The translations under genes and the position numbers were made by a program. From Candidatus Harpocratesius repetitus (lineage in GTDB: Archaea; Asgardarchaeota; Lokiarchaeia; Sigyniarchaeales; Promethearchaeaceae): a stretch of 32,000 nucleotides of DNA. Location: the NCBI GenBank assembly GCA_021498095.1, contig JAIZWK010000001.1:2310001-2342000 (forward strand). Reading direction: 5' to 3'. Under the pieces are notes generated by a model, which saw only the letters and a list, made by a program, of their open reading frames with translations, had not been told where the DNA came from and did not search any database. Below are positions 1 to 32,000 of this stretch, piece by piece (within the stretch, counting starts at the first letter, position 1; the number at the start of each line of letters is the position of its first letter).

Positions 1-710
1 CTATCCAATCTTTGTGACTTTGGTATTGGAACTACTCCTGTTTGAATACACCATCGGAGCATTAATTGTGCTGTTGTTTTATGATATTTTTCTGCTAATT
101 TTTTCAAACCTTCATGATGAAGCATATAACCATTTGTTAATGGAGAATAAGCTTCAAGAAGAATATTATTATTCTTGCAAAAAATGAGAAGTTCTGTGAG
201 ATTTAAAAATGGGTTGAACTCTACTTGGTTCACAAATGGAATTATGCCCGCGTTTTCTAAAATTTCATTCAAATGGGGAATGTAATAATTACTTACTCCA
301 ATCGCACGACATAATCCTTCATCATACAGATGTTCCAAAGCTTTCCATGTATCTTTGCGCTTCACGGGTACCGGCCAGTGAATTAAATAAAGATCGATAT
401 AATCTACTTGTAGTTTTTTCCGACTTCGTTCAAATGCCTCTAATGTCGATTCATAACCTTGTTCTGTATTCCAAACTTTAGAAGTGATAATAATTTCATC
501 ACGATTGATCTCTGATTCTCGAATGACATCACCAATTTCTTTCTCATTTCCATAAAATGAAGCAGTATCTATCAATCGATATCCGATTTTTAATGCATAG
601 CTTAAAACTTTTGTGAGTGTAGATCCTCTTAAAGCATAAGTTCCCAAACCTATTGGTGGGATTGATAACTCTTTTGTTAAAGAAATTCGAGAAGAGATTG
701 ATTCTGTCAT
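1..710 (-). CDS. Aldo/keto reductase (2,5-DKG reductase-like), 3' end outside window
   Basis: Not in the ORF track. Manual translation from ATG at 710 (AGGAG upstream) is open to the window edge: MTESISSRISLTKELSIPPIGLGTY...LIDTASFYGNEKEIG...TSKVW...DLYLIHWP...AIGVSNY...NQVEFNPF...EAYSPL...QLMLRW...PIPKS. The D/Y/K/H catalytic tetrad is present. Confidence 0.95.
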   Translation of the reverse strand, partial: MTESISSRISLTKELSIPPIGLGTYALRGSTLTKVLSYALKIGYRLIDTASFYGNEKEIGDVIRESEINRDEIIITSKVWNTEQGYESTLEAFERSRKKLQVDYIDLYLIHWPVPVKRKDTWKALEHLYDEGLCRAIGVSNYYIPHLNEILENAGIIPFVNQVEFNPFLNLTELLIFCKNNNILLEAYSPLTNGYMLHHEGLKKLAEKYHKTTAQLMLRWCIQTGVVPIPKSQRLD

Positions 711-959
711 CTAGATGCTCCTTTTACAGATATGTCAAAGAAGTAAAAATCCGAAATTCCATCGGATGCCTTCTTAATGAAATTTAACTCGATTCGCTCT
801 TATAAATATTATGCAAAAAACTATTTTTTTTCATTTTTTTTGATGAGATAATTATTACTTGATTATCATTTATTTAGAGAAAAAGTTATAAGTATTCCAC
901 ATAAATTATTTTATAATTACATTTGCGTACTTTAATTTAAAAAATAATTAGTTGATTCT

Positions 960-1154
960 ATGCAGGAATTTTCGAAATCTGAATCTGAACGCCTGAGTTT
1001 TACTGGCTCATCAACTAAACCTGATGAACGTGAGTTAATCCAAAAAAGAATTGTTATTATTGACCAGCGGATTAAATGGTTGATGAAAGTAAAAAATACT
1101 TTGGAAAATCAACTTCAAAATCTAGATCAAATCAATTTATTGAATAAATCTTAG
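960..1154 (+). CDS. Small hypothetical protein, predicted coiled coil
   Basis: 64-aa ORF occupying an otherwise empty intergenic gap, with an AT-rich TATA-like tract upstream and a heptad-like C-terminal half (IQKRIVIIDQRIKWLMKVKNTLENQLQNL). No family recognised. Confidence 0.45.
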   Translation: MQEFSKSESERLSFTGSSTKPDERELIQKRIVIIDQRIKWLMKVKNTLENQLQNLDQINLLNKS

Positions 1155-1343
1155 TAGATATTAATCAATTTGAATAGATTTCTGTGCTAACTTTATTAAT
1201 TATTATGCTGGTACTTTGGGAAGTTGTAAAAGATTCATTTTTATTATTAAATATCTCTTTCTTAGAGATAATAAGGAAAAAAACTATTGAATTAATAAGC
1301 AAAACTTCTAAAAACTAAAAAATTATGTCATAATAGATAAGAT

Positions 1344-2096
1344 CTATTCTTTTGAAAGGACAACTTCTTGCTTTAAAAGTTTCTCCTTAATCGGATCCCA
1401 GAAAATCTGATTGTAGGGTCCGCTGGTATTGATTTTTGTCCACCAAACCTTGAAATTATCTTGAGGACAAACATTCATACACGCGGCACATTTAATGCAT
1501 TTTTCATCATCAATTTCAATATGAATCTTTGATTCCCATGCTGGTTCCATTTCTTTAAAAGTAATGGCTTCCGTAGGGCATATTTGCTCGCATTTATGAC
1601 AATCACCAGGGCATTTATTCATGTAATATTTAATAAACTCATCTTTGTCATCTGGTATTTCATAAGTTACCTCGATTTTTCCTTCCCAGTAAATATTGGC
1701 ATCTCGTCCTAATTTAGAGCAAGGTACTTTTTGAATTTCCAATTTCGGAATTGAATTATGCTCAATAAGTTTAAGTGTTTCGGTAGGAACCAATTCACCA
1801 TCTTCATACAATTGAATAGCATCAAACGGGCAAAAAATTTGACACGTTCCGCACATAACACATAAATCAGGATCTACTGTATCTACTACAGAAGCATTCA
1901 GATCTTTGGGTTTCGATTCATAAACAGCAGCTGCTGGGCCAAATAAAATAGCATCTTTTGGACAGACAATTGAACATTGCCCACACCCAGTACATTTCAT
2001 TCGATCAAGAATCAAATCATATTGTTTTACTAGGTATTTATGGGTGATTTTGATTTCAGTATCATCTATTTTTTTTAATCGTTTAGGAAAGGCCAT
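1344..2096 (-). CDS. Polyferredoxin, 4x[4Fe-4S], FwdF/MvhB-like
   Basis: Four cluster motifs: CTGCGQCSIVCP, CVMCGTCQIFCP, CPGDCHKCEQICP, CIKCAACMNVCP. The C-terminal KINTSGPYNQIFW segment resembles FwdF termini. GAGG SD upstream. Confidence 0.88.
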   Translation of the reverse strand: MAFPKRLKKIDDTEIKITHKYLVKQYDLILDRMKCTGCGQCSIVCPKDAILFGPAAAVYESKPKDLNASVVDTVDPDLCVMCGTCQIFCPFDAIQLYEDGELVPTETLKLIEHNSIPKLEIQKVPCSKLGRDANIYWEGKIEVTYEIPDDKDEFIKYYMNKCPGDCHKCEQICPTEAITFKEMEPAWESKIHIEIDDEKCIKCAACMNVCPQDNFKVWWTKINTSGPYNQIFWDPIKEKLLKQEVVLSKE

Positions 2097-2187
2097 ATTG
2101 TTATCCTCGAATTTTTAAAGATAAAATTATGATTAAGAGATATTTATTTATAAAGTTGGGGAATAAAAAAGGGTAATGGTATATCCT

Positions 2188-2238
2188 TAGTTAGTTGGTT
2201 TAGTTGGTTAATTCGTTGGTTAATTCGTCGGTTGGTTA
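2188..2238. repeat. Imperfect short tandem repeat (AACCAAC-core units, x4) spanning the hdrB stop codon
   Basis: Minus strand reads TTAACCAACCGACGAA TTAACCAACGAA TTAACCAACTA AACCAACTAA. Confidence 0.7.
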
Positions 2239-4181
2239 AGTGCTGATAGATCCAGATCTCGCTCTAAATGAGTAAAAATTGGATCAACTGGAGTAAAGGG
2301 AGGTACTCCTTTTCGCTTTGGATATCTGAGAATACCGAGTGAAAATGGATCAATTCCCATCGCTAATCCCAAAAGTTGGGTTATATAGAGCACAGGAATG
2401 GAAAATGGTGCAGAAATCTGATCTTTATAGATACTATTAATTTCCATTTGTCCTAAATCGAATTGTAAATGACAGAATGGGCAGCAATCCACAATAATAT
2501 CTACTCCTGCTTTTCGCATCGATTCCAATTTGTCTCGAGTAAAGTCTAAAGAGACTTCTTTTTCAGAACCACGCAAGCCTCCACCTGCGCCACAACACAT
2601 TAACTTGTCTCTATAATCCACAGAAGTACAACCTGTCAACTCAACTAGTTCATCTAAGAAAGTTGGTGTTTCAAAATCATCTTTCCATGGCTTATTATGA
2701 GTTGGTTTCAAAATGTGGCATCCATAATGTACTGCGACTTTAAGTCCCAGATTTCGAGTTATCATTTTTTTAATTTTTTCAATACCTACATCATTATATA
2801 AAATCCAAACCAAGTGCTCGGCATCGACAATACCTTTAAATTCTTTTCCTATTTCTTTCAATTTGCTATTTACGAAATCTCGTTTTTCAGAATTGTGCTT
2901 TAATTCAGTGTTAACATCATTTAATGTGCCGTAACAACCATTACACATAATACAAAGATTTCGCTTAATATCTTCAGCAATCGTTATATTTCTTGCGCCT
3001 AATGTAAGCCATGTATCAATATCAAATGAACGGAATACTCCTGGTGCAGGGCAGCACCCTGCTCCTTCTAACTCGACAACCCCAACTTTTAATGCATTTA
3101 ATACGCTACGAGTAGCCGCATCAATGAAAGGGTAGCGATTAGGAATAACACATCCAAGGTACATTGCTACATTTACACCTTCTGGGTTCTCTTTTAGCAT
3201 ATTGTTTAAATTATTTTTTAACCATTCCGCTCCATGGGTTGTATAATTTTGTAATTGTTTTTTCCAAGGCCATAAGGTTGGATCTAATTTACGAACTTCA
3301 TCAAAGGCTTTCTTTGCTTCTTCCAGTTGATCTTGAGTCCAGTAAAGAATGGCTAAGTTTAACCAAGTTATGGAATTTACCTTTTTTGAATTTGATTCAG
3401 TATAATCAATAATTTTCTTAAGAGCAACTTCTGCATATGATATTTCTCCTAATCGAAATTGTGCTAAGGCGATATTATTCCATAAGGCTTGGAAATTGAT
3501 AAAATTGATTGGATCAAAAACAGGATGATCTTCAAGTAAGGTGAATTCATTAAGAGCATTTTGATATAAACCTTTCTGTGCTTCTATTGTACCTAAAAAG
3601 AAAGATATATATGCCCAGATTTTTGATTTGGAATATAATTTGTTATTCTTATTTTTTATTTCTTTTCCAACATTCTTTTTTATTCCATCTTTTTTATTCT
3701 TCACGTTTGTTTCTTGTTTTAAAATTTCCTTTGCTTCGTTTAGAAATTTTTCTGCGTAGTATATTTCATGGCGTTTAAAATGCAGAAATCCTAAATAGAA
3801 GAGAATTTCGGGAGATCCTGGAGAAAATTTATTCGCACTGGTGAGATAAAATAGTGCTTTTTCAAAACCATTACACATCAGATGGACTTTTGCTAATCCT
3901 ATTAAAGCTTCGATGTTTTTTCCATCTAACTTAAGTGCTTCATAATAATGATTATTGGCATCACGGTAATTCTCCAATATAAGAGCCAAATATCCCCTCT
4001 TCAAATATCCAAGAATATTGGTAGGATCTTTCTCAATCATCTTCTCAAAATAATAGCGCGCTTCGAGATATTTTTTCTGCTCAATATAGAGATCTCCAAG
4101 TTCGGAAAGATCTTCAATTGATTCTGCATATCTTCGAAGATGAAGGATTTTTTTATCTACTTCTTCCATAATAATTCTCAC
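2220..4181 (-). CDS. hdrB: Tetratricopeptide-repeat protein fused to heterodisulfide reductase subunit B
   Basis: N-terminal ~330 aa contain about 7 TPR-like repeats (e.g. LSELGDLYIEQKKYLEARYYFEKMIEKDPTN). C-terminal ~320 aa are a complete HdrB with two CCG domains (YLGCVIP, CCPAPG, CNGC, HYGCH, CCGAGGG, CCPFC). The start may be ATG at 4169. Confidence 0.92.
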   Translation of the reverse strand: MRIIMEEVDKKILHLRRYAESIEDLSELGDLYIEQKKYLEARYYFEKMIEKDPTNILGYLKRGYLALILENYRDANNHYYEALKLDGKNIEALIGLAKVHLMCNGFEKALFYLTSANKFSPGSPEILFYLGFLHFKRHEIYYAEKFLNEAKEILKQETNVKNKKDGIKKNVGKEIKNKNNKLYSKSKIWAYISFFLGTIEAQKGLYQNALNEFTLLEDHPVFDPINFINFQALWNNIALAQFRLGEISYAEVALKKIIDYTESNSKKVNSITWLNLAILYWTQDQLEEAKKAFDEVRKLDPTLWPWKKQLQNYTTHGAEWLKNNLNNMLKENPEGVNVAMYLGCVIPNRYPFIDAATRSVLNALKVGVVELEGAGCCPAPGVFRSFDIDTWLTLGARNITIAEDIKRNLCIMCNGCYGTLNDVNTELKHNSEKRDFVNSKLKEIGKEFKGIVDAEHLVWILYNDVGIEKIKKMITRNLGLKVAVHYGCHILKPTHNKPWKDDFETPTFLDELVELTGCTSVDYRDKLMCCGAGGGLRGSEKEVSLDFTRDKLESMRKAGVDIIVDCCPFCHLQFDLGQMEINSIYKDQISAPFSIPVLYITQLLGLAMGIDPFSLGILRYPKRKGVPPFTPVDPIFTHLERDLDLSALNQPTN

Positions 4182-4277
4182 TAATTACGAAAAACAATAA
4201 GTTAATTTTCGTAGGATAATATTCATCTGGCGCTAATCACTATTTAAGATTTTTTTTATTGGATTATGGAATTTTGA

Positions 4278-4297
4278 GTGAAATTCGTGTGAAATTC
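4278..4297. promoter_or_regulatory. GTGAAATTC direct repeat (11-bp period) in the hdrB/hdrC divergent intergenic region
   Basis: Copies at 4278-4286 and 4289-4297. The repeat is seen directly; a regulatory role is inferred from position only. Confidence 0.25.
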
Positions 4298-4602
4298 TAA
4301 AATGCTGAATGTAGCTTTTTTTTAGGAAGATTTTGATCACTTTTCGAAAGAGAATTTAACAATTCAAGTAAAAATAAATGAATTATTCAGATAATCGTAC
4401 TTTTCTTGGAGTTAGCGAATGAACCTCAAATTAAGTTATGTTTTTCACCAAATCCAATAAATGAAGCTTTTTAAACATTCATTTTAACACTACACCATCA
4501 AATACCCATTTTAATTTCATGTTGCCTATTTGCATGGATTTAAAATAAAAACACCATTTTCATGATTTCTTGTGGTATGAATAAGGTGTTTTTCTCACTC
4601 TC

Positions 4603-5496
4603 ATGAGGGAAATAAATATGGAAAAAATCCAACGGAACATTATTGTTCACATTTCGGATATTATCAGCGAAGAAATAATAAAAGACGAGGCAATGGCTTT
4701 TGTCAGGGCATGTTTTCAATGTGGGACTTGCTCTGGAGGCTGTCCATCTGGACGTAGAACTGCAATTCGTACTCGTCAAATTATTCGTCGGGTAATTTTA
4801 GGATTGGAAGAAGTGCTTTCTTCTGATGATATCTGGCTCTGCAGTACGTGTTATACATGTTTTGAAAGATGTCCAAGAAGTATACCTGTTACTGACATAA
4901 TTATCAAATTGCGAAATTTAGCCACTCAACGAGGATATATGAAACCCCCACATAAAGCAGTTACTCATATTTTAGCTGATACAGGCCATGGTGTTCCGTT
5001 GGGAACGCAAAAAGGTGGTGAACCGAATAATTGGAGTCAATTACGGGCATCATATGGCTTACCGGACATTCCTCCAACAACACACAGTCACCCAGAAGCT
5101 GTTAAAGATATTCAGATATTGATGCACGCTACGAATTTTGATAAATTGGTTGATTGGAAACCAAAAAATACCGAACTGAAGCCAAAGGTTAATGAGAAAA
5201 GTGAAGAAAAAAGTGAGGGAAAAAATGAGGGAGAAAGTAAGGTAAAAAGAAAAGCAAAATCAAAATCAAAATCCCAATCAAAAGTCAAAGAAGAACTTAA
5301 ACCTAAAAAAGAAGTAGAAATCAAAAAAGAACTTGAGATCAAAACAGATTCCCAAACCAAAACCGAATCCAATATCAAATCTGAATCTGAAACAAAGAAA
5401 ACAAGCACAAATAAAAAAACTGTGACAAAAAAGAAAAAGGGTTTAAAGAAAAAATTAAAAAAAACCCGAATTTCCAATAAAAACAAAAAAAAGTAA
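4603..5496 (+). CDS. hdrC: Heterodisulfide reductase subunit C with a 112-aa Lys-rich C-terminal extension
   Basis: CFQCGTCSGGCP and WLCSTCYTCFERCPR motifs, followed by DIIIKLRNLA and TGHGVP typical of HdrC. The start may be ATG at 4618 after GAGG. Confidence 0.92.
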   Translation: MREINMEKIQRNIIVHISDIISEEIIKDEAMAFVRACFQCGTCSGGCPSGRRTAIRTRQIIRRVILGLEEVLSSDDIWLCSTCYTCFERCPRSIPVTDIIIKLRNLATQRGYMKPPHKAVTHILADTGHGVPLGTQKGGEPNNWSQLRASYGLPDIPPTTHSHPEAVKDIQILMHATNFDKLVDWKPKNTELKPKVNEKSEEKSEGKNEGESKVKRKAKSKSKSQSKVKEELKPKKEVEIKKELEIKTDSQTKTESNIKSESETKKTSTNKKTVTKKKKGLKKKLKKTRISNKNKKK

Positions 5497-5686
5497 AAAG
5501 TAAAAAATAGCTTAAACTTCGAAATTCTAAAGAATATTGTCCAATACTGCTAAATCATAAGAATTCGTGTTTGAATTAAGAAAAAAACTTCAATGTCGAA
5601 TGGATCATTATCCTTCGCTTAAAAAAATAGATCACAATAATAATTTCAATAATATAAATAATTATAAAAAATGAGTAGAGTAAACT

Positions 5687-7702
5687 ATGAGTAAATCTAA
5701 AATAAATATAATTTCCCCTTCTAATAATTCAGAAAGCACCGAAATTCGCATTGGTGTTTATCTCTGCCATTGTGGGGTTAATATAGGCGGTGTTATCAAC
5801 ATGGATGAAATGGTTAAATTTGCTCAGAAACTTCCAAATGTTGTAATAGCACGCCAGTATAAATTCTACTGTTCTGATAACGGACAAGCTGAAATTGCTC
5901 GCGATATTCGTGATGGATTAGTTAATCGCGTTGTGGTTGCTGCTTGTAGTCCCCGCATGCATGAAAGTACTTTTCGGCGCGTTTTAGTTGATGAGGGTTT
6001 AAACCCATTTTATTTTGTCCAAGCAAATATTCGAGAACATGCCACTTGGGTAAATATGAATGATCCTGCTGGTGCCCAACGAATTGCCCAAGATCATGTT
6101 CGTATGCAAGTGGCAAAAGCAAGAGAGCTCCGCGCCTTGAAACCACAAAAAGTCATGGTAAAGCCATCTGCTTTAATTATCGGCGCAGGTATTGCTGGAA
6201 TTAATACTGCGTTAGATTTGGCAAATCAAGGTTTTCATGTATATTTAGTTGAAAAAGAACCGACTATTGGGGGTCATATGGCACAATTGGATAAAACTTT
6301 TCCCACAATGGACTGTTCTTCATGTATTCTTACTCCAAAAATGGTCGAAATTTCACGTAATCCTAACATAACAGTTATGGCTTATTCAGAAATAGAACAT
6401 GTAGATGGATATGTTGGAAATTTTCAAGTGCAAATTCGAAAGAAGGCTCATTATGTGGATCAACTGAAATGCACAGGCTGTGGGGAATGTGCCCAACATT
6501 GCCCTGTTTCTGTTGGAAATGAATTTGATTTGGGACTCAGTCATAGAAAAGCCATTTATATTCCATTTCCTCAAGCTGTTCCCGGATTGTATACTATTGA
6601 TATGGAGCATTGCATAAAATGTGGCATTTGTGCATCTACCACCGTTTGTGAACCTCAAGCCATAAATTTTGATGATCAAGATGAAATTGATACAATTGAA
6701 GTCGGAACCATTATTGTGGCTACCGGATATGATCCAATCGATGTATCTAATCTTGGAAATTATGGATATGGTCGATTTGAAAATGTGATTACAGGGCTTG
6801 AAATGGAAAGGAATCTTAGCAGTACAGGTCCTAATCTGGGTCATCCTGTGCGTCCTTCAGATGGAACTTCCCCCAAGTCGATTGTATGGATTCAATGTGT
6901 TGGAAGTCGGGATACTAGAGAAGGTTATCATCCATACTGTAGCCGAGTTTGTTGCATGTATGCGATTAAACAAGCCCGGCAGTATAAGGAAAAACATCCT
7001 GAAGCTCAATGTTATATATTCTATATAGATATTCGCGCATTCGGTAAGGGCTATGAAGAATTTTATGAATTAGCCAGTCATGAATATGGTATCAAATTTA
7101 TGCGGGGTCGTTTAGCAGAAATTCAAGAAAATCCTGATAAATCGCTGTTAATTCGCGCTGAAGATACATTTCTTGCTCAACCAATTGAAATTAATGTAGA
7201 CATGGTTGTTCTTTCAATAGGTTTGGAAACTACTCATGATTCTGGTAAAATCGCTTCTATGCTGGCAATTCAAAAATCCACTGATGGTTTCTTCATGGAA
7301 GCTCATCCCAAACTTCGTCCAGTTGATTCTCTTACGGATGGAATATTTATTGCTGGAGTTGCTCAAGGACCAAAAGATATTCCAGATGCTGTTTCTCAAG
7401 CAAAAGGTGCTGCTGCGGGTGCTGCTATCTTAATGGCAAAAGGGGAGGTGGAAGTGGAGCCATATTTTTCAATTGTACAACCTGCTCTCTGTTCTGGTTG
7501 TAGATCTTGTATTAATCAATGTCCATTTGGAGCAATTACATTTGATGAAATCTTGCAAATTGCTCATATAAATCCAATTAAATGCAAAGGATGCGGAACT
7601 TGCGCATCTACTTGTCCATCGAATGCAATTCTTCAAAATCATTTTACAACAAAACAATTAATGGCTATTATTGATGGTGTTTTAGGAGATTATCAAGTAT
7701 GA
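5687..7702 (+). CDS. hdrA: Heterodisulfide reductase subunit A (flavin-based electron-bifurcating subunit), Cys form
   Basis: RIGVYLCHCG N-terminus, GAGIAG FAD motif, LDKTFPTMDCSSC, inserted ferredoxin (CTGCGECAQHCP, CIKCGIC), QCVGSRD...CSRVCCMY, and a C-terminal ferredoxin (CSGCRSCINQCP, CKGCGTCASTCP). Confidence 0.97.
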   Translation: MSKSKINIISPSNNSESTEIRIGVYLCHCGVNIGGVINMDEMVKFAQKLPNVVIARQYKFYCSDNGQAEIARDIRDGLVNRVVVAACSPRMHESTFRRVLVDEGLNPFYFVQANIREHATWVNMNDPAGAQRIAQDHVRMQVAKARELRALKPQKVMVKPSALIIGAGIAGINTALDLANQGFHVYLVEKEPTIGGHMAQLDKTFPTMDCSSCILTPKMVEISRNPNITVMAYSEIEHVDGYVGNFQVQIRKKAHYVDQLKCTGCGECAQHCPVSVGNEFDLGLSHRKAIYIPFPQAVPGLYTIDMEHCIKCGICASTTVCEPQAINFDDQDEIDTIEVGTIIVATGYDPIDVSNLGNYGYGRFENVITGLEMERNLSSTGPNLGHPVRPSDGTSPKSIVWIQCVGSRDTREGYHPYCSRVCCMYAIKQARQYKEKHPEAQCYIFYIDIRAFGKGYEEFYELASHEYGIKFMRGRLAEIQENPDKSLLIRAEDTFLAQPIEINVDMVVLSIGLETTHDSGKIASMLAIQKSTDGFFMEAHPKLRPVDSLTDGIFIAGVAQGPKDIPDAVSQAKGAAAGAAILMAKGEVEVEPYFSIVQPALCSGCRSCINQCPFGAITFDEILQIAHINPIKCKGCGTCASTCPSNAILQNHFTTKQLMAIIDGVLGDYQV

Positions 7703-8166
7703 TAAAATCAAAAATTGAAGACAATCCTTCTTCCGAAGTGATTGATAAAGATTTTGAACCATTCATATTGGGAATATTCTGTAATTGGTGTACCTATACT
7801 GGATGCGATCAAGCAGGTACTTCGAGAATGCAACGCCCTGCAAATTTGCGCGTTATGCGTGTTATGTGTAGTGGCCGTGTTGAACCAGAAATGGTTATTG
7901 AAGCTTTAAAACGTGGGGCAGATGGTGTTCTTATTGGTGCTTGTCATATCGGGGACTGTCACTATGTAAATGGAAACCACAAGACAGTTCGGCGTATGCC
8001 GGTTTTAGTAAACCTTATTGAACAATATGGTTTTAATCCTAATCGTGTGTGGTTAAGACATATATCAGCATCAGAAGGTGCGGAATTAACTGAAATTGTT
8101 AAAGAATATGTGAAAATACTAAAAGAATTAGGCCCCAATCCGTTGAAAAATCAAAAATCAAGATAA
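7699..8166 (+). CDS. mvhD: MvhD/FlpD [2Fe-2S] subunit (hydrogenase delta), Cys form
   Basis: FCNWCTY...RVMCSGRV...GADGVLIGACHIGDCHYVNGN. ATGA overlap with the hdrA stop indicates translational coupling. Confidence 0.95.
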   Translation: MIKSKIEDNPSSEVIDKDFEPFILGIFCNWCTYTGCDQAGTSRMQRPANLRVMRVMCSGRVEPEMVIEALKRGADGVLIGACHIGDCHYVNGNHKTVRRMPVLVNLIEQYGFNPNRVWLRHISASEGAELTEIVKEYVKILKELGPNPLKNQKSR

Positions 8167-8428
8167 TATTTTTTTAATTTCTTTAATTTGGTGAAAGCAC
8201 TTTTTTACTATGGTAAAATCTATCTTATCTTGAATAATTGTCAATTTTTCTCGATGTTTTAGAAGAACCTATCAAAATATTTGCAGATTTTATATTTTTC
8301 ATTATTCTTACCTAAAATAGTTTGTATGATCTTTATAAGGTGCACAAATAAAAATTCTAATAGTAAAGCGTATTTTACTACCTATATCATGTGATGAGTG
8401 ATATCTTTTCTCCACTCACAAACCGGAT

Positions 8429-9514
8429 TTGAGGTGTCGAAAAATAACCGCAGAATCAAAATCGAATAATTTATCTTCGAAATTTTTTCATACTCGGGAA
8501 TTTTTTCCCATTGAAGTAAATTTTGGCGATAAAGAAATTATCAAAATAACCAAGCGCCCGCGCAAGACTACTACTGAAATTGTTGATATTTATGCAAACG
8601 GCTATCATATTGGCATGTTTGTAGGAATTGAACGGGTGGGAAATGAATTAAAATTCGGACCAACAGGATTAAATAAATCTCATATATATCGAAATATTCT
8701 CGATTATGTATTTGTTCGTTTACTAGAATATTTTGGATTGACTGGTGTGGCTCAAATTAGTATTGATGTTCCCGAAGATACTGAATTCAAGTCTTTTCTG
8801 CTGCAATTAGGATTTATTCCTAAAGATAATCAACTTATACTGGAATTGACTGAAGAAAATTTAAAAAAATTGATGAATTCTCTCGAAAAACATCCTTTTG
8901 AAATAAAATCTCAAGTTGGGCAATTCCAAAATGTAATTTCTTTTAATCTTGATGATCCTGATGAAAAAACTGTATTAAAAATGGTTGATCATATTGTAGA
9001 GAAAATTAAAAACATGGATCCTATCGGGAAAGAATTCTGGGATAACAGAAAAGTTATGCAGTTAAATTATTATTTAACTATGGCAGTATTAAATAGAAAT
9101 CAAATCATTCCCGATGAATTTCTGGAAACAAGCTTGAAAACTATTATTGCATCACTTGATACGTTTAACCGAGAAGCCTATTTGGAAGAAATATTTGTCG
9201 CTTTAGATGGTGGTAAAGCATTTGGTATGGATTATATTCAGAATATTCTTACTAAATTGCAAGAATTAGTTCCTGAAGAAATAAAAGTATTGAATAAGGA
9301 TCATCTACGTGATTGGGTCCAAAAAAACATGCCTGCTTGGATTTTAAGTGATGAAATTGAAAATAAAGCACGTGAAGAATTAAAAGCTAAATCTCGCTTG
9401 AAGTTGGAAGATTTCGGCACATCGATAAAAGATAGCATGAAAGATGTTATAACTGCCCTAATCGATCATTATAATGGAGAAAGAATCTTCTTTGGAATGA
9501 ATAATCGATTATAA
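8429..9514 (+). CDS. Hypothetical protein; N-terminal half resembles a degenerate GNAT fold, C-terminal half helical
   Basis: 361-aa ORF. HIYRNILDYVFVRLLEYFGLTGVAQISIDVPEDTEFKSFLLQLGF follows the GNAT motif A-helix/beta5/'FY.KLGF' pattern but lacks the R/QxxGxG/A loop. Confidence 0.6.
   Translation: MRCRKITAESKSNNLSSKFFHTREFFPIEVNFGDKEIIKITKRPRKTTTEIVDIYANGYHIGMFVGIERVGNELKFGPTGLNKSHIYRNILDYVFVRLLEYFGLTGVAQISIDVPEDTEFKSFLLQLGFIPKDNQLILELTEENLKKLMNSLEKHPFEIKSQVGQFQNVISFNLDDPDEKTVLKMVDHIVEKIKNMDPIGKEFWDNRKVMQLNYYLTMAVLNRNQIIPDEFLETSLKTIIASLDTFNREAYLEEIFVALDGGKAFGMDYIQNILTKLQELVPEEIKVLNKDHLRDWVQKNMPAWILSDEIENKAREELKAKSRLKLEDFGTSIKDSMKDVITALIDHYNGERIFFGMNNRL
8431..8436 (+). promoter_or_regulatory. 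Shine-Dalgarno GAGGTG
   Basis: Matches the archaeal anti-SD. It lies 7 nt upstream of an in-frame ATA at 8444 and overlaps the TTG chosen by the ORF track. Confidence 0.5.
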
Positions 9515-9554
9515 AAAAAAAAGGAAATCTATAATAAATAAAAAAGAGTAAAAT

Positions 9555-11453
9555 TTGGTGAAAATTATGGTAGAAGGATATACTCAAACTTGTGTACGCA
9601 TCAATTTAACCACGGGTGAAATTAAAAAAGAAACCTTAAGCCAAGATTTTTGCAAGCAGTACATTGGTGGCTATGGTTTTGTTACAAAAATATTATGGGA
9701 TGAATGTCCGAAAGGTGCAGATGCATTTGACCCCCGAAATCCATTTGTAATGGCAATTGGACCGTTTCCAGGAACAATTGTACCCACTTCATCCAAATAC
9801 TGTGTAGGTGCAAAATCTCCTTTAACAAGACGAATTGGATTTGCGATCAGTTCTGGATCATGTGGTGCGCAAATGCGAAGGGCAGGAATTGATTTGATTA
9901 TTCTTACTGGCAAAGCTCCTGAACCTGTCTTCATTTTCTTCGATGATGATGCTATTAACATCATACCGTGTAAGGATACCCTTTGGGGAAAAGATATCTG
10001 GACCGTTGAAGAAGAAATTCGCAATATGTATGGTGATCATCGTATTTCTGTTATGGGTATTGGTCAAGCAGGAGAAAATTTAGCAAAACTAGCTTGCATT
10101 ACTAATGATAGAGCTCGACAAGCAGGACGAACAGGATTGGGTGCAGTAATGGGCTCAAAAAATGTTAAAGCAATGGCTTTTCGAGGAACTAAATCCATTA
10201 AAGTGGCAAAACCGAAAGAATTTATGGAAAAAGCAAAAGAATTAATTCAATTAGCAAATGGAAAAGATACTTTAAAATACCGTGATTTAGGCACACCAAT
10301 AAATGTAATGAAATTTAACGATCTCGGTGTTTTACCAGTAAAAAACTTCCAAACAGGTTATTGGGATAAAGCTGATGCAATTTCTGGAGAAACTATGGAT
10401 GAAAAATGGGTTGTAAAAAAGACTGGATGCAGTCAATGCCCAATTGCTTGTGATCATTTATGTGCTACCAAACCAGATGATCCAGATTATCCAAACGTCG
10501 TTTCAAGTGTAGATTATGAAAGTATTTATGCCCTCGGTTCTGTTTGTTTAATCGATCATTTTCCAGCTATAATTAAAATGGTTGAAATGTGCGATAAGTA
10601 CGGAATTGATACCATGACCGGTGGTACCACTTTGGGATTTGCTATTGAAGCTTATGAAAAGGGATATATAACCAAAGAAATGCTCGGAGATAATCCTGTT
10701 TATAAAAATGGTCTTCAATGGGGAGATTATAAGGCAGTTGTTCAACTTATTGAAGATATATGCTTTCGATCAACTCCAGCTGGAGATCTTTTAGCTGATG
10801 GTTCACGTGATGCAGCTAAAAAGTTGGGAGGAGACGCTTGGAAATTCTCGTGTGAAATTAAAGGAATGGGTATTCCGGGCTATGAATTAAAAGGATTAAC
10901 TACTGCATCTATTGGGTTTGCTGTCTCACTGAGAGGTGCATGCCATCTTCGAAACGGGTCATATGGTTATGATATGAAAAAGAAATTCGATCGGAAAAAA
11001 TACGATGAACTTGACAAACGGGGTCAAGCTTTAGCTGGACAAGATGCCTTTATGGCGATTATTGATTCATTAGTTGTGTGTAAATTTACGCGAGGAATAT
11101 ATCACCGTGGTTTACCAGAAATTGCAGAAGTATATGAAATGGTAACTGGTATTCCCATGACTGGTGAAGAAATCGAACTTGCAGGCCATAGAATTCATGA
11201 TTTGGCAAAATGTTTCAATATTCGAGAATGTCAAGTAGAAGGAGTTGAACCTATGAGTGAAGATTCACTTCCATGGCGAAATTTCCATGAACCTAATCTC
11301 GATGGACCTACAAAAGGATGGTACAATGATGAAAAAGGATTCTGGGAAGGAATCAAGCAATATTATCTTGCCCGTGGATGGGATGAACGTGGTTATCCGA
11401 AAGAAGAAACCCTCAAAACTCGAGGCTTAGATTTTGTAATAGGAAAAATTTAG
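9555..11453 (+). CDS. aor: Tungsten-type aldehyde:ferredoxin oxidoreductase (AOR/WOR family)
   Basis: GAKSPLT, GRTGLGAVMGSKNVKA, GCSQCPIAC, DKYGIDT, KGMGIPGYE, RGACHLR, DSLVVCKF, YYLARGWDERGYPKEETL. The start is probably ATG at 9567 after GGTGA. Confidence 0.95.
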   Translation: MVKIMVEGYTQTCVRINLTTGEIKKETLSQDFCKQYIGGYGFVTKILWDECPKGADAFDPRNPFVMAIGPFPGTIVPTSSKYCVGAKSPLTRRIGFAISSGSCGAQMRRAGIDLIILTGKAPEPVFIFFDDDAINIIPCKDTLWGKDIWTVEEEIRNMYGDHRISVMGIGQAGENLAKLACITNDRARQAGRTGLGAVMGSKNVKAMAFRGTKSIKVAKPKEFMEKAKELIQLANGKDTLKYRDLGTPINVMKFNDLGVLPVKNFQTGYWDKADAISGETMDEKWVVKKTGCSQCPIACDHLCATKPDDPDYPNVVSSVDYESIYALGSVCLIDHFPAIIKMVEMCDKYGIDTMTGGTTLGFAIEAYEKGYITKEMLGDNPVYKNGLQWGDYKAVVQLIEDICFRSTPAGDLLADGSRDAAKKLGGDAWKFSCEIKGMGIPGYELKGLTTASIGFAVSLRGACHLRNGSYGYDMKKKFDRKKYDELDKRGQALAGQDAFMAIIDSLVVCKFTRGIYHRGLPEIAEVYEMVTGIPMTGEEIELAGHRIHDLAKCFNIRECQVEGVEPMSEDSLPWRNFHEPNLDGPTKGWYNDEKGFWEGIKQYYLARGWDERGYPKEETLKTRGLDFVIGKI

Positions 11454-12038
11454 GTGATGATTATGTCAATGAAAGCAAATAATACGCCCAAAACAGAAAA
11501 AAATTCAAGCATTGATACTTCTGCAATTATGCATAAAATTCTTGTTGTGGATCCTGCCCGTTGTACAGGATGCGAAATTTGTGAGTCCGTATGTGGAATG
11601 GTTCACGACGATGTTTTTAATCCAATGAATTCTCGCATCCATCGAGTCCGCATTGAACCTGTAATCAATTCCAGCATAAGCTGCGTTTCATGTTATGATC
11701 CTGATTGTGTAAAAGCTTGTCCTCTTAGTGCTATCACAAAAAATCTTGAAACAGGAATTTTAGAAGTAGATCAGAATAAATGCGATGGTTGCGGAGCTTG
11801 CATGAGAGCATGCTCTTTTGGAGCGATCACTGTGCATACGAAAAACAAAAAGGCGATCATGTGCGATATGTGTTCAAGCACGATTTATGGGGAACCTCAA
11901 TGTGTGGAATATTGTCCTAAAGGTGCGATTTTTATTGAGGAAATTGATCCGAATGTTAATGAAGATCGTTTAGAGACTTTACGAAAGATTCTTGAACGCG
12001 GTTTTCCGCAACCACCTGAAGGGGAAATTTTAAATTAA
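11454..12038 (+). CDS. 4x[4Fe-4S] electron-transfer protein (DmsB/CooF/AorA-like), probable AOR small subunit
   Basis: CTGCEICESVC, CVSCYDPDCVKACP, CDGCGACMRACSFG, CDMC...PQCVEYCP. It directly abuts the aor stop. Confidence 0.9.
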   Translation: MMIMSMKANNTPKTEKNSSIDTSAIMHKILVVDPARCTGCEICESVCGMVHDDVFNPMNSRIHRVRIEPVINSSISCVSCYDPDCVKACPLSAITKNLETGILEVDQNKCDGCGACMRACSFGAITVHTKNKKAIMCDMCSSTIYGEPQCVEYCPKGAIFIEEIDPNVNEDRLETLRKILERGFPQPPEGEILN

Positions 12039-12048
12039 GGAATATTCA

Positions 12049-12070
12049 TTTTTCTTTTCTTTCACTTTTT
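12049..12070 (+). terminator. Oligo-T tract, probable archaeal terminator of the aor operon
   Basis: TTTTTCTTTTCTTTCACTTTTT beginning about 10 nt after the stop at 12038. Confidence 0.4.
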
Positions 12071-12902
12071 AACTTTTATCTCCTACATCTAAAATGGATT
12101 TAGCACATAAATTAAGCCCGGTTTCCCACAAACGTAGCAGATAGAACTTGGCAGACCATTTTGTACGGCTCATTTTCTCCAGTTTTTTTCGAATATGTCG
12201 ACGTCGAGAATTCCACGGAACAATATTGTGAATGCGACTCCGTTCTTGTACTAAAAGATCCAGCTGTTTATGTCGCTGCCATTGATTATACAATTCTAAT
12301 CATGCGATCCAATAAAATTGTCGTCGTGTAGATTTTTGGGAACGACTCTTATGTAAAAACTGGTATTTCGTATCTCGAAAACCATTTTCAATCCTCCATC
12401 GTTCATGATAGTCCTTTGCAAACTTGATAAATTTACCGTTCAACTTCGTAGGATCTTCTCCTGGTGCAATCGAGATGGTAAAGAAGGTGACAGCATGAAT
12501 TAATTTATTCTTTTTCTTTTTCAAACGAATTTTGTGATCATAGTGTGAATAACAGAGGCGATAAAGTCGTTCTTCCTCAGTATTGCTGAATTTTTTCCGT
12601 CGTTTGGCTTTCCTGTATTTGAGTTGGCGTGGATTTTTTTTAGTCGCTTGTTGGAATTTGAAATACTTATCTTCAGCGAGTTTTAACTGCTCCCGAATAG
12701 AAAGCAATCTATTTTGGATTGAAAAAGCTTCATTTTTTATAGATTCAAATGATCTGGATTTTCCTTTTTTATATTCATCTACTAAAACAACCTGGGCCAC
12801 GGGAATTTTATAATATCCATCTCCATATGGAACATTATATTTACGGCATAAATCTCGAAGCTTCGGCGGAGAACTAATAAATTTTTCGTTCGATTTTAAA
12901 TT
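12069..12902 (-). pseudogene. IS4-superfamily transposase remnant (5'-truncated, internal TGA)
   Basis: The track ORFs 12300-12800 and 12069-12293 are one frame separated by TGA at 12302-12300 (YWIA*LELYNQW). The frame stays open upstream to 12902 with no start or N-terminal domain. It has a perfect YREK signature, Y-HE-R-WRI-E-NGFRDT-K (12410-12366). Confidence 0.8.
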
Positions 12903-12977
12903 TCATCCTAAATTTTCAAAAACTTTTAATGAAGAATTTTAATAATATTTAACGAGATGATGATTTTTAAAGATAAA

Positions 12978-14531
12978 GGATCAATTAAGAGAATCCCTAT
13001 TTTTTAAATTATTCCTAAATCATCTTTCAAAGAATTATTTTTGGCAATCTCTTTGAAATTTAGGACCAAAACGTATATATTCTTAAGCATCTATTTCAAG
13101 TCAGTTCGTAAACCGATGTTTTGGAAATGTTTAAATCGTGTCGATCATGTGTTATCCTATGGTAGGACGCCCTAAAAAGGAATATCCTCCATTATTCGAG
13201 CCATTATGCATTAATTTCGAAGATGGAAGGGAAGAAATTCTAGAAATAATACCTGTTTTGTGCCCAGAATGTCGCTCTGCTGTCGTCGGAGTATATGGCA
13301 CTCATAAACGGAAAGTAAGAAGGGTTCAATATTATAAGTGTAAAAATCCTGCATGTTCATTCGATAAAACTCACAATACTGCCCGACAATTTGCCTTGAC
13401 TACATCTGGAGGTGTCAGAGAAGTGCTTGACGGCATGCTCGGCAAGATGACAAAAGAAATCATGAAAGGAAAAATCAGCCAGAGTGCTATAGCCGAAAAA
13501 TATGGAGTTTCTGATGCTCTTATCTGCTATTTACGTTCTAAGATAGAGAAGACAATTTCAAATCTGCAGGGATTAAAAAATCTGGTTGTGGAATTAACGA
13601 ATGATACTGCGGTTGCAGAAGATGAAACTTTCATTCGAATTAACAGTGTACCGTTTTATATTATCATGTTCACGGGCTATACCAGTAATAAAATTCTCGG
13701 AATAAAGGTTTTAAAAACGAGGAACGAAAAAGACATCCGTGAAGTTTTTGACAGAGCGAATCGAAATACAAAATTGCCGATAAATGTAATTACTGCCGAT
13801 GCATGGGGTGCTACACAAACAATGAGCAAGAATTTAATGCGTAAAATTACCTTAGTAATTCATAAGCATAAAAAACCCTATGATAAGGCTGGTATTTGGC
13901 ATATTGATTATGAAAAAACGAAGCGGATAATCACTAAAATAGGTCTTAAAACCAATTTTTTTAAAAAACGGGGCAAAAGAGAGTATTTTTACTTAGTGAT
14001 GAAGAAAATTTAAGTCTACCAGTACCAAAAAAGCGGGAAAGACCAAAAGGAGTGAAGAACAAGCAAGGAAAACAAAGAAAAAATCCAAAACCAAAAATGA
14101 AGCGAGGACGGAAAGGCCTCTTTACAGTTTTTGACAGAGGAAAACGGGGATATGCGAAAATTGAACCTTCTCGTAAAACTCTAAAATTGGCAAGAAGTGT
14201 GCTTCCTGCAGTTGCAGCTGCTTTTAGGGAAACACAAGACTTATTTTGGAAAAAGTCTATATCAAATAATCTGGCGGAGAATATAAATAGTGTGATTGAG
14301 ACTCGTGTTCATTTAACTGGTCCTAAAACACCTGAGGGTTTAGAACAGCGACTTCGGGCATTTATTATCGCCAAAAATAACCCAGAAATCTTAGAAATAA
14401 CATTTGTTTCGCACAAATTTAATACAAAAATTCTTTTTAATGAATGGAATAATTCAGGAATTAAACGGTTATTTCAATTGAATGAAAATTTGGGGAAAAA
14501 AAATCAAACCCAGGTGTCAGTGAATTGATCC
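12978..14531. mobile_element. Insertion sequence, 1554 bp, DDE type, family unassigned (IS1/IS6/ISL3-like features)
   Basis: Imperfect terminal inverted repeats GGATCAATTAAGAGAATCC (12978-12996) and GGATCAATTCACTGACACC (reverse complement of 14513-14531) match at 14/19, with the first 9 perfect. The transposase stop lies inside the right TIR. No target-site duplication is visible. Confidence 0.75.
13138..14528 (+). pseudogene. DDE transposase split by a -1 frameshift between 13965 and 14010
   Basis: ORF1 has a Zn ribbon (CPEC...YKCKNPAC), an HTH (SQSAIAEKYGVS), DETF and TADAW. ORF2 has SNNLAENINS (catalytic E). The ORF2 frame is open from 13965, overlapping the end of ORF1, so one frameshift gives a ~460-aa protein. 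Confidence 0.8.
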
Positions 14532-14562
14532 TTCGTTATTAAAAATAGCCAACGAGATTAAT

Positions 14563-15265
14563 ATGATAATTATTCTTCCAAAAAAATCAAATTTATTCGT
14601 AACACTTTTAATTTGCATGTTGATGATGCAACATTCCTCAGCATTAATCGAAATACCCAGTTCTCAATCACCAAGTGCTCTTGATTTCGATAATCTTTCA
14701 CTTACCTATCATAACCGCAAACTGTATTTAAGTGTATTAAATGGAACAATCTATCCAAGTGGGCTATAAACCGAGGTTTTTTTCTACCTTAAATTTAATG
14801 AAGGATCTGGGGATCTCACATTTAATCTAACTCTGAAATTATTTGGGAACTCATCCACAGATCCGCTCTACTCCAAAACCAATATATATCGTTTCAATGC
14901 GACCTCCGGAGTTGTTTCTTATTTGGATGGTACAGAAGTTGGTGTTATGCCATTCCTCATTACCCGCGTAGAATGGGAAATGAATGATCCAGTAGTTATT
15001 TCACAATGGGGGAACCTCTCAAATAAAGCAGTATATAAAGGCTTTGAAAAATATGCTAACTGTTATAGTGAAGATAATGATCGACTTTATGATGCTTACG
15101 CTCTTGAATTTGGTTATACTGGTAATTATTACATAGGTACAGATTTACAAGACTTTTATCTCAAGTAACCAAGATTATCTCATTTTTGGAGGTGTCGGAG
15201 TAATAATTGTCGGGATAATCTTAATCAGATTAATTAAAATCAGAAGGAAGAAAAGAACTTCTTAA
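14563..15265 (+). pseudogene. Disrupted cell-surface protein (signal peptide, ~200-aa ectodomain, C-terminal TM + basic tail)
   Basis: The track ORFs 14563-14769 and 14923-15168 are the same frame, separated only by TAA at 14767. Removing one T from TTTT at 15154-15157 continues into ISSNQDYLIFGGVGVIIVGIILIRLIKIRRKKRTS*. Several N-x-S/T sequons are present. The restored length is ~233 aa. Confidence 0.75.
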
Positions 15266-15327
15266 AAAATAAAATGATCATACTAATGAACATGTTGCAG
15301 GAATTCTACTAATGGCTCGTTTTTCAT

Positions 15328-16380
15328 ATGTTTCAGTCTAAAATAGATCAAGTGAAGGTTGATTTTGTAGTAAACAGCGCGAATACAAATACTTCTTTGA
15401 ATTTAGACCGAATTAATTCATTATCTGATGTAATTTTCAATGTTCAATATTTTGGTATGACTGCCATTCCAAGCAAGAATTTTTCACAACATATTGATTT
15501 TCAAGAACGATGGTTCAATGACGTTGCAGGAAATGCTCTCGTTGAGAAACTTGTGAAAGATAAAAACGTGATTATCCCTCAGAAAATGGTTGAATTGGGT
15601 TATCTGATTGGAACAACTTTAACTGTGAAATATAGATCTACGAATTCTTCAATGGAGCAAATTACTTTAAATATAATTGGTTCATATAATGCATTTCCAT
15701 TAATCTCATCGCGTTATTCGAATAAAAATATCTTAGTTGTCGATGAAAAATGGGTAAAGAATGCAAGTATTAGTGAATTAAATGTTGTGTTCTACCCTCA
15801 ACAAGGACACTCAATTAATGAGTTAATATCCTTTCAATACACAGAATTTTTCTGGGATTTGAATTTTCCAAGAACATATATTCAAGAAATAAAACCAATT
15901 AAAGACGATGTTGAAAATATTTCCCAATCTTCCATCTTCTTTTTTCAATTGGAATTATTTTATCTTATATCGCTGGTTGTTGTTGGGATTATGATTATCA
16001 TGTCTATTTCAGTAAAAGAGAAAGCAAATGATATTGGAGTTATGCGTGCTCGGGGCGTTTCCAAAATAACTTTATACAAAATTCAATTAGTAGAAGGTTT
16101 TACTTTAATTTTATTATCTTTGGTATTTTCAATATTTGGTGGGATTTTAGTTGCATTGGGGCTTATCATTCAGTTGAATCACCTTGATTTGCTACAAATC
16201 ATAAACATGATGTATTTGAATTCACTTTTAGAGCGAACTATGGTAATACCTTGGGGGATATTGCTTATTGAGTTATTTGGTTCAATTTTACTTTTCATCA
16301 GTAATATCTTTCTCTCTGTAAGGAATGTAATCAAGAAATCAGATATCGGGAATATCGGAAATCTATTGCGTGTTCCTTAA
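15328..16380 (+). CDS. FtsX/MacB-family ABC permease, C-terminal part (probably 5'-truncated)
   Basis: FtsX signature KEKANDIGVMRARGVSKITLYKIQLVEG with four C-terminal TM segments. The ORF begins inside the extracellular domain with no N-terminal TM, and no ATPase gene is adjacent. Confidence 0.75.
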   Translation: MFQSKIDQVKVDFVVNSANTNTSLNLDRINSLSDVIFNVQYFGMTAIPSKNFSQHIDFQERWFNDVAGNALVEKLVKDKNVIIPQKMVELGYLIGTTLTVKYRSTNSSMEQITLNIIGSYNAFPLISSRYSNKNILVVDEKWVKNASISELNVVFYPQQGHSINELISFQYTEFFWDLNFPRTYIQEIKPIKDDVENISQSSIFFFQLELFYLISLVVVGIMIIMSISVKEKANDIGVMRARGVSKITLYKIQLVEGFTLILLSLVFSIFGGILVALGLIIQLNHLDLLQIINMMYLNSLLERTMVIPWGILLIELFGSILLFISNIFLSVRNVIKKSDIGNIGNLLRVP

Positions 16381-16587
16381 TATTTGTTATATTCAAGATA
16401 ATTTGCAATACTTGAAGGAATTGAGATATATCTGTTAAGGTGAGGATTATTTCTTTAAATTTCGATGTGAAAAGTTTTTAATATTTCTTTTCTTTTTTCC
16501 TTTTTATAAAAGAATATAATGTAAGGAACACTTTTTGAACAAAAATTGTACAGATCCATAATTTTATAATGATGTATTGCATATTTT

Positions 16588-17145
16588 TTGTTAATGGGCG
16601 AGAAAACTGGTTTTATTACAAGAATCAAACATTTTATTATTACCCGAAAATCAAAAGACTCAACCCAAAAAGAAAGCAATAATGTACCAAATGTAGGAAA
16701 AAATTCAGAAAATCATTTAAATAAGGCAGAAATTCAAAAAAAACTTAATGGAACCACCCTAATGGTTTACTTTGTCTTATTAAATAAGCATAATACAGGT
16801 GTACGTGAATTACAGAGAAATTTAGAATTGTCCAGCCCGAGTGTAGCACGTTATCATTTGGATAAGCTGGTGGAATTAAATTTAGTGAGTAATAATAATG
16901 GAGTATATCAACTTCAACATAAAGCAGATATTCCAGTTTTATCCACTTGGGTTCTTTTAGGTAGGTGGTTACTCCCTCGATCGATATTCATGGCTATTTT
17001 TACTACTTGTTTTTTCATCGGCTATCTTGGGTTTATTTTTTTTACATGGAATAGAGATAGTGCGATAGTAATCATCTTTGGAATTGTAATTCTTATTTAT
17101 TTGTGGTATGATGTTTTTTATCATCTAAATCATCGACCAATCTAA
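16588..17145 (+). CDS. Membrane-anchored winged-helix (ArsR-like) transcriptional regulator
   Basis: GTTLMVYFVLL...GVRELQRNLELSSPSVARYHLDKLVELNLV...GVYQL wHTH followed by two hydrophobic helices (SIFMAIFTTCFFIGYLGFIFF; AIVIIFGIVILIYLWYDVFY). The start is probably ATG at 16594. Confidence 0.85.
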   Translation: MLMGEKTGFITRIKHFIITRKSKDSTQKESNNVPNVGKNSENHLNKAEIQKKLNGTTLMVYFVLLNKHNTGVRELQRNLELSSPSVARYHLDKLVELNLVSNNNGVYQLQHKADIPVLSTWVLLGRWLLPRSIFMAIFTTCFFIGYLGFIFFTWNRDSAIVIIFGIVILIYLWYDVFYHLNHRPI

Positions 17146-17360
17146 CATTTGGATTCATTTTTTAAAGTATTTTATAAAAATATATTATAATCATCGTGTT
17201 TTAAATTGTAACATGCTAATTTCCTATTTTTTGACAAATTAACCGATTTTCCTTTACTGTTCTATGATTTTGATTTGTGCATGAAATGTGTTCTAAACCT
17301 TAGGATAAAATTGTAATGACTCATATTTTTAATAACGATTAATTTTGGTGTTAAATAAAA

Positions 17361-20300
17361 ATGAATCAAGATCGTAAAAAAATTGCAATAATATTGGTTG
17401 GTTTGGTCTGTTTCCAAATTCTTGCCGTAGGTGCATTCGACGTGGGTGCATTTAATTCTCCCAATTCAATTAATTCTTCAGATTTTTCTGAATCCACTTC
17501 TTTAATAAAAAATTCATATCCATCACATTCTACTCCATATCGTTTTTCTGTAAATCCAAAGACACCATTGTTTACTGAAATGGCTGATGAAGAGCAACAG
17601 GGAAAAATTAATGATAAATCCTATTCAGACGATGGAACTACTTCTGCTACTGATTCAGAAACCGAGACAAATCAAATTCCGCATTCTCAATATTGGTGGG
17701 ATAGCGATTATGCTATGGCAGTGAATTTAGAGAAATATGCCTTCACTTCGGAAGAAGATATTAATATAGAAATCCAAATGACTTATAATTTTACTCCAGT
17801 TGTTAATCACGTAATTGATGTTTATGTTTATAAGAACTATTGGCGTAATTGGTACTATTACTATTCGTATTATTATGATGATACTAGTGAATCTGATCAG
17901 ATTTATCATCAAACTGTCTATACAGATTCTACAGGTCGAGCAGTACTTTCAATTACTGATGAGTTAGCTGAAGGTATGTATACATTGTATATTACTGATT
18001 ATAATGTTGATTCGTATAAAGAATTCACCGTTGGAAATGAAGGTATTTTTGTAAAAGCCCCACGATATTATAAACCCGGGCAGGATTTTCGAGCTGGTAT
18101 TCATTTAGTCGATTTATCGAATTTTTCTCCCTTACCTAAGCAGAATTTTTCCTATTCTCTTTCATATTATAATTGGGAATATGATAATAGCGGTTGGGTT
18201 CAAGTTTTAGCTGGAAATGGAAGTGTTGATGAAAATGGTTACAATCTTTTAGAGTTTACAGTTCCTTCAGAAATGGAAAATAAATATTACATGCGCTTAA
18301 ATATAGAAATTCCTGGATCTACAGTTCATTTTTCTATGTTCCTTTACCAGTCATGGGAGTATTATTATTTCAGTTTATGGGGAGGTGAACAATCTATGAA
18401 TGGAGATCATTTTCAATATGTTGTGACAACTGATAAAACTATTTATAGCTTGGGAGAAACCATGCATTTACGAGCAATGGTCTTAGAATATTCATTTATG
18501 AATGAGACGCGCACACCCTTAGCTGGAACTCCTATTCGGGTAGCAGTGAATAATCCTGATGAATTTACTGTATATTGGACAGAAATTCTAACTGATTCGT
18601 CTGGAATTTTGACCTTTGATTTTCATTTTAGCGACGATACAGATATTGGAACATATTCAATTCTTTTTGATTATCAGAATCATAGTTATTCTTATCCGAT
18701 TAAAGTTCAATATTATGAAAAACCTGTTTTTCGCGTATCAATTGACACATATGGAAAAAATTTCTTTCCAGAATCAACAGATGTATTATATTTTAAACCT
18801 ACATTGTTTGAAGGAGATGTTGTTGTTGAATACTATTTTGGGCAACCAGTTATCGGTGCTGAAGTAGAACTCAGAATTGTGAATTATAATGGAGAAATTG
18901 TTTATTCTGAGACAGGGAATACAAATGCTTTAGGGAAATATCATTTTGCAATCTATTTAAACAATATTGCGGATTTATCTTATAGTTTTGATGCTCATGC
19001 TATAGTTTCTGACGATTATGGAAGATCTTCGGCGAGTAAACAGAGTTATACACGTATAAAAGACACTTATATTTGGGGTTATGTTAATCCATGGGATCCT
19101 AATCCAGGAGATGAACTAACATATTATTTCTATGCATACCAGTACTTAATGCGTCCAGGAGGATCTTCTTATTGGGATTGGGAGTTTAACCCATTAGCTA
19201 ATGTCTCAGTATCGGTTAAACTTTATGGGATTAACGCCATTTGGATCGATGAAAATTCATTAAAGGCAAAAAAATATATAACCACATATAAAGGAATCAC
19301 TAATGAGTTTGGTTCTGGTTCTATTCAATTTTCTGTAGATTCTTCTTTAATTGGGAAATATGATTTTTTTCAAATAGAAATAAGTATGGTTTTAGAAGAT
19401 GGAAGATCTTCTTCTTCTTGTGATTATTTCCGCTTTAAAAAATATAGTTTAAGTCTTAATTTAGATAAAAAAACATATCTTCCCGGTGACACTATTAAAA
19501 TTTCTACCAAATTCTGGGATAATATCGCTAATCAACCTGTACAAGGGAAAGGTGAATTATATCTCTACGATTCAAATTATCAGCGAATCGGTAAAGCAAC
19601 AATGATCTTTAATGGTGAAGAAAATCTATACTTCAATTTATCCCAATATGCAAAATCTGGAACTTATCGTATTTACTCATACGTACTTTCAGAAGGTAAC
19701 TCTTATTATAGAGGTTTTTCTTATCAATCTGCTTATATTCAATTTACTGTAGGGCAAACTTATGAAATTCGTTTAGACACTAATGTTACAACAAAAGATG
19801 AAAAAGGATATAGATTTTTAGTTCATTCAGGGGATTATATTAAAATTTTTGGTTCTTCAGATGTACCTACAAATAACTTACACTATATAGAGGTGTATAA
19901 ACGAGGATTAATCTTTTCTGCTCCACTCAATATAACAAATGGAACATTTTCCTATGAATTTGTTGTTGATTCTTCATGGCTGCCTGATTTTACAATATTT
20001 GTTTACACCATCTCTGAAACGGGACATATTATTGAAAATTACCTTGTATTTCATGTAAATATCACTGTAGGAATCTCATTAAAGACAGATAAAGAAGTGT
20101 ATGAGCCTGGAGATTTTATTACATTGACTATTTCGCCAACATCTGATGATCCTACCTTAATTTCTCTTTCATTCATCGATAGCGCAGTTTTAGATGTTGA
20201 ACCAGAAGATGATTCAGAACTTGCATATTTTTCCAATTATAATTATGCTGCGTATCTTCAATCTTCCAGTTCTTGGGGAGTAGGATATGATGGTTCAAAT

Positions 20301-23300
20301 TATTGGTGGATAGGATATGGATCTCCCACTGGAAGATTGTATTGGCTTATGCCTAGATATGATGATGCCTATATTGCTTATGATGAAGCATCAGGTTTTG
20401 ATGAAGTTAACCTATTATCTGATGTTCAGAGAGGAGATGATGGAAATCCAACTTTTAGCTTCGAAGATATTTTAGGATCCTTTGATATTGATATTAGAAA
20501 AAATATTTCTGAATCATCAAATTGGAATCCAAAATTGTGGATTACTGAACCCACTAACTTTACTTTTAAGCTACCAGATAATATTGGAGAATGGACTATT
20601 CGTGTCGTAGCCGCAGGTATTGATCAAGAAGGTGGTAGTAATGTTTTATGGGGAGATGTTCAAACTATTAGAATAAAATCATTTTTACCATTCTTTGTCG
20701 AGTTTGATATAGCCCAACCAGTAACACAAGACGATATAATAACCATTAAAGCGTATGTCTACAATTATTTAGGAACAGATACTACAGCTTTAGTGGCTAT
20801 TAATGCTCAAGGATTGAATATTCTGAATAATGAAGTCCAGCAAGTGTTTATTCCATCGAATATGGTCTCTGAAGTAGAATTTTCTGCATATTGTAGAGAT
20901 GCATTTAATCAAAATATTACCATTTTAGCTGCTACTAATAGTTCGATAGGTGATTATGCCGATGCAAAACAGATTCAAATATATGTCAAACCTAATGGCT
21001 TAGAACTTAAATTTCAGCAGATTGGTGTGGTGAATGCAAGCGATCCATTTATTTTAAATTATTCAATTGATGAAAATACAATTTATCACAAAGAAACTAT
21101 TGCGATTTATAGTGATCTTCTCGATGTTTCTTTAGATAGTTGGTCATCATTAATTGGGTATCCTTATGGATGTGTGGAGCAGACAGTCTCTAAATTACTT
21201 CCTAGTGTTTTAATATATCAGTATTTACAAATGACTGGTGAATTAACTGAAACATTGGAAATTCAAATTCAAAATATTGTGGCAGATGGATTAAATCGGC
21301 TATATACAATGCAACATTCTGATGGAGGTTGGGGTTGGTGGCAAGATGATGAGTCACGAATCTATATGACATCAATTGTGCTTTTTACCATGATTGAAAT
21401 TGATAAAGCAGGATTCTATATCAATTCCTTCAATTTTAATGAGGCACTGGCTTATCTTTTAAATCAACAGAACAGCGATGGTTCTTGGACACTCGCTAGT
21501 TATTATGGTAATACTGCATTTGAAGCTACTGCATATATTTCTAAATTGCTTCTTTCGCAGAAAATATCTACTATTGATCTCTCTGAAGCAGTATCTCAAG
21601 CTATTTCATTTTTAGATGACCAATGGGATAATGAAGAGTATCGAGGATCATATGGTGCAGCCATGTATTATTTAGCTACCCATGATACAGTATTTGAAAA
21701 TTCTGATCGATCCAACGCTTTGATAAACTTCCTACTCGAGAATAAGCACAATCAGAATGGGAATGTCTTTTGGTCTTTTGATTCAGATAATTATTGGTAC
21801 TGGGGATATTTTGGAGGGACTGTTGAAATTACTGCCAATGTAATTATGGCATTAGCTGCTGATGGATATATATCACATTTTCCTCTTCTTCAAAAAGCAA
21901 CTCAGTTTTTACTTTCACAGAAACATCAATATGGGTGGTGGACTACAGCAGATACTTCTTCAGCTATTCAGGCTTTAATTTTTATGAAAAATATAACTGT
22001 AGGTCAAGAAATTCTCGAATTTAACGGTAGTATAAATGTAAATGTGAATAATCAAGAAACTCCGCTTTATGAGTTAAACTATACTAGTGATTGGATTCCG
22101 TCTCAAATTAAACTACGAGTAGATTCACGCATGGAAACAGGAAATAACACTCTCACTTTAGATTCTTCAGGAACTGGACAATTTGTTTATATGTTTGAAT
22201 CTTTCCAAATTGTCAGAGTCATGCCAACTATCGAAATTCAAAATGATATTACTGCGTTATCTGGACAATCATTTAATTTCTCAGTAATTTTCCGAGATAT
22301 TCCTTCTTGGTACTCTTTACAACAAGTTTCAATAGAATTGGTTGATTTAAATCAAAATTTTGATATTGTTTCTCCAGTCAATACAAATTCACTTTTTACT
22401 GAGGCAATTACAACTGGAACAAGTCAATTTAATTTCGTCCTTATGGCACCTGGAAAAATAGGTAATTATGATTTAACCAAAGTCCGAATTTCTGGTGATT
22501 TTGTTTACTTGAATCCAATCGATAACAGCACTACTTATCAGCATATCTATAAACAAATAGGACCAATCATTTGTAATGTGGTTTCCCCTTCTGCCGCTGA
22601 TTCAGGTGATTTAAGTTTCTTAAGTGGATTTCAATCTCCTCCGATATATTTTTATCCAAATACAGCTAATGATGATACTTCGTCCAAGCAAGTTTCAAAA
22701 GATGGAATAATTTTGAAGAAATCATTCGATACTCATCAAAGGTTATTTGGTGGAGATGTAATTACTGTGACAATATCAATCCAAAATACAGGAGAAAATC
22801 GCCAGTATTATGCGCTAGATGATTTTCTACCTGAAGGAACCGAATATATTCCAGGATCTATGCAAATTCTTTCAATAGATGGATCTAATTATCCTGTTGA
22901 CATTAAAGGATCTCGTATTCATGTATACTTTGCATCTCTTCCTGTTGGAAATACAAGTATTTCTTATAAAATCCAAGTAATTAATTTGAAAAATTCATTT
23001 GGTGGAAAATGCGAACTTTGGGGAATGTACGATAAATTTTCGCTGCAAACACATGGAGAAGAATTAGAAAATATTCCTTTAGAATATTCTCCAAACGATC
23101 AAATTTATCGAGATACAGATAATCCAAACATAGTTGAAGCCAATCTTGAAGATATTACCACTTCCACACCAAAAGTTTTGATTAATTTAAAGGTATCAGA
23201 TGCAAACTTAATTTATAAAATACGCGTTTATTTTCTGCAAGAAAATCAATGGCATCAAATTCTCTTCTATAATAAGGAAACAACAGAACAAATTGACTTA

Positions 23301-23603
23301 ACTATTGATATCTTAGACAATGTTGATTCAGATGTGGTTTTTATGTTAGAAATATTTGATATATATGGAAATATTGCCCAAAAATGGTTTGATCCTTTAA
23401 AGATCTTTTCGACACTTCCTCCATATACTACAATTGGAATTATTGTTGGTGTATCGCTTGGAATAGCGGGATTGGCTGCGCTTTCTACGAAAAAACCTGA
23501 ATGGTTTCAAAAACTACTTCCTAAGAAATATCGAACTGAAGATAAACCTCATTCTTTAGAGAGAAAAGCAAAATTTTCTTTTATAGATGATACTGAAGTA
23601 TAA
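17361..23603 (+). CDS. Alpha-2-macroglobulin / thioester-containing protein (TEP) family, type I membrane-anchored
   Basis: Signal peptide (MNQDRKKIAIILVGLVCFQILAVGA). MG-domain motifs: TTDKTIYSLGET, YYEKPVFRVSI, KTDKEVYEPGD...IDSAVL, LPDNIGEWTIRVVA, PFFVEFD...VYNY. Thioester PYGCVEQT (Cys1271, 21171-21173). TED motifs QHSDGGWGWW and QNSDGSW, plus WWTTADTSSAIQAL. MG8/DUF11-like DDFLPEGTEY. C-terminal TM IGIIVGVSLGIAGLAALST followed by a ~37-aa tail. Confidence 0.95.
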   Translation: MNQDRKKIAIILVGLVCFQILAVGAFDVGAFNSPNSINSSDFSESTSLIKNSYPSHSTPYRFSVNPKTPLFTEMADEEQQGKINDKSYSDDGTTSATDSETETNQIPHSQYWWDSDYAMAVNLEKYAFTSEEDINIEIQMTYNFTPVVNHVIDVYVYKNYWRNWYYYYSYYYDDTSESDQIYHQTVYTDSTGRAVLSITDELAEGMYTLYITDYNVDSYKEFTVGNEGIFVKAPRYYKPGQDFRAGIHLVDLSNFSPLPKQNFSYSLSYYNWEYDNSGWVQVLAGNGSVDENGYNLLEFTVPSEMENKYYMRLNIEIPGSTVHFSMFLYQSWEYYYFSLWGGEQSMNGDHFQYVVTTDKTIYSLGETMHLRAMVLEYSFMNETRTPLAGTPIRVAVNNPDEFTVYWTEILTDSSGILTFDFHFSDDTDIGTYSILFDYQNHSYSYPIKVQYYEKPVFRVSIDTYGKNFFPESTDVLYFKPTLFEGDVVVEYYFGQPVIGAEVELRIVNYNGEIVYSETGNTNALGKYHFAIYLNNIADLSYSFDAHAIVSDDYGRSSASKQSYTRIKDTYIWGYVNPWDPNPGDELTYYFYAYQYLMRPGGSSYWDWEFNPLANVSVSVKLYGINAIWIDENSLKAKKYITTYKGITNEFGSGSIQFSVDSSLIGKYDFFQIEISMVLEDGRSSSSCDYFRFKKYSLSLNLDKKTYLPGDTIKISTKFWDNIANQPVQGKGELYLYDSNYQRIGKATMIFNGEENLYFNLSQYAKSGTYRIYSYVLSEGNSYYRGFSYQSAYIQFTVGQTYEIRLDTNVTTKDEKGYRFLVHSGDYIKIFGSSDVPTNNLHYIEVYKRGLIFSAPLNITNGTFSYEFVVDSSWLPDFTIFVYTISETGHIIENYLVFHVNITVGISLKTDKEVYEPGDFITLTISPTSDDPTLISLSFIDSAVLDVEPEDDSELAYFSNYNYAAYLQSSSSWGVGYDGSNYWWIGYGSPTGRLYWLMPRYDDAYIAYDEASGFDEVNLLSDVQRGDDGNPTFSFEDILGSFDIDIRKNISESSNWNPKLWITEPTNFTFKLPDNIGEWTIRVVAAGIDQEGGSNVLWGDVQTIRIKSFLPFFVEFDIAQPVTQDDIITIKAYVYNYLGTDTTALVAINAQGLNILNNEVQQVFIPSNMVSEVEFSAYCRDAFNQNITILAATNSSIGDYADAKQIQIYVKPNGLELKFQQIGVVNASDPFILNYSIDENTIYHKETIAIYSDLLDVSLDSWSSLIGYPYGCVEQTVSKLLPSVLIYQYLQMTGELTETLEIQIQNIVADGLNRLYTMQHSDGGWGWWQDDESRIYMTSIVLFTMIEIDKAGFYINSFNFNEALAYLLNQQNSDGSWTLASYYGNTAFEATAYISKLLLSQKISTIDLSEAVSQAISFLDDQWDNEEYRGSYGAAMYYLATHDTVFENSDRSNALINFLLENKHNQNGNVFWSFDSDNYWYWGYFGGTVEITANVIMALAADGYISHFPLLQKATQFLLSQKHQYGWWTTADTSSAIQALIFMKNITVGQEILEFNGSINVNVNNQETPLYELNYTSDWIPSQIKLRVDSRMETGNNTLTLDSSGTGQFVYMFESFQIVRVMPTIEIQNDITALSGQSFNFSVIFRDIPSWYSLQQVSIELVDLNQNFDIVSPVNTNSLFTEAITTGTSQFNFVLMAPGKIGNYDLTKVRISGDFVYLNPIDNSTTYQHIYKQIGPIICNVVSPSAADSGDLSFLSGFQSPPIYFYPNTANDDTSSKQVSKDGIILKKSFDTHQRLFGGDVITVTISIQNTGENRQYYALDDFLPEGTEYIPGSMQILSIDGSNYPVDIKGSRIHVYFASLPVGNTSISYKIQVINLKNSFGGKCELWGMYDKFSLQTHGEELENIPLEYSPNDQIYRDTDNPNIVEANLEDITTSTPKVLINLKVSDANLIYKIRVYFLQENQWHQILFYNKETTEQIDLTIDILDNVDSDVVFMLEIFDIYGNIAQKWFDPLKIFSTLPPYTTIGIIVGVSLGIAGLAALSTKKPEWFQKLLPKKYRTEDKPHSLERKAKFSFIDDTEV

Positions 23604-23707
23604 TAAAAGTGCATTCTTTGCTGTTTTTTCATATTTTCTGTATCATTTTTTTATGTTTTCATTATCATTTTCTTTCTTTTTATATATTTAGAAGATTTTC
23701 ATATTAT

Positions 23708-23729
23708 ACTTATCAACACTTATCAACAC
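23708..23729. repeat. 10-bp tandem repeat (ACTTATCAAC x2.2) upstream of the acyl-CoA ligase
   Basis: ACTTATCAAC ACTTATCAAC AC seen directly. Confidence 0.6.
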
Positions 23730-23836
23730 AAATTTATTTAATCAAGTGAAAATTGAAGATGAACAGCAAGTTAAATCAAGATATTATCAAAGTGGATCAC
23801 TCTCTCTTTAATACAAAGGGCTTTTAAACTTTAAGA

Positions 23837-25765
23837 TTGAAATTTAAACGATTATATATGACATATAAAGAAGATTATCAACTATCAATAACTCACCCAG
23901 AAAAATTTTGGGAACCTATTAGCAAAAAAATACACTGGTTTACACCTCCTGAGAAAATTCTCGATACATCAAATCCTCCCTTTTATCGCTGGTTTAAAGG
24001 AGGGAAAACAAATATCTGTTATAATGCAGTAGATCGTTGGGCACTTTCTGAAACTCACGCGAATCGACCAGCGTTTATATATGAAAATCCTGTAGAAGGT
24101 ATATCTAAACCAATAACATATGCAGAATTGTATACCTTTGTAAATCAAATTGCTGGCTTATTTCGACATATGGGGTTGCAAAAAGGGGATCGTGTCATAT
24201 TTTACCTGCCAATGTCCATAGAAGCTTGTGCTGCCGCCTTAGCTTGCACCCGTATTGGAGTAATCCATTCTATAATATTTGCAGGTTTCAGCAAAGAATC
24301 TATTGCTGTACGAATTGATGATGCCAAACCTAAATTAATCATTTGCAGCGATGCAAGTAAACGTGCAGGTAAAATAACACCTTTGAAGTCGATTGTGGAT
24401 GATGCAATCGAAATTGCACAATATAAGGTTCCAAATGTATTAGTGGTAAATTTTGGTATCCAAAATTATAATATAGTTTCAGGAAGAGATTTAGATTGGC
24501 AGACTGAGTTAGATTCTTGCCCTATTAAGGAAGTACCTTGCGAGCATTTAGAATCGGATCATCCTTCATATATTTTATATACTTCCGGCACAACTGGAAA
24601 ACCGAAAGGTGCTCTTAGAGATACAGGGGGATACATGGTTGCTCTTTATCATTCCATCTTTTCTCTTTATGGATGTAACGAAGATTCCGTATATTTTGCA
24701 ACATCAGATATTGGCTGGGTTGTTGGTCATTCGTATACAATATATGGGCCTTTAATTGCTGGATTAACTTCTATTGTTTATGATGGTACTCCTTTGCATG
24801 GTAAGGGTGGAGAACAAAATCCTGGGATATGGTTTGAAACGATTGCTAAGGTGAAAGCAGATGTAGTGTTTAGTTCCCCAACTGCTTTTCGGATGCTTCG
24901 TAAGTATCCAGAAGAATGGATTACCAAGCACGATTTAAGTTGTTTACGGTATTTGTTCTTAGCTGGTGAACCATTAGATCCACCAACTTATCAATGGGCT
25001 AAACGAGTACTTGGCAAGGTGGAAATAGTGGATAATTATTGGCAAACTGAAACAGGCTGGCCCGTTCTCTGTAATCCTGTTGGGGTTGATAATATCCCGA
25101 TTAAACCTGGATCTCCCACATTTCCTACTTGGACGTGGAATTTAGATGTAGTGGATGCCGAAGGAAATCCAATGCCGCCAAATGAAAAGGGTTTTCTAAT
25201 TGCTTATCCTCCCACGCCACCTGGTTTTATGATGACTGTGTATGGAGATGACGAACGATTTGTGCAGACTTATTTCCGTGAAATTCCAGGAAAAGAAGTA
25301 TATTATACTGGGGATTACGCCATTAAAGATGAAGAGGGATATTATTTTGTTTTAGGAAGAGCAGATGAAGTAATTAAAGTGGCAGCTCATCGTCTTGGTA
25401 CCCGTGAAATTGAAGAATTATTAAATTCACATCCTGCTGTAGCAGAAAACATGGTCATCGGTATTGCTCATGAAGTGAAAGGTCAAGTTCCTCTTGTGCT
25501 GGTTGTATTGAAGGAAGGTTTTAATTGGGATGATACAATGAAGAAAGAACTTATCCAAACTATTCGAGATGGGATTGGACCAATAGCAACTCCGAAGGAT
25601 GTGTTAAAAGTATCCCGATTACCTAAAACTCGCTCAGGAAAAGTTATGAGGAGGATTATTAAAGCGATTGCCGAGCAGCAAGATATTGGTGATATCTCTA
25701 CTATTGAAGATCGTTCAGCTGTGGAAGAAATTCGGGATGCAATCGAGAAAATTTTGAAAGAATAA
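23837..25765 (+). CDS. AMP-forming short-chain acyl-CoA synthetase, propionyl-CoA synthetase (PrpE)/Acs-like
   Basis: RWFKGGKTNICYNAVDR, YILYTSGTTGKPKG, FLAGEPLD, DNYWQTETGWP, GRADEVIKVAAHRLGTREIEE, LPKTRSGKVMRR. The GEPLD/NYWQTETGWP variants resemble PrpE more than Acs. Confidence 0.92.
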   Translation: MKFKRLYMTYKEDYQLSITHPEKFWEPISKKIHWFTPPEKILDTSNPPFYRWFKGGKTNICYNAVDRWALSETHANRPAFIYENPVEGISKPITYAELYTFVNQIAGLFRHMGLQKGDRVIFYLPMSIEACAAALACTRIGVIHSIIFAGFSKESIAVRIDDAKPKLIICSDASKRAGKITPLKSIVDDAIEIAQYKVPNVLVVNFGIQNYNIVSGRDLDWQTELDSCPIKEVPCEHLESDHPSYILYTSGTTGKPKGALRDTGGYMVALYHSIFSLYGCNEDSVYFATSDIGWVVGHSYTIYGPLIAGLTSIVYDGTPLHGKGGEQNPGIWFETIAKVKADVVFSSPTAFRMLRKYPEEWITKHDLSCLRYLFLAGEPLDPPTYQWAKRVLGKVEIVDNYWQTETGWPVLCNPVGVDNIPIKPGSPTFPTWTWNLDVVDAEGNPMPPNEKGFLIAYPPTPPGFMMTVYGDDERFVQTYFREIPGKEVYYTGDYAIKDEEGYYFVLGRADEVIKVAAHRLGTREIEELLNSHPAVAENMVIGIAHEVKGQVPLVLVVLKEGFNWDDTMKKELIQTIRDGIGPIATPKDVLKVSRLPKTRSGKVMRRIIKAIAEQQDIGDISTIEDRSAVEEIRDAIEKILKE

Positions 25766-25895
25766 CCTTAAATCTTTTTTTTTTAAAATTCTGTAACTTT
25801 GATTACTTAATTCGTGTAAATTTTGATCAAAAAACAAAAAACTTTTTTTATATTTCTTTTTCAATTAAGGGGAAATCTTCATAAAGTGGGAATAA

Positions 25896-26870
25896 TTGGC
25901 TCACTTAATGGAGTTTTACGTATTTTGGAAACTTTTATTAGTGTATGGTTTCATCCTTGTAGGTGTATTATTAGGAGGGGTAGTTGGTTCTTATAAGGAA
26001 AGAGTTCAAAAAGAGATGGTAAATCTATTAATCAACCTTATTACTCCATTACAAGTGTTTATTATTATTCTTGTTTCTCAATTCAATCTTTCAATTGAAT
26101 CTATCCTTCAAATTATTGGGATTGCAATTATATCTCACTATACTCAATTTTATATAGGGTTAAAGTATTTCAGTAAAAAATCAGATGATTATCGAAGAAT
26201 TGGTGCTCAAACACTTCATGGATCTTTTCCTAATTCACTTTATTATATTACTCCAATCATATTACTTGTTTTTCCTGAAGAACTTTTAATTATTCCAGTT
26301 ATTTATGCCAGTGCAATGACAACAATTAAAGCTACTTTTTTACCATTACAAGTTCATAATTTAGGTATAAAATCAAAAAATGAAAGTTTGGGTCAAACCT
26401 TGCGAAAATTACTTCTCTTTCCTCCGTTCTTAGGTATTCTTTTCGGAATTCTTTTTCGCGCCTTACCTCAATTTCAAACCAGTGATTTTCTCATAGCACT
26501 TAAAACACCACTTTCTCAAATAACTTCGGCAGTTAGTGCTATCTTGATTGGTATATCATTGGTTGGAATCTCAAAAAAACGTGTTAAATTTTATAAAAAT
26601 GCGCTCATGCAAACAGCCTTAATCCGATTTGTGTTAGGTATGCTAATCTTTTTATGTTTAGGATTCATTCTTCATTTTCCAAATTATCAAACTGAAATTC
26701 GAACTATTCTTTTTCTAATTATTTGTGCACCGCCGGCTCAGAATAATGTAATCTACTCTATTTATTTCGAATTTGATGAACAGTTCGCCGCGTTGGGGGT
26801 TGTAGTGTTAACTTTGATCGGATTAATAATGCTTCCATTGATGTTGTGGTTTGGTTTATCTTTATTATAA
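25896..26870 (+). CDS. AEC (auxin efflux carrier)-family secondary transporter
   Basis: About 10 TM helices in two repeats, with SFPNSLYYITPII and ICAPPAQNNVIYS at the AEC FxN/MPxA crossover positions. Confidence 0.75.
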   Translation: MAHLMEFYVFWKLLLVYGFILVGVLLGGVVGSYKERVQKEMVNLLINLITPLQVFIIILVSQFNLSIESILQIIGIAIISHYTQFYIGLKYFSKKSDDYRRIGAQTLHGSFPNSLYYITPIILLVFPEELLIIPVIYASAMTTIKATFLPLQVHNLGIKSKNESLGQTLRKLLLFPPFLGILFGILFRALPQFQTSDFLIALKTPLSQITSAVSAILIGISLVGISKKRVKFYKNALMQTALIRFVLGMLIFLCLGFILHFPNYQTEIRTILFLIICAPPAQNNVIYSIYFEFDEQFAALGVVVLTLIGLIMLPLMLWFGLSLL

Positions 26871-27034
26871 GAATGAAATGGCAATTCATAAGAAAGATAT
26901 TAAAAAATAAAGGCTCAAAAAAAGCTTCAAAAAAAAGTGAATCAGAAATAGGAATTTAATAAAAATAAATGAAGAAAGAAAAAAAATTCATCAAGAAGAA
27001 AAAATATCTTGAATTTCTTTTAAAGAAACTGAAG

Positions 27035-28309
27035 TTAAATTTGTTCCCAATCAAGTTTTTTTAACATATCTTTTAAAACTCGACCTATCAAGAAACGTTG
27101 AATGTTTCGTGAACCACCAATAACTTCTTGAATTCGACTTACATTGAGTGCTCTATCCATTCGTAAATTATCTGTATATGCAATTCCGCCACATAAATGC
27201 TGTGCTTCATAGGCAATTTTATGTGATAATTTAGAAGCAATAGTTTTTACTCCTGAACTCAGAGCGGCATTATATCTTATAAATTTATATTCAGGATGTT
27301 CTACAAATTTGCGATATTCAGTTCCCATTTGTAATCCTAAAGAAGTGGCTGCCATTAATTCAGAAAACAATTCAGTCATAGGAAATGATACTGCTTCAAA
27401 ATTATAAATTGGTTTGCCAAACTGTACACGAAGATTGGTATAGAGAAAAGCTGTAATTAAAGATAACCAACTAACTCCTAAACTGGAACCAACGATATCT
27501 CCACGTTCGGCAACTAATCCTGAGAACAAATGCTCGTATCCTTTACCACGTCCTGCGATAATATTTTCAGGAGGGATATGAACTTGATTAAATTTGGTTT
27601 GTCCAATATGAACTCGTGGTACTGCAGGAATTCCCAAACGCGCAGTTTCCAGACCTTCAAAACCGCGTTCTGCTATGGCTTGATACATAGTTTTTCTTGG
27701 TTGTTTTATGTCAGTAACTGCATAAACGATAAAATAGTCGGCTTTTGGTCCATTTGTGGTAAATATTTTTTCTCCAGTGACTGTAATTCCTGTGGGATAT
27801 TCTTCTGCTATAGTCTTCATGTTAACTGCATCTGATCCTTGTTTTGGCTCTGTAATGCAGATGCATCCGATTTTTTCTCCAGAAAGCACATCTCGTAAGA
27901 TTTGATCCATTTTCGGATTATCCTTACGATTCTGAAAAATTGGATTTGTAAAGATTAAACCAGATACAACTCGTGCAAGATCAAGCTCGGGGTCAACGAT
28001 AGAAGTTGCCATCGCCAATAATAATTCATATCTCATACCAAAATGCTTTCCTTCACCAAAAGGATTAAGTCTTTGCATATAATTCCCCTTTCCTAGAATT
28101 GGAAAGAGTTCGTATACATCTTCCGTTAAATCGATTTTTGGTTCAATTTCTGTCAGCATAAATTCTTCCACTTCTAGGAGGAACTCGTATTCTTCTGAAG
28201 AAAGTTGAGGATAAATAAATTGGTTAAAGATTTTATATATATTACGCGTGGTGATATGTTTTTTAATCTCTGGATCTATAATTTGAACACCTGGTGCTTC
28301 TTTGAACAT
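27035..28309 (-). CDS. Acyl-CoA dehydrogenase, IVD/LCAD-type catalytic arrangement
   Basis: CITEPKQGSDA, GEKIFTTNG, FGKPIYNFEAV, HLCGGIAY. Helix-G Glu in SGLVAERG (E268), and Gly at the MCAD-Glu position (EVIGGS). Confidence 0.93.
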   Translation of the reverse strand: MFKEAPGVQIIDPEIKKHITTRNIYKIFNQFIYPQLSSEEYEFLLEVEEFMLTEIEPKIDLTEDVYELFPILGKGNYMQRLNPFGEGKHFGMRYELLLAMATSIVDPELDLARVVSGLIFTNPIFQNRKDNPKMDQILRDVLSGEKIGCICITEPKQGSDAVNMKTIAEEYPTGITVTGEKIFTTNGPKADYFIVYAVTDIKQPRKTMYQAIAERGFEGLETARLGIPAVPRVHIGQTKFNQVHIPPENIIAGRGKGYEHLFSGLVAERGDIVGSSLGVSWLSLITAFLYTNLRVQFGKPIYNFEAVSFPMTELFSELMAATSLGLQMGTEYRKFVEHPEYKFIRYNAALSSGVKTIASKLSHKIAYEAQHLCGGIAYTDNLRMDRALNVSRIQEVIGGSRNIQRFLIGRVLKDMLKKLDWEQI

Positions 28310-28390
28310 CTTTATATCATCTTTTCCGTTTTGATTTTTATTTTTTTAATTTTTTTTTTGTGTTCTTTTTTTAAATTTTTACTTAAAGCT

Positions 28391-29218
28391 TTACAATCCG
28401 TCAAGTTTACCTCCATTAATAGGAATAATACATCCGTTCATGAAATATCCTCCTTCACTGCAAAGAAAGCATACTGGATCACTTACATATTTTGTTTTAC
28501 CAATACCAAATGGAATTTTACTTTCATACATATTTCGGAATTTTCCATCGTTTTTTTGAAGTAAATCTCCAATAATGGGTGTTTCAATCAAGGTAGGTTT
28601 AAGTGCATGAGCGCGAATATTATATCTATTCAATTCTTTAGCCATAGTTAATGTCATCCCCACCACACCTGCTTTAGATGCAGAATAAGCCATTTGACCC
28701 ATATTTCCATCTGCAGCCATCGAAGCTATATTCACAATTACTCGGGGTGGATTTTCTAAAACGGGTAAGTATTTTTCTCCTTTTTCAGCCGCTTTTGCTT
28801 TAGAAATCGAAATCCACTGTGTAACAACAGCTTGAGAAACGACAGCCACTCCCTTCAAATTGACTTCAAGGGTTAAATCCCATTTTTTTTCATCGAATCT
28901 ATGGATCATAAAATCTCGCAATATTCCGGCACAATTAATGAGAAAGTCAACCTCTCCCATCTCTTTAAAAACTTCGGATACTGCTGAGTCGACAAACTCT
29001 TTATCTGCCACAGATCCTTGAAAAAATCTTACTTTGTTTTCTGTCAAACCTTGTAATTCCTGGAGTGTTTTTTCCCCTTGGGTGGCATCTAAATCGAAAA
29101 TTGCGACTGATGCTCCCGATTCAACCATATCTTTTGCAATTTGCTTACCAATACCCGATGCTCCACCGGTTATAATTGCAATTTTGTTTTCAAAATTCCA
29201 CTTCATTATTGTTCTCAC
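28391..29218 (-). CDS. Classical SDR, NAD-type 3-hydroxyacyl-CoA dehydrogenase (HSD17B10/FabG-like)
   Basis: TGGASGIG, IFDLD (Asp indicating NAD), NCAGI, IVNIAS, GQMAYSASKAGVVGMTL. The start is probably ATG at 29206 after AGGTGA. Confidence 0.9.
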   Translation of the reverse strand: MRTIMKWNFENKIAIITGGASGIGKQIAKDMVESGASVAIFDLDATQGEKTLQELQGLTENKVRFFQGSVADKEFVDSAVSEVFKEMGEVDFLINCAGILRDFMIHRFDEKKWDLTLEVNLKGVAVVSQAVVTQWISISKAKAAEKGEKYLPVLENPPRVIVNIASMAADGNMGQMAYSASKAGVVGMTLTMAKELNRYNIRAHALKPTLIETPIIGDLLQKNDGKFRNMYESKIPFGIGKTKYVSDPVCFLCSEGGYFMNGCIIPINGGKLDGL

Positions 29219-29389
29219 CTTACAAAACTCACAACAATTCTAATAACTTTAATCAAGAGAATTTGTAATGATTTAAATAAAATTGCATTAAATAAATCAT
29301 ACTTGACATATTTGAGCATGAAACTTAAAAAAATTTTATGCTCTATATGGCACTTTACTTACATAAGTGCAAATAGGTGAACCTGATTA

Positions 29390-30664
29390 ATGGGAAAATT
29401 AAATCGTCGAGTAGCTTTAGTCGGTGCAGGAATGAGTCGTTTTGGTGTTCATTATCCAAAATTACGAAGTATCGATCTATGGCAAGAAGCATGGCTTGAA
29501 GCCTTAAAACTAACCGATAAAGGTATTAAACCACAAGATATTGATGAATTATTTCTCGGAAATTTTACAGCCGATTTATTTAATCATCAAGGACATATGG
29601 CACCTCAAATGGCCAATTTAATTGGGTTAAATCCCAAACCTGCATCAAGGTTTGAAGGGGCTTGTGCAAGCTCAGGTATTGCGTTTCGACAAGGGGTTAT
29701 GAGCATAGCATCAGGTGTAAATGATGTAGTATGCGTTGGTGGAGTAGAACAAATGCATGAATTAAACACTGAAGGGGTAACTGGGGCACTTGCTGCTGCA
29801 GCTGATACAACCTATGAGTATTATGCTGGAGCTACCTTTCCTGGGTTATATGCTGCAATTGCCAATGCCCATTTTCATAAATACGGCACAACTTCCAAAG
29901 ATTTAATGCGTATTGCGATTAAAGATTATGAAAATGGTAAACATAATCCCTTTGCTCAAGTTCAAAGAACCATTCCTGAAGTAATGGAAAAATACCGCAA
30001 ACGAGCGATTCAAAAAGGACAACCTGAACCAACATGGAAAGATGAATTTGAGTTTTTAGAATCATCAAAAAATCCTTTAATTGCCTCACCTTTGCGATTA
30101 TACGATTGTAGTTTAATTACAGATGGGGCAGCTATGCTCTTTTTAGCATCAGAAGAAAGAGCATACGATTTTACTGATAATCCATTATGGATTAGTGGAA
30201 TTGGGCAGGGAAGTGATTCTTTAAGTTTGCATGATCGAAAAGATGGAATAATAACATCTTTGCGCGCAACTAAAGCTGCTGCTCAACAAGCATATTCTAT
30301 GAGTGGATTATCTTCTAAAGACGTTGATATTGTTGAAGTTCATGATTGTTTCACTATTGCTGAATTAATTGCTTTAGAAGATCTTGGATTTTATGCCCCA
30401 GGTGAAGCAGCTAAAGCAATAGAACGTGGAGAAACTAAAAGAAATGGAAAATTGCCAGTTAATACAAGTGGTGGACTAAAAACCAAAGGTCATCCAGTTG
30501 GAGCTACTGGTGCAGGACAGATTGTTGAAATTTTCAAACAAATGCGAGGTTATGCAGAAGGAGAGCGCCAAGTGAAAAAACCGTTAAAAGTAGGAATGAC
30601 CCACAATCTTGGTGGTTCTGGAGCTACTGCTGTGGTGAGCCTTATCACCAAGGAGAAAATTTAG
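29390..30664 (+). CDS. Thiolase, archaeal/SCP2-type
   Basis: EGACASSG (catalytic Cys), HDCF, GHPVGATG and HNLGG are the SCP2-type signatures. AGGTGA SD upstream. Confidence 0.95.
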   Translation: MGKLNRRVALVGAGMSRFGVHYPKLRSIDLWQEAWLEALKLTDKGIKPQDIDELFLGNFTADLFNHQGHMAPQMANLIGLNPKPASRFEGACASSGIAFRQGVMSIASGVNDVVCVGGVEQMHELNTEGVTGALAAAADTTYEYYAGATFPGLYAAIANAHFHKYGTTSKDLMRIAIKDYENGKHNPFAQVQRTIPEVMEKYRKRAIQKGQPEPTWKDEFEFLESSKNPLIASPLRLYDCSLITDGAAMLFLASEERAYDFTDNPLWISGIGQGSDSLSLHDRKDGIITSLRATKAAAQQAYSMSGLSSKDVDIVEVHDCFTIAELIALEDLGFYAPGEAAKAIERGETKRNGKLPVNTSGGLKTKGHPVGATGAGQIVEIFKQMRGYAEGERQVKKPLKVGMTHNLGGSGATAVVSLITKEKI

Positions 30665-30676
30665 GGAGGTATCAAA

Positions 30677-31117
30677 ATGGCAACAACACCTATGATAACA
30701 GTTCAACAATACTTTGAATATTTACGTGAAAAGAAAGTAATGGGTGCTAAATGTCCCAAATGTGGAAATATTGATTTACCACCTCGTCGTTTATGTTCTG
30801 AATGTTTGGCTGAATCGGAATGGATGGAATTTTCCGGAAAAGGGATCATACAGACTTTTACTGCCATATATGTCGGTGCTAAAGTTATGACAAAGAAAGG
30901 TTATGATAGAAAGCATCCCTATGTCTTTGCTGTTGTAAAAATGGAGGAAGGTCCATCAGTTTCAGGTCAATTGGTGGGGATTGATGAAAGGGATCCAAAT
31001 ACTTATTATATCGGGATGCCAGTCGAAGCTACCTTTTTAAAAACTGAAATCAGAACAGATAAGGAAGGTAACCCTGTTTTTCGATGGGACATTGGATTTC
31101 AACCAGTATCTACTTAA
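30677..31117 (+). CDS. DUF35-family Zn-ribbon/OB-fold protein (thiolase partner)
   Basis: KCPKCG...PPRRLCSEC, then G.IQTFT, AVVKMEEG and IGMPVEATF. It lies 12 bp downstream of the thiolase with a GGAGGT SD. Confidence 0.93.
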   Translation: MATTPMITVQQYFEYLREKKVMGAKCPKCGNIDLPPRRLCSECLAESEWMEFSGKGIIQTFTAIYVGAKVMTKKGYDRKHPYVFAVVKMEEGPSVSGQLVGIDERDPNTYYIGMPVEATFLKTEIRTDKEGNPVFRWDIGFQPVST

Positions 31118-31124
31118 AAATTGT

Positions 31125-31240
31125 AATATTTTTTTGCTGTTGATAAGTTTTTTTACTTTGTTTATTCTACTTTGATTTTTTTACTTTGATTTTTCTTTTT
31201 TTTCTTTTTCTGCTTTTTGTTTTTTCGATATTTTCTTTTT
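31125..31240 (+). terminator. Long T-rich tract, probable terminator of the thiolase-DUF35 operon
   Basis: Multiple consecutive oligo-T runs directly after the stop at 31117. Confidence 0.4.
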
Positions 31241-31241
31241 T

Positions 31242-31646
31242 ATGTTTGATTTTCTACTTTTTTTTGCAGTTTTTAAAGGTATGAATGAATATAATTATAT
31301 GACTCAATCACAAATTGTATTGGAAAAATACCACAATTTAGAAATTGAACCTATTTTCTTTCAATCTGAATATTTATTCTGGAAAATTTCCCACACAAAG
31401 AAGGGGGATTTAAATGTGAGATTGATTACAGAAGATGGTGAGCCATTTGCTCAATTATCTGTAAATAATTTCAATCCAGGACTTGGGAAAAATCAATTCC
31501 TTTTACGCAGATCCATGGAGAATGATTCATTAATATTTTTCCTTAAGCAGAACAATTTTATCCGACCTGCAGAAACAAGCCATATAGTTAATGAAAGTAA
31601 ATTTGAAATTTGGGAAATTGCATTTTTATCTAATTATGATGAATAA
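31242..31646 (+). CDS. Hypothetical protein, DUF4313-like
   Basis: EDGEPFAQLSVN...L..NQF......LIFFLKQNNFIRP resembles from memory the DUF4313 pattern GEP.A.LTVN...FL..NG...P. The true start is probably ATG at 31281 or 31298. Confidence 0.5.
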   Translation: MFDFLLFFAVFKGMNEYNYMTQSQIVLEKYHNLEIEPIFFQSEYLFWKISHTKKGDLNVRLITEDGEPFAQLSVNNFNPGLGKNQFLLRRSMENDSLIFFLKQNNFIRPAETSHIVNESKFEIWEIAFLSNYDE

Positions 31647-32000
31647 ATATTCTTAATTATATTCTTTAGAAACGTAACAATTGGATTTCCCTTCTTTCCT
31701 GTAAATATCACACGTTGAGTCGATCTTGTTATTCCTACGTATAATAATTGACGTTTCTCACGAGTATCATAGTTATCAACCTCAGGAATAATAACTATGT
31801 CAAATTCTAAACCTTTAGCACTATATGGGGTAATTAGAAGAACTTGCTCCCGAGAACCATTCCATCTTTTCGTAGGTGTCCAATATATATTCTTTTCATT
31901 AAATATTTCAATAATTGGATGATTATATTGATGTTTAGAAAGATTTTGTAGATTTAAAATAACAGTTGATTTTGAAAAATGATTGAATTTCTGAATTTGT
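31634..32000 (-). CDS. Superfamily 1 (UvrD/Rep-like) helicase, C-terminal fragment; 5' part outside window
   Basis: Not in the ORF track. The frame from 31999 is open to TAA at 31636-31634: ...LLITPYSAKGLEFDIVIIPEVD...RQLLYVGITRSTQRV (SF1 motifs V and VI). Confidence 0.9.
   Translation of the reverse strand, partial: QIQKFNHFSKSTVILNLQNLSKHQYNHPIIEIFNEKNIYWTPTKRWNGSREQVLLITPYSAKGLEFDIVIIPEVDNYDTREKRQLLYVGITRSTQRVIFTGKKGNPIVTFLKNIIKNIYSS

Follow-up and report, generated by a model that had tools for sequence, protein, structure and literature searches.

In several genera of Lokiarchaeia, genes for a tungsten-type aldehyde:ferredoxin oxidoreductase (AOR) and its small subunit AorA lie beside genes for HdrABC, MvhD and a polyferredoxin, an adjacency that has been re-created repeatedly and that accompanies a dedicated clade of HdrA. 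This AOR/Hdr pairing, which is conserved in both cultured Asgard archaea, suggests that aldehyde oxidation may feed Hdr in place of hydrogen. We consider it quite possible, though short of probable, that electrons enter MvhD-HdrA from AOR-AorA, which would stand in for MvhAG, and go on to reduce the polyferredoxin and a disulfide. How much energy strict anaerobes have to spend is set by flavin-based bifurcating enzymes, and the known inputs to Hdr-type complexes are hydrogenase, formate dehydrogenase, F420H2 and NADH (Flx). If true, aldehyde would join these as a new class of input, giving, besides WorABCSL, a second independent coupling of tungsten aldehyde oxidation to bifurcation. Such a system would also be at work in cultured archaea related to the eukaryotic host lineage: Promethearchaeum syntrophicum MK-D1 possesses and expresses the cluster, and Lokiarchaeum ossiferum possesses it too; models that derive eukaryotes from syntrophy build on the electron flow of these organisms to H2 or formate. 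The 'MvhADG-HdrABC' of these two organisms is assumed rather than demonstrated, and the question bears on the identity of the Asgard heterodisulfide, the Hdr substrate being called an "unidentified heterodisulfide" in Asgard papers (PMC11291895).

Gene content of the locus

All eight genes named by the first-pass annotation of the window (the whole 32,000-nucleotide stretch of DNA that was analysed) are present at the positions given there, with hdrC-hdrA-mvhD-orf361-aor-aorA on the plus strand and hdrB-polyferredoxin on the minus strand. The predicted HdrA, HdrB, HdrC and MvhD proteins resemble those of methanogens. HdrA (5687-7702, plus strand) aligns over residues 18-667 to methanogen HdrA (8rvu; E = 9.5e-252) and has a complete domain set, comprising an N-terminal cluster, a thioredoxin-reductase-like FAD domain, and inserted and C-terminal ferredoxin domains; it is predicted to be a flavin-based electron-bifurcating subunit of canonical build. 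Since the NCBIfam HdrA2 model includes a fused MvhD, HdrA scored below its cut-off (875 bits against 1100). The [2Fe-2S] adaptor MvhD (7699-8166, plus strand), whose gene overlaps hdrA by 4 nt, matches PF02662 at 1.1e-45 and retains the conserved Cys columns. HdrC (4603-5496, plus strand) matches TIGR03290 over residues 34-183 (186.4 bits, cut-off 160) and carries two [4Fe-4S] motifs; its Lys-rich C-terminal tail is restricted to this genus, and in relatives from other genera the alignment stops near residue 190. HdrB (2220-4181, minus strand; 653 aa) matches TIGR03288 over residues 338-617 (392.5 bits, cut-off 345), aligns to methanogen HdrB at E = 1.6e-98 with its two CCG motifs aligned, and bears an N-terminal TPR array of about 310 aa (TPR families at residues 24-302), a fusion that is kept in genera g1, g5, g6 and g7. 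On direct reading of the sequence, the intergenic region between the divergent TPR-hdrB and hdrC genes (4182-4602) is a possible shared promoter region, and it had no match among Rfam families. The MvhB-like polyferredoxin (1344-2096, minus strand), recognised by Fer4 families and a FwdF-like match, has four [4Fe-4S] motifs and 17 Cys and is presumed to be the low-potential acceptor. It belongs to an ancestral hdrCBA-mvhD-polyferredoxin operon that is present in genomes G003, G004 and G005. Next to it, an aldo/keto reductase gene truncated by the window start (3-710, minus strand; PF00248, 1.8e-50) is conserved downstream of the polyferredoxin gene in G002, MK-D1 and L. ossiferum; it may or may not belong to the unit.

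The large subunit, AOR (9555-11453, plus strand), is predicted to be a canonical tungsten-type aldehyde:ferredoxin oxidoreductase (AorB/WorL). PF02730 (AFOR_N, 1.8e-66) and PF01314 (AFOR_C, 3e-102) together span its full length, and its closest solved structure is P. furiosus AOR (1aor, 1.1e-104). Alignment to 1aor_A revealed that catalytic T243, E313, Y427 and H448 and the [4Fe-4S] ligands C288, C291, C295 and C494 are all conserved (P. furiosus AOR numbering, residue list after PMC13328260). A BamB identity was rejected, 4z3w_A being the weakest among nine solved matches (1.5e-43, residues 13-431 only) and the aldehyde-type catalytic residues being present. The aorA gene (11454-12038, plus strand) starts at the base right after the aor stop and encodes an AorA/WorS-type 4x[4Fe-4S] subunit with 16 Cys invariant across 28 sequences. 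Its best solved matches are 9mqx_E (WorS), 8c0z_C (AorA) and 6x6u_B, the WOR5 small subunit being among them, and in our alignment its C-terminal GFP...GEILN tail is specific to the Hdr-linked clade. The product of orf361 (8429-9514, plus strand), for which neither a Pfam or NCBIfam match nor a cluster motif was found, has 32 homologues, all in Promethearchaeia, and is an AOR-associated protein restricted to Lokiarchaeia. Its AF2 model (pLDDT 85.6) has a GNAT-like domain at the N-terminus and a helical domain at the C-terminus, GNAT and DUF1122 proteins giving weak matches in fold comparison. The gene stays with aor-aorA in G005, where adjacent Hdr is absent; that orf361 travels with AOR was not among the points of the first-pass annotation.

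Conservation of the AOR-Hdr linkage

A synteny survey, proposed earlier as a check on the linkage, had a favourable outcome: the aor linkage is conserved across genera, has been re-created, and tracks a dedicated HdrA clade. The eight-gene layout is kept in three genera (genomes G001, G002 and G013, L. ossiferum and P. syntrophicum MK-D1), and in genera g5 and g6 every plus-strand gap is at most 83 bp. HdrA lies within 10 kb of AOR in 27 of the 31 well-flanked species loci, meaning those flanked by 8 kb or more on each side, and on the AOR strand in 48 of 48 linked loci, counts that overstate independence because the genomes are related and share synteny by descent. By our own arithmetic (six AOR paralogues, about five HdrA loci, 4.36 Mb), the chance that any AOR sits within 2 kb of HdrA on the same strand is about 1%. 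The adjacency exceeds what chance would give, and relatives show the arrangement again.

Moreover, the AOR-AorA/HdrA-MvhD adjacency takes several independent forms within the order, in which both the HdrA paralogue and the gene order vary. In family f3, the genes after a clade-B AOR-AorA pair encode a selenocysteine-type HdrA-MvhD, an FrhB-like protein and a polyferredoxin, while the order in G003 and G018 is aorA-aor-hdrA. G008 carries the orthologous hdrA-mvhD-orf361 followed by a clade-B AOR, and in G021 hdrB-hdrA-mvhD-polyferredoxin comes directly after an AOR paralogue of 29% identity. The AOR-linked HdrA clade has an SH-aLRT of 98%, and its members are AOR-linked without exception, including those whose AOR has been swapped. 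Its sister paralogue is linked to HdrD together with NuoE, NuoF and an FdhA-like protein, and the outgroup (pre-duplication) HdrA in G005 lies directly downstream of mvhG-hdrC-hdrB-mvhA. From this phylogeny, it looks as though donor modules have been exchanged in cis.

Electron input to HdrA and alternative readings

In an aldehyde-driven Hdr system, the two adjacent units would work together. Aldehydes would be oxidised by AOR at a tungstopterin site, and electrons would pass through the four [4Fe-4S] clusters of AorA and then MvhD to the bifurcating FAD of the dedicated HdrA paralogue. For this direction of flow, we infer a physical association in which AOR-AorA would dock in the place held by MvhAG or FdhAB in methanogens. 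One electron would leave the flavin through the HdrA ferredoxin domains for the MvhB-like polyferredoxin or free ferredoxin, and the other would travel through HdrC to TPR-HdrB, where a disulfide would be reduced. With aldehyde very scarce and acid abundant, the exergonic disulfide branch would still drive both aldehyde oxidation and ferredoxin reduction, as has been proposed for Bfu-type WorABCSL. It counts against this scheme that the acid/aldehyde couple lies below ferredoxin even under standard conditions, where no bifurcation is needed on thermodynamic grounds.

The first-pass annotation had suggested that AOR and its 4x[4Fe-4S] subunit could be either the input or the output module of the Hdr complex. 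The conserved linkage and the dedicated HdrA clade support this suggestion in part, and input is the better fit, since no other MvhD donor lies in cis and the polyferredoxin is kept as a likely low-potential acceptor. Output fits less well because a reversed Hdr module cannot reach the acid/aldehyde potential. Co-transcription, however, was weakened. The gaps at 5497-5686 and 8167-8428 that had prompted caution are both real, and there is now more reason for it: an oligo-T run (7 T or longer) lies directly 3' of mvhD in 6 of 6 genomes examined, and the plus-strand spacer between mvhD and orf361 (8167-8428) also holds a TATA-like, promoter-like block upstream of orf361 that is common to three genomes of this genus. 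Therefore hdrC-hdrA-mvhD and orf361-aor-aorA may be on separate transcripts. In MK-D1, all eight genes (DSAG12_02801-02808) have expression values, and Imachi et al. group them under 'Heterodisulfide reductase complexes' without interpretation (PMC7015854, Supplementary Table 4).

The oligo-T run and the promoter-like block count against AOR-AorA as input and favour a possible, if rather doubtful, alternative, namely that the two units are neighbours and not one complex. AOR-AorA and orf361 would then be a self-contained WorLS-type enzyme reducing free ferredoxin, HdrABC-MvhD-polyferredoxin would serve MvhAG (1.4957-1.4998 Mb) or another donor, and the link would be merely metabolic or regulatory through the ferredoxin pool, or inherited synteny. 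Stand-alone aor-aorA-orf361 in G005 and stand-alone aor-aorA in families f5 to f7 point the same way, since they imply that the unit can work without an adjacent Hdr; many family f3 loci also have unrelated opposite-strand genes between aorA and hdrA, which again counts against the input role. Whole-genome family searches agreed with the first reading that mvhAG, fdh and flx are absent from the window, the nearest matches lying outside it: the NiFe large subunit at 1.4986 Mb, Oxidored_q6 at 1.4957 and 3.0702 Mb, molybdopterin oxidoreductase at 0.555 Mb and FlxA-type DHODB_Fe-S_bind at 0.314, 1.187 and 2.828 Mb. An FrhB-like gene lies at 2.3440 Mb, 2 kb past the window end. The mvhG-hdrC-hdrB-mvhA cluster at 1.4957-1.4998 Mb is not co-encoded with the HdrA-MvhD of the window. 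Because this sole NiFe hydrogenase cluster has no hdrA or mvhD of its own, here as in MK-D1, the hydrogenase may use the HdrA-MvhD of the window in trans; the extra hdrCBA-mvhD set that lies 5 kb upstream of the hydrogenase in G002 was not found in this genome. That the pre-duplication HdrA of G005 sits beside mvhAG genes is also in keeping with separate units, as is the assumption of an MvhADG-HdrABC complex by Imachi et al. despite MK-D1 mvhAG being likewise apart from any hdrA/mvhD (PMC7015854). However, mere neighbourhood is at odds with the repeated placement of AOR-family genes beside HdrA-MvhD in differing paralogues and orders, with the shared strand in every linked locus, and with the AOR linkage of the whole dedicated HdrA clade even after AOR exchange. 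The other Hdr clusters in these genomes, moreover, each have their own donor module in cis.

Improbable in our view is a wiring like that of class II benzoyl-CoA reductase (BCRII), in which AOR-AorA would be a low-potential output on the HdrA ferredoxin domains, an external donor (reduced ferredoxin or polyferredoxin, or hydrogenase via MvhD) would reduce the flavin, and HdrBC disulfide reduction would pay for taking acid to aldehyde (about -580 mV), which the neighbouring aldo/keto reductase, conserved in three genera, could take on to alcohol as an electron sink: AOR, AorA, HdrA, MvhD and HdrBC do mirror BamB, C, E, F and D, and BamBC does receive its low-potential electron from HdrA-type BamE via an inserted ferredoxin domain, but the cluster has no donor module such as BamGHI (the genome's sole NuoF-family match is at 1.947 Mb), the part of low-potential acceptor is already taken by the retained polyferredoxin, the AOR is of aldehyde and not BamB type, and in acetogens AOR with reduced ferredoxin reduces acids without bifurcation.

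Returning to AOR-AorA as input, we put forward a broader proposal that, taken whole, is somewhat unlikely. Lokiarchaeia would have, in Hdr form, a so far undescribed equivalent of the bifurcating Class IV tungsten oxidoreductases, with AOR-AorA as input to a dedicated HdrABC-MvhD-polyferredoxin complex. The conserved C-terminal GFP...GEILN tail of AorA may tether AOR-AorA to the TPR array of HdrB, and amino-acid fermentation would supply the aldehydes that reduce both ferredoxin and a thiol/disulfide carrier.

Comparison with known systems

The nearest precedents are BCRII and WorABCSL, both absent from the first-pass annotation. To our knowledge, BCRII is the sole characterised AOR-family enzyme wired to an Hdr-type flavin. 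As in the present locus, an AOR-family tungsten subunit and a polyferredoxin small subunit are co-encoded with an HdrA-type flavoprotein, an MvhD-type adaptor and an HdrBC-type module. In Bam[(BC)2DEFGHI]2 of Geobacter metallireducens, the AOR-family unit is wired to the HdrA-type flavin, and the low-potential electron passes through the BamE inserted ferredoxin domain to BamBC (bioRxiv 10.64898/2026.04.10.717634; PDB 4z3w = BamBC). In contrast, the AOR described here matches 1aor (1e-104) far better than 4z3w (1.5e-43, residues 13-431), AorA has four clusters where BamC has three, and HdrA is a single canonical protein where BCRII has a fused double HdrA. The methanogen-like HdrB and HdrC are two separate proteins, HdrB with its TPR array; MvhD has no selenocysteine, and BamGHI (NuoE, NuoF, NuoG-like) are missing from the window. 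Assignment as a class II benzoyl-CoA reductase was rejected, as neither a BamB-type subunit nor BamGHI occurs in the window.

In WorABCSL, a Class IV tungsten oxidoreductase of Acetomicrobium mobile and Eubacterium limosum, aldehyde is the bifurcation donor (PMC12318220, PDB 9mqx), and its WorS (9mqx_E) is the best solved match to AorA. There, however, the module is of Bfu/HydBC type with NAD as high-potential acceptor, whereas here it would be of Hdr type with a disulfide. A Class IV assignment was also rejected, Bfu-type WorABC beside WorSL not being found in the window. Apart from benzoyl-CoA reductase, a 2026 classification of tungsten oxidoreductases contains no WorLS + HdrABC class (PMC13328260).

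Likeness to methanogen MvhAGD-HdrABC and FdhAB-MvhD-HdrABC (5odc, 8rvu, 7bkb) extends to HdrA (E = 1e-251), HdrB (1e-98), the close HdrC and MvhD, all cluster motifs and the MvhB-like polyferredoxin, but the present cluster has neither hydrogenase nor formate dehydrogenase, its HdrB carries a TPR array, and the host is not a methanogen. Finally, AorABC of Aromatoleum aromaticum (8c0z) shares the AorB-AorA pair and a polyferredoxin wire to a FAD subunit; its flavoprotein is the NAD-linked, non-bifurcating AorC, whereas the adjacent flavoprotein here is HdrA with MvhD.

Gene content and transcription units of the locus

Genes were called from an ORF listing together with Pfam and NCBIfam scans, and every gene named in the first-pass annotation was recovered in its place. 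The minus strand carries a polyferredoxin of 250 aa with four [4Fe-4S] motifs (1344-2096) and an HdrB of 653 aa (2220-4181), whose first ~310 residues form TPR repeats and whose C-terminal 280 residues match TIGR03288 (392.5 bits, cut-off 345); against methanogen HdrB it aligned at 1.6e-98 with both CCG motifs matched. The plus strand encodes HdrC (4603-5496; TIGR03290, 186.4 bits, cut-off 160), HdrA (5687-7702), which aligned with methanogen HdrA from end to end (E = 9.5e-252), and MvhD (7699-8166; PF02662, 1e-45), whose gene overlaps hdrA by 4 nt. These are followed by orf361 (8429-9514), the large subunit of a tungsten aldehyde oxidoreductase, AOR (9555-11453), and its small subunit, the 194-aa iron-sulfur protein AorA (11454-12038), which begins at the first base after the aor stop. 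Searches for the relevant gene families across all 4.36 Mb of the genome bore out the annotation's further observation that mvhAG, fdhAB and flx genes are absent: the window contains no hydrogenase, molybdopterin, Flx-type, FrhB-type or NuoF-type gene, and the nearest of each lie outside it. The sole FrhB-like gene of the genome lies 2 kb beyond the window end (L032:1754-2863).

AOR is predicted to be a canonical aldehyde-type enzyme. Its closest solved structure is P. furiosus AOR (1.1e-104), with which it shares T243, E313, Y427 and H448 as well as all four cysteines that ligate the cluster. We ruled out an identity as BamB, the catalytic subunit of class II benzoyl-CoA reductase, since the protein is of the aldehyde type and BamB was the weakest of nine solved matches. 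The small subunit is assigned to the AorA/WorS type: among solved structures it is matched best by WorS of WorABCSL (9mqx_E), AorA (8c0z_C) and the WOR5 small subunit, and its 16 cysteines are invariant across 28 sequences.

Because it carries no cluster motif, the product of orf361 is more likely to be an accessory protein than to act as a redox subunit. It has no family in Pfam or NCBIfam, and its 32 homologues are confined to Promethearchaeia. The predicted structure (pLDDT 85.6) combines a weakly GNAT-like N-terminal domain with a helical C-terminal domain; every score in a protein-atlas search was below 0.9, and Foldseek searches of the PDB with the N-terminal domain gave GNAT-like and DUF1122-like matches (best E = 3.5e-4, TM 0.2-0.58) that were too weak to name a function, so that assignment was dropped.

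Several smaller features were recorded at the locus. HdrC ends in a Lys-rich tail of ~112 aa (window 5158-5496) that is seen in this genus only, HdrC in genera g5 and g6 stopping at ~190 aa. An aldo/keto reductase gene (3-710, minus strand) lies 3' of the polyferredoxin gene here, in a second genome of the genus (G002), in Promethearchaeum syntrophicum MK-D1 and in Ca. Lokiarchaeum ossiferum; it is a third aldehyde-related gene kept at the locus. Beyond aorA, a 291-aa ORF at 13138-14013 (plus strand) weakly matches an IS6-family transposase (E = 5e-4); neither it nor its neighbours (12300-12800 and 14052-14528) have counterparts in relatives' loci, so synteny stops right after aorA. The remaining window genes are unrelated, and window 1-13000 gave no Rfam match to RNA elements.

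The annotation had left co-transcription across the intergenic gaps open. Directly after mvhD, all six genomes examined have an oligo-T run (7 T or longer), the sequence at which archaeal transcription usually terminates. The 262-bp mvhD-orf361 spacer (8167-8428) contains a TATA-like block, CTTTTTCATT...CTTTATAA...AAATAAAAATTCTAATAG, ~100 nt upstream of orf361 and conserved in the three genomes of the genus, which is probably a promoter or operator. Given the oligo-T run and this block, the hdrC-hdrA-mvhD and orf361-aor-aorA halves may be separate transcripts.

Conservation of the AOR-Hdr linkage

Relatives were found with the AOR and HdrA proteins and their neighbourhoods were then fetched. 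A wider contig survey yielded almost exclusively close Lokiarchaeia-type relatives, and the linkage is accordingly described within the class. The eight-gene layout is complete in both other genomes of the genus, in Ca. L. ossiferum, and in MK-D1 and its relatives; in the Lokiarchaeum ossiferum and MK-D1 genera the gaps between the six plus-strand genes are at most 83 bp. The AOR orthologue group, found in 121 of the 400 genomes of the phylum that were searched (one of the 121 lying outside the class), divides into two sister clades. In the second (clade B, mostly family f3), AOR-AorA has a different HdrA-MvhD pair downstream on the same strand, 0.2 to 8.6 kb away and in some loci beyond unrelated opposite-strand genes, and an FrhB-like gene and a polyferredoxin gene follow that pair. 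Both HdrA and MvhD of these pairs contain selenocysteine, MvhD having two in-frame TGA codons. In f3 genomes (L015, L016, L035, L041-L045) these codons are 51 codons apart, and the FrhB-like protein encoded after HdrA-MvhD, beside AOR-AorA, has 379 aa.

Other arrangements were also found. Two genomes (G003, G018) have the order aorA-aor-hdrA, several f3 genera carry a split hdrA-mvhD upstream of aor, and in another genome (G008) an AOR of clade B comes after the orthologous hdrA-mvhD-orf361. At L060:6815-15139 of genome G021, a distinct, 29%-identical AOR paralogue lies directly upstream of hdrB-hdrA-mvhD-polyferredoxin; a 437-aa molybdopterin oxidoreductase follows, and a 4-HFC-P synthase gene lies just upstream. 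The halves are separated in G005, where aor-aorA-orf361 stands alone and hdrC-hdrB-hdrA-mvhD-polyferredoxin, with an HdrB free of TPR repeats, lies directly downstream of mvhG-hdrC-hdrB-mvhA. Families f5 to f7, from the class's other orders, and some of the f3 genera have AOR-AorA without a linked Hdr. Overall, HdrA was encoded within 10 kb of AOR in 48 of 80 species-representative loci, on the AOR strand in all 48, and in 27 of the 31 loci flanked on either side by 8 kb or more, counts in which related genomes are not independent. Despite this non-independence, the many differing arrangements argue for selection over inertia. The synteny survey thus favoured the proposed AOR-Hdr association, which spans genera in several arrangements.

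A dedicated HdrA lineage

The seven AOR-linked HdrA proteins form one clade in the HdrA tree (98% SH-aLRT). In its sister clade, the genes facing HdrA-MvhD encode an HdrD-like protein, NuoE, NuoF and an FdhA-like protein, a set that resembles the BamDEFGHI module of benzoyl-CoA reductase minus BamBC; this paralogue was not found in the source genome. The set occurs in L. ossiferum (L065:8597-18887) and at loci L064 and L066, with a 972-aa Fer2/molybdopterin (FdhA/NuoG-like) protein. Outside these two clades, the HdrA that branches next is the one encoded beside the hydrogenase in G005. MK-D1 has, in addition, an Flx-type cluster in which HdrA and MvhD are fused and HdrB again carries a TPR array (L057:12399-14237); its genes encode HdrC, an FrhG-like protein, the hdrA::mvhD fusion, FloxB, FloxA and this second TPR-HdrB. 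The tree and the neighbouring modules together indicate that each HdrA-MvhD lineage in these archaea has its own partner module in cis, which here is AOR-AorA.

The sole NiFe hydrogenase of the source genome, mvhG-hdrC-hdrB-mvhA (C1:1495707-1499832; L028:4708-8832), comes without hdrA or mvhD, as does the same four-gene cluster of MK-D1 (DSAG12_03951-03954). It must therefore borrow HdrA-MvhD from elsewhere, possibly the AOR-linked pair. G002 has an additional hdrCBA-mvhD-polyferredoxin set 5 kb upstream of its hydrogenase that was not found in the source genome. At 3.068-3.075 Mb (L027:4118-10662) the source genome encodes hdrC-hdrB-hdrA-mvhD with a 430-aa Oxidored_q6 (MvhG-like) protein, a small Fer4 protein and a DsrE-like protein, no large subunit lying alongside the MvhG-like protein; DSAG12_01145-01150 of MK-D1 is the same set, near TusD and DsrE-type sulfur-transfer genes.

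A candidate electron route and known systems

In the simplest filling of roles, AOR-AorA would be the donor docking on MvhD, and HdrA would bifurcate the electrons received through MvhD, passing the low-potential electron to polyferredoxin or ferredoxin while HdrC/TPR-HdrB would reduce a putative disulfide. When aldehyde is micromolar and acid millimolar, the potential of the acid/aldehyde couple moves up towards that of ferredoxin, and an exergonic second branch would be useful; the same reasoning has been put forward for WorABCSL. Alternatively, by analogy with the wiring of benzoyl-CoA reductase, AOR could be the low-potential output of the complex, an arrangement against which stands the absence of any donor module from the cluster. 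A reverse, confurcating Hdr was ruled out, since merged ferredoxin and thiol electrons would lie far above the potential of the acid/aldehyde couple.

For the donor arrangement, a predicted complex of HdrA 15-671, MvhD 16-155 and AorA 25-194 (score 0.00, mark 0.32) spoke neither for nor against binding. AorA proteins encoded beside the AOR-linked HdrA clade have in common a C-terminal tail (window 11994-12038) of the form GFP...GEILN, or GFP-x(0-4)-G-x-[ILM]-[LFY]-N in alignment A4; it is missing from clade-B and unlinked AorA, including the unlinked G005 protein. The TPR array on HdrB is kept in genera g1, g5, g6 and g7, and the tail-bearing genera have it. TPR arrays commonly bind C-terminal peptides, and the AorA tail may be a ligand of this one; given the second TPR-HdrB in the MK-D1 Flx-type cluster, the array is not specific to the AOR-linked set.

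Our literature search found no functional interpretation of the AOR-Hdr pairing, only a supplementary-table listing. Imachi et al. 2020 (PMC7015854) gave expression values for DSAG12_02801-02808, which they grouped as 'Heterodisulfide reductase complexes' and left uninterpreted; aldehydes and AOR go unmentioned in the main text of their paper. A Lokiarchaeon metatranscriptome preprint reported expression of HdrABC and a tungstopterin AOR with MvhADG undetected, its authors suggesting that Hdr may operate differently there. A 2026 classification of tungsten oxidoreductases (PMC13328260) has no WorLS-Hdr class besides benzoyl-CoA reductase. The gene arrangement first described at the locus is confirmed, and the original proposal that AOR serves this Hdr complex is partly supported, any physical coupling of the two being putative. 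Judged from sequence, the locus is an Hdr-type analogue of the Class IV tungsten oxidoreductases or, set against class II benzoyl-CoA reductase, its aldehyde-type analogue.

Follow-up and report, generated by a model that had tools for sequence, protein, structure and literature searches.

The catalytic subunit HdrB of heterodisulfide reductase is known from the methanogen complexes HdrABC-MvhAGD, Fdh-Hdr-Fmd and Elp-Hdr (PDB 5ODC, 7BKB and 8RVU), in which it holds two CCG domains with ten cysteines and its gene is accompanied by hdrC, hdrA, mvhD and a polyferredoxin gene. A similar stand-alone HdrB of about 317 amino acids is found in Hermod-, Thor-, Hod-, Hel- and other Promethearchaeota, where it carries no tetratricopeptide repeats (TPR) and where hdrB lies inside the hdr operon, in G132 in the order hdrC-hdrB-hdrA-mvhD-polyferredoxin. 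CCG-domain catalytic subunits also work on protein substrates in non-methanogenic organisms, as DsrK does with DsrC and sHdr with a lipoate-binding protein; as generally known, these too are devoid of TPR and have their carrier protein encoded nearby. Asgard archaea are not known to have a heterodisulfide that could serve as acceptor of the high-potential branch. HdrABC-type complexes nevertheless hold a central place in published metabolic models of Asgard archaea, as exemplified by the hydrogen-evolving syntrophy proposed for MK-D1 (PMC7015854), and Imachi et al. 2020 and a 2025 preprint call the enzyme simply HdrABC. We describe here an HdrB from Candidatus Harpocratesius repetitus that is fused to an N-terminal TPR array and relate its architecture, distribution and locus to those of its unfused counterparts.

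The window, a stretch of 32,000 nucleotides, harbours this gene as one open frame of 653 amino acids on the minus strand, as the first-pass annotation had read it. The product differs from methanogen HdrB by a Pro-rich tail at the C-terminus and by 336 N-terminal residues of TPR array plus linker. The features of the locus are as follows.

1344-2096, minus strand, polyferredoxin, 250 aa, four Cys motifs of the [4Fe-4S] type (Pfam Fer4; best NCBIfam match FwdF-like)
2220-4181, minus strand, TPR-hdrB coding sequence, 653 aa from GTG at 4181 and probably 649 aa from ATG at 4169; stop codon at 2220-2222
2223-2330, minus strand, Pro-rich C-terminal tail, residues 618-653 (KGVPPFTPVDPIF...)
2331-3173, minus strand, HdrB catalytic domain, residues 337-617, two CCG domains with two predicted noncubane [4Fe-4S] clusters
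3174-3272, minus strand, TPR-HdrB linker, residues 304-336, with a W304-P305-W306 motif and two short helices
3273-4118, minus strand, TPR array, residues 22-303 (Pfam TPR, AF2, Foldseek, repeat register, omega)
3624-3728, minus strand, Lys/Asn-rich insert, residues 152-186, between hairpins 4 and 5
4182-4602, no strand, intergenic region separating the divergent TPR-hdrB and hdrC, in a layout kept in four genera
4603-5496, plus strand, hdrC, core residues 1-185 and Lys-rich tail 186-297 (TIGR03290, 186 bits; cutoff 160)
5687-7702, plus strand, hdrA, HdrA2-like flavin and Fe-S subunit (NF040770, 875 bits, below the cutoff of 1100; Pfam Pyr_redox_2 and Fer4)
7699-8166, plus strand, mvhD (PF02662 FlpD, E 1e-45)
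8429-9514, plus strand, conserved ORF of 361 aa between mvhD and aor, syntenic in four genera
9555-11453, plus strand, aldehyde:ferredoxin oxidoreductase, aor (AFOR_N, AFOR_C), syntenic with the Hdr genes
11454-12038, plus strand, aor Fe-S subunit (Fer4_11), syntenic with the Hdr genes

The true start of TPR-hdrB is likely the ATG at 4169, judging from the alignment of its relatives: the closest of them, P0002, begins at MEEVD, which corresponds to this ATG, and its alignment, like that of the orthologues in L021, L027 and L028, starts at residue 5. The resemblance of this N-terminal MEEVD to the Hsp90-tail motif is taken to be a coincidence, being neither conserved in homologues nor C-terminal. 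Misassembly, for which the first-pass annotation had advised a check at the junction, is ruled out, since the genome is a single 4.36-Mb contig and the junction is also spanned by contigs of a second study. A 16-kb contig is identical to the window over 2100-4700 with zero differences. The same sample was run a second time, and a 275-bp contig of that run spans the TPR/HdrB junction at 3007-3281, and a 9.1-kb contig from the other study, belonging to a relative about 92% identical, is continuous across 2235-4700.

The C-terminal half is an intact HdrB with all of its CCG cysteines, as had been claimed from the sequence. It matches TIGR03288 (HdrB, NCBIfam) over residues 338-617 with 392.5 bits, where the curated equivalog cutoff is 345.15, and Pfam finds two CCG domains (PF02754, E 4e-34), each with a five-cysteine motif Cx31-39CCx35-36CxxC. 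Each of the ten cysteines (C344, C376, C377, C413, C416, C488, C529, C530, C567 and C570) is either invariant or conserved to at least 90% across 43 fused homologues. In comparison with the methanogen enzymes, phmmer E values for the domain were 1.6e-98 to 8rvv_B and 4.7e-97 to 5odc_B, the AF2 model superimposed on 8rvu_B and 5odc_B with TMt 0.91-0.93 and an rmsd of 1.8-1.9 Å (Foldseek), structure alignment with methanogen HdrB gave 44-51% identity and TM 0.88-0.93, and the domain was 48-54% identical to methanogen HdrB. Identity to the stand-alone Asgard HdrBs was 55-63%, and only one alignment column sets fused apart from unfused Asgard domains, position 636, with F in 98% of the former and L in 90% of the latter. 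The catalytic domain has an omega of 0.03 and is essentially unchanged relative to that of unfused Asgard HdrB. The protein departs from the stand-alone form of about 300 amino acids by its length of 649-653 amino acids and its N-terminal array and is an architectural variant of HdrB. It is not an HdrD, the fusion of HdrC and HdrB in which a ferredoxin-like 2x[4Fe-4S] domain precedes the CCG domains, as its N-terminal half drew TPR models only and no Fer4 match in Pfam. The Pro-rich tail is coil, yet predicted with pLDDT 85-93 (AF2). It might be taken for a fusion-specific intramolecular ligand of the TPR groove, an idea that is rejected because unfused Asgard HdrBs carry the same tail, with KGVPPF in both.

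About seven TPR repeats, split by a Lys/Asn-rich stretch, had been noted in the N-terminal half, and seven 34-residue hairpins were indeed found, starting at residues 22, 56, 90, 124, 190, 231 and 270. Pfam TPR_1, TPR_2, TPR_19 (PF00515, PF07719, PF14559) and related models match residues 24-305, with values from 6.6e-19 to 1e-14, and the AF2 model shows seven helical hairpins and a cap helix, the TPR helices with pLDDT above 90. TPR proteins are recognised by three or more tandem helix-turn-helix repeats of 34 residues with small and hydrophobic consensus positions (8, 20, 27 and 32), and the array is of this kind; its conserved positions include A41, P53, G63, A75, A82, A116, A209 and P305. 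By Foldseek the array matches CTPR8 (TMt 0.69-0.77) and the TPR superhelix of O-GlcNAc transferase (1W3B), built likewise from 34-residue helix-turn-helix repeats, whereas here the superhelix is joined to a redox subunit of Fe-S type. A profile of the TPR part searched against 1.84 billion representatives was uninformative on a stand-alone donor and on other fusions, the top 150 matches all being giant multi-TPR proteins, and an ESM Atlas feature search with the whole protein returned generic bacterial TPR clusters only, at 0.87. The array diverges faster than the catalytic domain (16-51% versus 54-86% identity between genera) and is under purifying selection, with omega 0.08-0.14 and a value of 0.08 in repeats 1-4. 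The Lys/Asn-rich insert is a low-confidence loop within the array (pLDDT 52-67, AF2) with an omega of 0.44. It is confined to the genus Harpocratesius, other homologues aligning at 5 of its 35 residues, and for this reason was rejected as a conserved partner of the TPR; the Lys-rich tail of HdrC was rejected likewise, being found in Harpocratesius only, while HdrC of MK-D1 and L. ossiferum measures 190-200 amino acids.

The genes hdrC, hdrA and mvhD lie divergently adjacent to TPR-hdrB, and the layout hdrC-hdrA-mvhD-orf-aor-FeS facing TPR-hdrB-polyferredoxin is syntenic in four genera. This differs from the stand-alone Asgard hdrB inside its operon, as the fused gene is divergently transcribed together with the polyferredoxin, which follows it directly in the window and in L021, L022, L023, L027, L028, L031, L032 and L034. 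The region 4182-4602 presumably holds the promoters of both TPR-hdrB and hdrC. Paralogues of TPR-hdrB retain hdrA, hdrC or polyferredoxin close by, although some (L029) are without any hdr neighbour, and hence the fused copies need not all work in the same complex. Unlike the methanogen arrangement with MvhAGD, the sole [NiFe] hydrogenase gene of the genome adjoins a different, unfused hdrB. The 361-aa ORF matched no Pfam or NCBIfam family and has orthologues in 11 of 13 family genomes; its AF2 model is poor (pLDDT 59.9). Complex prediction for the TPR domain with the polyferredoxin scored 0.00 against a mark of 0.32 and is no verdict, giving evidence neither way.

The fusion is not unique to this assembly, a doubt that had been raised earlier. 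About 50 fused homologues of 580-667 amino acids were found, including those of Promethearchaeum syntrophicum MK-D1 and Ca. Lokiarchaeum ossiferum. Within the family of the window, 11 of 13 relatives contain fused frames, and the TPR and junction of the most distant fused clade have matches in 9 of 13 family genomes and in none of 387 other Asgard genomes. In a tree of HdrB, built from a quick search, the 43 fused proteins form one clade (SH-aLRT 91, not starred) with unfused Asgard HdrBs as its sister, and the fused label needs a single change. The fusion thus appears to be of single origin, and on the genomes compared it is restricted to the family holding Promethearchaeum, Lokiarchaeum and Harpocratesius, in which no paralogue has lost the some 290 residues on the TPR side, in spite of several duplications. 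The literature searched on HdrB in combination with TPR held nothing relevant and no description of the architecture, in line with the earlier statement that no characterised example is known. We regard it as nearly certain that this descriptive part holds, that is, a real, family-restricted and apparently single-origin fusion in a conserved locus, with a TPR array under purifying selection and a catalytic domain essentially unchanged.

What the array does is a matter of interpretation. The best explanation of the whole, to which we give about an even chance of being right, is that of a conventional HdrB of the Lokiarchaeial Hdr module with an added TPR docking scaffold. TPR-HdrB would then be the disulfide-reducing subunit of a HdrA-HdrC-MvhD-polyferredoxin electron-transfer module, receiving electrons through HdrC on its two noncubane clusters as in solved Hdr complexes and reducing some low-molecular-weight disulfide by the same chemistry as unfused Asgard HdrB. 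The seven-repeat superhelix would have been joined to the HdrB N-terminus once, in the ancestor of the Promethearchaeum/Lokiarchaeum/Harpocratesius family, and retained across several later duplications. Repeats 5-7 and the WPW linker may be held against the HdrB body, with the fast-evolving repeats 1-4 reaching outward as a protein-docking scaffold to hold a putative partner, perhaps a further module of the complex or a protein particular to the lineage. Docking as the mechanism of the TPR we put forward tentatively. For the TPR, the first-pass annotation had suggested either the recruitment of a disulfide or persulfide borne by a protein, or the docking of HdrABC onto a partner complex; the data neither show nor refute these roles, and docking onto a partner is plausible.

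The recruitment role would make the Asgard "heterodisulfide" protein-borne, as DsrC is for DsrK and the lipoate-binding protein for sHdr, the TPR groove binding a protein or peptide with a disulfide or persulfide and presenting it to the noncubane clusters. Extended peptides are the typical ligands of TPR arrays. The host is not a methanogen, as had been thought probable, since McrA (PF02249) and ComA (PF02679) were not found in its single-contig genome (93.6% complete), which makes CoM-S-S-CoB an unlikely substrate. Groove-side positions exceed outer positions in conservation only in repeats 5-7 (F194, Y195, N235, N236, R243, N275 and W281), with no conservation of the groove positions in repeats 1-4, by a generic TPR register applied to the sequence. 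Carboxylate-clamp TPRs, the EEVD-tail binders Hop, CHIP and PP5, present Lys/Asn/Asn/Lys/Arg on their A helices over three successive repeats; by the generic register, N236, R243 and N275 are conserved, the Asn residues occupying TPR consensus position 6, but the full clamp pattern was not seen. The supplementary gene table of PMC7015854 places TusA, TusD and DsrE-like sulfur-carrier genes beside another, unfused hdr cluster of MK-D1. Recruitment is opposed by the catalytic domain itself, as the single diagnostic column against unfused sister HdrBs and the level of identity to methanogen enzymes acting on a small molecule leave the pocket without sign of remodelling. It is also opposed by the gene content, as DsrC was not found in the genome and no cysteine-bearing carrier gene is conserved beside the fused gene in the loci compared; the 361-aa ORF has one Cys only, at residue 3, common to 3 of 5 orthologues. 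We consider recruitment unlikely, and the specific proposal that the array picks a protein-borne thiol, disulfide or persulfide and delivers it to the clusters rather improbable.

Alternatively, the array could be a structural addition with no external ligand, which stabilises HdrB, shields or gates its active-site entrance or makes Hdr complexes associate with one another in larger assemblies. The AF2 model of the whole protein (pLDDT 90.9) implies a fixed mutual orientation of TPR and HdrB because of its pTM of 0.88, consistent with one rigid two-domain body; this packing is read from pTM and conservation. In the linker, with predicted helices at 307-316 and 318-326, W304 (81%), P305 (95%) and also L321 are conserved, the lone fused-specific residue F636 falls within the tail, most TPR surface positions drift fast, and repeat-domain expansion is common in Asgard genomes (bioRxiv 10.1101/2020.10.19.343400). 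Nevertheless, the low omega of repeats 1-4, which by chain position are farthest from HdrB, points to constraint beyond folding, and the retention of the TPR side in every paralogue despite several duplications also speaks against this reading, which we consider unlikely, as we do recruitment. An artefact is highly improbable, whether a misassembly, an overlooked stop or frameshift, or a separate HdrB made from the same frame through an internal start at the in-frame Met 340 directly ahead of the first HdrB strand. More than 40 homologues from many assemblies, closed genomes of cultured strains among them, likewise have an open frame, contigs span the junction, and the linker is conserved. Other HdrBs, fused and unfused, have L or F where M340 stands, which makes this a hydrophobic core position rather than a conserved start.

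If the TPR is only structural, the fusion would be a lineage-specific decoration of modest interest. The main hdrB beside hdrA, hdrC and mvhD in cultured Lokiarchaeia is in any case TPR-bearing and not a plain HdrB, and its conserved and selected scaffold of about 330 residues, predicted to bind protein, is not mentioned in the literature searched. Used as bait, the isolated TPR domain offers an experimental handle in these organisms, now that they are open to culture, and could reveal either a new partner module, with the syntenic AOR and the 361-aa ORF as examples, or a protein substrate. Should the protein-substrate reading be true, a protein would be the electron acceptor of Hdr that has long been missing in these cultured relatives of eukaryotes, and a pull-down by way of the fused TPR scaffold could find it.

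HdrB is encoded here in one frame with an N-terminal TPR array, as the first-pass annotation had proposed:

2220-4181, minus strand: TPR-hdrB, an uninterrupted frame of 653 codons from GTG

Alignments make the ATG at 4169 (649 aa) the likelier true start, because the closest relative (P0002, 93% identical, Candidatus Harpocratesius sp.) begins with MEEVD and the alignment to more distant orthologues likewise begins at residue 5, counted from the GTG. The probable N-terminus (4155-4169) reads MEEVDKK, and MEEVD are the letters of the Hsp90 C-terminal tail, which is what TPR co-chaperones bind. The motif is not conserved among homologues and lies at the wrong protein end, so the likeness is probably a coincidence.

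Pfam places TPR models at residues 24-305 and two CCG domains at about 340-575. The NCBIfam HdrB equivalog TIGR03288 matches residues 338-617 with 392.5 bits (cutoff 345.15), and solved methanogen HdrB chains match the HdrB half with E values of 1e-97 to 1e-98. In the whole-chain AF2 model (mean pLDDT 90.9, pTM 0.88) this half aligns structurally with 8RVU_B and 5ODC_B (TM 0.91-0.93, rmsd 1.8-1.9 Å). The ten CCG cysteines of an intact HdrB are all there, each invariant or near-invariant across 43 fused homologues. By every sequence and fold test the protein is an HdrB; the one departure is that it does not stand alone as a subunit of 300 aa. The N-terminal half, where about seven repeats had been anticipated, is modelled as a cap helix and seven helical hairpins in the register 22, 56, 90, 124, 190, 231 and 270. 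The Lys/Asn-rich stretch noted as splitting the array is a low-confidence AF2 loop (residues 152-186) between hairpins 4 and 5, limited to the Harpocratesius genus in the homologue alignment and under relaxed constraint (omega 0.44).

The fusion is no artefact. The source genome is one contig of 4.36 Mb, and contigs from two studies cross the junction unbroken: a 16-kb Logan contig, probably of the same source sample, shows no difference over 2100-4700, a 275-bp contig obtained in another run on the probable source sample spans 3007-3281, and a 9.1-kb contig of a relative about 92% identical, from a different study, is unbroken over 2235-4700. In the relative's contig, 86 other letters stand in place of the 41 bases that separate the polyferredoxin gene from hdrB (2193-2235), and 10 bases are inserted at 4311 in the divergent intergenic region.

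Nor is the fusion unique to this assembly, as about 50 recorded proteins of 580-667 aa share the TPR+CCG architecture, including two each in Promethearchaeum syntrophicum MK-D1 and Ca. Lokiarchaeum ossiferum. Among 400 Asgard genomes, counted by species representatives and not independent samples where related, 11 of the family's 13 other members have frames of >550 aa that match from about residue 185, often in two copies; the family includes MK-D1 (4,324,194 bp) and L. ossiferum (6,035,313 bp). Neighbouring families have a stand-alone HdrB of about 320 aa (53-61% identity). A search with the TPR and junction of P0046, a homologue from the most divergent fused clade (P0046:1-345), gave matches in 9 of the 13 family genomes and in none of the 387 genomes from the remaining 32 Asgard families. 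All 12 matching frames measure 441-658 aa, and 11 of them 589-658 aa; the 441-aa frame lies near the start of contig G135:C143. A quick maximum-likelihood search on 95 HdrB domains, giving a tree whose root and fused monophyly are provisional, sets the 43 fused proteins apart from the rest by a single branch (SH-aLRT 91). Within the fused group there are at least four paralogous clades, and the unfused HdrBs sister to the group carry the names Lokiarchaeota, Helarchaeota, Thor-, Hermod- and Hodarchaeota. The simplest history would be a single fusion in the ancestor of the family, followed by duplications.

The locus layout is the same in orthologous loci of four genera, and paralogous fused copies in relatives' loci (L-numbers) retain portions of it:

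Plus strand, from 4603, in order: hdrC, hdrA (HdrA2-like), mvhD, a 361-aa ORF, a tungsten-type aldehyde:ferredoxin oxidoreductase and its Fe-S subunit
Minus strand, in order: TPR-hdrB, a 250-aa polyferredoxin (1344-2096; four [4Fe-4S] motifs), an aldo/keto reductase
L022: split hdrA divergent from TPR-hdrB-polyferredoxin-hdrC
L031: hdrA-hdrC divergent from TPR-hdrB-polyferredoxin
L032: TPR-hdrB-polyferredoxin by itself
L029: a solitary fused copy, 4 kb from an mvhG-hdrC-hdrB-mvhA cluster

Another family member, G132, additionally has an unfused operon, hdrC-hdrB-hdrA-mvhD-polyferredoxin (L026), which is probably the ancestral arrangement; since it includes the polyferredoxin, that association appears to be older than the TPR. 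In this operon (L026:8746-10389, contig G132:C11) hdrC (209 aa) and unfused hdrB (337 aa) follow one another directly in one frame with a single stop between them, at odds with the 552-aa open frame given there by the genome search. The genome under study has five hdrB genes, one of them fused, and its sole [NiFe] hydrogenase large subunit (C1:1498620) adjoins a different, unfused hdrB.

Among the neighbours, HdrC ends in about 112 residues that are rich in Lys, Glu and Ser (5158-5496), a C-terminal tail found also in relatives of the genus (HdrC of 274-320 aa in L027, L028 and L034); HdrC of L. ossiferum and MK-D1 is 190-200 aa, without the tail. The 361-aa ORF (8429-9514), between mvhD and the oxidoreductase gene and syntenic in four genera, matched no Pfam or NCBIfam family, and its AF2 model is poor (pLDDT 60). 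A full-length orthologue is present in 11 of 13 family genomes; the ORF is missing from G131 and G132, both also without the fused hdrB of clade A, and the neighbouring family gave weak partial matches only (residues 202-305). It is a candidate extra subunit. The oxidoreductase and its Fer4_11 Fe-S subunit (9555-12038) keep synteny with hdrC-hdrA-mvhD across genera, and the Hdr module may conceivably be aldehyde-linked.

The TPR is functional sequence: omega, measured against the 93% relative, is 0.08 in repeats 1-4 and 0.14 in repeats 5-7, with 0.03 in HdrB. dS in this comparison (2223-4181 against L034:6001-7938) is uneven, 0.26 in the TPR half and 0.61 in the HdrB half; recombination, codon constraints or small counts could explain the difference. 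Between genera the TPR diverges much faster than the enzyme (identity 16-51% versus 54-86%), and its strongly conserved residues are nearly all TPR consensus positions. The linker has a conserved W-P-W, and the whole-chain pTM of 0.88 implies a fixed orientation of the two halves in the model. With a generic TPR register, conservation is higher on the groove side than at outer positions in repeats 5-7 only (F194, Y195, N235, N236, R243, N275, W281), and not in repeats 1-4. Fused and unfused Asgard HdrBs can be told apart at a single alignment column, F636, which lies in the C-terminal tail, so the catalytic domain appears unaltered by the fusion; the Pro-rich tail is common to unfused proteins too.

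The best-supported reading is a conventional HdrB with a grafted protein-docking scaffold. As in solved complexes, HdrC would connect HdrB with HdrA and MvhD. On the enzyme body, repeats 5-7 and the linker probably keep a fixed position, and repeats 1-4 are probably free to hold a candidate partner. The first-pass alternative, that the TPR recruits a protein-borne disulfide or persulfide, is less probable. In its favour, its premise of a probable non-methanogen agrees with the genome, where the methanogenic genes tested, McrA and ComA, were not found. Another hdr cluster of MK-D1 also favours it: in the supplementary table of PMC7015854, at DSAG12_01134-01141, an unfused polyferredoxin-mvhD-hdrA-hdrB-hdrC directly precedes TusA/SirA, TusD and DsrE/DsrF-like sulfur-carrier genes, a hint that some Asgard Hdr paralogues act on protein persulfides. 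However, the pocket is unchanged, no carrier gene is syntenic with the fused hdrB, and DsrC was not found in the genome. A purely structural role for the TPR, or self-association, is a further alternative to docking.

The first-pass annotation knew of no characterised example, and in the literature searched a fusion of TPR with Hdr is likewise not described; the papers that treat MK-D1 and its relatives name HdrABC only. TPR-hdrB can be classed as a new variant in the architecture of a known enzyme subunit, lineage-specific and conserved. Its interest is moderate and lies in the TPR as a possible bait with which to identify what Hdr works with in cultured relatives of eukaryotes.

Follow-up and report, generated by a model that had tools for sequence, protein, structure and literature searches.

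What does a protein of the α2-macroglobulin (A2M) type do at the surface of an archaeon, and is it related in any special way to the thioester proteins of eukaryotes? These two questions are raised by a gene in the 32,000-nucleotide stretch of DNA analysed here (the window), which a first-pass annotation had described as encoding a complement-like A2M protein of 2080 residues with an intact thioester motif and type I membrane topology. A single uninterrupted frame accounts for a protein of this length, and its parts are as follows.

17361..23603, + strand: A2M-type gene, one open frame, 2080 aa
17361..17450, + strand: predicted signal-peptide-like N-terminus, aa 1–30, from hydropathy; without lipobox
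17451..17705, + strand: low-complexity linker, aa 31–115, poorly conserved (0.17–0.30, many gaps)
17706..20318, + strand: ~7 MG-type β-sandwich domains including the body of the bait-region domain, aa 116–986 (Pfam MG2 and A2M_BRD; AF2 pLDDT 82.6)
20319..20495, + strand: disordered bait region, aa 987–1045 (pLDDT below 50; hypervariable in sequence and length)
20496..21116, + strand: MG7 (Pfam A2M) and a pre-TED β domain read as the first part of a CUB-like domain, aa 1046–1252 (Pfam, AF2, structure alignment)
21117..21995, + strand: TED, an α/α toroid, aa 1253–1545 (Pfam E 3e-26; model helices 214–506)
21168..21182, + strand: thioester motif GCVEQ, residues 1270–1274, with Cys1271 and Gln1274 (codons located in the sequence)
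21996..22586, + strand: post-TED β domains, aa 1546–1742, comprising the second CUB-like part and an extra β-sandwich at ~1652–1741 (AF2 pLDDT about 80–92)
22587..22691, + strand: disordered Ser/Asp-rich linker, aa 1743–1777 (pLDDT 39–54)
22692..23075, + strand: MG8, the receptor-binding-domain equivalent, aa ~1778–1905 (alignments to TEP1, C3, C5 and A2ML1 reach model residue about 865–880)
23076..23420, + strand: membrane-proximal β-sandwich "stalk", aa 1906–2020 (AF2 pLDDT about 90)
23421..23489, + strand: C-terminal TM helix, aa 2021–2043, preceded by an invariant Pro-Tyr (hydropathy)
23490..23603, + strand: predicted cytoplasmic tail, aa 2044–2080 (37 aa), KK after the helix, ending in FSFIDDTEV, and stop codon

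The archaeal and Asgard origin considered at first pass is confirmed: the host is Lokiarchaeial, as judged from the closest named protein (95% identity, Ca. Harpocratesius) and from a eukaryote-type actin encoded in the same genome (Pfam E 1.5e-130). The relatives include sequences of Promethearchaeum syntrophicum and Lokiarchaeum ossiferum. The Asgard A2M proteins of ~2000 residues (about 1920–2130) form a monophyletic clade with a branch support of 100 in FastTree and IQ-TREE, making up one side of this branch and not being nested in a bacterial clade. The clade has a long stem and a deep split into Loki-type and Heimdall-type branches, and all 101 full-length members keep both GCxEQ and the C-terminal anchor. 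Its distribution is patchy (45/400 Asgard genomes; 11/90 high-quality ones), and the family has probably moved within Lokiarchaeia.

The four A2M-family matches of the window protein in Pfam all lie over the curated cut-offs and follow the canonical order, with MG2 at residues 354–449 (E 5e-21), A2M_BRD at 798–945 (E 4e-11), A2M/MG7 at 1064–1145 (E 1e-7) and TED_complement at 1252–1539 (E 3e-26). Two AlphaFold2 models were made, as had been suggested at first pass, with pLDDT of 85 and 83. In the model of the MG array, Foldseek matched ECAM and the β chains of C3/C4/C5 (E 1e-21 to 2e-27), ECAM being the top match of the N-terminal half. In the C-terminal half, β domains flank the TED toroid, which gives Z of 25–28 and an rmsd of about 3 Å with C3d, C4dg and the TED of C5. 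Superposition of this half with native TEP1, C3, A2ML1 and A2M gives Z of about 33–34 over 600–675 residues and an rmsd of 5–7 Å, whereas the activated forms fit only at an rmsd above 12 Å; query-normalised TM-scores are 0.49 (native C3) and 0.25 (C3b). The predicted fold is that of the native A2M/TEP arrangement. About 220 residues of model region 8–880 are unaligned to TEP1, C3 and A2ML1.

With the MG array, bait and MG7, TED, MG8 and CxEQ all present, the protein belongs to the A2M/TEP family. The described order of MG, bait, CUB, TED and MG8 holds in Pfam, AF2 and structure matches, except that CUB has no separate Pfam match in the window protein; support for it comes solely from the global match of the model to native TEP1, C3 and A2ML1 (Z 33–34). 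The extra segment noted before MG8 resolves in the AF2 model into a folded β domain (~1652–1741) and the disordered linker 1743–1777. Family conservation is lower in residues 1546–1742, and close strains differ at 34% of the linker positions. Pfam A2M_recep was not detected in the window protein, and a DUF11-type repeat match at 1798–1836 falls under the cut-off. The stalk, expected from the strings DTDNP and DIYGN, is modelled as a β-sandwich (1923–2015) with both strings at its bounds; it lies outside the coverage of most TEP-family structures, and its D1918, P1922, D1947, W1964, D2000 and N2004 are invariant in 100 sequences.

The N-terminus consists of a basic n-region and a hydrophobic stretch (residues 7–27, Kyte-Doolittle 2.7), and such a segment occurs in nearly all full-length family members. 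A lipobox was sought there and none was found, because Cys17 is preceded by G-L-V, in agreement with the earlier reading. If left uncleaved, the N-terminus could serve as a second membrane anchor. In the following linker (aa 31–115), 19% of positions differ from a strain whose protein is 92.5% identical. The only other strongly hydrophobic stretch is segment 2021–2043 (Kyte-Doolittle 2.07), directly followed by KK; together with the 37-residue tail, it agrees with the C-terminal TM helix and cytoplasmic tail claimed at first pass. The Pro and Tyr before the helix are invariant in 42 Loki-type tails, and every full-length family member has a C-terminal TM helix with basic residues on the predicted cytoplasmic side. 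Hydropathy and charge pattern thus fit the predicted type I orientation and are conserved family-wide. An archaeosortase gene was looked for in this genome and not found; with the signal-like N-terminus and the C-terminal TM helix, this is consistent with surface display. The first-pass view of a complete member of the A2M/TEP family is supported, with its thioester motif conserved and its type I topology predicted. The N-x-S/T sequons, described as many, do number 26, but are not enriched over shuffled sequences (22 ± 4). In the tail, a motif [ST]-F-[LIVF]-[DENS] followed by acidic residues is found in 38 of 46 Loki-type tails versus 1 of 55 Heimdall-type ones, and its sequence is constant while its distance from the membrane is variable.

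The thioester motif GCVEQ is intact, as reported. Across all 101 full-length homologues, which otherwise share only 24–66% identity, the surrounding core Y-P-x-G-C-x-E-Q-T does not vary, and the intervening Tyr is kept in 100 of the 101; read from the alignment, this invariance is taken as a sign of selection on the chemistry. No conserved catalytic His, which would lie ~115 residues past the thioester Cys, occurs in the aligned loop of the family, and Asn1384 of the window protein aligns to human A2M Asn1065. Within the bait, no internal block of 40 residues in the family alignment is less conserved than residues 1001–1040 (0.19 identity, 43% gaps); the stretch between the conserved flanks (990–1045) varies in length from 23 to 57 residues across members. 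Between close strains 27% of bait positions differ, compared with 4–7% in the domains; however, other disordered linkers of the same protein evolve as fast (19–34%), so the divergence of the bait alone does not show diversifying selection. No RxK/RR processing site is present in the window protein, bait included, and neither ANATO nor C345C/NTR gave a Pfam match at E ≤ 0.1. Since these domains, the processing site and the conserved His are all absent, the term "complement-like" does not fit, and by its sequence the protein is of A2M type rather than C3 type.

Next to the A2M gene are genes for a winged-helix protein and for an acetyl-CoA synthetase. Transposase-like ORF remnants lie 3–5 kb upstream. 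Three features immediately 5′ of the gene are relevant here.

16594..17145, + strand: winged-helix (ArsR/Lrs14-like) gene, ~184 aa, wHTH followed by two TM helices (translation; weak wHTH matches)
17258..17264, + strand: half-site TGTTCTA upstream of the element, repeating its core (sequence match)
17287..17312, + strand: candidate promoter/operator element, ~24 nt, GTGTTCTAAAC-CTTAG-GATAAAAT, with a TATA-like box (conserved; core begins 71 nt before the start codon)

The winged-helix gene is taken to start at the first ATG, 16594, the ORF finder giving TTG 16588. Its wHTH matches over residues 51–105 are weak but concordant (HTH_5, E 0.003; Lrs14, E 8e-4), and the protein is conserved at 53–62% identity. 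It has almost no extracellular loop, so that input to the regulator must come via the membrane or the cytoplasm. Orthologues (>260 bits) are found in 15 genomes of the order, always on the same contig and strand and upstream of the A2M gene; in a sixteenth, G225, the orthologue is truncated by the start of the contig. The gene lies directly 5′ of the A2M gene in every complete Loki-type locus. The promoter element is located 69–74 nt before the orthologous start codon in 8 loci from 4 genera, and a fifth genus has a variant of it; the remaining spacer is unalignable. A single exact copy of the element's 13-base core is present in the 4.36-Mb genome. A similar second core copy lies 21–22 nt upstream in other genera, and TGTTCTA alone, seen 7 times in the window against 4.8 expected, does not exceed chance.

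How would such a protein work? The first-pass annotation knew of no functional study of one, and our literature search likewise found none. The best explanation, to which we give a probability of about 0.6, is that it is a membrane-tethered, bait-triggered covalent protease trap. Lokiarchaeia have a single membrane from which surface proteins protrude, and they lack an ordered S-layer (PMC9834061; PMC11284389). As a type I protein, it would hold an ectodomain of ~1990 residues outside this membrane by its C-terminal helix. When a foreign or stray endopeptidase cleaves the exposed disordered bait (aa 987–1045), the MG/CUB/TED/MG8 body would leave its native, thioester-buried state; the exposed Cys1271–Gln1274 thioester would then react directly with amines, e.g. 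protease lysines, and with no catalytic His, as in A2M. The protease would thereby be bound covalently to the cell surface and sterically blocked there. Expression would be set by the adjacent membrane-tethered winged-helix protein, which probably acts on the conserved promoter element. The data show how the domains are arranged, that thioester, bait and anchor are conserved, that the two genes are paired and that the promoter element exists; thioester formation, protease capture, the topology in vivo and this regulation are inferred. Such a trap, if true, would protect an envelope that has no S-layer. Apart from the bait divergence and the possible second anchor noted above, several points weigh against it. 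Inhibition may be poor if the trap is monomeric and tethered far from the membrane; the family is missing from most Asgard genomes searched and hence is not essential to the envelope; and a simple trap needs neither the extra domains nor the conserved motif in the tail.

An unlikely, though arguable, alternative is a covalent adhesin or tagging molecule, whose thioester, freed by proteolysis or contact, would bind a partner cell, extracellular matrix or a virus particle. Such a molecule would be akin to opsonins and TED adhesins, not to an inhibitor. In its favour are the invariant thioester on a long, stalked, membrane-anchored ectodomain and the best structural Z, which belongs to the opsonin TEP1 (33.9) in a tie with C3 and A2ML1. 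In culture, Lokiarchaeia are in syntrophic contact, with surface densities connecting their protrusions (PMC9834061), as would suit an adhesin. However, the conserved catalytic His that C3, C4B and TEP1 use for hydroxyl-directed surface tagging is absent, the bait is of the disordered A2M type instead of a defined activation site, and the profile is nearest to A2M, CD109 and A2ML1, not to C3 or C4.

It is quite improbable that the protein is a sensor-receptor, in which bait cleavage or thioester discharge would be passed on via the TM helix and tail motif to the winged-helix protein or another cytoplasmic partner, forming a surface-attack sensing circuit. The wHTH gene, promoter element and tail motif are all Loki-type-specific and travel together, a regulator nearly without an extracellular loop would take its input through the membrane or cytoplasm, and the tail motif is kept despite its varying distance from the membrane. 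Yet plain transcriptional control fully explains the adjacency and the promoter site, the protein–protein contact is hypothetical, and Heimdall-type members lack the regulator and, in all but 1 of 55, the motif, while retaining the remainder of the protein. If true, this would mean that an archaeon closely related to eukaryotes employs an A2M-family protein much as a receptor.

The second question, on which the first-pass annotation had suggested relevance to the origin of eukaryotic TEPs, was judged from profile scores, an indirect test, the trees covering prokaryotic sequences. Direct descent of the eukaryotic thioester proteins from the Asgard family, or a sister relation between the two, appears most improbable. 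In favour of such a relationship are the Asgard host, the fold matching native animal TEPs, and a single-sequence PDB search in which animal A2M and CD109 rank far above E. coli YfhM. However, animal A2M, CD109 and TEP1 come first for each of the prokaryotic clades tested. To human A2M, an Acidobacteriota/Myxococcota clade scores 304 bits and a second bacterial clade 216, compared with 193 for the Asgard clade and 151 for other archaeal sequences; the Acidobacteriota-type profile is also far closer to CD109 and TEP1 than the Asgard profile, so the suggested reading is not supported. The 304-bit clade moreover carries A2M_recep, a domain that it shares with animals and that was not detected in the window protein, and the Asgard distribution is patchy. 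Among eukaryotes, TEPs are generally known almost only from animals. A special link to animal complement-type immunity is not supported by the tests here. It is barely credible that the gene was recently acquired from bacteria by horizontal transfer, or that the protein is a passive, structural part of the coat with an unused thioester: the transposase-like remnants and the patchy distribution could be cited for it, but the support-100 monophyly and long stem of the Asgard clade, its deep split, a GC content (0.30–0.34) in line with the window and the 101/101 invariance of the thioester motif disfavour it.

Compared with known systems, the protein resembles E. coli ECAM/YfhM and Salmonella A2M (5a42, 4ziq, 4u48; monomeric) as a membrane-tethered thioester trap, there thought to be envelope-protective and here predicted from sequence and model. 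ECAM has an N-terminal lipid anchor and a pbpC partner, in contrast to the C-terminal TM helix, absent lipobox and winged-helix partner here, and the two families match at only 48–50 bits, confined to about 120 TED residues. An ECAM/YfhM-type A2M is ruled out by the missing lipobox and by neighbours that are winged-helix and acetyl-CoA synthetase genes, not pbpC (PBP1c). With C3/C4/C5 and insect TEP1 the protein shares fold and native arrangement (Z 33.9 for TEP1, 33.7 for C3); unlike them, it has no anaphylatoxin or C345C domains, processing site or conserved catalytic His, and the C3/C4 profile scores are lower (106–116 bits).

Archaeal A2M homologues with CxEQ were described in 2021 by Makarova et al. 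from Halobacteria and Methanomicrobia, Asgard being unmentioned, and some are associated with a transcription regulator (PMC8416519). They likewise combine a signal peptide, Ig/MG domains and a TED with intact CxEQ, but differ in domain layout (PMC8416519). The Asgard clade, tail motif, regulator pairing and promoter element are not described there; the acidic motif of the predicted tail, the pairing with a membrane-tethered winged-helix gene and the candidate promoter element are new here. Thermoplasmatota homologues (P0120, P0132, P0139-P0150; 1529–2579 aa) have the signal peptide, C-terminal TM helix and GCxEQ and fall in the same wider tree branch, yet they form a separate clade (support 100) at only 28–31% identity, and the three loci inspected had no winged-helix neighbour. 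C-terminal anchoring, contrasted at first pass with the lipid anchor of bacterial A2Ms, is indeed predicted but is not unusual among archaeal homologues, as Thermoplasmatota proteins of 2400–2580 aa share it.

The animal A2M-type proteins are the best PDB sequence matches (profile scores 193, 171 and 167 bits, A2M being the 193). The monomeric A2ML1 (7q1y) and CD109 (8s3o), and also human A2M (6tav, 7von), share the order of MG array, bait, MG7, CUB/TED and MG8, the disordered bait and GCxEQ without catalytic His, and the model, predicted in the native conformation, gives Z of 33.5 with A2ML1, 32.7 with native A2M and 28.9 with CD109. Compared with them, the window protein has no furin-type site, no A2M_recep Pfam match and few cysteines (6), and is about 600 residues longer, with an extra N-terminal MG domain, a domain and linker before MG8, and the stalk domain. 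CD109 is likewise tethered C-terminally, but by GPI; in place of a GPI anchor or secretion, the protein of this archaeal host has a TM helix and a 37-residue tail.

Between a regulator-like gene and the A2M gene of the window lies a promoter element, and the coding and motif features are as follows.

16594–17145 (+), upstream partner gene, winged helix-turn-helix (wHTH) domain and two transmembrane (TM) helices
17287–17312 (+), promoter element
17361–23603 (+), A2M-family thioester protein, one uninterrupted frame of 2080 codons
21168–21182 (+), thioester motif GCVEQ, residues 1270–1274

Segments of the 2080-residue protein (Pfam domains all above the curated cut-off; models from AlphaFold2)
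7–27, hydrophobic segment after a basic n-region
354–449, MG2 (Pfam)
798–945, A2M_BRD (Pfam)
987–1045, disordered bait at the end of the N-half model
1064–1145, A2M/MG7 (Pfam)
1252–1539, TED_complement (Pfam)
1253–1545, helical toroid (C-half model)
about 1652–1741, extra folded sandwich among the beta domains after the toroid (C-half model)
1743–1777, disordered linker (C-half model)
about 1778–1905, MG8 (C-half model)
1923–2015, last beta-sandwich, the stalk (C-half model)
2021–2043, hydrophobic segment, followed by KK and a 37-residue tail

The first-pass annotation had described a single open frame with an intact thioester motif, domains in canonical order, a signal-like N-terminus without a lipobox and a C-terminal TM helix with a predicted cytoplasmic tail, and all of these hold; residues 7–27 and 2021–2043 are the only two strongly hydrophobic segments. 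It had also pointed to many N-glycosylation sequons, and 26 N-x-S/T sites are indeed present, but shuffling gives 22 ± 4, so the number is not meaningful and an enrichment was rejected. No archaeosortase/exosortase (PF09721) was found in this genome.

The genome is a single 4.36-Mb contig, and the Asgard identity of the host, which had been left conditional, is confirmed by an actin gene (Pfam E 1.5e-130) and by the nearest database protein, 95% identical and named from Candidatus Harpocratesius. The next-closest proteins form about 115 clusters of 1920–2130 aa from Promethearchaeota, Loki-, Hermod-, Thor-, Heimdall- and Hodarchaeota, with P. syntrophicum and L. ossiferum among the organisms, and are labelled 'MG2 domain-containing protein' by NCBI. 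The core Y-P-x-G-C-x-E-Q-T is unchanged in 101/101 full-length members; a C-terminal TM helix is present in all full-length members and a hydrophobic N-terminus in nearly all. Several Asgard genomes have an A2M-like protein of another, shorter type, with open frames of about 1540–1670 aa that score 143–286 bits against the Asgard profile: it is present in G016, G018, G020, G087, G158 and G168 and as a second copy in G246 and G050, and these genomes either lack the ~2000-aa type or carry both.

The protein was folded as two halves, using about 100 aligned family members. The N-half model (pLDDT 82.6) consists of about seven beta-sandwiches in a row, and the C-half model (pLDDT 85.2, pTM 0.77) begins with MG7 and a beta domain. 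The extra segment before MG8 and the Ig-like stalk, both proposed earlier, turn out to be real folded units in the model, the former a sandwich with a disordered linker. In VIA-align, the C-half superposes on native TEP1, C3, A2ML1, A2M and C5 with Z of 32–34 over 600–675 residues and an rmsd of 5–7 Å, whereas activated A2M, CD109, A2ML1 and C4b give only 12–23 Å; the query-normalised Foldseek TM-score reaches 0.49 with native C3 against 0.25 with C3b. Since native TEPs fit better than activated forms, the model represents the native state; in solved TEPs of this state the thioester is buried. Most structural matches do not include the stalk. Across 100 sequences, its Asp1918, Pro1922, Asp1947, Trp1964, Asp2000 and Asn2004 are invariant (window 23076–23420, aa 1906–2020), with the acidic ones possibly serving as a metal-binding site.

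Apart from the ends of the protein, conservation in the family alignment is lowest at 1001–1040; the bait, flanked by the conserved SYWW-GYG and EIRxNxxESxNW, measures 23–57 residues across members. Its quick evolution was rejected as a sign of positive selection, because other disordered linkers change equally fast. In the HMMER alignment, Asn1384 stands opposite human A2M Asn1065; across the family the loop so aligned lacks a conserved His, and the window protein has no RxK/RR site, so the expected chemistry is that of A2M, in which amines react directly, rather than that of C3.

We propose, with a probability of roughly 0.6, that the protein is a putative tethered, bait-triggered covalent protease trap, whose expression would be set by a dedicated membrane-bound regulator. 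Cleavage of the bait would trigger the tethered trap and lead to covalent capture of the protease, and the trap would work on an envelope without an S-layer, the Lokiarchaeial envelope being known to lack one (PMC9834061; PMC11284389). That the protein instead serves as a covalent adhesin or tag is unlikely, though worth keeping in mind.

The partner gene, which would encode the regulator setting expression of the trap, has an outer loop of five residues only between its two TM helices, and its wHTH matches, though weak, agree with one another (ArsR, Lrs14 and TrmB types). Orthologues (>260 bits) are present in 15 genomes of the order; each shares contig and strand with the A2M gene and directly precedes it. 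In a 16th genome the orthologue is truncated by the contig start, the two genomes with only A2M have that gene truncated by a contig end, and about 30 others have only weaker paralogues. None of the inspected loci of Heimdall-type and Thermoplasmatota-type A2M genes has a winged-helix neighbour. At 69–74 nt before the A2M start codon, four genera share the element GTGTTCTAAAC-(T/C)(G/T)TAG-(T)ATAA(A/T)A, a fifth has a variant, and the rest of the spacers cannot be aligned; a TGTTCTA-like half-site usually lies 21–31 nt upstream of the element. Its exact core occurs once in this genome, with 3 one-mismatch copies vs 12 for the reversed control, and no further operator sites that would indicate a regulon were evident genome-wide. 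Although the cytoplasmic tails of the Loki-type differ among themselves in both length and sequence, 38/46 carry [ST]-F-[LIVF]-[DENS] with acidic residues after it. In the Heimdall-type, where 1/55 tails match this motif, the tail mostly amounts to a few basic residues; an acidic motif of another kind, F-[KQ]-E-T-E-E-D-L, is seen in one subgroup of that type. Since regulator, element and motif all go with the Loki-type, they mark one and the same subfamily. A receptor-like sensing circuit is an improbable reading of the locus.

Paralogues of the wHTH-2TM protein (45–75 bits) are common in Lokiarchaeial genomes without an A2M gene (e.g. G023:C29:22126-25524 and G271:C31:27651-30957), some in tandem or within open frames of >900 aa, and may together make up a family of membrane-tethered proteins that regulate other targets. 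In one Heimdall-type genus (loci L015–L019 and L024–L026), a conserved gene of about 860–876 aa precedes the A2M gene on the same strand, and five loci have a conserved ~250-aa gene downstream; as one genus supplies all these loci, the arrangement may simply reflect synteny. Two ORFs of the window, at 12300–12800 (-) with a weak transposase-type match (DDE_Tnp_1, E 0.0025) and at 13138–14013 (+) with weak Ogr/Delta zinc finger and DDE_Tnp_IS240 matches (E 0.002–0.003), are possible mobile-element remnants 3–5 kb upstream of the regulator–A2M pair. The window also holds, at 1344–12038, a cluster of HdrB-TPR fusion, polyferredoxin, HdrC-like, HdrA-like, MvhD, AOR and 4Fe-4S protein genes; between mvhD and the aldehyde:ferredoxin oxidoreductase gene, a 361-aa ORF at 8429–9514 (+) has only a weak RasGAP match, below cut-off (E 0.003).

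The relevance to eukaryotic TEP origins raised in the first-pass annotation was addressed indirectly, by scoring equal-region profiles of each prokaryotic clade against PDB sequences.

Profile scores in bits against human A2M, CD109 and TEP1
Bacterial clade of 17: 304, 283, 235
Second bacterial clade: 216, 187, 179
Asgard clade: 193, 171, 153
Clade of 7: 191, 157, 176
Thermoplasmatota clade: 151, 145, 138

In this indirect test the Asgard profile falls well short of the best bacterial one, which does not favour the claim. The 304-bit clade is bacterial by names (Myxococcota, Pyrinomonadaceae, Blastocatellia, Terriglobia) and gene context, and contains the A2M_recep domain common to animal proteins. 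Searched as a profile, this eukaryote-like clade matched only Acidobacteriota fragments, a contig scan for eukaryotic TEPs returned three bacterial loci instead, and the named family members looked up were archaeal or bacterial, the best 150 representatives being without names. Because other prokaryotic clades' profiles match too, the high placing of animal proteins when the PDB was first searched is a property of the whole prokaryotic radiation, of which E. coli YfhM is the divergent outlier, and a special Asgard–eukaryote tie was rejected. That the family is ancestral to eukaryotic TEPs is thus very improbable, bacterial profiles being closer to human A2M, CD109 and TEP1 than the Asgard profile.

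An exhaustive search at E <= 1e-3 gave 7655 representative clusters, in which Asgard members score at least 232 bits and all others at most 210. Both FastTree (229 sequences) and IQ-TREE (92) place the Asgard members on one side of a branch (support 100, stem ~0.4), not nested in bacteria, which speaks against a recent bacterial transfer; that reading, like that of an inert coat, hardly merits consideration. Candidate nearest neighbours are a Thermoplasmatota clade, the bacterial clade of 17 and the small clade of 7. As the Thermoplasmatota clade has C-terminal TM anchors as well, anchoring by a C-terminal helix is a general archaeal mode of display for this protein. Members of the clade of 7 (P0118, P0151, P0168, P0177 and others) have cluster members named from marine-sediment metagenomes and labelled both 'archaeon' and 'bacterium', and show an intact GCVEQ; several lack a hydrophobic N-terminus and are therefore possibly cytoplasmic.

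At E <= 1e-20, A2M matches are present in 45/400 genomes of the phylum (11/90 high-quality ones), about 37 of the 45 with the ~2000-aa type. The matches are concentrated in three groups: 7/13 in the window's own family, 9/54 in one genus of a second Lokiarchaeial family with 0/42 in a sister genus, and 18/22 in one other family. In the genome-labelled tree the second-family genus nests within the first family's diversity (SH-aLRT 86–88), which suggests transfer within Lokiarchaeia. Judging from the deep split of Loki-type and Heimdall-type branches, the family is old within Asgard, yet dispensable and probably mobile.

Consistent with the earlier statement that no functional study is known, our literature search found no paper on the Asgard A2M family, and none in the searchable literature mentioning QEE16955 (P. 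syntrophicum), WP_147663878, UYP43896 or NEF87_000181 (L. ossiferum). Archaeal A2M homologues with CxEQ have been known since 2021 from Halobacteria and Methanomicrobia (PMC8416519); new in this locus are the upstream regulator pairing, the promoter element and the tail motif. They offer a compact, testable regulator–operator–target unit in organisms now culturable, and the protein is a candidate for what cryo-tomography shows as large, unordered densities on the surface of Lokiarchaeia, which have no S-layer. A 2026 review, in which archaea are not mentioned, still presents bacterial acquisition of A2M from animal hosts as a hypothesis (PMC13069473). Since the closest prokaryotic relatives of animal TEPs appeared bacterial in the indirect profile test, this Asgard family makes the origin of animal complement no more tractable. 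A deep, monophyletic and thioester-conserving Asgard clade amid thousands of prokaryotic relatives, the 7655 clusters, shows the thioester trap to be an old invention of prokaryotes, which archaea would display in their own way, by a C-terminal helix.
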